NCBI GenBank assembly: GCA_964016885.1
Contig: OZ024741.1
Location: 392,026,001-392,090,000 of the forward strand
DNA from: Eledone cirrhosa
Lineage: Eukaryota
Length of the DNA: 64,000 bases
Direction of reading: 5' to 3'
Under the pieces are notes generated by a model. It searched no databases and was not told where the DNA came from. It saw only the letters and a list, made by a program, of their open reading frames with translations. Below, in pieces: positions 1 to 64,000 of this stretch (positions are counted from its first letter, which is position 1; the number at the start of each line of letters is the position of its first letter). The position numbers and the translations under genes are program-made.

Positions 1-178
1 TGTATGGAACTAAACATTATTGGGGCAATCCAGTTCTATTTACAATATATCTATCAACAATTAACAGATGATGCTATATGAGATATATAGTGGTAAAAAA
101 AAAACGAATTACAATAATAACCTCATTGAATTTCAAATCACTGATAATATTAATTTCAAGATTAAGTACAAATTTTAC

Positions 179-275
179 CTCAGTTGCTTCAAGCAAAGAA
201 GAGCCATATAAAGGACTTGCATTTGAACGAACCAAGTAGCGACAAATTGATGCATCTCCCTCAAGAGTGGTTTTA
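179..275 (-). CDS. EPRS: EPRS coding exon 3, GST-like N-terminal domain (KTTLEGDASICRYLVRSNASPLYGSSLLEATE); gene continues beyond the left edge
   Basis: Acceptor ttttcacag, donor gtaaaa, 97 nt. SICRYL..LYGSSLLEATE matches the EPRS motif SILRYL..LYGSNLMEHTE. Confidence 0.85.
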
Positions 276-457
276 CTGTGAAAATAAATTATAACAGGGC
301 TTAGGAATGAAACTATAATGATACAAACAACATAAATATTTTTTCCATTCAATGCAGCACAAATAAAAATTTAAAAAATTAAACATTTGCAGTTGACTTA
401 TTAATATGAATTATGTTGATATCATTTAAGGTTGATATCTCCCTAAACCTGATACTT

Positions 458-1361
458 AATAATAATAATAATAATGAAATTATTGTGTAAAGTGCTCAGG
501 TGCACTACAACTCGTCAAAGGTGTATGTATAGTACATAGAATAATACACAAATGTCAGGGAAGTGAATAGTGTATGAGTCATGGTATACATGTGTGTATG
601 TGTATGGAGGGGGAACATTAGCTGTAGTGTTGGCGGATCTCGGTAAGCATCGAGGCCTTAAAGGATGCAGTGTCTCGACAGCTAACAACTGATGCAGGTA
701 GTTTGTTCCATGCTTCAGCAACTCTGAGCGTGAAAAAATGTTTCCGAAAGTCATGGGAACTGTGCTGTTTCTGACTTTGTGGGCATGTCCACGTGTGTTA
801 GACACATGGAGATAAAAAAGGTACTCAGGGTTGTTGTTGGCAAGATGGTTAATAATTTTGTGGGTGTTTACCAAGTCAGTTGTCAGACGTCGGAGCTTCA
901 ATGTATCCATGCCCAGGGTAGCAAGGCGCTCAGAGTATGGTAGATGCCTGATGGAGGGTATGCGCTTGGTTGCACGTCTCTGAACAGTTTCCAGGCGGTC
1001 AATGTTCTGAGCAAGATAGGGGTTCCAGACTGGTGATGCAAATTCTAAGTGTGGCCGCACCATAGCCATGTACTGCCTTAAATAGATATCTGGAGAGCGG
1101 TTGACAAAGGTCTTGCTGAGTAATGCTAAGACACCCTCGGCCCTCTTGATAATTTTAGAGACGTGCTTCGTCCAACGCAAATCGCTGCTGACCGTAATGC
1201 CCAGGTCACGTTCACAAGAAGACTTCTTGGTATTAATGCTGTGGAGGGAGTATGTGGACGCTGGGTTTTTACTCCCAAAATGCATGGTGGTGCACTTGTC
1301 CACAGCCAGCTTGAGTTGCCAGTCTGAGATCCATTGTTGCATTGTGTCCAGGTCAGACTGC
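458..1361 (-). mobile_element. 5'-truncated CR1-like LINE (RT C-terminus plus 3' UTR, (TAT)n tail)
   Basis: ERDLGI..SDL.W..H, VRPHLEFASPVWNP and LETVQRRATK motifs; frameshift near 770; ends in an (ATT)n microsatellite. Confidence 0.9.
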
Positions 1362-1710
1362 TCGTAAATTACTAGATCGTTGTTTAGGGAAACTCCACAA
1401 GATTTGTAGTTGCAAGGGTGTCTGAAAATTAAAAGAATCAGCAACTTGTAGTGTTTCATCTTGCCTGGAATTGGCTATTTGCTGATAACCATAGAAAGTT
1501 ACAAATAAGTTTCATTTGATACTATGTAAAATAGACATGCCTTGTCTGTTTGCATTCAATTTGCCGTTCACTAAATTGCCATGCTCAATCGTATCTTTAT
1601 GGTTCCTGACATGCTTCTAAAAGGTTTTAGCTATGATAACAATAGCCCTCATTTACTTTTTTTTGAAAAGATTTGCATAAAGTTTTCATAGAACTGTTTC
1701 CAATTCTCAC

Positions 1711-1926
1711 TTAACCCTTTAGCATTTACAATACTCTATATTTACAATTGTTTTTCCATGGTAAAGACTTCACCTCACATAATATCGAATCTATGAGATT
1801 TTGATATTATTTATTTTGGGAACAATACCTTAACATCAGTATGAGCGCCCGGTTACACCCAGTTTGAACAGAAAGAGGTGAGTGAATTGTGGTCGGATAT
1901 GGCTGGTTTAAATGCTAAAGGGTTAA
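1711..1926. mobile_element. piggyBac-type MITE
   Basis: TIRs ttaaCCCTTTAGCATTTA ... TAAATGCTAAAGGGttaa, with TTAA at both ends. Confidence 0.75.
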
Positions 1927-2182
1927 GGGATTTAAGTAGAAAATGTAGTAGTTATCACAATGCAATTAACCCAATTTTCTGCTGGGAATCCACCCACATT
2001 ACCTTCCCTCCAATTATAAGCTAGCCAGTAACTATGGTTGTTTCTTTCCTGTGATGAATCCATGAGCTAATTCCTACTGTATTTGCTACATTCAATGCAC
2101 AACTTTAGTGAGTGATGAGGTTGATTCTTGATTGAACAGACCTATGACCAAAGGCATTCCAGCTTTGACCAACCTAACTTTA

Positions 2183-2395
2183 TTAAACTCCTTTGATACA
2201 AAACTACTTAAAATTACCCCTGGTTCTATCATACAAAACTGCTTGTTATAAAATGTTTATATTTATGTAAAAAGCTTTGTTAAATTATGTTCCAAACACC
2301 AAATATTAAATCCTTAATTTTTTTAATTATTTTCAAAATAATTTGAAAATCATAGGTAGTGTCTTTCATTAGGAATATGGTAATGAAAGGGTTAA
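2183..2395. mobile_element. degenerate piggyBac-type MITE
   Basis: ttaaactcctttgatac ... gtaatgaaagggttaa imperfect TIRs with TTAA ends. Confidence 0.45.
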
Positions 2396-2481
2396 TAGAT
2401 ATAGTGTATCTAAAGATACACAATTATTATGACAGTATAGGGGAGAGAGAACTCTTCAATCTTACATGACTTCTCTTTTAC

Positions 2482-2659
2482 TGGTGCTATAAAATGCACC
2501 CAGTACACCCTGAAAAATGGTTGGCATTAGGAAGGCCTCCAACTATAGAAACCATGCCAAAATATGGAACATATGAGAAAGATGTAGTCTCTCCGACCTA
2601 TTTAGTCGTGGACTGTGACAATTCATTCAACCTATAAGATGTTAAATGATAATGATGAT
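2482..2659 (+). mobile_element. old SINE/RTE 3'-tail fragment
   Basis: gcacccagtacac..ggttggcattaggaagg..tagaaacc..gatgttaaatgataatgatgat, similar to the RTE tails at 32450-32600 and 32840-33020. Confidence 0.6.
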
Positions 2660-2740
2660 TTGGTGGAGATTTGGCTGCTATTCCTAGCAAGTCAAATAAA
2701 CTGCTAAAAATAGCAACTAAATCTCCACCAAATCATCATT
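2651..2740. repeat. ~39-bp-arm imperfect hairpin
   Basis: aatgatgatttggtggagatttggctgctattcctagca / tgctaaaaatagcaactaaatctccaccaaatcatcatt. Confidence 0.85.
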
Positions 2741-3739
2741 TGTTTGTATTTGTACTGTTAATTGTTGTTTTATGATCAGATACTCTTCCTAGAGAGGGTG
2801 GGAGTATTTATTCTGGTACCAGCATTATACAGTTTCTCAAGATTAGTCATAAGTTTTATTTCAGATTTCTTGGTGGATATGAAAATAATAATGAAAAGAA
2901 TCAACTTAATTACTTAATAAGTGCTAAGAGAATGGAAAGGGTTGTACAGGCCCTTTTTACAAATGTCTATAAGAGGTTCTTTAGGAAGAACTACACATTC
3001 AGTCTTGCGACCTGTAGTCCCTTATATACTGGCACAAAGTAGGATTTCTTCTATGTCTATGTAATCTTAGATGGCTGTACAGTTAAGAAATTTGCTTTAC
3101 AAACATGTCGCCCTGAATTCATTTGCACTGCATGGAACTTTCAGTGAAGGTCTTTTGTCATTGACTCAGGTTGATCAATGCCTTGTGAATGGAATTTAGT
3201 AGACAGTGTGGAAACTTGTATATCATGAGGAATGATTAAACAAAAATACCATGTGGGATTTAGCCTATGTTACATCCCATCAATGCAAAGGTAGACAAAA
3301 TCAATAAAATAAGTACCAGCCAAAGTACCGGAGTTGATACAATCAACTAAATTTCATCAAGCTGGTGTACTAGACATAGCCACAGCCTGAAGACTGACAT
3401 TAGTAATAGAAAACAAATAAAATAGCAAAAAGATCTGTGTTCTGAAACTTTATAATAGATGTGTGTTTGGGTTAGTTCACTTGCAAAATGATATCTAAAA
3501 GAATAACTTGGAAGTAATTTTGCAAAAAAAAAAAAAACCTGTCTACCTGACAAAGGAAAATATGTTACAAAATAATTTCCATTATTTCACCCAGTCAGCA
3601 CTAAAATATCCAACTGTAAAAAAAAAAGTGGGGAAGGGTAAATATATCTAAAGCAGTGTAATGATAATTTAGTGAATGTGTAAGTTTGACTTAAAAGAAA
3701 TGTAGTGAACAAGTAAAATTTGGGGGAGTATAACTGTAC

Positions 3740-3830
3740 CTGTCTATTTCAATAGAATTGATATTTAGGTATTCAACACAACAAGAAAATTTTGACGATG
3801 ACTTGAAGTTTTCAATGACCAGCAGAGTGG
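3740..3830 (-). CDS. EPRS: EPRS coding exon 2 (ATLLVIENFKSSSKFSCCVEYLNINSIEIDS)
   Basis: Acceptor ttgtttttgttttacag and donor gtacag. 91 nt open, phase 1 to phase 2, in frame with both neighbours. Resembles the human segment GALLAVEHVK... Confidence 0.75.
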
Positions 3831-4007
3831 CTGTAAAACAAAAACAAATGGTGTATGAATATGGCATTACTCACCAAAATACTATTTTCTAATTTCATAT
3901 GCAATTTTGTAGACTTTAGCAAAAGTACAACTTGGAAAGACAGAAAGCAGAAAAATACTTCCAAGAAATAGTATAACACATCCCTCAATTGGATCTTTGA
4001 AGGCAGT

Positions 4008-4729
4008 TAATAATAATGAAAATATTGTGTACAGTGCTCAGGTGCACTCCAACTCATCAAAAAGTGTATGTATAGTACATAGGGTAATGTAAAAACGTCA
4101 GGATATACATATGTGTGCATGTGTATGGAAGGGGTACATCAGGTGTAGTTTTGGCGAATTTCGGGAAGCATGAGGGTTTTAAAGGATGCAGTGTCTCGGC
4201 AGCTAACAACTGACGCAGGCAGTTTGTTCCATGCTTCAGCAACTCTAAGCGTGAAAAAATGTTTCCAAAAGTCATGGGAGCTGTGCTGTTTTCTTATTTT
4301 GTAGGCATGCCCACATGTGTTAGACACATGGAGATAAAAAAGGTGCTCAGGGTTGTTGTTGGCGAGATGGTTAATAACTTTGTGGGTGTTTACCAAGTCC
4401 ATTGCCAGACGTTGGAGCTTCAATGAATCCATGCCCAGGGAAGCAAGGCGTTCAGAGTATGGTAGGTGTCTGATGGAGGGTATGCGCTTGGTTGCACGTC
4501 TCTGAACAGTTTCCAGGAGGTCAACAATGTTCTGAGCAAGATAGGGGTTCCAGACTGATGATGCGAATTCCAAGTGTGGCCGTACCATAGCTGTATACAG
4601 CTTTAAATAGATGGCTGGAGAGTGGCTAACAAAGGTCTTGCTGAGTGATGCCAAGACACCCTCGGCCTTCTTGACAATCTTAGAGACATGCTTTGTCCAA
4701 CGCAAATCGCTGCTGACAGTAATGCCCAG
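4008..4729 (-). mobile_element. 5'-truncated CR1-like LINE, same family as 458-1361
   Basis: ORF 4139-4705 (VRPHLEFAS..LETVQRRATKRIP..FFTLRVAEAWNKLP); same 3' UTR and AAT tail. Confidence 0.9.
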
Positions 4730-5161
4730 TTGTTATTGTTTAGTCATAGGTCAGACAGCTTAGAAGTTTTTCAGCTGCTACCATATTGCTATTTAACATT
4801 TGCTGTCATAAGGTAGTTAACTTAGGGATTTGAGTTCCAAAAAATAAACAAAGAGTTTGAAAGATCAGGGGTTGTTGTGCAGTAGAATGAGATGAAGTGG
4901 GGACAGAAGGAATTTACAGCTGCAGAACAATTCACACACACACACCATTTGAAGTATATAAATCTATTTTGTTAGTATTTGAAGGAATTAGTTGTTTCAA
5001 TTTCAACTTAAGATGAAAATGTAATTACAAATGCAACCAAAATATATTTATACACTTCAAATGAAAACAAAATATGTTTAAATACACAAAAAGCACTGCA
5101 GCTGTAAATCCCCTAACCTGAATCAGTTTCAGATTTAAAATAAAGGAGAAGACGGCCAGAG

Positions 5162-5275
5162 TCAGAAAAGCGTTGGCAGTTGTCCTCTGCTACTTCTGCT
5201 GGAATCCGCTAGACAATAGCTTTTCAATATTCATAGCTAAAAGGCTTTCCAAATGTTTATTCGTAAACATATATG
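5162..5275 (+). repeat. dispersed repeat, copy 1 (copy 2 at 6667-6786)
   Basis: tcagaaaagcgttggcagttgtc..ggaatccgctaga..tttcaatattcatag..aatgtttattcgtaaacata is shared by both copies. Confidence 0.8.
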
Positions 5276-6020
5276 TGTTTATCTATCCTTATCATTTAAC
5301 TCCATTTTCCCTGCTAGCAAGGATTGGATGGGTTTTCATAGACCGGGTCAATAATGAAGCGTAGCTACTACCTCTCAGATGGGCCAGGGGCCTCCATCTT
5401 GTTTATTTACATTCCCCGCACTCTACCAGATGCTTAAGTGAAGAAACTTATGCCAACAAAATTTCAAGCTCAATGTAGTTCCAATCATTAAAAAAACAAA
5501 AACAAATCAATTCAGCCTTAGTAGAAACCATACAGTATTAGGAATTAGACTTTGAGTAAACAAATGCAACATGTTGTATGAATGCAGATGTACAGAGCAC
5601 ATAAATGATAATGGTAGAAACTAAAATGAAAAAAATTGTCTTACATTTTTTAACAAGAAAGATATGAAACTGAAAGACTTGTCTGTATATTACAATCTGA
5701 GCATTGACTTGAAGAATTTGCCATTAACAATTAATTTCACTGAATCCTGTATTATCAGAGACTGCCTAAGTGAACTATTTATTTTATTCGCAAAGTTGGC
5801 TTTAAAACCATTGATGATTACATAAATATGAAAAAGAAATGTAAAAACAAAATTAAGTAATTAGAAAGGGGGTAAGGAGTAAAGAAGGGCAAATCTGGCT
5901 GTATGGGAAAGTAAAGAAAAGGACTATAAATGTCATGAGAGGAAAAGGAAGGAAAAAGCAAGGACTCGTGGGCCACAGAAGAGAGGGACGGAGAAGGGAT
6001 GAGGGTAATGAGCCCTGAGC

Positions 6021-6510
6021 CTAGTGGAGGGCGGTGTTTGGGCTGCACCGCACGGACAAAACTGTAAAGGCGTTTCTGCGGACAATGGCCAGCGACACCC
6101 ACTGCAACAGCCACCCCACCTCGTGGGGCTCCTTCCCCAGGCAAGCTGTTGACATTGAGGAGGAGCTCGGCATTACTGGTTCCAAGGACGCCTGGGGTCT
6201 CAACTAGTGCGAAGAGGAAGCGGCCAGACAAGCCCCAGTATTTGTTTGTCTTCCTGTCCTCTGCAGGTCGCAGCAACTAAGTTGGAAGCGGAGAACATGT
6301 CACAACATGTGACATCCCAGATGAGGGATTTACCTCCTTCAAATGGGAAGAGGGTAATTCTTTCGAGGCCCTTCCCATCACCAGGGTTGAGGGCTGCTGG
6401 TTCCAGTTGAGATGGGAAGCCAGCTGCATCCAGGTTTTTTCTCAATATATTGTTCAGAACGGCATGTCAGGGGAACCGGCCTGCGTCATTACAGTGGCTA
6501 CAGGCCAAAC
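6021..6510 (-). mobile_element. degenerate CRE-like non-LTR retrotransposon C-terminus (restriction-like endonuclease)
   Basis: Across frames: CSHC..AGRFP*HAVLNNILRKNLDAAGFPSQLEP..DGK..ITLFPFEGGKSLIWDVTCCD / EDRKTNKY..VETPGVLG / EPHEVGWLLQWVSLAIVRRNA. This is the motif order of CRE-clade RLE domains. Confidence 0.8.
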
Positions 6511-6666
6511 TAATCAATGACATTTATGTGGTTCACACATGAGGAGGCCGAGGCATTGGGCCACTTCAATGCGAGTGCTTCCCCTGCTCTCTGCTGGAAT
6601 TTGAGACAGGCGAAAATATATGTAGATGGAGTTGTCAAGCTGGCTCAGATTGAAAGTAGAATTAAA

Positions 6667-6786
6667 TCAGAAAAGCGTTGGCAGTTGTCCCCTGCTACTT
6701 CTGCTGGAATCCGCTAGATGGCACTAGCTGCCAGCCTTTCAATATTCATAGTTAGAAGGCTTTCGAATGTTTATTCGTAAACATAC
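6667..6786 (+). repeat. dispersed repeat, copy 2 (copy 1 at 5162-5275)
   Basis: Direct repeat of 5162-5275. Confidence 0.8.
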
Positions 6787-6926
6787 CATATATCATTAGA
6801 TTTACAAAATTCACATACATATATTCACATACATGCCGGAGCGAAAACTTTAATATATATATATATTTATATATAGCTAGTTAATGGTGAATAAAATGAG
6901 TTGAACATATTCCGATTTTGATCCCC

Positions 6927-7025
6927 CGTGCATCTGATGAGAAAATCGTTCCCAGAGTGGAAGCTGGTTGCAATCAATTATGGCTGCAAGCTAGTCAGTC
7001 ATTTGCGAAACACGTGTTAAGCGTG
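6927..7025 (+). ncRNA. type I hammerhead ribozyme motif (long stem II)
   Basis: cgtgcat-CTGATGA-g..c-GAAA-cacgtg-TT-aagcgtg. Palindromic stem III, GUU site, stem I with one mismatch. Confidence 0.65.
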
Positions 7026-7181
7026 ATTACGAATAAAATATGTCAAATAATAACTTCGAACTCTCATTCGTTTTATATTTGAGAGGGTGAAGAGAGAGAG
7101 AATAGAACTGGTGTTTTAAAAAAATCTTATTCAAAGAGTGACAAAAGTCAAATAAATATGAAAACAAAACCACAAACATAA

Positions 7182-7500
7182 TCTATATATATAAAACTGT
7201 AGTTGTCTGTGTGTGTGTGTGTCTCTCTCTCTCTCTCTCTCTCTGTGTCCTCATTTTTGCAAAGTCTATACAAATCCACATTTCTACTCCGATTGACTTC
7301 AAACTTGCATTTATATATTCCGTGCGGTCTAAAGATACTAACTGCAGCTTTTATTTATCAATTTTCTGTTGTTAAAAGGGTGTTAGGTGCCGGTTATCGA
7401 TATCCGTCGAGCCCTTATAATATCTGTCTGTATGTCTGCATAATGACATTCTGACGAACACGTCATTGCTGATGTATTATCTTCGCTACATTAACACACA
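7182..7500 (+). mobile_element. non-autonomous Helitron 5' part
   Basis: A|TCTATATATATAAAA start followed by (GT)/(CT) microsatellite, as in many non-autonomous Helitrons. Candidate 3' end at 16279. Confidence 0.55.
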
Positions 7501-7517
7501 CATATATATACATATAT

Positions 7518-7859
7518 CATCATCATCATCATTTCATTTTACGTCCGCTTTTCCCTGCTTGCAAGGGTGGACGGGAACTGATTCTGGCTTGATTTCTACA
7601 GCTGGATGCCCTTCTTAACACCAACCTCATTTACAGTGAGTGCTGGGTGCTTTTTTTGCCGTGGCACCTCCACAACCACTTTGCAGTGGAATGATATGGA
7701 CCCCAGTCCTATCATCTCATTTCTACAGCTGAGTAAACTGGAGCAATGTGAAATAAAGTGTCTTGCTCAAGGAAACAACACATCACCCGGTCTGAGAATT
7801 GAACTCACAACCTTTCGATTGCAAGCCCAATGCTCTAACCACTAAGCCATGTGCCTCCA
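7518..7859 (-). mobile_element. tRNA-derived SINE with RTE-derived 3' tail
   Basis: A box TGGCTTAGTGG and B box GTTCAATTC; body CCTTGAGCAAGACACTT; tail nearly identical to the 3' end of the RTE at 13853-13912; (GAT)n end. Confidence 0.85.
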
Positions 7860-7877
7860 TATATATATATATATACA

Positions 7878-7987
7878 CATCATCATCATCGTTTAATGTC
7901 CATCTTCCACGCTTGCATGGGTTTGGATGTGAATTTTTCCACTTGAGGCAAGATTGGTTGTCTTGCTCGTATAGGACTGTCTGGCTA
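7878..7987 (-). mobile_element. RTE 3'-terminal fragment
   Basis: Matches 8309-8422; (CAT)n on the plus strand. Confidence 0.85.
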
Positions 7988-7989
7988 GA

Positions 7990-8225
7990 TTTTGGATAGA
8001 GAACTGTTCAAGTATGGAGACGCAGAAGAAACCTTCTTCAAAAAGATGCTATATTTAATATTTTTGTCTTTCAAGGACCATATGAGTTCTGAGAGAGCCG
8101 TGTTGGTTCTTTTAAGTTTGTATTTAAAAGACGAATGATGGTTATAAAGACGAGCTTTAAAAGAGGTGGAAGTGGAGCCAAAATAGGTGAAGGAATTGGT
8201 GTCAGTTATAACTTTACATTCGTAA
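7990..8225 (-). mobile_element. Penelope-like GIY-YIG endonuclease fragment
   Basis: YECKV..TYFGST..FKARLYNHHSSF..TALSELIWSLKD, homologous to the EN at 13120-13340. Confidence 0.8.
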
Positions 8226-8236
8226 TATATATATGT

Positions 8237-8308
<72 letters not shown>

Positions 8309-8310
<2 letters not shown>

Positions 8311-10156
8311 TCATCATCATCATCATCGTTTAACGTCCATGTTCCACGCTTGCATGGGTTTGGACGGGAGTTTTCCCACTTGAGGCAAGAGTGGTTGTCT
8401 TGCTCGCATAGGACTGTCTGGCGGGTTTTCTACGGCTGGATGCCCTTCCTAACACCAACCACGTTTACAGTGTGGACTGGGAGGTTTTTACCGTGTTACC
8501 TACACGGCCACATTACAGCGTGGACTGTGTGTTTTTTTTTGTTGTGACACTTACACGACCTCATTTATTTAGGACTGGATGTTGTGGTACCAACATAACT
8601 TTACATCGAAAGAGGTGGTGTGGATGGGGTAAGGGTGTATTTTTGTTAAGAGGTGCCTACTGACTGTAGGTTTCGCTTTAGGCAAGGTGGGTCTTCTGTA
8701 TTACTATGTAGCGCCAAAGATCTCGGTCCAGTGACATTGTCTTGGAGAGGTGTAAGTGTATGAGGTCGGAATTTATCAAGTCGTCCCAGGTTTTTCTGGG
8801 TCTGCCTACTCCGTGGCTACCGTCTATTTTTATCACCCTGCACTTTTTTATACAGCTGTCGTCTTTCATGCACATCACGTGACCGTACCAACATAGTCTT
8901 CCCTCAAGTAAACAACATCTGATCCCTCTAATTCCTAATTTCTCCCTTAGTTCATTTATGCTTTGCCGTTCACGTATATTACTATTACACATCCAACGGA
9001 GCATGCAAGCTTCGTTTCTCTCCAGTCTGCGTATATCCTCTGCACACAATGCCCAAGTCTCACTGCCATGTAACATTGCTGTTCGTATGCAGGCATCATA
9101 CAGCCTGCCTTTCATTTTTAGAGAGAACCATTTAGCAGCCAATAGTGGTATAAGCTCTCTGAACTTTTTCCATCCTGTTCTGACTCTAGCTACTGTACTT
9201 TCAGAGGACCCTCCACCACTGCTGATTTTGTCACCCAGGTAACGGAAGGTGTCCACTATTTCTATAGAACCATCTGTGCAATGGAAGGAGCTAGTATTCT
9301 GTGGGCACTTGCTGCTACTTATTTCACCTGAGCACTGGACACATATAAAATCTATATTCTTAGTTAGCTTACCTGTGATCCCACTACATCTTTTATGCAC
9401 CCATACTTTGCATTTGGGACATAAAATGGAGTTTCTGCCTACTCCTTTCCTACACACTGAGCATGGCCATTTCCCAGACGGGACCAGTGTCCTATTTTCC
9501 TTCCTACAAACTAGAACTTTAGTCTTAGACAGGTTAATTTTAAGGCCTTTTGATTCTAGGCCGTGCTTCCATGTTTGGAATTTCTTCTCTAGTTCAGCCA
9601 TTGATTCAGCTATGAGCGTTAGATCATCTGCGTATAGGAGTTCCCATGGGCAGCCGGTCTTGAACTTCTCTGTTATAGCCTGAAGGGCAATAATAAATAG
9701 TAGGGGGCTAAGGACGGAGCCCTGATGAACACCAACTTTTATGCTAAACTCTTCACTATATTTGTTGTTAATTCTAACCTTGACTGTTTCTTTATACATG
9801 GCTTGTATAGCTCTCACAAGCCATTCGTCAACACCTAGTTTTCTAAGAGCCCACCAGATAATGGAACGGGGGACTCTGTCGAAGGCTTTCTCCAAGTCAA
9901 CAAAAACTAAGTATAGGGGTTTACTTTTAGCTAGGTACTTCTCCTGTAGTTGTCGTACAATGAAAAGAGCATCTGTAGTACTTTTACCTGACACAAACCC
10001 GAACTGCCTTTCATCTAGATCAATTCGCTCTCTGATTAGTTGCGCTATTACTTTTTCTGTGACCTTCATGACCTGGTCAATTAATTTAATGCCTCTATAG
10101 TTTTCCCTATCTAGGGCATCTCCTTTACCCTTGTAGCAATTAATGATGCTGCAGCT
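8309..10156 (-). mobile_element. 5'-truncated RTE LINE (open RT ORF with PHD-like insert, 3' UTR, (GAT)n tail)
   Basis: QFGF..STTDA, FVDLEKAFD, GVHQGSVLSP, LLYADD, GRPRKTW. The N-terminal part of the ORF-track protein is microsatellite read-through. Confidence 0.95.
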
Positions 10157-10246
10157 ATATATACATATATACACATATAAATATATATATACAAACACAT
10201 ATATATATACATATACAAACACATATACACATACAAACACATATAT

Positions 10247-11150
10247 AGTGGTGGAGGGTGCTCTGAAAGAACAGTAGCTAGAGTCAGAACGGGATGGAAA
10301 AGTTCAGAGAGCTTATACCACTATTGGCCGCTAAAGGGTTCTCTCTAAAAATGAAAGGCAGGCTGTATGATGCCTGCATACGAACAGCAATGTTACATGG
10401 CAGTGAGACCTGGGCATTGTGTGCAGAGGATATACGCAGACTGGAGAGAAACGAAGCTTGCATGCTCCGCTGGATGTGTAATAGTAATATACGTGAACGG
10501 CAAAGCATAAACGAACTAAGGGAGAAATTAGGAATAAGATGGATCAGATGTTGTTTACTCGAGAGAAGACTACGTTGGTATGGTCACGTGATGCGCATGA
10601 AAGACGACAGCTGTATAAAAAAGTGCAGGGCGATAAAAATAGACGGTAGCCAGACCCAGAAAAACCTGGGACTTGATAAATTCCGACCTCACACACTTAC
10701 ACCTCTCCAAGACAATGTCACTGGACCGAGATCTTTGGCACTACACAGTCATACAGAAGACCCGCCTTGCCTAAGCGAAACCTACAGTCAGTAGGCACCT
10801 CTAACAAAATACACTCCCATCCCACTACCTCCACCCCATCCACACCACCCCCTTAAATGTGAAGTTATGTTGGTACCACAACATCCAGCTCGAAACAAAT
10901 GGGGTCGTGTAGGTGTCTAGAAAAAAAACACACACACAGTCCACGCTGTAATGTGGCCGTGTAGGTAACACGGTAAAAACCTCCCAGTCCACACTGTAAA
11001 CGTGGTTGGTGTTAGGAAGGGCATCCAGCCGTAGAAAACCCGCCAGACAGTCCTATACAAGCAAGACAACCAATCTTGCCTCAAGTGGGAAAACTCCCGT
11101 CCAAACCCATGCAAGCGTGGAAGATGGACGTTAAACGATGATGATGATGA
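10247..11150 (+). mobile_element. 5'-truncated RTE LINE, inverted relative to 8309-10156
   Basis: KFRELIPLL..LHGSETW..RLRWYGHV; same 3' UTR; (GAT)n then (TA)n. Confidence 0.95.
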
Positions 11151-11326
11151 TATATATATATACACATATACATATATATAAATATACACATAAAAGTATA
11201 TGTATATATATACACACACACATATATACATACATACATACACACACATATATATATATGCATACATACACACACACATATATATGTATCTGTATGTATA
11301 TATATATATATATATATATTTATTTA

Positions 11327-13808
11327 GGTTTGTTGGTTCACCACTGGATAGAACTGGTCATTCCGTATGGTCAACCTTGATGTAATATTATGGAGAGCAC
11401 TCAACGTAATGCAACTCACCCGTCTTCGTTTGTGTAGTTGGTGGTGCGAGTACGGAGTTAATTATTATAAAATAACGGGAGGCTGAACTGGTGTAATTCC
11501 TTAAAAGGTTAATATAGATGGCGAGCCCTAGCTTTTGACGGCAAAATTACAGGCACCAACAACACCTTCAACCTGAAATTGAGAGCCTACCCTCCTAAGG
11601 TAACTGAACTTGCTCCTTTCGAGACGGACCTTCTTGACTTAGTCGCTAACATTTCCTTTCGCAAACACATTAACACCTTTCAAACTAAACTCAGAAATGA
11701 TATTAAGAAATTTAGGTCTTCTAATAACACCTTCGTTCTTTCTGACAAAACTAATAATATTTACGAAGTCGACAACACCACTTTCCGCCACCTGGCCCAT
11801 AAATCTATTACTTCTAAATATAAGAAAGCTAACCCTATGGTCTACCACGACATTAATACAGAAGCCAAGGAACTTGCCGCCGACCTTAAGGTAGATAAAA
11901 AGCTACAATCTCTAGCTAAGCGGGAGGTGTTCCTCACCCTGAAAGATCACAAGGTAGACTTTACTTCTAACCCCACATGTAGACTAATAAACCCGGCACG
12001 CACAGATATGGGACTAGCAGTAAGGCCATACTTAGAAACATAGTTAAGACCATTAGGACCAAGTCCAACCTGCCTCAGTGGGAGAACAGCGACTCCGTAA
12101 TTAAGTGGTTTAACTCCTTAAAACCCCAAAAAGCGAAGTTCACACAGTTTCACATTGTCGATTTTTACCCGTCGATCTCAGAGACCCTGTTAAACAAAGC
12201 GTTGGACTTCGCTACCACTTATACCACCGTCGATGGTTTAGACAGGGAAATCATCGCTCACTGCCGGAAAACCCTCCTCTTCAACGATGGAGTAGCCTGG
12301 GCAAAGAAGTCTACAACTTCAGACCTATTTGACGTCTCCATGGGATCGTTTGACAGTGCTGACGTATGTGACTTGGTTGGCCTTTTTATCTTAGACATTA
12401 CGTGTTAGATTCCCGGACTTCCACACGGGAATATACCGTGACGATGGACTGACTTTATCGAGCCATAAAAGTGGTCACAACCTCGACCGTTTTAAAAAGG
12501 ACTTAGTTTCTACCTTCAATGAGTTAGGACTTACGATAACAGTAGCCACCAATCTCTCTAGCGTGGATTTCTTAGACATTAATTTAGACCTTCGCACACC
12601 CACCCACAGACCCTTCCATAAGCTAAACGAGAAACTCAATTACATTCACAAGGACTCGTGCCACCCTCCCACTGTTTTTAGAAACTTCGTTAAGAATATC
12701 AGTACTAGAATCTCAAACCTCTCCTCTAATAAGGCTATATTTGACAGGGCGGCACCCTACTATAACATGGCGTTGGCTAACAGAGGCTTCTCACAACCTA
12801 TCACTTACTCTCCCACTAGCAACAACACCATTAAGAAAAGTAAGCGCAACAATAGACAAACTATCTGGTTCTCTCCTCCCTTCTCACTCAACGTTAAAAC
12901 CAATGTAGGAAAAAAATTTCTAGCCCTCTTAGATAGACACTTTCCCATAGGTCATAAATACCGCTCCATCTTTAACTGACACAAAGTTAAACTAGGATAC
13001 TCCTGCGCTAAGAATATGAAGGCCCACATTACCAGCAGCCCTAGGAGCAACACCCCACCAGGGTGCTCTTGCCGTAAGCCTGAAGCTTGCCCCCTTCAAC
13101 AGCAATGCAACACACCAGCTGTAATTTATGAAGCTGTGGTCACTTCCAACCGACCAAACGAACCACAGGAGGTCAAATCCTATGTGGGCATGGCGGAGGG
13201 CCGATTTAAGGAATGTTTCCTGAACCATAAGTCTACCTTCAAGTACCCGGACAGACGTTCATCCACAAAACTCGCGAGCCACGTATGGTCCCTCAAGGAC
13301 TCAAGTATAGACTACTCCATTCAATGGAAAGCCATCACTAAGTCAAGCCATGTGCAAGGGGAAATCCGATGTGTGGCTTATATATTGACGAACGAATAAC
13401 TATTCTAAAGAGATTACGCAATAGTGATTGCCTAAACACGAGATATGAATTTTTCACACATTGTCCACACGTCGCCAAACACCTATTGCATAACTACAAG
13501 GCTCCGGACTGATTCTTTGTAAAAAAATTTTCAACCTAAAAACTTTTCGGACTTTCGCAGTTATCTCCCTTACACCTCTCGCACGCAGTCTAGTATTGCC
13601 TGTGTGAAGTGGTCGGGTTTCTGCGCATGCCCGTTCGTAAGGTTGTCCTTCCTGTTCCTATAGCCATGCCCATTCCGAGCTGAGGATCCGGTAAGGTGAA
13701 ATAATTGTTTTCGGTATGGTGAACTAACTGTTGTGTAACCACTTCTACCTAACTCGTCCCATGGACTGAGTGCTCTATCACTACGGATATTACCTTCCAG
13801 TATTCCAC

Positions 13809-13811
<3 letters not shown>
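11327..13811 (+). mobile_element. degenerate Penelope-like element (RT, Cys-rich linker, GIY-YIG), probably Naiad-like
   Basis: SDKTNNIY, LKDHK..CRLINP, IVDFYPSI, VSMGSFDSA, GIYRDDGL, FLDI, CSCR..CPL..C, VIYEA..SYVG..F..H. Several stops and frameshifts; flanked by (TA)n. The 5' boundary is approximate. Confidence 0.9.
13670..13719 (+). ncRNA. type I hammerhead ribozyme in the Penelope 3' region
   Basis: ccattccgag-CTGAGGA-tccggtaaggt-GAAA-taattg-TT-ttcggtatgg. Stem I 9/10 paired, quasi-palindromic stem III. Confidence 0.8.
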
Positions 13812-13852
<41 letters not shown>

Positions 13853-13856
<4 letters not shown>

Positions 13857-15349
13857 TCATCATCATCATCATTTTACGTCCGCTCTTCCCTGCTTGCAAG
13901 GGTGGGACGGGTCTTATTCAGCACAGCATCTCTCCACTTGTCACGGTCCTTCGTCATCTCCACCGTGAGCTTCATCGATCTGAGGTCTGTTCTCACCACC
14001 TCCGCCCATGTTTTTCATGGTCTACCTCTACCACGTCTTCCTTCAAATGGCATTTCCCGGCACTTCTTCACCCATCGGTCATCCTCCATGCGCATCACAT
14101 GTCCATACTACCTCAGTCTCCTCTCTCACACACTACATTCTATCCCTCTTAGACACAGTTTCTCAACACATTCATGCTGGGTCGTTCACGCACATTGACA
14201 CTGCACATCCAACGGAGCATGCTTGCCTCATTTCTCTCCAGCTGTCGCATATCCTCTGCAGTTGCTGCCCATGTCTCACTACCATGCAGCATTGCGCGCC
14301 TCACACAGGCATCATATAACTGACCTTTCGTACGCAGGGAGAAACCCTTCTTCGTCAGCAGAGGAAGCAGCTCCCTAAACTTCTTCCAACCCATCCTTAT
14401 TCTAGATACTATGGCCTCGGAACACCCCCCTCCCATGCTAATCTGATCTAGGTACTGGAAGCTATCCACCACTTCTATAGCACCCACCTGCATTTGAAAA
14501 ATGTGTCTATCAATGCGACTTCTACTGTCTAATTTCCCTGTACATCTACTGCATACGTATTTCTCCCTACCTGTTAGTTTGCCTGCTATCTCGCTACATC
14601 TCTTGTGTACCCAGAATCTGCATTGTGTGCATTTTATAGAATTTATGCCAGTTCCTTTTCTGCATATCGAACATGGCCATTTCCCTGACGGAATCAGAGT
14701 TTTGTCCTCTTTTCTACTCATCAACACTTTTGTCTTCGCTAGGTTCACTCTCAGTCCTCTTGCTTCCAACTGTTGTTTCCATAGCCAGAATTTATTCTCC
14801 AGCTCCTCTACTGATTCTGCTATAAGAACCAGATCGTCAGCATAGAGAAGTTCCCATGGACAGCCAGTCTTAAACTCCTCTGTTATGGTTTGGAGGACTA
14901 TAATGAACAAGAGCGGGCTGAGGACCGAACCTTGATGTACTCCTACTTGTATCTGGAATTCCTCACTAAACTCCATTCCAACCCTGACTTTACTGACAGT
15001 ACCTCTGTACAAAGTTTGCACTGTCCTCACAAGCCATTCCTCAACACCTAGTTTCCTTAGGGACCACCAGATGACAGATCAGGGTACCCTATCAAAGGCC
15101 TTCTCTAGGTCAACAAAGGCTAAGTATAGTGGCTTATTTTTCTCTAAGAACCTCTCTTGTAATTGTCTCACCAAGAAGAGGGCATCTGTTGTACTCTTCC
15201 CAGGCACAAAACCAAACTGCATCTCATTTAGTTTGACCCTTTCTCTGATTAGTTGTACTAATATCCTTTCTGCCACTTTCATAACCTGATCCATCAGTTT
15301 TATACCCCTATAATTGCTCTCCAGAGAATCCCCTTTACCTTTGTAGCAA
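13853..15349 (-). mobile_element. 5'-truncated RTE LINE of a second subfamily (short 3' UTR)
   Basis: CYKGKG..QFGF..DLEKAFD..GVHQGSVLSP..LLYADD plus a C4HC3 insert; frameshifts; (GAT)n tail. Confidence 0.92.
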
Positions 15350-15373
15350 TATATATATATATATACACATGAA

Positions 15374-15551
15374 TGAAGTAATTCCATCGGAAAAGTCCAG
15401 GAAAAAAGAGTGCTCTATGTATGCAACAGAGCTTAATTATTATTATTATTATTATTATGTAATAAACAACATAAGGCAATTATTCCATTTACCAGTGGTT
15501 TCTTAAAAGCAAAAGGTTTTGCTTTCAATCCTCAGAATGAAAAATCCTGGT
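15374..15551 (-). mobile_element. short hammerhead-bearing repeat (same family as 19230-19530 and 20030-20272)
   Basis: Near-identical to 19230-19390; bounded by (TA)n. Confidence 0.8.
15483..15542 (-). ncRNA. type I hammerhead ribozyme motif
   Basis: tttcatt-CTGAGGA-ttgaaagcaaaa cc ttttgcttttaa-GAAA-ccactgg-TA-aatggaa; all three stems pair. Confidence 0.85.
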
Positions 15552-15559
15552 ATATATAT

Positions 15560-16279
15560 ACACACACAGATACATTGTAGGTCGCTTTAACCCGTCTTTT
15601 ATTATTCAAAAAACTTCTTGTCAATAAACATTAACCCTTTGTGCGCGATTTATCTAACTGTAGACCAACAAATACCAACTAAACGAAGCGTTGACAAGAA
15701 TGATGGCGAATGAATCTTCGAGGTAAGCAGTTTCCTCCCAAGCTGTTAGTTCACGCCGGATTCTCTGCTACACCTTTTCGTAATAATACCGAACAACGTA
15801 CTGTTGGTCACTCCTTCCTCCAAAAGCCGTACAAAGCGGACATGTGAATCGGGTAGATGGATTGGGTGCAAATCTACACCAGGCCTATGCGAGAAATTCG
15901 CAAGGGACTGCACCGAGAGAGATAGAGAGAAAGAGTAACTTAGTGGAAAGAGAGCGAATGAACTTTTGAGGTAAGTAGCCTACGCCTTACTGCTATGGCA
16001 CTGGAACCTTCTGCCAACTTAACCTGTGACTTTCTCTTTCACATTTACTCCAAAAGGCCAAAACAGAGGAGTATGAAAAGAAGGGGCTCAACAATATTTC
16101 TATGAACAATGCACGTAGACAGCTAAACTGTACTTTCAACTTCTTAATTTTCTCCAAATAAAACAAGTTTCCTGTCGGTATATTTTCGTGAGTTTTTAAC
16201 AGGCACCCACAAATAAACGTTTAACTGGGGGTGGTATTACCAATGTTCTTACCCGTGCAACGCCGGGATACACTGCTAG
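15560..16279 (+). mobile_element. non-autonomous Helitron 3' part
   Basis: Subterminal hairpin CCCGTGCAACGCCGGG, then CTAG|T at 16276-16280. Confidence 0.7.
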
Positions 16280-16790
16280 TTCTACAATAAAAATTAACAA
16301 CACGAAACAAACGCAGTTTATTTTTGTTGTAGATGCAATAATTCATTTTTTTTTTTGTTCCTTTTAATTAAATTTTCCTTTCGTTTCTCTTATTACTGGC
16401 GTTTAGTCCAAGGTCGCGTGTAGCCAAACAAAATGATAAAAAGTAAAAGTGGATGGTTTTATTGAAAGGTCGCACAGAATAGGTTTCTTAATGCGAGCAA
16501 CCAGTTTTTAAAACTATTTTTTTAATGAGAAAATATATTTTTTATTTAAGAATTTGGCTGCTATTTCAAGCAAATCAAACGATCTCATTGGCCATGCAAA
16601 TTAATAATCAGAATCGATTGAAAAAGAAGATAAACACGAAGAGTAAAAATTATCGACAACTTATAAATATGGATTTAGATATAAAATATAGATTTTAAAC
16701 CTGTATAAATAACGAGATTAGCAGTTTTCTTTTTAAAAATGCAAGTTTTTGTTAGAGCTAACTGAATAACACGTGTAAGCTGCACCTCAA

Positions 16791-16910
16791 TACCAGTGAG
16801 CTAGCAAAGGAAGCTCTGTGGTCACTAGGCTTGCTAGAAATAGCAGCAGTATCTCTCCCAAATCACAATCTACCATCTTCAAAAAAGGACACAATCGATA
16901 ATGTAGTCGG
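16791..16910 (+). repeat. interspersed repeat fragment (gctagaaatagcagc motif, also near 2670, 2702 and 16553)
   Basis: Recurrent motif within the window. Confidence 0.5.
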
Positions 16911-17021
16911 ACGTACACCATTCGGCGAAAAAGAAAAACGAGATGGTAATGGATGAATGCTTTTGATCACACACACATCCACATTATATATATAACAAAG
17001 GTGTGTATATATATATATATA

Positions 17022-17228
17022 TATAATATAAGAATGAAGGAACAAAGCGTCAGTGTTGCATCATAACATATTACATATGTTTCACTATCGATCAGCTCGA
17101 GGAACGATCTATTACAGATCGAACCTGACTCTGGAATCGAAAGATCCTCAGATATGCCTCAGTATGTAAGCTCGTCTCTGATTTTGTGCAACACTGAGTC
17201 TTTGTTCCTTTATTCTTATACTATTATA
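17022..17228 (-). mobile_element. small inverted-repeat-bounded element carrying a hammerhead (Penelope-derived/retrozyme-like)
   Basis: Arms ataagaatgaaggaacaaagcgtcagtgttgca / tgcaacactgagtctttgttcctttattcttat enclose the ribozyme. Confidence 0.7.
17066..17157 (-). ncRNA. type I hammerhead ribozyme motif (extended stem II)
   Basis: gcatat-CTGAGGA-tctttcgatt..gatcgatagt-GAAA-catatg-TA-atatgt. Palindromic ACATATGT stem III, GUA site. Confidence 0.8.
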
Positions 17229-17299
17229 CTCTGCTCTACACGAGCATCAAGTGCTCACCCGGCATACCGCCTACGGGCGCAATTTTCTTGCACCTATAC

Positions 17300-17375
<76 letters not shown>

Positions 17376-17445
17376 AGGGACTAACGCGAGTTTCTGACTC
17401 CGTTACTTCATTTCGATATATATATATATATATATATATATTCAT

Positions 17446-17589
17446 TTTATTAAGGCTAAATAGTGAGAGTTGTTACTCTGGAGTCCCGGCTGTTAATCAC
17501 AGGGTCAACAGAACTCTTCTTGTCTGATGACCCTGTGATAAATAGACGAAACTCCAGAGTAAAAAAACTCACTATTTAGCGTTAATAAA
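17446..17589. repeat. ~67-bp-arm foldback made of two opposite hammerhead-like copies
   Basis: The left arm is the imperfect reverse complement of the right arm; ~10-nt loop. Confidence 0.85.
17520..17565 (+). ncRNA. degenerate type I hammerhead motif
   Basis: ttgt-CTGATGA-ccctgtgataaatagac-GAAA-ctccagag-TA. Stems I and II are imperfect here and better paired in the mirror copy. Confidence 0.55.
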
Positions 17590-17653
17590 TAAAAATAATA
17601 TTTAAACTCTACTTCGGTATTGAGACCCCTTTTCTTTCAGCCGTCAACCACAT

Positions 17654-17691
<38 letters not shown>

Positions 17692-17703
17692 TTATATATA
17701 TAA

Positions 17704-17789
<86 letters not shown>

Positions 17790-18970
17790 GTGTGTGTATT
17801 TGCGCGATCAAGGCTGACCTAAGGTTAAAAAACAGTTTACTTTTAATGCTTGAAAACTTTATTTAACTATATATGGCAGACTTAATCCGTTTCCCGGTTA
17901 AACAACACAACCTGGTATTTATTTTGGTACCTTTAAGGGAGTCAACACATTGTTGCAAGCACTCGGGCCAGGTCGGTTTGAGGATACCTTTCTCCCTCAT
18001 CTCAACAATCTTGGAGGCTCTGGAAGTGATCATAAGTATTGCCCTTCTCTACTAACAGATTAAAAAATAAGGGCTCCGCTAATCATTAAAATGTGATAAC
18101 ATTTTTGGGAAAAAAATAAATAACAGGTTGGGAAGTTATTCCGAAAATCTGTCCAGATAAATAACAGCAAATACCTGTTTCCACATCAAACTAAAATTTA
18201 GGTGAGCATTAATGAAAACAAATGTCCAGATATTGTATTAGATAAAGAAACACTATCGCAAATGCTCGGTTTGAAATGAATGTTGGCAAAAACCATATAT
18301 TAGGCTATGTATATACGCGTTTTGTGTACGCAAGCATATTTATTAATAAATGTGTGGATAGAATGGAATTTGAGATGAAAGTAAGTGAACGTTGAAAAGT
18401 TTATGATTGCATCATCACGAAGCTGGGCGGGGGATACTATAGTATAACTTCTTAAATACCTCTCTACATTGAAATTCACACGCATATGAAATATTTATAA
18501 CTGTTATACACCGACACGTCTGATATATATATATATCAGACGTTTCATATATATATATATACGTATATCAGACGTGTCATATATACATATATAACGATTT
18601 TCATAAACATGAAAAATTATAACTTCTCAATTTACGTAAATTTCGAGTTGGGTTATTGAGATTTATTTATGATAACATGTAAGTCGAAATATATATCGTA
18701 TATATTGCATCTAGTTTATATTCTCAAATAGAGTTTTATGATATTCATTTAAAGCCTTAAGATGGATCACAGAGAAGAAATAACTTGTAGTTTATCTCAC
18801 ATCTAACTTGGAATTATATATAGAAAGTATTTTGAAGTAGATCAGAAAGTGAATAATTTGACGTCAAATTACAACATAAAACACATAATGGATTTCTATA
18901 CATTTGGATTTAGGAAATTTTATAATACTATATAATTGTTAAAAACATCATGATGATAAAAGATGCTTAC

Positions 18971-19013
18971 CGACAGCAGCATTTTGGGAATCGATATTCA
19001 CTTTGAGAGCCAT
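18971..19013 (-). CDS. EPRS: EPRS coding exon 1 (MALKVNIDSQNAAV + phase-1 G)
   Basis: ATG at 19013, 43 nt, followed by donor GTAAGC. Phase 1 joins exon 2 in frame. Length and character resemble the N-terminus of metazoan EPRS as recalled (MATLSLTVNSGDPPLG in human). Confidence 0.7.
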
Positions 19014-19174
19014 TACAAAAACACACTTTATCGCAACAGTCCACAATGTGGAATAAAATAATTGTGTATAAGGGAAATAAGTCTTGCTGTAAGGGCAGAC
19101 AACTATAACAACTCTTGACCTAATGAGTGAGCGTCAACGTTTACTTCTATGATAATCCCTCTTACATCTAAGTC

Positions 19175-19231
<57 letters not shown>

Positions 19232-19323
19232 AAGTAATTCCGTCGGAAAAGTCCAGGAAAAAAGAGTGCTCTATGTAGGTAACAGAGCTTAATAGTTATG
19301 TAATAAACAACATAAGGCAATTA

Positions 19324-19380
19324 TTCCATTTACCAGTGGTTTCTTAGCAAAAAATTTTGCTTTCAATCATCAGAATGAAA
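19324..19380 (-). ncRNA. type I hammerhead ribozyme motif (3-nt deletion in stem II)
   Basis: tttcatt-CTGATGA-ttgaaagcaaaattttttgctaa-GAAA-ccactgg-TA-aatggaa. Confidence 0.75.
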
Positions 19381-19529
19381 AAATCCTGGTCTGTTTATTG
19401 AATTTGGATTTTAAAAAACAAAAATGCAATCTATATGAAAGTGAGGCTGGAGAAGGAAGAAGGAAAGGAAAAATAAAATAAAAACACACATGCAAACACA
19501 CACACACACACACACAAATATGCATACAT

Positions 19530-19614
<85 letters not shown>

Positions 19615-19705
19615 CACATACATATATGTGTATATATATACACACATACACATACATATACACATACATATATACAACCACACACACATATATACATACA
19701 TATAT

Positions 19706-19766
<61 letters not shown>

Positions 19767-20180
19767 TACACATACACATACATAGCCATACACATGTACA
19801 TATACATACATACATACATACATACACACAATCATACCTATATACACACGTACATACATACACATACATAAATGCATACATATGCATGTACAAAATTAGA
19901 AAAATATACACACACCTCTACATGTATGTGTATATGTATGTGTATGTGTGTATATATATACACATATATATGTGTATATGTGTGTGTGTATGTATGAGTG
20001 TATGTATATATATATATATATGTGTGTGTGTATGTATGCATATTTGTGTGTGTGTGTGTGTGTGTTTGCATGTATGTTTTTATTTTATTTTTCCTTTCCT
20101 TCTTCCTTCTCCAGCCTCACTTTCATATAGATTGCATTTTTGTTTTTTAAAATCCAAATTCAATAAACAGACCAGGATTT

Positions 20181-20240
20181 TTTCATTCTGATGATTGAAA
20201 GCAAAATTTTTTGCTTTTAAGAAACCACTGGTAAATGGAA
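20181..20240 (+). ncRNA. type I hammerhead ribozyme motif (intact)
   Basis: tttcatt-CTGATGA-ttgaaagcaaaa tt ttttgcttttaa-GAAA-ccactgg-TA-aatggaa; canonical core, GUA site. Confidence 0.88.
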
Positions 20241-20333
20241 TAATTGCCTTATGTTGTTTATTACATAACTATATATATATATATATATATACAGTATATT
20301 AACAAATGGAAACTATATTTATAAAAGTATATT

Positions 20334-20398
20334 TATTTCATTATACATATTTCAAGGACACCAAGTTAAATTATGGTGTGCTTTCATCAGATAAAATA
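20334..20398 (-). ncRNA. type I hammerhead ribozyme motif (different family)
   Basis: tattttat-CTGATGA-aagcacacca..tggtgtcctt-GAAA-tatgta-TA-atgaaata. Stem I 8/8, stem II 9/10, AUA site. Confidence 0.8.
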
Positions 20399-20899
20399 TA
20401 ACATAGACCAGTTTTATAAATAAATATTGACATACCCTTAAAAAATGCAACCATTACTGTTGGAAGCTCCCAGATATATATAAATATAATACTAGACCAC
20501 ACGTTCACTTCAAAATATTTTTTGTAAATCATGTTCACTTAAAAATAATGTTTAAATAATTAAAATATACACATAATGTGAAATGAAACTGTGTGTGTAT
20601 GTATATATATAAATGTGTGTGTGTATACATATGTAGCGAATAGATGTATTCTTTGCAGGATGAATGATAAAAAGAATGATGCAAGAATTGTGATGATGAC
20701 AATGTTTATTTTAAAATAATAAAATTCATTTGTTGGTACATTGAATATTGAGTAATAAAATCGTGACAGCAATTATCACTACATTAATTTTCTTACTAGC
20801 TACTTCAAGCTAGCATGAATGCACGTATGAAATAAAACATAGTAGAATTCTGTTACACATACATATATATGTATGTGTGTGTGTATATACATATGTGTG

Positions 20900-21177
20900 G
20901 ATGTCAACTATTGTCCACTCAGTCTAATTAGCTGCATTGCCAAACTGATGGAATCCTGTGTCAGCGAAACACTTTGGAGCTTCTGGAACTCTCTCAGTCT
21001 TATCCGGCCTTTGCAATTTGAATTTATCCCTAACTCCAGCTGCTGTGATCAACTTATCAAGTTTCTTGAAGACATCACCCGGATCACTGATGGCAGCTCA
21101 TGGGTGGATGTTGTTTACCTTGTCTTTGCTAAAGCTTTTAATTCTGTGCCACACAAAAGACTTATGGCAAAACTATA
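20900..21177 (+). mobile_element. CR1-like RT internal fragment
   Basis: NYCPLSLISCIAKLMES..VDVVYLVFAKAFNSVPHKRL. Confidence 0.85.
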
Positions 21178-21657
21178 GATCAAAGTATATCCGTTGAAGG
21201 TTTAACAATATTGCTTTAGCTTTTATAAAGTAGTTTTACAGTCTCTGATTTTACAGAACAAAGAAAAATTGATACTATTTGAAATTAATCTACCCTCCAG
21301 CTTTTATCCATATACTACTTACAGACCGTACTAACGGAGCAACACTTCAGAAGCAATGTTATGCGGTATATTGCTGTGTTTCAGATGACGTCCTTTGGAG
21401 CTGAAAAATATCATACTGACTATGGTTATTTCACATTTAAAATCCAAAGCCAATGCTACCATTTAATCGGCAGTTTACTCTCCCAACCTAATAAGGAAGT
21501 TTTTTTTTTATGTCTCTCTCTCTCTCACGCACACACACCCACATTACAGTCTTACCTCATATCAGACAACACATCCAAATACAGTCGTTTTCTCTTTTAT
21601 CCGTCTTCTCTTAACTGTTCTCCCGGACGAAGCCAGGTACCTCAGCTAGTATTATAT

Positions 21658-22904
21658 AGGCACCTCTAACAAAATACACCCCCGTCCCACTACCCCCACC
21701 CCATCCACACCGCCCCTTTCAATGTAAAGTTATGTTGGTATCACAACATCCAGGCCGAAACAAATGAGGTCGTGTAGGTGTCACAACAAAAAAATACACA
21801 GTCCACGCTGTAATGTGGCCATGTAGGTAACACGGTAAAAACCTCCCAGTTCCACACTGTAAATGTGGTTGGTGTTAGGAAGGGCATCCAGCCGTAGAAA
21901 ACCTGCCAGACAGTCCACGCTGTAATGTGGCCGTGTAGGCAACACGGTAAAAACCTCCCAGCCCTACACTGTAAATGTGGTTGGTGTTAGGAAGGGCATC
22001 CAACTGTAGAAAACCCGCCAGACAGTCCACGCTGTAATGTGGCCGTGTAGGCAACACGGTAAAAACCTCCCAGCCCCACACTGTAAATGTGGTTGGTGTT
22101 AGGAAGGGCATCCAACTGTAGAAAACCCGCCAGACAGTCCACGCTGTAATGTGGCCGTGTAGGCAACACGTTAAAAACCTCCCAGCCCCACACTGTAAAT
22201 GTGGTTGGTGTTAGGAAGGGCATCCAACTGTAGAAAACCCGCCAGACAGTCCACGCTGTAATGTGGCCGTGTAGGCAACACGGTAAAAACCTCCCAGTTC
22301 CACACTGTAAATGTGGTTGGTGTTAGGAAGGGCATCCAACTGTAGAAAACCCGCCAGACAGTCCACGCTGTAATGTGGCCGTGTAGGCAACACGGTAAAA
22401 ACCTCCCAGTTCCACACTGTAAATGTGGTTGGTGTTAGGAAGGGCATCCAACTGTAGAAAACCCGCCAGACAGTCCACGCTGTAATGTGGCCGTGTAGGT
22501 AACACGGTAAAAACCTCCCAGTTCCACACTGTAAATGTGGTTGGTGTTAGGAAGGGCATCCAACTGTAGAAAACCCGCCAGACAGTCCACGCTGTAATGT
22601 GGCCGTGTAGGCAACACGGTAAAAACCTCCCAGTTCCACACTGTAAATGTGGTTGGTGTTAGGAAGGGCATCCAGCTGTAGAAAACCCGCCAGACAGTCC
22701 ACGCTGTAATGTGGCCGTGTAGGCAACACGGTAAAAACCTCCCAGCCCCACACTGTAAATGTGGTTGGTGTTAGGAAGGGCATCCAGCCGTAGAAAACCC
22801 GCCAGACAGTCCTATACGAGCAAGACAACCAATCTTGCCTCAAGTGGGAATACCCCCGTCCAAACCCATGCCAGCGTGGAATACGGACGTTAAACGATGA
22901 TGAT
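21658..22904 (+). mobile_element. RTE 3' UTR-only copy with internal tandem amplification
   Basis: Matches the 3' UTR at 10793-11150; ends in (GAT)3. Confidence 0.9.
21799..22806 (+). repeat. 112-bp tandem repeat, 9 copies
   Basis: Units start with cagtcc at 21799, 21911, 22023 ... 22695. The unit is single-copy in the other RTE tails. Confidence 0.95.
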
Positions 22905-23082
22905 TGTTCAAGTGAGGAAAGTTGGTTGATCAAATAGTCTAATGACTTCGGTCGTAAACAGACGTACAGCACTCTACGACTTGTATTCCTTAAAGTATTA
23001 TCAATAATGTTATCAACTGGAGTGTCAATATTATAAAGAAGAGAGATGGTTTTAAATGTACATCCTATGTTTATTATATAAT

Positions 23083-23153
23083 CCTGTTATACACATTTTG
23101 AAGATGTCAAAGTGATTGCATAATAACACATTGACGTGTTCTCTTCAGACAGG
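23083..23153 (-). ncRNA. degenerate type I hammerhead motif (GAAA>AAAA)
   Basis: cctgt-CTGAAGA-gaacacgtcaa..ttgacatcttc-AAAA-tgtgta-TA-acagg; perfect stem I. Confidence 0.65.
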
Positions 23154-23789
23154 TGCAAAGTTGCAGTGTTTTTCTTTTGATATGCTACCTTGTCGGATTA
23201 TACATTTTCCACCTAATTAAAAGAACAATAATGGAACAGGTCAGAGGTTTGTGTAGTACAGAGTATATCAAGACTTTCAGCTAATAGGGACATCTTCAAT
23301 AGCAAAGCTAGTCACTACACTGATGCATTAGATAGGGCTAAATACAAGGATAAAATAGAATACATAAGAAGAGATAGAATTAATTACACACTCATACAAA
23401 AGCATAAACAAACTCATAGTACAAACACTAGTCAGGACACACTAACTCAAAATAAACCCAGAGGCACCCAATGCAAACAGAGATTGAACCAACTCAGCAT
23501 GCCTCAAATATAGTATTACAACTAGCACACGCTTAACCAGAAGGCAGGATACAAACAAACCAGTCCAAGGATACTAAAACCACATCACAACTAACTACAT
23601 CACTAGACATAACACTTCCTCCTCAGCAAAGTATGTTGAATCTAATGAAACTAGGCCACAACAGAACAATATTAACAGGAGACACCAGGTTATTAACAAA
23701 TGCTCTGACCTCTTTAATTATAGTATGCATATAATATCTAAAACTTTCCTGCGATTATATAGTTAGCATTTAATAACCTCTACCTACAC

Positions 23790-24809
23790 TTAATGCTGGT
23801 ATTACATACCTGCTTCTCAAAAGTGGTGGGTACTTCCTTCTGTACCAGCTTTCACTCTTCTTTCAATTCTGTCTTAACAATGGTGCTACTCTGGAGCAGT
23901 AGAAAACTGTCAGTGTCATTCCTCTGTTCAAAAAGGGTGACCGCATGTCGCTGTCAACTATCATCCAGTCAATTTTACTAGCTGCATTGACAAACTGATG
24001 GAATCCTGTGTCAGCGAAACGCTCTTGAACTTCTGGAATTCTCAGTCTTATCCGACCCTCACAATTTGGATTTATCCCTAACTCCAGCTGCTATGATCAA
24101 CTTATTGAGTTTCTTGAAGACATCTCCCAGATCACTGATGGCGGCTCATGGGTGGATGTTGCTTACCTTGTCTTTGCTAAAACTTTTAATTCTGTGCCAA
24201 ACAAAAGACTTATGGCAAAACTCTCTGCAATGGGTGTGAAGGATAATCTTTATAACTGGTTGAAGTCCTTCATTCTCAGTCGAAGAGAGGTAGTCACGGT
24301 TCTAGGACAGCATTCTTCACCATATGAGATGTCAGCTGGTGTACCACAGGGATCTGTTCTTGGTCCCCTTTTGGTTGTGGCATATATTAATGACATAGAT
24401 GCAAACTTAAAGAATCCCACAGTACTAAAATATGCAAATGACATCAAGCTGTACCTTGAGATAAAAAGGACAGATCTTTCTACAGATCTTTCCTGCAATT
24501 AGACCTGGACATAATGCAGCAATGGATCACAGACTGGCAACTCAAGCTGGCTGTGGACAAGTGTACCCCTATGCATTTTGGGAGGAAAAACCCAGCGTCC
24601 ACATATTCCCTCTACAACCTCCATCCTTCCTGAAATTTGCCAATACTACACCTGATAGCCGCCCTCCATACATATGCACACATGTATATTATGACTCATA
24701 CACGGTTCACTTTCCTGACATTTGTATATTATTCTATGTACTATACATGCACCTTTGATGTGTTTTAGTGCCCCTGAGCACTGTACACAATAATTTCATT
24801 ATTATTATT
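23790..24809 (+). mobile_element. CR1-like LINE fragment with an internal deletion near 24620
   Basis: GVPQGSVLGPLL, KYANDIKL. Jumps from the RT thumb to the last codons and 3' UTR; (ATT)n tail. Confidence 0.9.
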
Positions 24810-25199
24810 TTATAATCACTAAACCTATAAAATTCAGTGTGTTATATATGCGTTGCCTGCATCTCCTTCTCTACTACTGCATAGCTCTGAAATACGATTA
24901 CGTAGCCTTGAAATTAAATAAATAAATAAGTAAATAAGTAAATTTAATTCTTTAAAATATATGAACCAGAACGACTGACCTCTCTGGCATTTTGATACAT
25001 TAACCTACCTATCATCCCAAGAATTTTACTAAGAATAGTATCTCCATCACCCTGTTTACAAAAATATAGCCATGTATATCATATGACAACTGGAGTGGAC
25101 TGATACTACCACACTCCTAACTAAGAGCATATCATAAACAAAACATTACAACTTTGCACCTGTATGACAAGATCACTTTGATATCTTCAAAATACATAT

Positions 25200-25370
25200 A
25201 ATTGTTTCTACTTTTGGCACAAGGCCAGCAATTACCCAGTACATTACTGGTACTTTATTTTATCGACCCAGTAAGGATGAAAGGCAAAGTTAACCTCGGC
25301 GGGATTTGAACTCAGATTGTAAAGGGACATAACTCTTTGCGTCAAAGCATGGTGTCAGACCCTCTACTGA
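25200..25370 (-). mobile_element. SINE-like repeat fragment (also 27040-27205, 28015-28063, 63568-63795)
   Basis: Recurrent ctggtactttattttatcga..gaaaggcaaagttaacctcggc..gatttgaactcaga, which contains a B-box-like GTTCAAATCC on the minus strand. Confidence 0.65.
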
Positions 25371-25445
25371 TACATATAATATATAATAAACAGAGTATGT
25401 ACATTTAAAACCATATCTCTTCTTTATATATATACATTTCCTTCG

Positions 25446-25448
<3 letters not shown>

Positions 25449-25528
<80 letters not shown>
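25449..25528. repeat. (TA)n microsatellite (one of many in 6850-33045)
   Basis: Direct reading. Confidence 0.95.
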
Positions 25529-25529
<1 letters not shown>

Positions 25530-26482
25530 TAGACATGAAAAATGCGCAAGCTCAAAAGTGCCACAGAATGTTATAATAAACCTTCAAAAGTGTGGGACTA
25601 GAGTTGTTGCTAAAAAATATTGTAATCATTATATATCGTACATTCTGTGGCATCCTTTATAAAAATAGCTTAAACCAACGAAGCCTTTATTTTTACGCTA
25701 TTTCACTTAGTTAATTCTTAGAGTGTAACATATAAAAATATGATTTACAACTATAAAATAAATTAATTAATATAATAACAGAGCTGCGGAGCTGAAATTT
25801 AGGAAATAATGGAGTATCGGATCCTGAGTTGGAGCCAGTCAATTTTTGGCCGACTCCGCAGCCCTGTATAATACATTTCATATTAAAGTTATTAATAAAC
25901 CTATTTTACACTTCATGCAAATTACCACGAGATATTGATATTAGATATAAGATACAGCGCAATATCTACAGCTGTAAAAGTACGAAAGCGAAGTAATAAT
26001 AAGTGGCTTAAGGTAATTCCAATATGAAAGTTTGTAGTGATAAAAATTTGATAATGCAATACGATTGTTAATATTATAGTTCTATGAAAATGTAACAATA
26101 GATAACTAAATTATTTTACTATTAGTATATTTAAGAAATTATCATTATAGATTTGATCGTTCATATAAGCATCATATTAAGTTTCAACACAATTATTTTG
26201 TTACTATGAGTATATGATAATAATATTACGTAATTATTTATAGCTGTTATTACATTAAACATAGATGTATTTATTTTTATATGTTACACTCTAAGAATTA
26301 ACTAAGTGAAATAGCGTAAAAATAAAGGCTTCGTTGGTTTAAGCTATTTTTATAAAGGATGCCACAGAATGTACGATATATAATGATTACAATATTTTTT
26401 AGCAACAACTCTAGTCCCACACTTTTGAAGGTTTATTATAACATTCTGTGGCACTTTTGAGCTTGCGCATTTTTCATGTCTA
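25530..26482. repeat. foldback: apparently perfect 211-bp inverted arms (25530-25740 / 26272-26482), 531-bp spacer
   Basis: The arms read as exact reverse complements. Confidence 0.95.
25779..25866. mobile_element. hAT-type MITE
   Basis: TIRs CAGAGCTGCGGAG / CTCCGCAGCCCTG; 8-bp flanks tataataa / tataatac. Confidence 0.75.
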
Positions 26483-27601
26483 ATTTAATATTTTTTTAAG
26501 GCAACGCTTGTAATAACTCTAGTTAAACAGGATATATATTAATAATAAATTATCGTTGTAATGTAATTAGATTATGTAATTGTTATTATAAATTATCTTA
26601 TAAATATTAGTGTAAGATGTATAAAAATATTTTCAGACTTTTAATATAAACAACTACAAAAAACAATCAATATTAAATCAATATATTATACATAATAGAA
26701 AACATAAAATATACAATACAAAAACAAAATATTTACATACAATTGCAATTATCAGTGTATATACATTTTCTTTATATTCCCTGAGCAAATTAATAAGATT
26801 TGTTTTTATTGTACATAATTTGATGACTTGTTGGAGTGTATTAAAAGATAGCAACAATTTGTGATTAAATTGTTATCTTAAGCAACTCACTTTTTAATAG
26901 TTGTTGGCTGAGCGAAATTGTAAAAGCCTATGAGCAAATATAAAAAAAAATACACAAACAACATTTCCTTGTGTTATTACAACATTAGATAAAATAATTG
27001 AGCAATGTCGTTATATTTTGCTCTTATTGCACATTAATAGTGTTTCTATTTTTCGGCACAAATCCATTACGGCAGTCCATTACTGGTACTTTATTTTATC
27101 GAATTAGTAAGTATGAAAGTCGAAGTTAACCTCGGCAGGATTTGAACTTAGAATGCAAAGGACCATAACAATACTGCAAAGCATGGTGTCTGACGCTCTA
27201 CCAATACTTGTGTTGAGCTGGTCATTAATTTATGGTGGTCGTGCGTGGAGTAGAGCAATCGCTAGTTGAAATATTATGAACAAAACATTTTTATTTGCCG
27301 AAGAACATATTTTCAATACTGTTTGTGAATGTGACGAAGGAAATACATTCTGATATGGAACAGTGTACAAAGTGTGTCTGTGAATAACATAATGTTACCT
27401 CATGTTGTTGTCAAGACATAATGGATTTCGTATATCCAGTTAGAAGATGAAACCTAGCCATCTCGGATTAGTTATATTTCATGCCATGTGTAAACGTGTT
27501 TGAGGATAGCAAAATATGCGCGTTAATTATAATAATTAGTTAATAATATTACAAAATATACCTAATTAAACTCTTTGCTTGAAATTTTATCATTCTTCGT
27601 T

Positions 27602-27640
<39 letters not shown>

Positions 27641-28995
27641 GGGGAGAGAGATTTATCTAGTCCTTCGCTCAAGATTAATCTATAAGTTTAGATGTTTGCC
27701 TTCGTTTAAGTAAATATTACAGTAAGATTTTTAATATAAACAACTACAAAAAACAATTAATATTAAAACGAAAAAATTATCAATGATAAAAGAAGCGGAT
27801 GCAACTTTTTTTTTTATAAAGTTATATTCCTGTTTCTTTAAAGAACATTTCATTTTTGTTCTATTGTAGGCGAAATAATGCAATGGTTTAATAGGGAAGA
27901 TATAACTTACGAATTATGTCTCTAACCGTGTAACGCTTTTTAAGTAGATAACTACAATTGAAAATACTAAAGAAATGTAACCAACAATTCAATTTGAAAG
28001 TCGTCTAGTGACAGTGTATTACTGGTACTTTATTTTATCGACCCCGTAACGATGAAAGGCAAAAATGCAAATGCTTAAAATTTAAATTGCCTTAATTCTA
28101 TCGTCTGCTGTTTCATTAAAGGGAGATTATCGTCTGTATTTAATTCTATCGTCTACTGTTCCACTAAACAGATATACCTCCACTATCGTCTCTATTTATA
28201 CATTTTAACTTATAACTTATACACATTTGATTTGAAATATTTTATCTAGTCCCCCCTCTCAATATTATGATGATTTCTTTCGAATGAAACAGTTCTAGTC
28301 CTGTAGAAGCCATTTATATATATAATTGAACTGAGTTAAAAATTCACAATATTTATAATTAAATAAGCTCATATATATATGTGTGTATTTATCTGTTTAT
28401 TGTATTATATATAATGTGTGTATATACAGGATGTCCCCCAAAAATATATACACACTTCAACAGCATTCTAATAACTATTGCCTGTACAGGTAATCAAAGT
28501 GTCAATCGAATGTTAGTTTCGTGTTTTAACAGTACAAATTTACAATACACACATAAAACCAGTGTATATACATACATGAGTGTGTATACACATACATGAA
28601 TGTGTATATACAATATATATGTATATATATATAGACACATATATTCACGGTGCAACGGTACATTAAAATATAGATGCGGGAGAGGGGGGGTGTATATATA
28701 GGGGCGCTGGGGATAAAGGAGTGTAAAGCGTGTGTAATTGATATATTGAAGGAGAGGAGCGTGCAGCGATAGAGTAACAAATATATAGAGAGGGGGAGAG
28801 ATGGTATTGAAGGGAAGGAGTGCAAAGCGAAAGAGTAAGAGATATATATAGAGACGGAACAGATAGAGAGAAACAGGCGTAAGTAACAGTGGAAGAGATA
28901 TAGAGAGAGGTACTCTGATTGGTTGAAAATTAGCCAATGACATATGATCACCACCACCACGGCTATCCCCGAAAATTTTTTATGGAAGCTAGGCA

Positions 28996-29060
28996 TATAT
29001 GTTAGAACACGAAAAGTGAACATTCTGTTGTTTCACACTTTTCGTGTTCTAACAGATATA
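28996..29060. repeat. short hairpin directly upstream of the RTE
   Basis: tgttagaacacgaaaagtg / cacttttcgtgttctaaca. Confidence 0.85.
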
Positions 29061-29064
29061 TAAA

Positions 29065-32000
29065 AATTCACCTCATGCTGCCGGACGAAAGGGCAAGGCC
29101 CCCTCCTCTTTGTTTCGGCCGCGGATGGCCAACATAACCCCAACCCCATCCCCCTCACCCCTCCCTGCGCCCCATCCTCCAAACACAATCCAAAACTTCA
29201 GAGTTGGTACCATGAATGTAGGCACCTTAAAAGGCCGCTCTAACGAGGTTGTAGAAATGCTTGAACGTAAGGAGGTTGATGTTTGCTGTATCCAAGAGAC
29301 CAGGTGGAGGGGCGGGTCTGCTAGATTCAGTGTGGGTAAAAAACGTTGCTATAAGCTTTTCTGGGTGGGAAATGACAATGGTATAGGTGGGGTAGGAATC
29401 ATGTTAGCAGAAAAATGGGTGGATAAGATAATAGATGTAAATAGAGTAAATGACAGAATAATTAAAATAAGACTTGTTCTAAATAGAACTACTGTGACAG
29501 TAATATCTGCATACGCACCCCAATCCGGACTGCCTGGCGCTATAAAAGACTGATTCTATGAGACACTGATGCTCACTACCTCCCAAATAACCGACAGTGA
29601 CTATATAATTATTGCTGGCGACCTAAATGGCCACGTTGGACAACATTGTGACGGCTATGACGGAATCCACGGAGGCTATGGGTTTGGTACTAGAAACGAG
29701 GAAGGCTCCAGAATCCTGGAATTCTGTGATTCAAATAACCTAACTATCTGTAACACTAACTTCAAAAAACGAGACAATCACTTGATCACCTACAGATCAG
29801 GGGAACATAGCAGCCAGGTAGATTATATCCTTACCAGAAGATGTGACAGAGTGTCTGTTGTAAACACTAAATCCCTCCCCCATGAAGAATGCACCTCCTA
29901 ACATAGACTGATAATTAGCGACCTCATAGTCAGGACGAGACGTACTAGACAGCAGAAGAGGACTATCCTCAGGAGAAAAATATGGAAGCTAAAGGACCCT
30001 ACAGCCAGAAATAAATTTAAAAGCATATTACTTGATGCTTTCGACAGTAAGGAAGAGCAATTAGAGTCGTACAATATAGAGGAACAGTGGGAATTCCTGA
30101 AAGCAAACCTGCTGACGGCGGCAGACGAAGTCTGTGGCTGGAGCAGGCCTGTAGGCAGGAGGAGAGTAACATGGTGGTGGAACAGTAAGGTGGAGGAGTC
30201 AATTAAGGCCAAAAAGCAGGCTTGGAAAGTATGGCGGGATGGGGGAAGTAGAGAAGACTATCAAGTGGCCAGGAGGGAAGCTAGGAGACAAGTGTACTTC
30301 GCAAGAAGGGAAGCAGAGTTCAAGCATGTTCTACAACGCGAGGACCAAAAACGTGAGGTGTTCAGGATTGCTAGGCAATGTGTCAAGGAAAACCGTGATA
30401 TTGTCGGGGAGAAGTGTGTACTTAATGATGATGGCGTACTTGCCATCACTGACACTGATAAGAAGGTAGCTTGGAAGTGTCACTACGAAAGGCTACTAAA
30501 TGAGGAGAATAAATTTGGAGAAAGACAGTCTCCCCCACATCGACCCAATAGAGGGACCAGCAGTGTTAGTCGAAGGTAGTATAATAAGTAAGGTAATCAA
30601 AGATATGAAGACGGGTAAGGCGGCTGGGCCTTCGGGAATAGTTGCTGAGATGCTGAAAGCCTCTGGAACGGTAGGACACACCATGGTCACCCGGATAGTA
30701 AACCAAGTCATACAGAATGGGGTTGTTCCGAAGGACTGGCATAGCAGCATCATCGTTAACTGTTATAAGGGAAAAGGAGATGCCCTAGATAGGAGTAACT
30801 ATAGAGCCATTAAATTAATCGACTAGGTCATGAAGGTCACGGAAAAAGTAATAGCGCAACTTATCAGAGAGAGAATCGATCTAGATGAAATGCAGTTCGG
30901 GTTTGTATCAGGCAAAAGTACCACAGACGCTCTTTTCATTGTACGACAACTACAGGAGAAGTACCTAGCTAAAAGTAAACCCCTATACTTAGCTTTTGTC
31001 GACTTGGAGAAAGCCTTCGACAGAGTTCCCCGTTCCATTATCTGGTGGGCTCTTAGAAAACTAGGTGTTGATGAATGGCTTGTGAGAGCTATACAAGCCA
31101 TGTATAAAGAAACAGTCAGCAAGGTTAGAATTAACAACGAATATAGTGAAGAGTTTAGCGTAAAAGTTGGTGTTCATCAGGGCTTTGTTCTTAGCCCCCT
31201 ACTATTTATTATTGCCCTTCAGGCTATAACAGTGGAGTTCAAGACTGGCTGCCCATGAGAACTCCTATACGCAGATGATCTAACGCTCATAGCTGAATCA
31301 ATGGCCGAGCTAGAGAAGAAATTCCAAACATGGAAGCACGGCCTAGAATCAAAAGGCCTTAAAATTAACCTAGCTAAGACTAAAGTTCTAGTTTGTAGGA
31401 AAGAAAATAAGGCGCCGGTCCCTTCCGGGAAATGGCCATGCTCAGTGTGTAGGAAAGGCGTAGGTAGAAACTCCATTTTATGTCCCAAATGCAAAATATG
31501 GGTGCATAAAAGATGTAGTGGGATCACAGGTAAGCTAACTAAGAACACAGATTTTACATGTGGCCGGTGCTCTGGTGCAATAAGTAGCAGCAAGTGCCCA
31601 CAAATACTAGCTCTTTCAATTGCGCAGAAATAGTGGACAGCTTCCGTTACCTGGGTGACAAAATCAGCAGTGGGGGAGGGTGCTCTGAAAGTACAGTAGC
31701 TAGAGTCAGAACAGGATGGAAAAAGTTCAGAGAGCTTATACTACTATTAGCCGCTAAAGGGTTCTCCCTAAAAATGAAAGGCAGGCTGTATGATGCCTGC
31801 ATACGAACAGCAATGTTGCATGGCAGTGAGACCTGGGCATTGTGTGCAGAGGATATACACAGACTAGAGAGGAACGAAGCTTGCATGCTCCGCTGGATGT
31901 GTAATAATAATATACGCGAACAGCAAAGCATAAACGAACTAAAGGAAAAATTAGAAATAAGAGGGATCAGATGTTGTTTACTCGAGAGAAGGCTACGTTG

Positions 32001-32600
32001 GTATGGTCACGTGATGCGCATGAAAGACGACAGCTGTATAAAAAAGTGCAGGGCAATAAAGATAGACGGTAGCCACGGAGTAGGCAGACCCAGAAAAACC
32101 TGGGACGACCTGATAAATTCCGACCTCACACACTTACACCTCTCCAAGACAATGTCACTGGACCGAGATCTTTGGCGGTACTCAGTAATAGAGAAGACCC
32201 GCCTTACCTAAATACAAAGTAAAACCTACTAAAGGCAGTAGGCATCTCTAACAAAATACATCCCCTTCCCACCACCCCCACCCCATCCACACCGCCCCTT
32301 TCAATGTAAAGTTATGTTGGTGGCACAACATCCAGGCCGAAACAAATGAGATCGTGTAGGTGTCACGACAAAAAAAAAACACACAGTCCACGCTGTAATG
32401 TGGCCGTGTAGGCAACACGGTAAAAACCTCCCAGTCACACACTATAAATGTGGTTGGTGTTAGGAAGGGCATCCAGCTGTAGAAAACCCGCCAGACAGTC
32501 CTATGTGAGCAAGACAACCACTCTTGCCTCAAGTGGGAAAACTCCCGTCCAAACCCATGCAAGCGTGGAACATGGACGTTAAACGATGATGACGATGATG
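29065..32600 (+). mobile_element. near full-length RTE LINE (APE endonuclease, RT with PHD-like insert), disabled; ORF remnant ~29125-32211
   Basis: TMNVGTL, CIQETRW, SAYAP, AGDLNGHVG, VDYIL and the RT motifs; multiple stops and frameshifts. GATATATAAA on both sides is a candidate TSD; (GAT)n tail. Confidence 0.95.
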
Positions 32601-32605
32601 ATATA

Positions 32606-33021
32606 TAAAGCACCCAGCCCACTGTAAAGTGGTCGTGTACAGCAAAAGCACCCAGCCCACACTGTAAAGTGGTCATGTAGGTGTTACGACACAAAGCATC
32701 CAGTACACACTGTAAAGTGGTTGTGTAGGTGTCATGACAAAAAGCATCCAGCCCACACTATAAAGTGGTTATGCTGGTGACATGCAAAAATCACCTAGTC
32801 TACACTGTAAAGTGGTCATGTTGGTGATACAACAAAAAGCACCCAGTACTCACTGTAAATGAGGTTGGTGTTAGGAAGGGCATCCAGCTGTAGAAACCAG
32901 ACCATAATCAGTTCTATATGTGCAAGACACGGTCACCTGACCTAGCATTGCCTACAACAGGACAACTCGTCTAATCCATGCTAGCGTGGAAAAATGGACG
33001 TAAAATTGTGATGATGATGAT
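32606..33021 (+). mobile_element. RTE-related/SINE 3' tail with 5-6 diverged ~48-bp subrepeats
   Basis: Repeated aaaagcacccagcccacactgtaaagtgg units, then ttaggaagggcatccagctgtagaa and (GAT)n. Confidence 0.85.
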
Positions 33022-33579
33022 ATATATATATATATATATATATACCTATGAATTTGTTTTGCAAGGTTTTTGATATGAAATCGTGTGTTGAAACAAGTAT
33101 TGTTATATTTGGGGAGGGTCATATTGTTATAATATTGCCAGAATAATAATAAAACACACTCACTGTTTGGTTTGGATTGGTTTTCGCTTCTGTATATTTT
33201 ATATCTCCATAGTTAATTTATCTGGCAATCAATGTTTATCATTGATTGACCAACAGTTAAAAATATAGATATAAATACATATATATAGTCTATCGAAATT
33301 CTTTCATCACACCACTGTGACACCATCAGTGGTACTATTATGTTTCCTTCCGTTGTATTGTAATATCTAATCTATTTTTATTTATTGATTTATTTATTCT
33401 GGTCTCTGTTTGCACTTGCATTTGTGTGTGTGTTTTCTGTTTGGTGTTTGGTGTGTGATCGTGTCTGAGTCTGTGTGTGTTTCTATTCTATCTTTGCTTA
33501 CTAGTGTATGGTTATGTGTGGTTGTTGTTATTGTACGTGTGTATATTTATTTATACTCATCTTAGGTCATAAAAACATC

Positions 33580-33820
33580 CCCACAAGAGAGTACCAATAA
33601 ACCCGAATTAGAAAATAACACAATGGAGAGCATCCAGCAAATAGCTAATTCCATACACCAGAGCATAACAGTAACTATTGACTACCCTCCCAAACACCCT
33701 AACAATAGACGACCAGTATTAGACACTAAACTCTCGTTAAACACTATAAAACCTAAATTCTCCACTTACACTATGCTAAACCAATGGCCTCCAAATACCT
33801 TATACACAAAAACTCTAGCC
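33580..33820 (+). mobile_element. Penelope-like RT fragment from a different family
   Basis: TMESIQQIANSIHQSITVTIDYP..RPVLDT and, after a frameshift, ILHLHYAKPMASKYLIHKNS, resembling PLE RT C-terminal motifs. Confidence 0.65.
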
Positions 33821-33859
33821 GATTTTCCCGAAATTTTAAGGCATATTATGCACATAAAA

Positions 33860-36800
33860 AACCTACTCTGTACATTGGTAGTGTTGGTGCCATTATAAAG
33901 TGCACCTAACCTACTCTGTACATTGGTAGTGTTGGTGCCATTATAAAGTGCACCTAACCTACTCTGTACGTTGGTAGAGTTGGTGCCATGATAAAATGCA
34001 CCTAACCTACTCTGTACATTGGTAGTGTTGGTGCCATTATAAAGTGCACCTAACCTACTCTGTACGTTGGTAGAGTTGGTGCCATGATAAAGTGCACCTA
34101 ACCTACTCTATACTTTGGTAGTGTTGGTGCCATGATAAAGTGCACCTAACCTACTCTGTACATTGGTAGTGTTGGTGCCATTATAAAATGCACCTAACTT
34201 ACTCTGTACATTGGTAGTGTTGGTGCCATGATAAAGTGCACCTAACCTACTCTATACTTTGGTAGTGTTGGTGCCATGATAAAGTGCACCTAACCTACTC
34301 TGTACATTGGGAGTGTTGGTGCCATAACATGCACCTAACCTACTCTGTACATTGGTAGTGTTGGTGCCATGATAAAATGCACCTAACCTACTCTATACTT
34401 TGGTAGTGTTGGTGCCATGATAAAGTGCACCTAACCTACTCTGTACATTGGTAGTGTTGGTGCCATTATAAAGTGCACCTAACCTACTCTATACATTGGT
34501 AGTGTTGGTGCCATGATAAAATGCACCTAACCTACTCTATACTTTGGTAGTGTTGGTGCCATGATAAAGTGCACCTAACCTACTCTGTACATTTGTAGTG
34601 TTGGTGCCATTATAAAATGCACCTAACCTACTCTGTACATTGGTAGTGTTGGTGCCATGATAAAGTGCACCTAACCTACTCTATACATTAGTAGTGTTGG
34701 TGCTATGATAAAGTGCACCTAACCTACTCTGTACAATGGTAGTGTTGGTGCCATGATAAAGTGCACCTAACCTACTCTGTACGTTGGTAGTGTTGGTGCC
34801 ATAATAAAGTGCACCTAACCTACCCTGTGGTAGTGTTGGTGCCAGGATAAAGTGCACCTAACCTACTCTGTACATTGGTAGTATTGGTGCCATGATAAAG
34901 TGCACCTAACCTACTCTGTGGTAGTGTTGGTGCCATAATAAAATGCACCTAACCTACTCTGTACATTGGTAGTGTTGGTGCCATGATAAAGTGCACCTAA
35001 CCTACTCTGTACATTGGGAGTGTTGGTGCCATAACATGCACCTAACCTACTCTGTACATTGGTAGTGTTGGTGCCATGATAAAATGCACCTAACCTACTC
35101 TATACTTTGGTAGTGTTGGTGCCATGATAAAGTGCACCTAACCTACTCTGTACATTGGTAGTGTTGGTGCCATTATAAAATGCACCTAACTTACTCTGTA
35201 CATTGGTAGTGTTGGTGCCATGATAAAGTGCACCTAACCTACTCTATACTTTGGTAGTGTTGGTGCCATGATAAAGTGCACCTAACCTACTCTGTACATT
35301 GGGAGTGTTGGTGCCATAACATGCACCTAACCTACTCTGTACATTGGTAGTGTTGGTGCTATGATAAAGTGCACCTAACCTACTCTGTATATTGGTAGTG
35401 TTGGTGCCATGATAACATGCACCTAACCTACTCTGTACATTGGTAGTGTTGGTGCTATGATAAAGTGCACCTAACCTACTATATACATTGGTAGTGTTGG
35501 TGCCATTATAAAGTGCACCTAACCTACTCTATACATTGGTAGTGTTGGTGCCATGATAAAATGCACCTAACCTACTCTATACTTTGGTAGTGTTGGTGCC
35601 ATGATAAAGTGCACCTAACCTACTCTGTACATTTGTAGTGTTGGTGCCATTATAAAATGCACCTAACCTACTCTGTACATTGGTAGTGTTGGTGCCATGA
35701 TAAAGTGCACCTAACCTACTCTATACATTAGTAGTGTTGGTGCTATGATAAAGTGCACCTAAACTACTCTGTACAATGGTAGTGTTGGTGCCATGATAAA
35801 GTGCACCTAACCTACTCTATACATAGGTAGTGTTGGTGCTATGATAAAGTGCACCTAACCTACTCTGTACGTTGGTAGTGTTGGTGCCATAATAAAGTGC
35901 ACCTAACCTACCCTGTGGTAGTGTTGGTGCCATGATAAAGTGCACCTAACCTATTCTGTACATTGGTAGTGTTGGTGCCATTATAAAGTGCACCTAACCT
36001 ACTCTGTATATTGGTAGTGTTGGTGCCATGATAAAATGCACCTAACCTACTCTGTACATTGGTAGTGTTGGTGCCATGATAAAGTGCACCTAACCTACTC
36101 TGTACATTGGTAGTGTTGGTGCCATGATAAAATGCACCTAACCTACTCTGTACATTGGTAGTGTTGGTGGCATGATAAAGTGCACCTAACCTACTCTATA
36201 CATTGGTAGTGTTGGTGCCATGATAACATGCACCTAACCTACTCTGTACATTGGTATTGTTGGTGCAATGAAAAAGTGCAGCTAACCTACTCTATACATT
36301 GGTAGTGTTGGTGCTATGATAAAGTGCACCTAACCTACTCTGTATATTGGTAGTGTTGGTGCCATGATAAAGTGCACCTAACCTACTCTGTACATTGGTA
36401 GTGTTGGTGCCATAATAAAATGCACCTAACCTACTCTGTGGTAGTTTAGTGCCATGATAAAATGCACCTAACCTACTCTGTGGTAGTGTTGGTGCCATGA
36501 TAAAGTGCACCTAACCTACTCTGTGGTAGTGTTGGTGCCATGATAAAGTGCACCTAACCTACTCTATACGTTGGTAGTGTTGGTGCCATGATAAAGTGCA
36601 CCTAACCTACTCTATACGTTGGTAGTGTTGGTGCTATGATAAAGTGCACCTAACCTACTCTGTACATTGGTAGTGTTGGTGCCATGATAAAGTGCACCTA
36701 ACCTACTCTGTACATTGGTAGTGTTGGTGCCATGATAAAGTGCACCTAACCTACTATATACATTGGTAGTGTTGGTGCCATGATAAAGTGCACCTAACCT

Positions 36801-39800
36801 ATTCTATACATTGGTAGTGTTGGTGCCATGATAAAGTGCACCTAACCTACTCTGTACATTGGTAGTGTTGGTGCCATAATAAAGTGCACCTAACCTACTC
36901 TGTGGTAGTGTTGGTGCCATCATAAAGTGCACCTAACCTACTATGTACATTGGTAGTGTTGGTGCCATGATAAAGTGCACCTAACCTACTCTGTACATTG
37001 GTAGTGTTGGTGCCATGATAAAGTGCACCTAACCTACTATGTACGTTGGTAGTGTTGGTGCCATGATAAAGTGCACCTAACCTACTCTGTGGTAGTGTTG
37101 GTGCCATGATAAAGTGCACCTAACCTACTCTGTACATTGGTAGTGTTGGTGCCATAATAAAGTGCACCTAACCTACTCTGTACATTGGTAGTGTTGGTGC
37201 CATATTAAAGTGCACCTGACCTACTCTATACATTGGTAGTGTTGGTGCCATAATAAAGTGCACCTAACCTACTCTGTGGTAGTGTTGGTGCCATTATAAA
37301 GTGCATCTAACCTACTCTGTGATAGTGTTGGATACATGATAAAGTGCACCTAACCTACTCTGTACATTGGTAGTGTTGGTGCCATGATAAAGTACACCTA
37401 ACCTACTCTGTACATTGGTAGTGTTGGTGCCATGATAAAGTGCACCTAACCTACTCTGTACATTGGTAGTGTTGGTGCCATGATAAAGTACACCTAACCT
37501 ACTCTGTACATTGGTAGTGTTGGTGCCATGATAAAATGCACCTAACCTACTCTGTGGTAGTGTTGGTGCCATGATAAAGTACACCTAACCTACTCTATAC
37601 ATTGGTAGTGTTGGTGCCATGATAAAATGCACCTAACCTACTCTGTGGTAGTGTTGGTGCCATGATAAAGTACACCTAACCTACTCTGTACATTGGTAGT
37701 GTTGGTGCGATGATAAAATGCACCTAACCTACTCTGTGGTAGTGTTGGTGCCATGATAAAGTACACCTAACCTACTCTATACATTGGTAGTGTTGGTGCC
37801 ATGATAAAACGCACCTAACCTACTCTGTGGTAGTGTTGGTGCCATGATAAAGTACACCTAACCTACTCTGTACATTGGTAGTGTTGGTGCCATGATAAAA
37901 TGCACCTAACCTACTCTGTGGTAGTGTTGGTGCCATGATAAAGTACACCTAACCTACTCTATACATTGGTAGTGTTGGTGCCATGATAAAATGCACCTAA
38001 CCTACTCTATACTTTGGTAGTGTTGGTGCCATGATAAAGTGCACCTAACCTACTCTGTACATTTGTAGTGTTGGTGCCATTATAAAATGCACCTAACCTA
38101 CTCTGTACATTGGTAGTGTTGGTGCCATGATAAAGTGCACCTAACCTACTCTATACATTAGTAGTGTTGGTGCTATGATAAAGTGCACCTAACCTACTCT
38201 GTACAATGGTAGTGTTGGTGCCATGATAAAGTGCACCTAACCTACTCTATACATAGGTAGTGTTGGTGCTATGATAAAGTGCACCTAACCTACTCTGTAC
38301 GTTGGTAGTGTTGGTGCCATAATAAAGTGCACCTAACCTACCCTGTGGTAGTGTTGGTGCCATGATAAAGTGCACCTAACCTATTCTGTACATTGGTAGT
38401 GTTGGTGCCATTATAAAGTGCACCTAACCTACTCTGTATATTGGTAGTGTTGGTGCCATGATAAAATGCACCTAACCTACTCTGTACATTGGTAGTGTTG
38501 GTGCCATGATAAAGTGCACCTAACCTACTCTGTACATTGGTAGTGTTGGTGCCATGATAAAATGCACCTAACCTACTCTGTACATTGGTAGTGTTGGTGG
38601 CATGATAAAGTGCACCTAACCTACTCTATACATTGGTAGTGTTGGTGCCATGATAACATGCACCTAACCTACTCTGTACATTGGTATTGTTGGTGCAATG
38701 AAAAAGTGCACCTAACCTACTCTATACATTGGTAGTGTTGGTGCTATGATAAAGTGCACCTAACCTACTCTGTATATTGGTAGTGTTGGTGCCATGATAA
38801 AGTGCACCTAACCTACTCTGTACATTGGTAGTGTTGGTGCCATAATAAAATGCACCTAACCTACTCTGTGGTAGTTTAGTGCCATGATAAAATGCACCTA
38901 ACCTACTCTGTGGTAGTGTTGGTGCCATGATAAAGTGCACCTAACCTACTCTGTGGTAGTGTTGGTGCCATGATAAAGTGCACCTAACCTACTCTATACG
39001 TTGGTAGTGTTGGTGCCATGATAAAGTGCACCTAACCTACTCTATACGTTGGTAGTGTTGGTGCTATGATAAAGTGCACCTAACCTACTCTGTACATTGG
39101 TAGTGTTGGTGCCATGATAAAGTGCACCTAACCTACTCTGTACATTGGTAGTGTTGGTGCCATGATAAAGTGCACCTAACCTACTATATACATTGGTAGT
39201 GTTGGTGCCATGATAAAGTGCACCTAACCTACTCTATACATTGGTAGTGTTGGTGCCATGATAAAGTGCACCTAACCTACTCTGTACGTTGGTAGTGTTG
39301 GTGCCATAATAAAGTGCACCTAACCTACTCTGTGGTAGTGTTGGTGCCATCATAAAGTGCACCTAACCTACTCTGTACATTGGTAGTGTTGGTGCCATGA
39401 TAAAGTGCACCTAACCTACTATGTACGTTGGTAGTGTTGCTGCCATGATAAAGTGCACCTAACCTACTCTGTGGTAGTGTTGGTGCCATGATAAAGTGCA
39501 CCTAACCTACTCTGTACATTGGTAGTGTTGGTGCCATAATAAAGTGCACCTAACCTACTCTGTACATTGGTAGTGTTGGTGCCATATTAAAGTGCACCTG
39601 ACCTACTCTATACATTGGTAGTGTTGGTGCCATAATAAAGTGCACCTAACCTACTCTGTGGTAGTGTTGGTGCCATTATAAAGTGCATCTAACCTACTCT
39701 GTGGTAGTGTTGGTGCCATGATAAAGTGCACCTAACCTACTCTGTACATTGGTAGTGTTGGTGCCATGATAAAGTACACCTAACCTACTCTGTACATTGG

Positions 39801-42800
39801 TAGTGTTGGTGCCATGATAAAGTGCACCTAACCTACTCTGTACATTGGTAGTGTTGGTGCCATGATAAAGTACACCTAACCTACTCTGTACATTGGTAGT
39901 GTTGGTGCCATGATAAAATGCACCTAACCTACTCTGTGGTAGTGTTGGTGCCATGATAAAGTACACCTAACCTACTCTATACATTGGTAGTGTTGGTGCC
40001 ATGATAAAATGCACCTAACCTACTCTGTGGTAGTGTTGGTGCCATGATAAAGTACACCTAACCTACTCTGTACATTGGTAGTGTTGGTGCGATGATAAAA
40101 TGCACCTAACCTACTCTGTGGTAGTGTTGGTGCCATGATAAAGTACACCTAACCTACTCTATACATTGGTAGTGTTGGTGCCTTGATAAAACGCACCTAA
40201 CCTACTCTGTGGTAGTGTTGGTGCCATGATAAAGTACACCTAACCTACTCTGTACATTGGTAGTGTTGGTGCCATGATAAAATGCACCTAACCTACTCTG
40301 TGGTAGTGTTGGTGCCATGATAAAGTACACCTAACCTACTCTATACATTGGTAGTGTTGGTGCCATGATAAAATGCACCTAACCTACTCTGTGGTAGTGT
40401 TGGTGCCATGATAAAGTACACCTAACCTACTCTGTACATTGGTAGTGTTGGTGCCATGATAAAATGCACCTAACCTACTCTGTGGTAGTGTTGGTGCCAT
40501 GATAAAGTACACCTAACCTACTCTGTACATTGGTAGTGTTGGTGCCATAATAAAATGCACCTAACCTACTCTGTGGTAGTTTAGTGCCATGATAAAATGC
40601 ACCTAACCTACTCTGCACATTGGTAGTTTGGGTGCCATGATAAAGTGCACCTAATCTACTCTGTACATTGGTAGTGTTGGTGCCATAATAAAATGCACCT
40701 AACCTACTCTGAACATTGGTAGTGTTGGTGCCATGATAACATGCACCTAAACTTCTCTGTACATTGGTAGTGTTGCTGCCATTATAAAGTGCACCTAGCC
40801 TACTCTATACATTGGTAGTGTTGGTGCCATGATAAAGTGCACCTAACCTACTCTGTACATTGGTAGTGTTGGTGCCATGATAACATGCACCTAAACTTCT
40901 CTGTACATTGGTAGTGTTACTGCCATTATAAAGTGCACCTAGCCTACTCTATACATTGGTAGTGTTGGTGCCATAATAAAGTGCACCTAACCTACTCTGT
41001 ACATTGGTAGTGTTGGTGCCATGATAAAGTGCACCTAACCTACTCTGTACAGTGGTAGTGTTGGTGCCATGATAAAGTACACCTAACCTACTCTGTGGTA
41101 GTGTTGGTGCCATGATAAAGTGCACCTAACCTACTCTATACATTGGTAGTGTTGGTGCCATGATAAAGTGCACCTAACCTACTATATACATTGGTAGTGT
41201 TGGTGCCATGATAAAGTGCACCTAACCTACTCTATACATTGGTAGTGTTGGTGCCATGATAAAATGCACCTAACCTACTCTATACATTGGTAGTGTTGGT
41301 GCCATGATAAAGTGCACCTAACCTACTCTATACATTGGTAGTGTTGGTGCTATGATAAAGTGCACCTAACCTACTCTATACGTTGGTAGAGTTGGTGCTA
41401 TGATAAAGTGCACCTAACCTACTCTGTACATTGGTAGTGTTGGTGCCATAATAAAGTGCACCTAACCTACTCTGTGGTAGTGTTGGTGCCATCATAAAGT
41501 GCACCTAACCTACTATGTACATTGGTAGTGTTGGTGCCATGATAAAGTGCACCTAACCTACTCTGTACATTGGTAGTGTTGGTGCCATGATAAAGTGCAC
41601 CTAACCTACTATGTACGTTGGTAGTGTTGATGCCATGATAAAGTGCACCTAACCTACTCTGTGGTAGTGTTGGTGCCATGATAAAGTGCACCTAACCTAC
41701 TCTGTACATTGGTAGTGTTGGTGCCATAATAAAGTGCATCTAACCTACTCTGTACATTGGTAGTGTTGGTGCCATATTAAAGTGCACCTGACCTACTCTA
41801 TACATTGGTAGTGTTGGTGCCATAATAAAGTGCACCTAACCTACTCTGTGGTAGTGTTGGTGCCATGATAACATGCGCCTAACCTACTCTGTACATTGGT
41901 AGTGTTGGTGCCATGATAAAGTGCACCTAACCTACTCTATACATTGGTTGCGTTGGTGCCATGATAAAGTACACCTAACCTACTCTGTACATTGGTAGTG
42001 TTGGTGCCATGATAAAGTGCACCTAACCTACTCTGTACATTGGTAGTGTTGGTGCCATGATAAAGTGCACCTAACCTAGTCTGTACATTGGTAGTGTTGG
42101 TGCCATGATAAAGTGCACCTAACCTACTCTGTACATTGGTAGTGTTGGTGCCATGATAAAGTGCACCTAACCTACTCTATACATTGGTAGTGTTGGTGCC
42201 ATGATAAAGTGCACCTAACCTACTCTGTACATTGGTAGTGTTGGTGCCATGATAAAATGCACCTAACCTACTCTGTGGTAGTGTTGGTGCCATAATAAAA
42301 TGCACCTAACCTACTCTGTGGTAGTTTGGTGCCATGATAAAATGCACCTAACCTACTCTGTACATTGGTAGTTTGGGTGCGATGATAAAGTGCACCTAAT
42401 CTACTCTGTACATTGATAGTTTGGGTGCCATGATAAAGTGCACCTAATCTACTCTGTACATTGGTAGTGTTGGTGCCATAATAAAATGCACCTAACCTAC
42501 TCTGTACATTGGTAGTGTTGGTGCCATGATAACATGCACCTAAACTTCTCTGTACATTGGTAGTGTTGCTGCCATTATAAAGTGCACCTAGCCTACTCTA
42601 TACATTGGTAGTGTTGGTGCCATGATAAAGTGCACCTAACCTACTCTGTACATTGGTAGTATTGGTGCCATGATAAAGTGCACCTAACCTACTCTGTGGT
42701 AGTGTTGGTGCCATAATAAAATGCACCTAACCTACTCTGTACATTGGTAGTGTTGGTGCCATTATAAAGTGCATCTAACCTACTCTGTGGTAGTGTTGGT

Positions 42801-45800
42801 GCCATGATAACATGCGCCTAACCTACTCTGTACATTGGTAGTGTTGGTGCCATGATAAAGTGCATCTAACCTACTCTGTACATTGGTAGTGTTGGTGCCA
42901 TGATAAAGTACACCTAACCTACTCTGTACATTGGTAGTGTTGGTGCCATGATAAAGTGCACCTAACCTACTCTGTACATTGGTAGTGTTGGTGCCATGAT
43001 AAAGTACACCTAACCTACTCTGTACATTGGTAGTGTTGGTGCCATGATAAAATGCACCTAACCTACTCTGTGGTAGTGTTGGTGCCATAATAAAATGCAC
43101 CTAACCTACTCTGTGGTAGTTTGGTGCCATGATAAAGTGCACCTAATCTACTCTGTACATTGGTAGTGTTGGTGCCATAATAAAATGCACCTAACCTACT
43201 CTGTACATTGGTAGTGTTGGTGCCATGATAACATGCACCTAAACTTCTCTGTACATTGGTAGTGTTGGTGCCATGATAAAGTGCACCTAGCCTACTCTAT
43301 ACATTGGTAGTGTTGGTGACATGATAAAGTGCACCTAACCTACTCTGTACATTGGTAGTATTGGTGCCATGATAAAGTGCACCTAACCTACTCTGTGGTA
43401 GTGTTGGTGCCATAATAAAATGCACCTAACCTACTCTGTACATTGGTAGTGTTGGTGCCATTATAAAGTGCACCTACCCTACTCTGTACATTGGTAGTGT
43501 TGGTGCCATGATAAAGTGCACCTAACCTACTCTGTACGTTGGTAGTGTTGGTGCCATGATAAAATGCACCTAACCTACTCTGTACATTGGTAGTGTTGGT
43601 GCCATGATAAAGTGCACCTAACCTACTCTATACTTTGGTAGTGTTGGTGCCATGATAAAGTGCACCGAACCTACTCTGTACAATGGTAGTGTTAGTGCCA
43701 TGATAAAGTGCACCTAACCTACTCTGTGGTAGTGTTGGTGCCATGATAAAGTGCACCTAACCTACTCTATACGTTGGTAGTGTTGGTGCTATGATAAAGT
43801 GCACCTAACCTACTCTGTACATTGGTAGTGTTGGTGCCATGATAAAGTGCAGCTAACCTACTCTGTACAGTGGTAGTGTTGGTGCCATGATAAAGTACAC
43901 CTAACCTACTCTGTGGTAGTGTTGGTGCCATGATAAAGTGCACCTAACCTACTCTATACATTGGTAGTGTTGGTGCCATGATAAAGTGCACCTAACCTAC
44001 TATATACATTGGTAGTGTTGGTGCCATGATAAAGTGCACCTAACCTACTCTATACATTGGTAGTGTTGGTGCCATGATAAAGTGCACCTAACCTACTCTA
44101 TACATTGGTAGTGTTGGTGCCATGATAAAGTGCACCTAACCTACTCTATACATTGGTAGTGTTGGTGCCATGATAAAGTGCACCTAACCTACTCTATACG
44201 TTGGTAGTGTTGGTGCTATGATAAAGTGCACCTAACCTACTCTGTACATTGGTAGTGTTGGTGCCATAATAAAGTGCACCTAACCTACTCTGTGGTAGTG
44301 TTGGTGCCATCATAAAGTGCACCTAACCTAATATGTACATTGGTAGTGTTGGTGCCATGATAAAGTGCACCTAACCTACTCTGTACATTGGTAGTGTTGG
44401 TGCCATGATAAAGTGCACCTAACCTACTATGTACGTTGGTAGTGTTGATGCCATGATAAAGTGCACCTAACCTACTCTGTGGTAGTGTTGGTGCCATGAT
44501 AAAGTGCACCTAACCTACTCTGTACATTGGTAGTGTTGGTGCCATAATAAAGTGCACCTAACCTACTCTGTACATTGGTAGTGTTGGTGCCATATTAAAG
44601 TGCACCTGACCTACTCTATACATTGGTAGTGTTGGTGCCATAATAAAGTGCACCTAACCTACTCTGTGGTAGTGTTGGTGCCATGATAACATGCGCCTAA
44701 CCTACTCTGTACATTGGTAGTGTTGGTGCCATGATAAAGTGCACCTAACCTACTCTATACATTGGTAGTGTTGGTGCCATGATAAAGTACACCTAACCTA
44801 CTCTGTACATTGGTAGTGTTGGTGCCATGATAAAGTGCACCTAACCTACTCTGTACATTGGTAGTGTTGGTGCCATGATAAAGTGCACATAACCTACTCT
44901 ATACATTGGTAGTGTTGGTGCCATGATAAAGTGCACCTAACCTACTCTGTACATTGGTAGTGTTGGTGCCATGATAAAGTGCACCTAACCTAGTCTGTAC
45001 ATTGGTAGTGTTGGTGCCATGATAAAGTGCACCTAACCTACTCTGTACATTGGTAGTGTTGGTGCCATGATAAAGTGCACCTAACCTACTCTATACATTG
45101 GTAGTGTTGGTGCCATGATAAAGTACACCTAACCTACTCTGTACATTGGTAGTGTTGGTGCCATGATAAAATGCACCTAACCTACTCTGTGGTAGTGTTG
45201 GTGCCATAATAAAATGCACCTAACCTACTCTGTGGTAGTTTGGTGCCATGATAAAATGCACCTAACCTACTCTGTACATTGGTAGTTTTTGTGCGATGAT
45301 AAAGTGCACCTAATCTACTCTGTACATTGGTAGTGTTGGTGCCATAATAAAATGCACCTAACCTACTCTGTACATTGGTAGTGTTGGTGCCATGATAACA
45401 TGCACCTAAACTTCTCTGTACATTGGTAGTGTTGCTGCCATTATAAAGTGCACCTAGCCTACTCTATACATTGGTAGTGTTGGTGCCATGATAAAGTGCA
45501 CCTAACCTACTCTGTACATTGGTAGTATTGGTGCCATGATAAAGTGCACCTAACCTACTCTGTGGTAGTGTTGGTGCCATAATAAAATGCACCTAACCTA
45601 CTCTATACTTTGGTAGTGTTGGTGCCATGATAAATTGCACCTAACCTACTCTGTACATTGGTAGTGTTGGTGCCATGATAAAGTGCACCTAACCTACTCT
45701 GTACATTGGTAGTGTTGGTGCCATTATAAAATGCACCTAACTTACTCTGTACATTGGTAGTGTTGGTGCCATGATAAAGTGCACCTAACCTACTCTATAC

Positions 45801-48800
45801 TTTGGTAGTGTTGGTGCCATGATAAAGTGCACCGAACCTACTCTGTACAATGGTAGTGTTAGTGCCATGATAAAGTGCACCTACCCTACTCTGTGGTAGT
45901 GTTGGTGCCATGATAAAGTGCACCTAACCTACTCTATACGTTGGTAGTGTTGGTGCTATGATAAAGTGCACCTAACCTACTCTGTACATTGGTAGTGTTG
46001 GTGCCATGATAAAGTGCACCTAACCTACTCTGTACAGTGGTAGTGTTGGTGCCATGATAAAGTGCACCTAACCTACTCTGTACATTGGGAGTGTTGGTGC
46101 CATAACATGCACCTAACCTACTCTGTACATTGGTAGTGTTGGTGCCATGATAAAATGCACCTAACCTACTCTATACTTTGGTAGTGTTGGTGCCATGATA
46201 AAGTGCACCTAACCTACTCTATACATTGGTAGTGTTGGTGCCATGATAAAGTGCACCTAACCTACTCTATACATTGGTAGTGTTGGTGCCATGATAAAGT
46301 GCACCTAACCTACTCTATACGTTGGTAGTGTTGGTGCTATGATAAAGTGCACCTAACCTACTCTGTACATTGGTAGTGTTGGTGCCATAATAAAGTGCAC
46401 CTAACCTACTCTGTGGTAGTGTTGGTGCACTCATAAAGTGCACCTAACCTAATATGTACATTGGTAGTGTTGGTGCCATGATAAAGTGCACCTAACCTAC
46501 TCTGTACATTGGTAGTGTTGGTGCCATGATAAAGTGCACCTAACCTACTATGTACGTTGGTAGTGTTGATGCCATGATAAAGTGCACCTAACCTACTCTG
46601 TGGTAGTGTTGGTGCCATGATAAAGTGCACCTAACCTACTCTGTACATTGGTAGTGTTGGTGCCATAATAAAGTGCACCTAACCTACTCTGTACATTGGT
46701 AGTGTTGGTGCCATATTAAAGTGCACCTGACCTACTCTATACATTGGTAGTGTTGGTGCCATAATAAAGTGCACCTAACCTACTCTGTGGTAGTGTTGGT
46801 GCCATGATAACATGCGCCTAACCTACTCTGTACATTGGTAGTGTTGGTGCCATGATAAAGTGCACCTAACCTACTCTATACATTGGTAGTGTTGGTGCCA
46901 TGATAAAGTACACCTAACCTACTCTGTACATTGGTAGTGTTGGTGCCATGATAAAGTGCACCTAACCTACTCTGTACATTGGTAGTGTTGGTGCCATGAT
47001 AAAGTGCACCTAACCTACTCTATACATTGGTAGTGTTGGTGCCATGATAAAGTGCACCTAACCTACTCTGTACATTGGTAGTGTTGGTGCCATGATAAAG
47101 TGCACCTAACCTAGTCTGTACATTGGTAGTGTTGGTGCCATGATAAAGTGCACCTAACCTACTCTGTACATTGGTAGTGTTGGTGCCATGATAAAGTGCA
47201 CCTAACCTACTCTATACATTGGTAGTGTTGGTGCCATGATAAAGTACACCTAACCTACTCTGTACATTGGTAGTGTTGGTGCCATGATAAAATGCACCTA
47301 ACCTACTCTGTGGTAGTGTTGGTGCCATAATAAAATGCACCTAACCTACTCTGTGGTAGTTTGGTGCCATGATAAAATGCACCTAACCTACTCTGTACAT
47401 TGGTAGTTTGGGTGCGATGATAAAGTGCACCTAATCTACTCTGTACATTGGTAGTGTTGGTGCCATAATAAAATGCACCTAACCTACTCTGTACATTGGT
47501 AGTGTTGGTGCCATGATAACATGCACCTAAACTTCTCTGTACATTGGTAGTGTTGCTGCCATTATAAAGTCCACCTAGCCTACTCTATACATTGGTAGTG
47601 TTGGTGCCATGATAAAGTGCACCTAACCTACTCTGTACATTGGTAGTATTGGTGCCATGATAAAGTGCACCTAACCTACTCTGTGGTAGTGTTGGTGCCA
47701 TAATAAAATGCACCTAACCTACTCTGTACATTGGTAGTGTTGGTGCCATGATAACATGCACCTAAACTTCTCTATACATTGGTAGTGTTGGTGCCATGAT
47801 AAAGTGCACCTAACCTACTCTGTACATTGGTAGTATTGGTGCCATGATAAAGTGCACCTAACCTACTCTGTGGTAGTGTTGGTGCCATAATAAAATGCAC
47901 CTAACCTACTCTGTACATTGGTAGTGTTGGTGCCATTATAAAGTGCACCTACCCTACTCTGTACATTGGTAGTGTTGGTGCCATGATAAAGTGCACCTAA
48001 CCTACTCTGTACGTTGGTAGTGTTGGTGCCATGATAAAATGCACCTAACCTACTCTGTACATTGGTAGTGTTGGTGCCATAATAAAGTGCACCTAACCTA
48101 CTCTATACTTTGGTAGTGTTGGTGCCATGATAAATTGCACCTAACCTACTCTGTACATTGGTAGTGTTGGTGCCATGATAAAGTGCACCTAACCTACTCT
48201 GTACATTGGTAGTGTTGGTGCCATTATAAAATGCACCTAACTTACTCTGTACATTGGTAGTGTTGGTGCCATGATAAAGTGCACCTAACCTACTCTATAC
48301 TTTGGTAGTGTTGGTGCCATGATAAAGTGCACCGAACCTACTCTGTACAATGGTAGTGTTAGTGCCATGATAAAGTGCACCTAACCTACTCTGTGGTAGT
48401 GTTGCTGCCATGATAAACTGCACCTAACCTACTCTATACGTTGGTAGTGTTGGTGCTATGATAAAGTGCACCTAACCTACTCTGTACATTGGTAGTGTTG
48501 GTGCCATGATAAAGTGCACCTAACCTACTCTGTGGTAGTGTTGGTGACATGATAAAGTGCACCTAACCTACTCTATACATTGGTAGTGTTGGTGCCATGA
48601 TAAAGTGCACCTAACCTACTATATAAATTGGTAGTGTTGGTGCCATGATAAAGTGCACCTAACCTACTCTATACATTGGTAGTGTTGGTGCCATGATAAA
48701 GTGCACCTAACCTACTCTATACATCGGTAGTGTTGGTGCCATGATAAAGTGCACCTAACCTACTCTATACATTGGTAGTGTTGGTGCCATGATAAAGTGC

Positions 48801-51800
48801 ACCTAACCTACTCTATACGTTGGTAGTGTTGGTGCTATGATAAAGTGCACCTAACCTACTCTGTACATTGGTAGTGTTGGTGCCATAATAAAGTGCACCT
48901 AACCTACTCTGTGGTAGTGTTGGTGCCATCATAAAGTGCACCTAACCTACTATGTACATTGGTAGTGTTGGTGCCATGATAAAGTGCACCTAACCTACTC
49001 TGTACATTGGTAGTGTTGGTGCCATGATAAAGTGCACCTAACCTACTATGTACGTTGGTAGTGTTGATGCCATGATAAAGTGCACCTAACCTACTCTGTG
49101 GTAGTGTTGGTGCCATGATAAAGTGCACCTAACCTACTCTGTACATTGGTAGTGTTGGTGCCATAATAAAGTGCACCTAACCTACTCTGTACATTGGTAG
49201 TGTTGGTGCCATATTAAAGTGCACCTGACCTACTCTATACATTGGTAGTGTTGGTGCCATAATAAAGTGCACCTAACCTACTCTGTGGTAGTGTTGGTGC
49301 CATGATAACATGCGCCTAACCTACTCTGTACATTGGTAGTGTTGGTGCCATGATAAGGTGCACCTAACCTACTCTATACATTGGTAGTGTTGGTGCCATG
49401 ATAAAGTACACCTAACCTACTCTGTACATTGGTAGTGTTGGTGCCATGATAAAGTGCACCTAACCTACTCTGTACATTGGTAGTGTTGGTGCCATGATAA
49501 AGTGCACCTAACCTACTCTATACATTGGTAGTGTTGGTGCCATGATAAAGTGCACATAACCTACTCTGTACATTGGTAGTGTTGGTGCCATGATAAAGTG
49601 CACCTAACCTAGTCTGTACATTGGTAGTGTTGGTGCCATGATAAAGTGCACCTAACCTACTCTGTACATTGGTAGTGTTGGTGCCATGATAAAGTGCACC
49701 TAACCTACTCTATACATTGGTAGTGTTGGTGCCATGATAAAGTACACCTAACCTACTCTGTACATTGGTAGTGTTGGTGCCATGATAAAATGCACCTAAC
49801 CTACTCTGTGGTAGTGTTGGTGCCATAATAAAATGCACCTAACCTACTCTGTGGTAGTTTGGTGCCATGATAAAATGCACCTAACCTACTCTGTACATTG
49901 GTAGTTTGGGTGCGATGATAAAGTGCACCTAATCTACTCTGTACATTGGTAGTGTTGGTGCCATAATAAAATGCACCTAACCTACTCTGTACATTGGTAG
50001 TGTTGGTGCCATGATAACATGCACCTAAACTTCTCTGTACATTGGTAGTGTTGCTGCCATTATAAAGTGCACCTAGCCTACTCTATACATTGGTAGTGTT
50101 GGTGCCATGATAAAGTGCACCTAACCTACTCTGTACATTGGTAGTATTGGTGCCATGATAAAGTGCACCTAACCTACTCTGTGGTAGTGTTGGTGCCATA
50201 ATAAAATGCACCTAACCTACTCTGTACATTGGTAGTGTTGGTGCCATTATAAAGTGCATCTAACCTACTCTGTGGTAGTGTTGGTGCCATGATAACATGC
50301 GCCTAACCTACTCTGTACATTGGTAGTGTTGGTGCCATGATAAAGTGCACCTAACCTACTCTGTACATTGGTAGTGTTGGTGCCATGATAAAGTACACCT
50401 AACCTACTCTGTACGTTGGTAGTGTTGGTGCCATGATAAAATGCACCTAACCTACTCTGTACATTGGTAGTGTTGGTGCCATAATAAAGTGCACCTAACC
50501 TACTCTATACTTTGGTAGTGTTGGTGCCATGATAAATTGCACCTAACCTACTCTGTACATTGGTAGTGTTGGTGCCATGATAAAGTGCACCTAACCTACT
50601 CTGTACATTGGTAGTGTTGGTGCCATGATGAAGTGCACCTAACCTACTCTATACATTGGTAGTGTTGGTGCTATGATAAAGTGCACCTAACCTACTCTGT
50701 ACATTGGTAGTGTTGGTGCCATGATAAAGTGCACCTAACCTACTCTGTACATTGGTAGTGTTGGTGCCATTATAAAGTGCACCTAACCTACTCTGTACAT
50801 TGGTAGTGTTGGTGCCATGATAAAGTGCACCTAACCTACTCTGTACATTGGTAGTGTTGGTGCCATAATAAAGTGCACCTAACCTACTCTGTACATTGGT
50901 AGTGTTGGTGCCATGATAAAGTGCACCTAACCTACTCTGTACATTGGTAGTGTTGGTGCCATTATAAAATGCACCTAACTTACTCTGTACATTGGTAGTG
51001 TTGGTGCCATGATAAAGTGCACCTAACCTACTCTGTACATTGGTAGTGTTGGTGCCATTATAAAATGCACCTAACCTACTCTGTATATTAGTAGTGTTGG
51101 TGCCATGATAACATGCACCTAACCTACTCTGTACATTGGTAGTGTTGGTGCCATGATAAAGTGCACCTAACCTACTCTATTCTTTGGTAGAGTTGGTGCC
51201 ATGATAAAGTGCACCTAACCTACTCTGTACATTGGTAGTGTTGGTGCCATGATAAAGTGCATCTAACCTACTCTGTACATTGGTAGTGTTGGTGCCATTA
51301 TAAAATGCACCTAACTTACTCTGTACATTGGTAGTGTTGGTGCCATGATAAAGTGCACCTAACCTACTCTATACTTTGGTAGTGTTGGTGCCATGATAAA
51401 GTGCACCTAACCTACTCTGTACATTGGGAGTGTTGGTGCCATAACATGCACCTAACCTACTCTGTACATTGGTAGTGTTGGTGCCATTATAAAGTGCACC
51501 TAACCTACTCTATACATTGGTAGTGTTGGTGCCATGATAAAATGCACCTAACCTACTCTATACTTTGGTAGTGTTGGTGCCATGATAAAGTGCACCTAAC
51601 CTACTCTGTACATTTGTAGTGTTGGTGCCATTATAAAATGCACCTAACCTACTCTGTACATTGGTAGTGTTGGTGCCATGATAAAGTGCACCTAACCTAC
51701 TCTATACATTAGTAATGTTGGTGCCATGATAAAGTGCACCTAACCTACTCTGTACAATGGTAGTGTTGGTGCCATGATAAAGTGCACCTAACCTACTCTA

Positions 51801-54800
51801 TACATAGGTAGTGTTGGTGCTATGATAAAGTGCACCTAACCTACTCTGCACATTGGTAGTGTTGGTGCCATGATAAAGTGCACCTAACCTACTCTATACA
51901 TTGGTAGTGTTGGTGCTATGATAAAGTGCACCTAACCTACTCTGTACATTGGTAGTGTTGGTACCATGATAAAGTGCACCTAACCTACTCTGTACGTTGG
52001 TAGTGTTCGTGCCATAATAAAGTGCACCTAACCTACCCTGTGGTAGTGTTGGTGCCATGATAAAGTGCACCTAACCTACTCTGTACATTGGTAGTATTGG
52101 TGCCATGATAAAGTGCACCTAACCTACTCTGTGGTAGTGTTGGTGCCATAATAAAATGCACCTAACCAACTCTGTACATTGGTAGTGTTGGTGCCATGAT
52201 AACATGCACCTAACCTACTCTGTACATTGGTAGTGTTGGTGCCATGATAAAGTGCACCTAACCTACTCTATACTTTGGTAGTGTTGGTGCCATGATAAAG
52301 TGCACCTAACCTACTCTGTACATTGGTAGTGTTGGTGCCATTATAAAATGCACCTAACTTACTCTGTACATTGGTAGTGTTGGTGCCATGATAAAGTGCA
52401 CCTAACCTACTCTATACTTTGGTAGTGTTGGTGCCATGATAAAGTGCACCTAACCTACTCTGTACATTGGGAGTGTTGGTGCCATAACATGCACCTAACC
52501 TACTCTGTATATTGGTAGTGTTGGTGCCATTATAAAGTGCACCTAACCTACTCTATACATTGGTAGTGTTGGTGCCATGGTAAAATGCACCTAACCTACT
52601 CTATACTTTGGTAGTGTTGGTGCCATGATAAAGTGCACCTAACCTACTCTGTACATTTGTAGTGTTGGTGCCATTATAAAATGCACCTAACCTACTCTGT
52701 ACATTGGTAGTGTTGGTGCCATGATAAAGTGCACCTAACCTACTCTATACATTAGTAGTGTTGGTGCTATGATAAAGTGCACCTAACCTACTCTGTACAA
52801 TGGTAGTGTTGGTGCCATGATAAAGTGCACCTAACCTACTCTATACATAGGTAGTGTTGGTGCTATGATAAAGTGCACCTAACCTACTCTGTACGTTGGT
52901 AGTGTTGGTGCCATAATAAAGTGCACCTAACCTACCCTGTGGTAGTGTTGGTGCCATGATAAAGTGCACCTAACCTACTCTGTACATTGGTAGTGTTGGT
53001 GCCATTATAAAATGCACCTAACCTACTCTGTACATTGGTAGTGTTGGTGCCATGATAAAGTGCACCTAACCTACTCTGTACATTGGTAGTGTTGGTGCCA
53101 TGATAAAATGCACCTAACCTACTCTGTACATTGGTAGTGTTGGTGGCATGATAAAGTGCACCTAACCTACTCTATACATTGGTAGTGTTGGTGCCATGAT
53201 AACATGCACCTAACCTACTCTGTACATTGGTATTGTTGGTGCAATGAAAAAGTGCACCTTACCTACTCTATACATTGGTAGTGTTGGTGCCATGATAAAG
53301 TGCACCTAACCTATTCTGTACATTGGTAGTGTTGGTGCCATGATAAAGTGAAACCTAACCTACTCTATACATTGGTAGTGTTGGTGCCATGATAAAGTGC
53401 ACCTAACCTACTCTGTACATTGGTAGTGTTGGTGCCATGATAAAGTGCACCTAACCTACTCTATACATTGGTAGTGTTGGTGCTATGATAAAGTGCACCT
53501 AACCTACTCTGTACATTGGTAGTGTTGGTGCCATGATGAAGTGCACCTAACCTACTCTATACATTGGTAGTGTTGGTGCTATGATGAAGTGCACCTAACC
53601 TACTCTGTATATTGGTAGTGTTGGTGCCATGATAAAGTGCACCTAACCTACTCTGTACATTGGTAGTGTTGGTGCCATGATAAAGTGCACCTAACCTACT
53701 CTGTGGTAGTGTTGGTGCCATGATAAAGTGCACCTAACCTACTCTATACATAGGTAGTGTTGGTGCTATGATAAAGTGCACCTAACCTACTCTGTACATT
53801 GGTAGTGTTGGTGCCATGATAAAGTGCACCTAACCTACTCTGTATATTGGTAGTGTTGGTGCCATAATAAAGTGCACCTAACCTACTCTGTACATTGGTA
53901 GTGTTGGTGCCATGATAAAGTGCACCTAACCTACTCTGTACAATGGTAGTGTTGGTGCCATGATAAAGTGCACCTAACCTACTCTATACATAGGTAGTGT
54001 TGGTGCTATGATAAAGTGAACCTAACCTACTCTGTACATTGGTAGTGTTAGTGCCATGATAAAGTGCACCTAACCTACTCTATACATTGGTAGTGTTGGT
54101 GCTATGATAAAGTGCACCTAACCTACTCTGTACATTGGTAGTGTTGGTACCATGATAAAGTGCACCTAACCTACTCTGTACGTTGGTAGTGTTGGTGCCA
54201 TAATAAAGTGCACCTAACCTACCCTGTGGTAGTGTTGGTGCCATGATAAAGTGCACCTAACCTACTCTGTACATTGGTAGTATTGGTGCCATGATAAAGT
54301 ACACCTAACCTACTCTGTGGTAGGGTTGGTGCCATAATAAAATGCACCTAACCAACTCTGTACATTGGTAGTGTTGGTGCCATGATAACATGCACCTAAC
54401 CTACTCTGTACATTGGTAGTGTTGGTGCCATGATAAAGTGCACCTAACCTACTCTATACTTTGGTAGTGTTGGTGCCATGATAAAGTGCACCTAACCTAC
54501 TCTGTACATTGGTAGTGTTGGTGCCATTATAAAATGCACCTAACTTACTCTGTACATTGGTAGTGTTGGTGCCATGATAAAGTGCACCTAACCTACTCTA
54601 TACTTTGGTAGTGTTGGTGCCATGATAAAGTGCACCTAACCTACTCTGTACATTGGGAGTGTTGGTGCCATAACATGCACCTAACCTACTCTGTATATTG
54701 GTAGTGTTGGTGCCATTATAAAGTGCACCTAACCTACTCTATACATTGGTAGTGTTGGTGCCATGATAAAATGCACCTAACCTACTCTATACTTTGGTAG

Positions 54801-57800
54801 TGTTGGTGCCATGATAAAGTGCACCTAACCTACTCTGTACATTTGTAGTGTTGGTGCCATTATAAAATGCACCTAACCTACTCTGTACATTGGTAGTGTT
54901 GGTGCCATGATAAAGTGCACCTAACCTACTCTATACATTAGTAGTGTTGGTGCTATGATAAAGTGCACCTAACCTACTCTGTACAATGGTAGTGTTGGTG
55001 CCATGATAAAGTGCACCTAACCTACTCTATACATAGGTAGTGTTGGTGCTATGATAAAGTGCACCTAACCTACTCTGTACGTTGGTAGTGTTGGTGCCAT
55101 AATAAAGTGCACCTAACCTACCCTGTGGTAGTGTTGGTGCCATGATAAAGTGCACCTAACCTACTCTGTACATTGGTAGTGTTGGTGCCATTATAAAGTG
55201 CACCTAACCTACTCTGTACATTGGTAGTGTTGGTGCCATGATAAAGTGCACCTAACCTACTCTGTACATTGGTAGTGTTGGTGCCATGATAAAATGCACC
55301 TAACCTACTCTGTACATTGGTAGTGTTGGTGGCATGATAAAGTGCACCTAACCTACTCTATACATTGGTAGTGTTGGTGCCATGATAACATGCACCTAAC
55401 CTACTCTGTACATTGGTATTGTTGGTGCAATGAAAAAGTGCACCTAACCTACTCTATACATTGGTAGTGTTGGTGCCATGATAAAGTGCACCTAACCTAT
55501 TCTGTACATTGGTAGTGTTGGTGCCATGATAAAGTGAAACCTAACCTACTCTATACATTGGTAGTGTTGGTGCCATGATAAAGTGCACCTAACCTACTCT
55601 GTACATTGGTAGTGTTGGTGCCATGATAAAGTGCACCTAACCTACTCTATACATTGGTAGTGTTGGTGCTATGATAAAGTGCACCTAACCTACTCTGTAC
55701 ATTGGTAGTGTTGGTGCCATGATGAAGTGCACCTAACCTACTCTATACATTGGTAGTGTTGGTGCTATGATAAAGTGCACCTAACCTACTCTGTATATTG
55801 GTAGTGTTGGTGCCATGATAAAGTGCACCTAACCTACTCTGTACATTGGTAGTGTTGGTGCCATGATAAAGTGCACCTAACCTACTCTGTGGTAGTGTTG
55901 GTGCCATGATAAAGTGCACCTAACCTACTCTATACGTTGGTAGTGTTGGTGCTATGATAAAGTGCACCTAACCTACTCTGTACATTGGTAGTGTTGGTGC
56001 CATGATAAAGTGCACCTAACCTACTCTGTATATTGGTAGTGTTGGTGCCATAATAAAGTGCACCTAACCTACTCTGTACATTGGTAGTGTTGGTGCCATG
56101 ATAAAGTGCACCTAACCTACTCTGTATATTGGTAGTGTTGGTGCCATAATAAAGTGCACCTAACCTACTCTGTACATTGGTAGTGTTGGTGCCATGATAA
56201 AGTACACCTAACCTACTCTGTGGTAGTGTTGGTGCCATGATAAAGTGCACCTAACCTACTCTATACATTGGTAGTGTTGGTGCCATGATAAAGTGCACCT
56301 AACCTACTATATACATTGGTAGTGTTGGTGCCATGATAAAGTGCACCTAACCTACTCTATACATTGGTAGTGTTGGTGCCATGATAAAGTGCACCTAACC
56401 TAGTCTGTACATTGGTAGTGTTGGTGCCATAATAAAGTGCACCTAACCTACTCTGTGGTAGTGTTGGTGCCATCATAAAGTGCACCTAACCTACTATGTA
56501 CATTGGTAGTGTTGGTGCCATGATAAAGTGCACCTAACCTACTCTGTACATTGGTAGTGTTGGTGCCATGATAAAGTGCACCTAACCTACTATGTACGTT
56601 GGTAGTGTTGGTGCCATGATAAAGTGCACCTAACCTACTCTGTGGTAGTGTTGGTGCCATGATAAAGTGCACCTAACCTACTCTGTACATTGGTAGTGTT
56701 GGTGCCATAATAAAGTGCACCTAACCTACTCTGTACATTAGTAGTATTGGTGCCATGATAAAGTGCACCTAACCTACTCTGTGGTAGTGTTGGTGCCATA
56801 ATAAAATGCACCTAACCTACTCTGTACATTGGTAGTGTTGGTGCCATGATAACATGCACCTAACCTACTCTGTACATTGGTAGTGTTGGTGCCATGATAA
56901 AGTGCACCTAACCTACTCTATACTTTGGTAGTGTTGGTGCCAGGATAAAGTGCACCTAACCTACTCTGTACATTGGTAGTGTTGGTGCCATTATAAAATG
57001 CACCTAACTTACTCTGTACATTGGTAGTGTTGGTGCCATTATAAAGTGCACCTAACCTACTCTATACATTGGTAGTGTTGGTGCCATGATAAAATGCACC
57101 TAACCTACTCTATACTTTGGTAGTGTTGGTGCCATGATAAAGTGCACCTAACCTATTCTGTACATTGGTAGTGTTGGTGCCATGATAAAGTGCACCTAAC
57201 CTACTCTGTACATTTGTAGTGTTGGTGCCATTATAAAATGCACCTAACCTACTCTGTACATTGGTAGTGTTGGTGCCATGATAAAGTGCACCTAACCTAC
57301 TCTGTACGTTGGTAGTGTTGGTGCTATGATAAAGTGCACCTAACCTACTCTGTACAATGGTAGTGTTGGTGCCATGATAAAGTGCACCTAACCTACTCTA
57401 TACATAGGTAGTGTTGGTGCTATGATAAAGTGCACCTAACCTACTCTGTACGTTGGTAGTGTTGGTGCCATAATAAAGTGCACCTAACCTACCCTGTGGT
57501 AGTGTTGGTGCCATGATAAAGTGCACCTAACCTACTCTGTACATTGGTAGTGTTGGTGCCATTATAAAGTGCACCTAACCTACTCTGTACATTGGTAGTG
57601 TTGGTGCCATGATCAAGTGCACCTAACCTACTCTGTACATTGGTAGTGTTGGTGCCATGATAAAATGCACCTAACCTACTCTGTACATTGGTAGTGTTGG
57701 TGCCATGATAACATGCGCCTAACCTATTCTGTACATTGGTAGTGTTGGTGCCATGATAAAGTGCACCTAACCTACTCTATGCATTGGTAGTGTTGGTGCC

Positions 57801-60800
57801 ATGATAAATTGCACCTAACCTACTCTGTACATTGGTAGTGTTGGTGCCATGATAAAGTGCACCTAACCTACTCTATACATTGGTAGTGTTGGTGCTATGA
57901 TAAAGTGCACCTAACCTACTCTGTACATTGGTAGTGTTGGTGCCATGATAAAGTGCACCTAACCTACTCTGTGGTAGTGTTGGTAGTGTTGGTGCCATAA
58001 TAAAGTGCACCTAACCTACTCTGTACATTGGTAGTGTTGGTGCCATGATAAAGTGCACCTAACCTACTCTGTATATTGGTAGTGTTGGTGCCATAATAAA
58101 GTGCACCTAACCTACTCTGTACATTGGTAGTGTTGGTGCCATGATAAAGTACACCTAACCTACTCTGTGGTAGTGTTGGTGCCATGATAAAGTGCACCTA
58201 ACCTACTCTATACATTGGTAGTGTTGGTGCCATGATAAAGTGCACCTAACCTACTATATACATTGGTAGTGTTGGTGCCATGATAAAGTGCACCTAACCT
58301 ACTCTATACATTGGTAGTGTTGGTGCCATGATAAAGTGCACCTAACCTAGTCTGTACATTGGTAGTGTTGGTGCCATAATAAAGTGCACCTAACCTACTC
58401 TGTGGTAGTGTTGGTGCCATCATAAAGTGCACCTAACCTACTATGTACATTGGTAGTGTTGGTGCCATGATAAAGTGCACCTAACCTACTCTGTACATTG
58501 GTAGTGTTGGTGCCATGATAAAGTGCACCTAACCTACTATGTACGTTGGTAGTGTTGGTGCCATGATAAAGTGCACCTAACCTACTCTGTGGTAGTGTTG
58601 GTGCCATGATAAAGTGCACCTAACCTACTCTGTACATTGGTAGTGTTGGTGCCATAATAAAGTGCACCTAACCTACTCTGTACATTAGTAGTATTGGTGC
58701 CATGATAAAGTGCACCTAACCTACTCTGTGGTAGTGTTGGTGCCATAATAAAATGCACCTAACCTACTCTGTACATTGGTAGTGTTGGTGCCATGATAAC
58801 ATGCACCTAACCTACTCTGTACATTGGTAGTGTTGGTGCCATGATAAAGTGCACCTAACCTACTCTATACTTTGGTAGTGTTGGTGCCAGGATAAAGTGC
58901 ACCTAACCTACTCTGTACATTGGTAGTGTTGGTGCCATTATAAAATGCACCTAACTTACTCTGTACATTGGTAGTGTTGGTGCCATTATAAAGTGCACCT
59001 AACCTACTCTATACATTGGTAGTGTTGGTGCCATGATAAAATGCACCTAACCTACTCTATACTTTGGTAGTGTTGGTGCCATGATAAAGTGCACCTAACC
59101 TATTCTGTACATTGGTAGTGTTGGTGCCATGATAAAGTGCACCTAACCTACTCTGTACATTTGTAGTGTTGGTGCCATTATAAAATGCACCTAACCTACT
59201 CTGTACATTGGTAGTGTTGGTGCCATGATAAAGTGCACCTAACCTACTCTGTACGTTGGTAGTGTTGGTGCTATGATAAAGTGCACCTAACCTACTCTGT
59301 ACAATGGTAGTGTTGGTGCCATGATAAAGTGCACCTAACCTACTCTATACATAGGTAGTGTTGGTGCTATGATAAAGTGCACCTAACCTACTCTGTACGT
59401 TGGTAGTGTTGGTGCCATAATAAAGTGCACCTAACCTACCCTGTGGTAGTGTTGGTGCCATGATAAAGTGCACCTAACCTACTCTGTACATTGGTAGTGT
59501 TGGTGCCATTATAAAGTGCACCTAACCTACTCTGTACATTGGTAGTGTTGGTGCCATGATCAAGTGCACCTAACCTACTCTGTACATTGGTAGTGTTGGT
59601 GCCATGATAAAATGCACCTAACCTACTCTGTACATTGGTAGTGTTGGTGCCATGATAACATGCGCCTAACCTATTCTGTACATTGGTAGTGTTGGTGCCA
59701 TGATAAAGTGCACCTAACCTACTCTATGCATTGGTAGTGTTGGTGCCATGATAAATTGCACCTAACCTACTCTGTACATTGGTAGTGTTGGTGCCATGAT
59801 AAAGTGCACCTAACCTACTCTATACATTGGTAGTGTTGGTGCTATGATAAAGTGCACCTAACCTACTCTGTACATTGGTAGTGTTGGTGCCATGATAAAG
59901 TGCACCTAACCTACTCTGTGGTAGTGTTGGTGCCATAATAAAATGCACCTAACCTACTCTGTGGTAGTGTTGGTGCCATGATAAAGTGCACCTAACCTAC
60001 TCTGTACATTGGTAGTGTTGGTGCCATGATAAAGTGCACCTAACCTACTCTGTGGTAGTGTTGGTGCCATGATAAAGTGCACCTAACCTACTCTATACAT
60101 TGGTAGTGTTGGTGCCATGATAAAGTGCACCTAACCTACTATATACATTGGTAGTGTTGGTGCCATGATAAAGTGCACCTAACCTACTCTATACATTGAT
60201 AGTGTTGGTGCCATGATAAAGTGCACCTAACCTACTCTGTACGTTGGTAGTGTTGGTGCTATGATAAAGTGCACCTAACCTACTCTGTACAATGGTAGTG
60301 TTGGTGCCATGATAAAGTGCACCTAACCTACTCTATACATAGGTAGTGTTGGTGCTATGATAAAGTGCACCTAACCTACTCTGTACGTTGGTAGTGTTGG
60401 TGCCATAATAAAGTGCACCTAACCTACCCTGTGGTAGTGTTGGTGCCATGATAAAGTGCACCTAACCTACTCTGTACATTGGTAGTGTTGGTGCCATTAT
60501 AAAGTGCACCTAACCTACTCTGTACATTGGTAGTGTTGGTGCCATGATCAAGTGCACCTAACCTACTCTGTACATTGGTAGTGTTGCTGCCATGATAAAA
60601 TGCACCTAACCTACTCTGTACATTGGTAGTGTTGGTGCCATGATAACATGCGCCTAACCTATTCTGTACATTGGTAGTGTTGGTGCCATGATAAAGTGCA
60701 CCTAACCTACTCTATACATTGGTAGTGTTGGTGCCATGATAAATTGCACCTAACCTACTCTGTACATTGGTAGTGTTGGTGCCATGATAAAGTGCACCTA

Positions 60801-62909
60801 ACCTACTCTATACATTGGTAGTGTTGGTGCTATGATAAAGTGCACCTAACCTACTCTGTACATTGGTAGTGTTGGTGCCATGATAAAGTGCACCTAACCT
60901 ACTCTATACATTGGTAGTGTTGGTGCTATGATAAAGTGCACCTAACCTACTCTGTACATTGGTAGTGTTGGTGCCATGATAAAGTGCACCTAACCTACTC
61001 TGTGGTAGTGTTGGTGCCATAATAAAATGCACCTAACCTACTCTGTGGTAGTGTTGGTGCCATGATAAAGTGCACCTAACCTACTCTGTACATTGGTAGT
61101 GTTGCTGCCATGATAAAGTGCACCTAACCTACTCTGTGGTAGTGTTGGTGCCATGATAAAGTGCACCTAACCTACTCTATACATTGGTAGTGTTGGTGCC
61201 ATGATAAAGTGCACCTAACCTACTATATACATTGGTAGTGTTGGTGCCATGATAAAGTGCACCTAACCTACTCTATACATTGGTAGTGTTGGTGCCATGA
61301 TAAAGTGCACCTAACCTACTATATACATTGGTAGTGTTGGTGCCATGATAAACTGCTCCTAACCTACTCTATACATTGGTAGTGTTGGTGCCATGATAAA
61401 GTGCACCTAACCTACTCTGTACATTGGTAGTGTTGGTGCCATGATAAAGTGCACCTAACCTACTCTGTACATTGGTAGTGTTGGTGCCATAATAAAGTGC
61501 ACCTAACCTACTCTGTGGTAGTGTTGGTGCCATCATAAAGTGCACCTAACCTACTCTGTACATTGGTAGTGTTGGTACCATGGTAAAGTGCACCTAACCT
61601 ACTCTGTACATTGGTAGTGTTGGTGCCATGATAAGGTGCACCTAACCTACTATATACATTGGTAGTGTTGGTGCCATGATAAAGTGCACCTAACCTACTC
61701 TATACATTGGTAGTGTTGGTGCCATGATAAAGTGCACCTAACCTACTCTGTACATTGGTAGTGTTGGTGCCATGATAAGGTGCACCTAACCTACTCTGTA
61801 CATTGGTAGTGTTGGTGCCATGATAAAGTGCACCTAACCTACTCTGTGGTAGTGTTGGTGCCATGATAAAGTGCACCTAACCTACTATATACATTGGTAG
61901 TGTTGGTGCCATGATAAAGTGCACGTAACCTACTCTAGACTTTGGTAGTGTTGTTGCCATGATAAAGTGCACCTAACCTACTCTGTGGTAGTGTTGGTGC
62001 TATGATAAAGTGCACCTAACCTACTCTGTACATTGGTAGTGTTGGTGCCATGATAAAGTGCACCTAACCTACTCTGTACATTGGTAGTGTTGGTGCCATA
62101 ATAAAGTGCACCTAACCTACTCTGTGGTAGTGTTGGTGCCATGATAAAGTGCACCTAACCTACTCTGTGGTAGTGTTGGTGCCATGATAAAGTGCACCTA
62201 ACCTACTCTGTGGTAGTGTTGGTGCCATGATAAAGTGCACCTAACCTACTCTGTACATTGCTAGTGTTGGTGCCATGATAAATTGCACCTAACCTACTCT
62301 GTACATTGGTAGTGTTGGTGCCATAATAAAGTGCACCTAACCTACTCTATACATTGGTAGTGTTGGTGCCATAATAAAGTGCACCTAACCTACTCTGTGG
62401 TAGTGTTGGTGCCATTATAAACTGCATCTAACCTACTCTATACATTGGTAGTGTTGATGCCATGATAAAGTGCACCTAACCTTCTCTGTGGTAGTGTTGG
62501 TGCCATGATAAATTGCACCTAACCTACTCTGTGGTAGTGTTGGTGCCATGATAACATGCGCCTAACCTATTCTGTACATTGGTAGTGTTGGTGCCATGAT
62601 AAAGTGCACCTAACCTACACTATACATTGGTAGTGTTGGTGCCATGATAAAGTACACCTAACCTACTCTGTACATTGGTAGTGTTGGTGCCATGATAAAG
62701 TGCACCTAACCTACTCTGTACATTGGTAGTGTTGGTGCCATAATAAAGTGCACCTAACCTACTCTGTGGTAGTGTTGGTGCCATCATAAAGTGCACCTAA
62801 CCTAATCTGTACATTGGTAGTGTTGGTGCCATGATAAAGTGCACCTAACCTACTCTGTGGTAGTGTTGGTGCCATGATAAAGTGAACCTAACCTACTCTG
62901 TACATTGGT
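33860..62909. repeat. ~29 kb satellite array, 48-bp monomer with 43-bp and 45-bp variants
   Basis: Consensus ACCTAACCTACTCTGTACATTGGTAGTGTTGGTGCCATGATAAAGTGC; the 43-mer lacks ACATT; roughly 600+ monomers in one orientation. Confidence 0.99.
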
Positions 62910-63277
62910 CTGGGATCTTGTTGATCATTTCGATGAATTAATTGTAGTAAAAGGAATGTTATTATCAATGGGTTATAGGAAGATGAAGAGACCCACTTAC
63001 AATTTTACATCTAATGGCTCAGTTGAAAGGGCTGCACTCAAATATTTTGATCTTAAGGGAAGGAATTTCATCAACTATATTTTATAACCTGTTAAAAAGT
63101 AAATGAATAGATAATTAAGAATGGCTGTAAACCTATATTTTTAAATATGTGAAGATATGTATAAATCGTACATGCTGGAAAAAATACTGCATAGATTAAA
63201 AACGATGTTTGTCCATTGCAATTAGTATTAGTTGAGGCACTAGCACCTTTTATGTTAGGAGAATCAACTGTTGTAAT

Positions 63278-63569
63278 TGATTTAGTGCAATGGTTAATAC
63301 TGATTTAGTGCAATGGTTTATACTGATTTAGTGCAATGGTTAATACTGATTTAGTGCAATGGTTAATACTGATTTAGTGCAATGATTAATACTGATTTAG
63401 TGCAATGGTTAATACTGATTTAGTGCAATGATTAATACTGATTTAGTGCAATGATTAATACTGATTTAGTGCAATGGTTAATACTGATTTAGTGCAATGA
63501 TTAATACTGATTTAGTGCAATGGTTAATACTGATTTAGTGCAATGGTTAATACTGATTTAGTGCAATGG
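63278..63569. repeat. 23-bp minisatellite, ~12.7 copies
   Basis: Unit TGATTTAGTGCAATG(G/A)TTAATAC. Confidence 0.97.
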
Positions 63570-63895
63570 GATTTGAAGTCAGAATGTAAAGAACCATAAC
63601 TAAATTCTGCAAGACAATTTGTCTGATGCTTTAACAAGTCTGCTAATTAAAACTCTGAATATATAAGATTTTTCAGCAGCACTTAAAAGTTCCTTCTGGA
63701 GTTGATAAAATGTAGTACCAGTCATGTACTGCAGTTAGTCTAATTGATTTTCCCCTCTCCCTAGTACTTAACTGGTACTTTATTTTATTGACTCCAGATT
63801 CATAACATAGGTTTCAAATCGCATATAGTCGATTGACAATGCCAATTTTCTTTTATTTTCTCTATAGTTTACTTTCTCTATTAGTTTATTTACAA

Positions 63896-64000
63896 TTAGC
63901 TGAATTACCCGGCATTGCCTGGTTACTGCAGTTCTTATTCAGATTAGTAAACAATAAATATGAAAATATGTTTTTTTTTCTCATAATTATTTCAAAATAT
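63896..64000 (-). mobile_element. probable Helitron 3' end (degenerate), running past the window edge
   Basis: Minus strand CCAGGCAATGCCGGG..CTAA|T, similar to 16252-16280. Confidence 0.5.

Follow-up and report, generated by a model that had tools for sequence, protein, structure and literature searches.

The window, that is, the whole 64,000-nucleotide stretch of octopod DNA analyzed here, spans the 5' end of EPRS, around which nine hammerhead ribozyme motifs are found, five in intron 1 and four upstream (Table 1). The CUGANGA core is present at every place and on every strand given in the original prediction (9 of 9), starting at 6934+, 13680+, 15535-, 17151-, 17524+, 19373-, 20188+, 20390- and 23148-. 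As predicted for minimal type-I hammerheads, each site has stems I and II together with a stem III that is short and (quasi-)palindromic; the U16.1-H17 triplet occurs in 9 of 9, with stem I open. GAAA completes the core in eight of the nine, the exception being 23083 with CAAA; most of the 25 copies of the 23083 family carry GAAA, and the CAAA is, judging from these copies, CpG decay of the family GAAA. The two motifs held to be degenerate, 17520 (in stem II) and 23083 (CAAA), are indeed so, and copies of their families restore them. Two further degenerate hammerhead copies lie at ~25155-25205 (+) and 17470-17510 (-).

Table 1. Hammerhead-bearing insertions and EPRS exons in the window (PLE, Penelope-like element; RT, reverse transcriptase; a dot marks insertions with arms on both strands)
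Feature	Positions	Strand	Details
F6927 hammerhead	6927..7025	+	element stub 6898-7067; predicted cut after 7018
Decayed Hydra-type PLE	11466..13811	+	broken frames (frameshifts, stops) for RT and C-terminal GIY-YIG, 11513-13500; (TA)n at 3' end
F13670 hammerhead	13670..13719	+	3' end of decayed PLE 11466..13811; U.U at 10.1/11.1, found also in published Hydra motifs
F20181 Hydra PLE stub, 5'-truncated, long 3' end	15373..15559	-	hammerhead 15483-15543, sense to EPRS intron 1
F17066 two-armed insertion	17018..17329	.	minus arm 17018-17188 has short end, hammerhead 17066-17157; plus arm 17189-17329 has long end
F17520 two-armed insertion	17438..17655	.	plus arm has long end, hammerhead 17520-17568 with degenerate stem II; core broken in inverted arm 17438-17512
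EPRS first coding exon	18971..19013	-	exon 2 at 3740-3830, exon 3 at 179-275
F20181 Hydra PLE 3' UTR, one two-armed insertion	19230..20272	.	minus arm, hammerhead 19324-19381 (long end); plus arm, hammerhead 20180-20240 (short end)
F20334 Hydra PLE stub, 5'-truncated	20296..20488	-	hammerhead 20334-20398; TA run common to F20181 arm
Inverted arm of old F23083 Hydra-like PLE	22903..23188	-	hammerhead 23083-23153, CpG decay
Forward arm of the same F23083 element	23232..25433	+	RT-thumb remnant; 3' UTR split by LINE fragment and SINE; tenth, degenerate hammerhead ~25155-25205

Abundance of the motifs in the window and the genome

Two strict type-I hammerhead descriptors were run on the window and on its dinucleotide shuffles (1000 and 500). 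Each finds five of the nine motifs and the two combined find six, with 13670, 17520 and 23083 failing both. No match occurs in 997 of 1000 and 496 of 500 shuffles and the maximum is one, so that the shuffle comparison named in the original prediction gives five matches in the window against at most one in 1500 shuffles. In 60 spaced 10-kb stretches (600 kb) of the same genome, 43 intact motifs are present, about one per 14 kb, against at most one in 20 shuffles. The explanation by chance matches in AT-rich, palindromic DNA, which could appeal to the unremarkable count of the bare CUGANGA (19 in the window versus 13.0 ± 3.5 in shuffles) and to the Rfam covariance models, which give no hammerhead among 96 matches at E<=10, is refuted by both sets of shuffles and by compensatory changes in the stems; family majorities, which give perfect stems again, also speak against it, and its probability is negligible.

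From the sampled density the genome total is estimated at ~2×10^5 motifs (range 100,000-350,000). Because the genome holds so many, the cluster that had been regarded as noteworthy is ordinary: the window density is within the genome background, the probability of at least five matches in 3-4 sampled 10-kb stretches being 0.12-0.19. The nearness to EPRS looks incidental. Host regulation of EPRS transcripts by the cluster would fit the placement of the nine motifs and the two intact ones in intron 1 that are sense to the pre-mRNA, but the background density, the mixed orientations and the decay of the window copies relative to their own families make it very improbable.

Minimum-energy folding yields a full monomeric hammerhead for 0 of the 9 window copies, and stem III folded alone (seven 8-10-mers) forms no hairpin; the predicted self-duplex energies of stem III range from -2.2 to -10.3 kcal/mol. 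Dimer dependence of the window hammerheads is plausible.

Repeat families and their Penelope-like parents

The nine motifs represent seven repeat families, in agreement with the expected number of about seven unrelated contexts, because 15483, 19324 and 20181 belong to one family (F20181); 19324 and 20181 are the two arms of a single insertion, and the microsatellite between them is element sequence. The stems differ with pairing kept, as had been claimed. Among 14 homology-collected relatives in the F20334 group, both sides have changed in 8 of 21 pairs, a number as high being found in 0 of 500 shuffles and slid controls giving at most 5. Family majority sequences pair fully in the stems, the catalytic core bases and the U-H triplet are common to unrelated families, and where subfamilies differ, they do so at the free position N7. 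F6927 is an old family, with 72-80% identity between copies.

For four families (six motifs), upstream genome walks reach RT and GIY-YIG frames. These coding parents confirm the link to PLEs, and two other statements do not hold: that the elements are short and non-autonomous, which fails for these four families, and that only one motif sits in an RT-encoding element, since the families of 15483/19324/20181, 20334 and 23083 as well as 13670 are the 3' ends of RT+GIY-YIG elements. The broader picture of a diverse set of ribozyme-bearing elements at (TA)n thus stands for the many unrelated families, the PLE link and (TA)n, and falls for non-autonomy in the four.

The F13670 parent lies in the window, and RT/EN matches occur upstream in many of 25 copies, truncated stepwise. 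F20181 has RT+EN frames in loci L031-L033; in L001, L005, L008 and L016 the end of EN lies 1.4-1.5 kb upstream. At the F20334 loci, RT/EN is upstream in 19 of 20 and is followed 1.5-1.7 kb later by the hammerhead in 15 of 20. F23083 has EN remnants in L184 and L171 and a locus, L162, collinear with window 23270-25433. A single ORF, RT then C-terminal GIY-YIG, is found in F13670, F20181 and F20334, and as remnants in F23083. The frames show the Hydra motifs RWK/RWR, DKT, CxCX5C, CxxC..E and CxH, and no CCHH. RWK and DKT are present in L033 (F20181), RWR in L151 and DKT in the window copy (F13670), a check that covers these two families. The CxCX5C linker is in the window PLE, L033, L292 and L184, CxxC..E with CxH in L033, L292 and L151, and CxxC..E in L171. 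The assignment to the Hydra clade comes from these motifs, not from a tree; a first label, Penelope/Poseidon, was rejected with CCHH absent and DKT instead of DKG. Pfam searches of eight frames and a PDB search of one returned nothing informative and gave the proteins no name. The elements measure ~2.4 kb in F13670 and ~4 kb in F20181 and F20334, owing to the long 3' UTRs of the latter two; a length <3 kb is general in the Hydra clade, as a tendency and not a strict rule, according to the accessible part of PMC8557442.

For F6927, F17066 and F17520, two or three upstream walks found no coding parent. Candidates dwindle upstream (3428, 62 and 8 in F17066; 2365 and 94 in F17520), and the families run 0.2-0.9 kb upstream into microsatellite-rich sequence, thinning like 5'-truncated ends. 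PLE fragments near their longest copies are of different families or on the other strand, and do not match each other. These three might be true non-autonomous PLE derivatives, retrozyme-like and moved in trans by Hydra RT: the walks met no ORF, such derivatives are described in the accessible part of a preprint (bioRxiv 10.64898/2026.07.22.740005), and one sampled locus (L432) is a 9-unit array (~468 nt) with another hammerhead. But neither a fixed 5' end nor head-to-tail units are seen in the three, the microsatellite-rich extension resembles the long UTRs of F20181 and F20334, and the parents may be rare and broken because the copies are only 65-90% identical. Head-to-tail ORF-free arrays are absent from the 24-30 top loci per window family. 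We consider such a derivation possible but rather unlikely. It is probable that four Hydra-clade PLE families account for six of the nine motifs, as 3' ends that carry a hammerhead, the other three likely being ends of older such families.

Ends of the copies and a proposed insertion mechanism

The predicted insertion at (TA)n is evident in the six families scored, where TA or related dinucleotide runs adjoin the 3' ends of nearly all copies. Two fixed 3' ends are found, at +37/+104 (F20181) and +48/+139 (F20334) from the anchor motif. Inverted arms lie upstream at 14 of 24 F20334, 8 of 25 F23083 and 5 of 25 F13670 loci, counted by eye, as automatic counts included microsatellite matches. In sequence terms, the short and long fixed 3' ends at (TA)n and the head-to-head arms match the published PLE pattern. 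Three other readings were rejected: fixed 5' ends for F20334, F17066 and F6927, given that longer copies exist; a type-III hammerhead at 17520, whose long stem is the inverted second arm; and MITEs at 17018-17329 and 17438-17655, where the arms are unequal and the junctions vary. The cleavage site is spanned intact in every copy, and uncut RNA is the main template of PAc (PMC11167929, accessible part).

We propose that the element protein would nick (TA)n and that reverse transcription would begin at either of two fixed sites located 40-180 nt 3' of the hammerhead; the template would be RNA in which the hammerhead is uncut or has been rejoined. Copying would cross the hammerhead first and mostly end soon after, and hammerhead-rich stubs would therefore pile up; priming from both strands would give the head-to-head arms. 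The hammerheads of active parents are predicted to be weak cutters helped by dimers via the palindromic stem III or by the element protein, with a putative role in processing tandem transcripts. The window copies would be passive debris, their site near EPRS reflecting TA-rich non-coding DNA.

In the F20181 parent, the 3' UTR is long and carries two sense hammerheads in tandem, ~1.2 kb apart; a 1.2-kb non-autonomous tandem unit was rejected, the ORF end lying further upstream of the upstream copy (A). A has G17 in 66 of 68 copies, with the catalytic strand kept; G17 is predicted to block its cleavage, and A might act as a dimer partner already present within the element. Folding favours an A-B partnership in one subfamily only. 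Our tentative suggestion, less probable than its opposite, is that F20181 evolved an asymmetric double hammerhead, in which A and the terminal B co-fold and cut only at B, a G17-C3 pair locking the A site. If true, a single element would need no tandem neighbour for dimer cleavage, and the G17/A17 pair would amount to a naturally occurring double hammerhead with a single cutting site, on which the dimer model could be tested cleanly. A literature search for an octopus PLE hammerhead survey or a double hammerhead with an inactive partner found none beyond PMC8557442, Lunse et al. (2017) being outside its scope; the main text of PMC13282606, in its accessible part, has no mention of ribozymes.

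It is also conceivable, though doubtful, that the folds persist chiefly because the PLE protein uses them as binding or positioning signals near the RT starts, with negligible cellular cleavage. According to the accessible part of PMC11167929, cleavage does not occur without protein, catalytic mutants insert normally and no RNA-seq ends fall at the site, and that of PMC4209133 reports low activity even as dimers; EPRS intron 1, moreover, holds two intact sense motifs. The retention of catalytic core bases and the U-H triplet across unrelated families, and the restriction of subfamily changes to N7, argue against a pure signal.

Relation to known elements and implications

The following comparisons refer to the accessible parts of the cited papers. 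The Hydra-clade C-terminal EN+ PLEs, including Hydra-1_Obim of Octopus bimaculoides (Craig et al. 2021, PMC8557442), share with the present elements RWK, DKT, the CxCX5C linker, the absence of CCHH, CxxC and CxH around E/N, (TA)n targeting, 5'-truncated and inverted copies with a one-sided tail, and a hammerhead at the 3' end, its stem III palindromic and a mismatch at 10.1/11.1 frequent (supplement S2). The families here are many more and the copies far more numerous, against the "small number" reported there; the 3' UTRs reach 1.5-1.7 kb, mostly compound microsatellite, in two families, the tails are 67-91 nt rather than 30-40, and in one family there are two sense hammerheads in tandem, against one sense motif per family in S2. 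The min-HHR of metazoan PLE pseudo-LTRs (Cervera and de la Pena 2014, PMC4209133) likewise form many divergent families per genome, mostly as single motifs from truncated PLEs, with opposite-strand pairs 100-700 bp apart, palindromic stem III and proposed dimers. Here stem III measures 6-8 nt, branching is found in some stem II regions (60-66 nt), G10.1-C11.1 often gives way to other bases, and the estimate of ~2×10^5 exceeds the 2,000-9,000 reported there, the descriptors being different.

The PAc Poseidon element of Anolis (Frangieh et al. 2024, PMC11167929) also has two internal RT starts giving a tail, AT-rich targets and an uncut RNA template; it belongs to another clade, and its RT starts lie inside the ORF, whereas here they precede the start codon (L009/L033). 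Metazoan non-LTR retrozymes (Cervera and de la Pena 2020, PMC7229834; Li et al. 2026, bioRxiv) have in common type-I hammerheads, PLE ancestry and dimer-aided cleavage, the cleavage being predicted here, but are ORF-free head-to-tail units of ~150-450 nt, none of which is seen in the window's seven families, four of them with coding parents.

With these results, a small PLE clade that was named only recently gains several octopod families. The results also affect repeat annotation, as stubs lie everywhere in the genome, fold-back stubs resemble MITEs or SINEs, and Rfam misses them. The young, near-identical families provide material for testing what PLE hammerheads do, and, if ~2×10^5 holds, hammerhead density would be higher here than in any other animal genome of the cited papers.

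Hammerheads of the window and their repeat families

All nine hammerhead motifs of the original prediction are present in the window, and every one belongs to a repeat family (named here after a window motif). First-look candidates numbered at least 175 and at least 294 (F6927), 3592 (F13670), 1785 (F20181, three window motifs), 3428 (F17066), 1860 and 2365 (F17520), 254 (F20334) and 760 (F23083), every figure being a lower bound and not a copy number. Among the best 24-30 copies per family, the majority sequence of each holds a complete hammerhead, with perfect stems restored in F6927, a CAATTG stem III in F13670 and a perfect TACGTA palindrome as stem III in F23083. The motifs at 17520 and 23083 are degenerate, as proposed; the majority sequences restore stem II in the former and GAAA in the latter. 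About half of 25 F17066 copies (L042-L060) carry a 12-nt duplication from the cleavage site that doubles the stem I 3' strand. Eight identical loci with F17066 (L322-L329, G000:C12:17.02-17.48 Mb), spaced by ~60 kb, are a large tandem segmental duplication.

Two strict descriptors recover five of the nine motifs each (six jointly), against at most one match per block-wise dinucleotide shuffle (1000 shuffles for one descriptor, 500 for the other). Window motif statistics were restricted to the first 33.9 kb because the remainder is mostly a 48-bp satellite. Among 14 F20334 relatives (the window copy and 13 of 22 homology matches from a spaced genomic sample, leaving aside second arms, truncated sequences and a single reverse match), both partners differ in 8 of 21 base pairs; none of 500 shuffles is as high, and the slid controls never exceed 5 pairs. 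This lends support to the predicted hammerhead pairing but is not a probability, as kinship among sequences inflates such counts. An Rfam search of the window detected none of the nine hammerheads, and in minimum-energy folding none of the nine window copies forms a full monomeric hammerhead (z from -0.17 to -2.07). We conclude that the motifs are real and that their biology is known: they probably represent new families of Hydra-clade Penelope-like element (PLE) ends.

Five motifs lie in EPRS intron 1 and the other four upstream of EPRS. The exon at the left end of the window resembles Octopus EPRS (73% over 45 aa), and the retroelement proteins have close relatives in Argonauta, which makes the host an octopod.

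Features of the window
Feature	Position	Strand	Remarks
EPRS exon 3	179-275	minus	
EPRS exon 2	3740-3830	minus	
EPRS coding exon 1	18971-19013	minus	
Unidentified 130-170-nt repeat	5122-5290; 6660-6790		two related copies, either side of GC-rich fragment
tRNA-like SINE head	7792-7849		Rfam tRNA, 31 bits
RTE-like LINE	8300-11150; 29050-32600		
F13670 parent element	11466-13811		decayed
GC-richer segment in EPRS intron 1	15600-16000	plus	two ATG-bearing segments, GT donor-like ends at 15724 and 15970; a nested antisense gene may have its first exons here
Two-armed insertion	17018-17329		one short-ended, one long-ended arm
Two-armed insertion	17438-17655		one short-ended, one long-ended arm
Two-armed insertion	19230-20272		one short-ended, one long-ended arm
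112-bp tandem array	21798-22812		9 copies, derived from 3' UTR of RTE-like LINE
F23083 element remnant	23232-25433		
Tenth hammerhead	near 25160		ruined
Inverted repeat, 216 nt	25525-25740; 26272-26487		99% complementary, 531 nt between, adjoins TA run; may be MITE-like or a further two-armed insertion
Frame before satellite	33566-33860		Pfam search of the frame: nothing; presumably resembles RT end of a PLE from another clade
48-bp satellite	33860-62909		~616 copies, 91% match

Coding parents and families without a traced parent

The motifs had been taken for short non-autonomous elements, with only one beside a reverse transcriptase (RT); this view has to be given up for six of the nine, which trace to coding parents. 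F13670 is the 3' end of an RT-endonuclease element, and its copies share from 6 to 1499 nt of upstream sequence, i.e. a truncation ladder. F20181 terminates a second element, with RT and GIY-YIG frames upstream in loci L031-L033; in L009 its hammerhead is followed by the next ORF in tandem. A third element ends in F20334; from one long copy 20 loci were reached, of which 19 have RT or endonuclease upstream and 15 have the F20334 hammerhead 1.5-1.7 kb downstream. For F23083, 2 of 25 loci have endonuclease remnants 0.4-0.7 kb upstream; the window motif is the inverted arm of an element remnant with a further hammerhead.

The parent frames carry RWK/RWR, DKT, a CxCX5C linker, and CxxC and CxH around E/N, and CCHH is absent from the frames examined. 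These are Hydra-clade marks according to Craig et al. (PMC8557442), whose supplement includes Hydra-1_Obim as well as Hydra hammerheads built like those found here. Judged by these protein motifs, the parents are probably Hydra-clade PLEs. A Poseidon label was dropped, the motif test agreeing with Hydra.

Upstream tracing reached ~0.9 kb in F17066, ~0.5 kb in F17520 and ~0.2 kb in F6927, with candidates dropping from 3428 to 62 and 8 in F17066 and from 2365 to 94 in F17520. Upstream sequence of F17066 and F17520 grades into compound microsatellite, like the long F20181 and F20334 UTRs. Around the longest copies, 13 regions of 9.9 kb were inspected; the PLE fragments there belonged to other families or were non-collinear, and no parent was found. 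We read these three families as putative old Hydra UTR ends; the rival reading is that they are non-autonomous derivatives.

The tandem hammerhead pair of F20181

The F20181 3' UTR carries two hammerheads, A about 0.33 kb past the stop codon and B terminal (the only one present in the window); in 26 of 28 linked pairs the distance between them is 1.1-1.46 kb. In a census of 139 distinct copies (170 before deduplication; 6 not placed in A or B; A copies gathered with two A-type queries), position 17 is G in 66/68 A copies and A in 64/65 B copies. According to PMC3884650, minimal hammerheads with G17 are at least 300-fold slower, perhaps because C3 and G17 pair. A seems to have arisen long ago, when a short-ended B stub inserted into the element itself. 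Literature searches of incomplete coverage returned no description of such a tandem G17 pair.

That A and B might form a one-site double hammerhead is a tentative and rather unlikely reading, favoured by conservation of A and by dimer folds. Between two subfamilies differing by ~7% in the UTR, the 92-nt A block has 2 changes against ~6 expected (P ~0.05), and the only core change in B is N7. A constrained A:B dimer is predicted 8.7 kcal/mol below two monomers in 7/7 loci; of 13 subfamily-1 loci folded without constraint, 8 form the stem III duplex, 7 have an open core at the B site and 7 have the G17-C3 pair, with duplex probabilities of 0.88 and 0.63 in two loci already folding that way. Equally, G17 in A could reflect selection merely silencing an accidental duplicate. 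Against a role for A, one of its two changes breaks a distal stem II pair (the other is at free N7), none of 8 subfamily-2 loci adopts the A:B arrangement in unconstrained folding, and trimmed B folds alone as a monomer. The duplex also forms in 40/49 shuffled spacers and is therefore expected from any two such copies.

Genomic density and insertion anatomy

A sample of sixty 10-kb stretches, spaced out over 18 large contigs, gave 43 descriptor matches, against at most one in 20 shuffles; 40 stretches had none and one had 10, a 9-unit array. One match per 14 kb, extrapolated from large contigs to the 3.0-Gb genome, corresponds to 2.1x10^5 (bootstrap 1.1-3.5x10^5), or 1.7x10^5 with the array collapsed. 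With other descriptors than here, 126,247 motifs are given for axolotl and >6,000 for Acropora in PMC7229834, and ~9,000 for Xenopus in PMC4209133. The sample descriptor finds 5 matches in the first 33.9 kb of the window (P = 0.12-0.19 for at least 5 in 3-4 sampled stretches). Five matches within 4.9 kb are rather many, but they come from four insertions. TA-run content is 3.4% in both window and background. The window density is thus the background of a genome unusually full of such PLE ends. Locus L432 (547-4298) carries nine head-to-tail units, ~468 nt in length, every one containing a type-I hammerhead with CTAG stem III; this array is retrozyme-like, of a family absent from the window.

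The 3' ends lie at fixed points adjoining dinucleotide runs and fall into two classes, at +37 and +104 from the anchor in F20181 and at +48 and +139 in F20334. Upstream inverted second arms, counted by eye, occur in 14/24 F20334, 8/25 F23083 and 5/25 F13670 loci; the F17520 set is biased, its query being itself two-armed. The window arms share the PLE pattern described in PMC8557442, i.e. inverted 5'-truncated copies with a tail on one side, which PMC11167929 attributes to RT initiation at two internal sites of uncut RNA. RT would start just 3' of the hammerhead and halt early, which would account for the wealth of hammerheads among stubs. PMC4209133 had already described numerous divergent hammerhead families within single genomes, chiefly as solitary motifs left by truncated PLEs, along with opposite-strand pairs and weak cleavage as dimers.

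In F20334 and F17520 (L111-L135, L216-L245), 5' truncations and fold-back junctions concentrate at a single site: in F20334 this is a CCGG palindrome lying ~80 nt 5' of the core, in F17520 the stem I outer edge. A good part of the compound TA/TG/CA microsatellite (19480-20090; L001, L023, L129) lies within element 3' UTRs and is copied along, so these PLEs spread simple repeats, their own (TA)n targets included.
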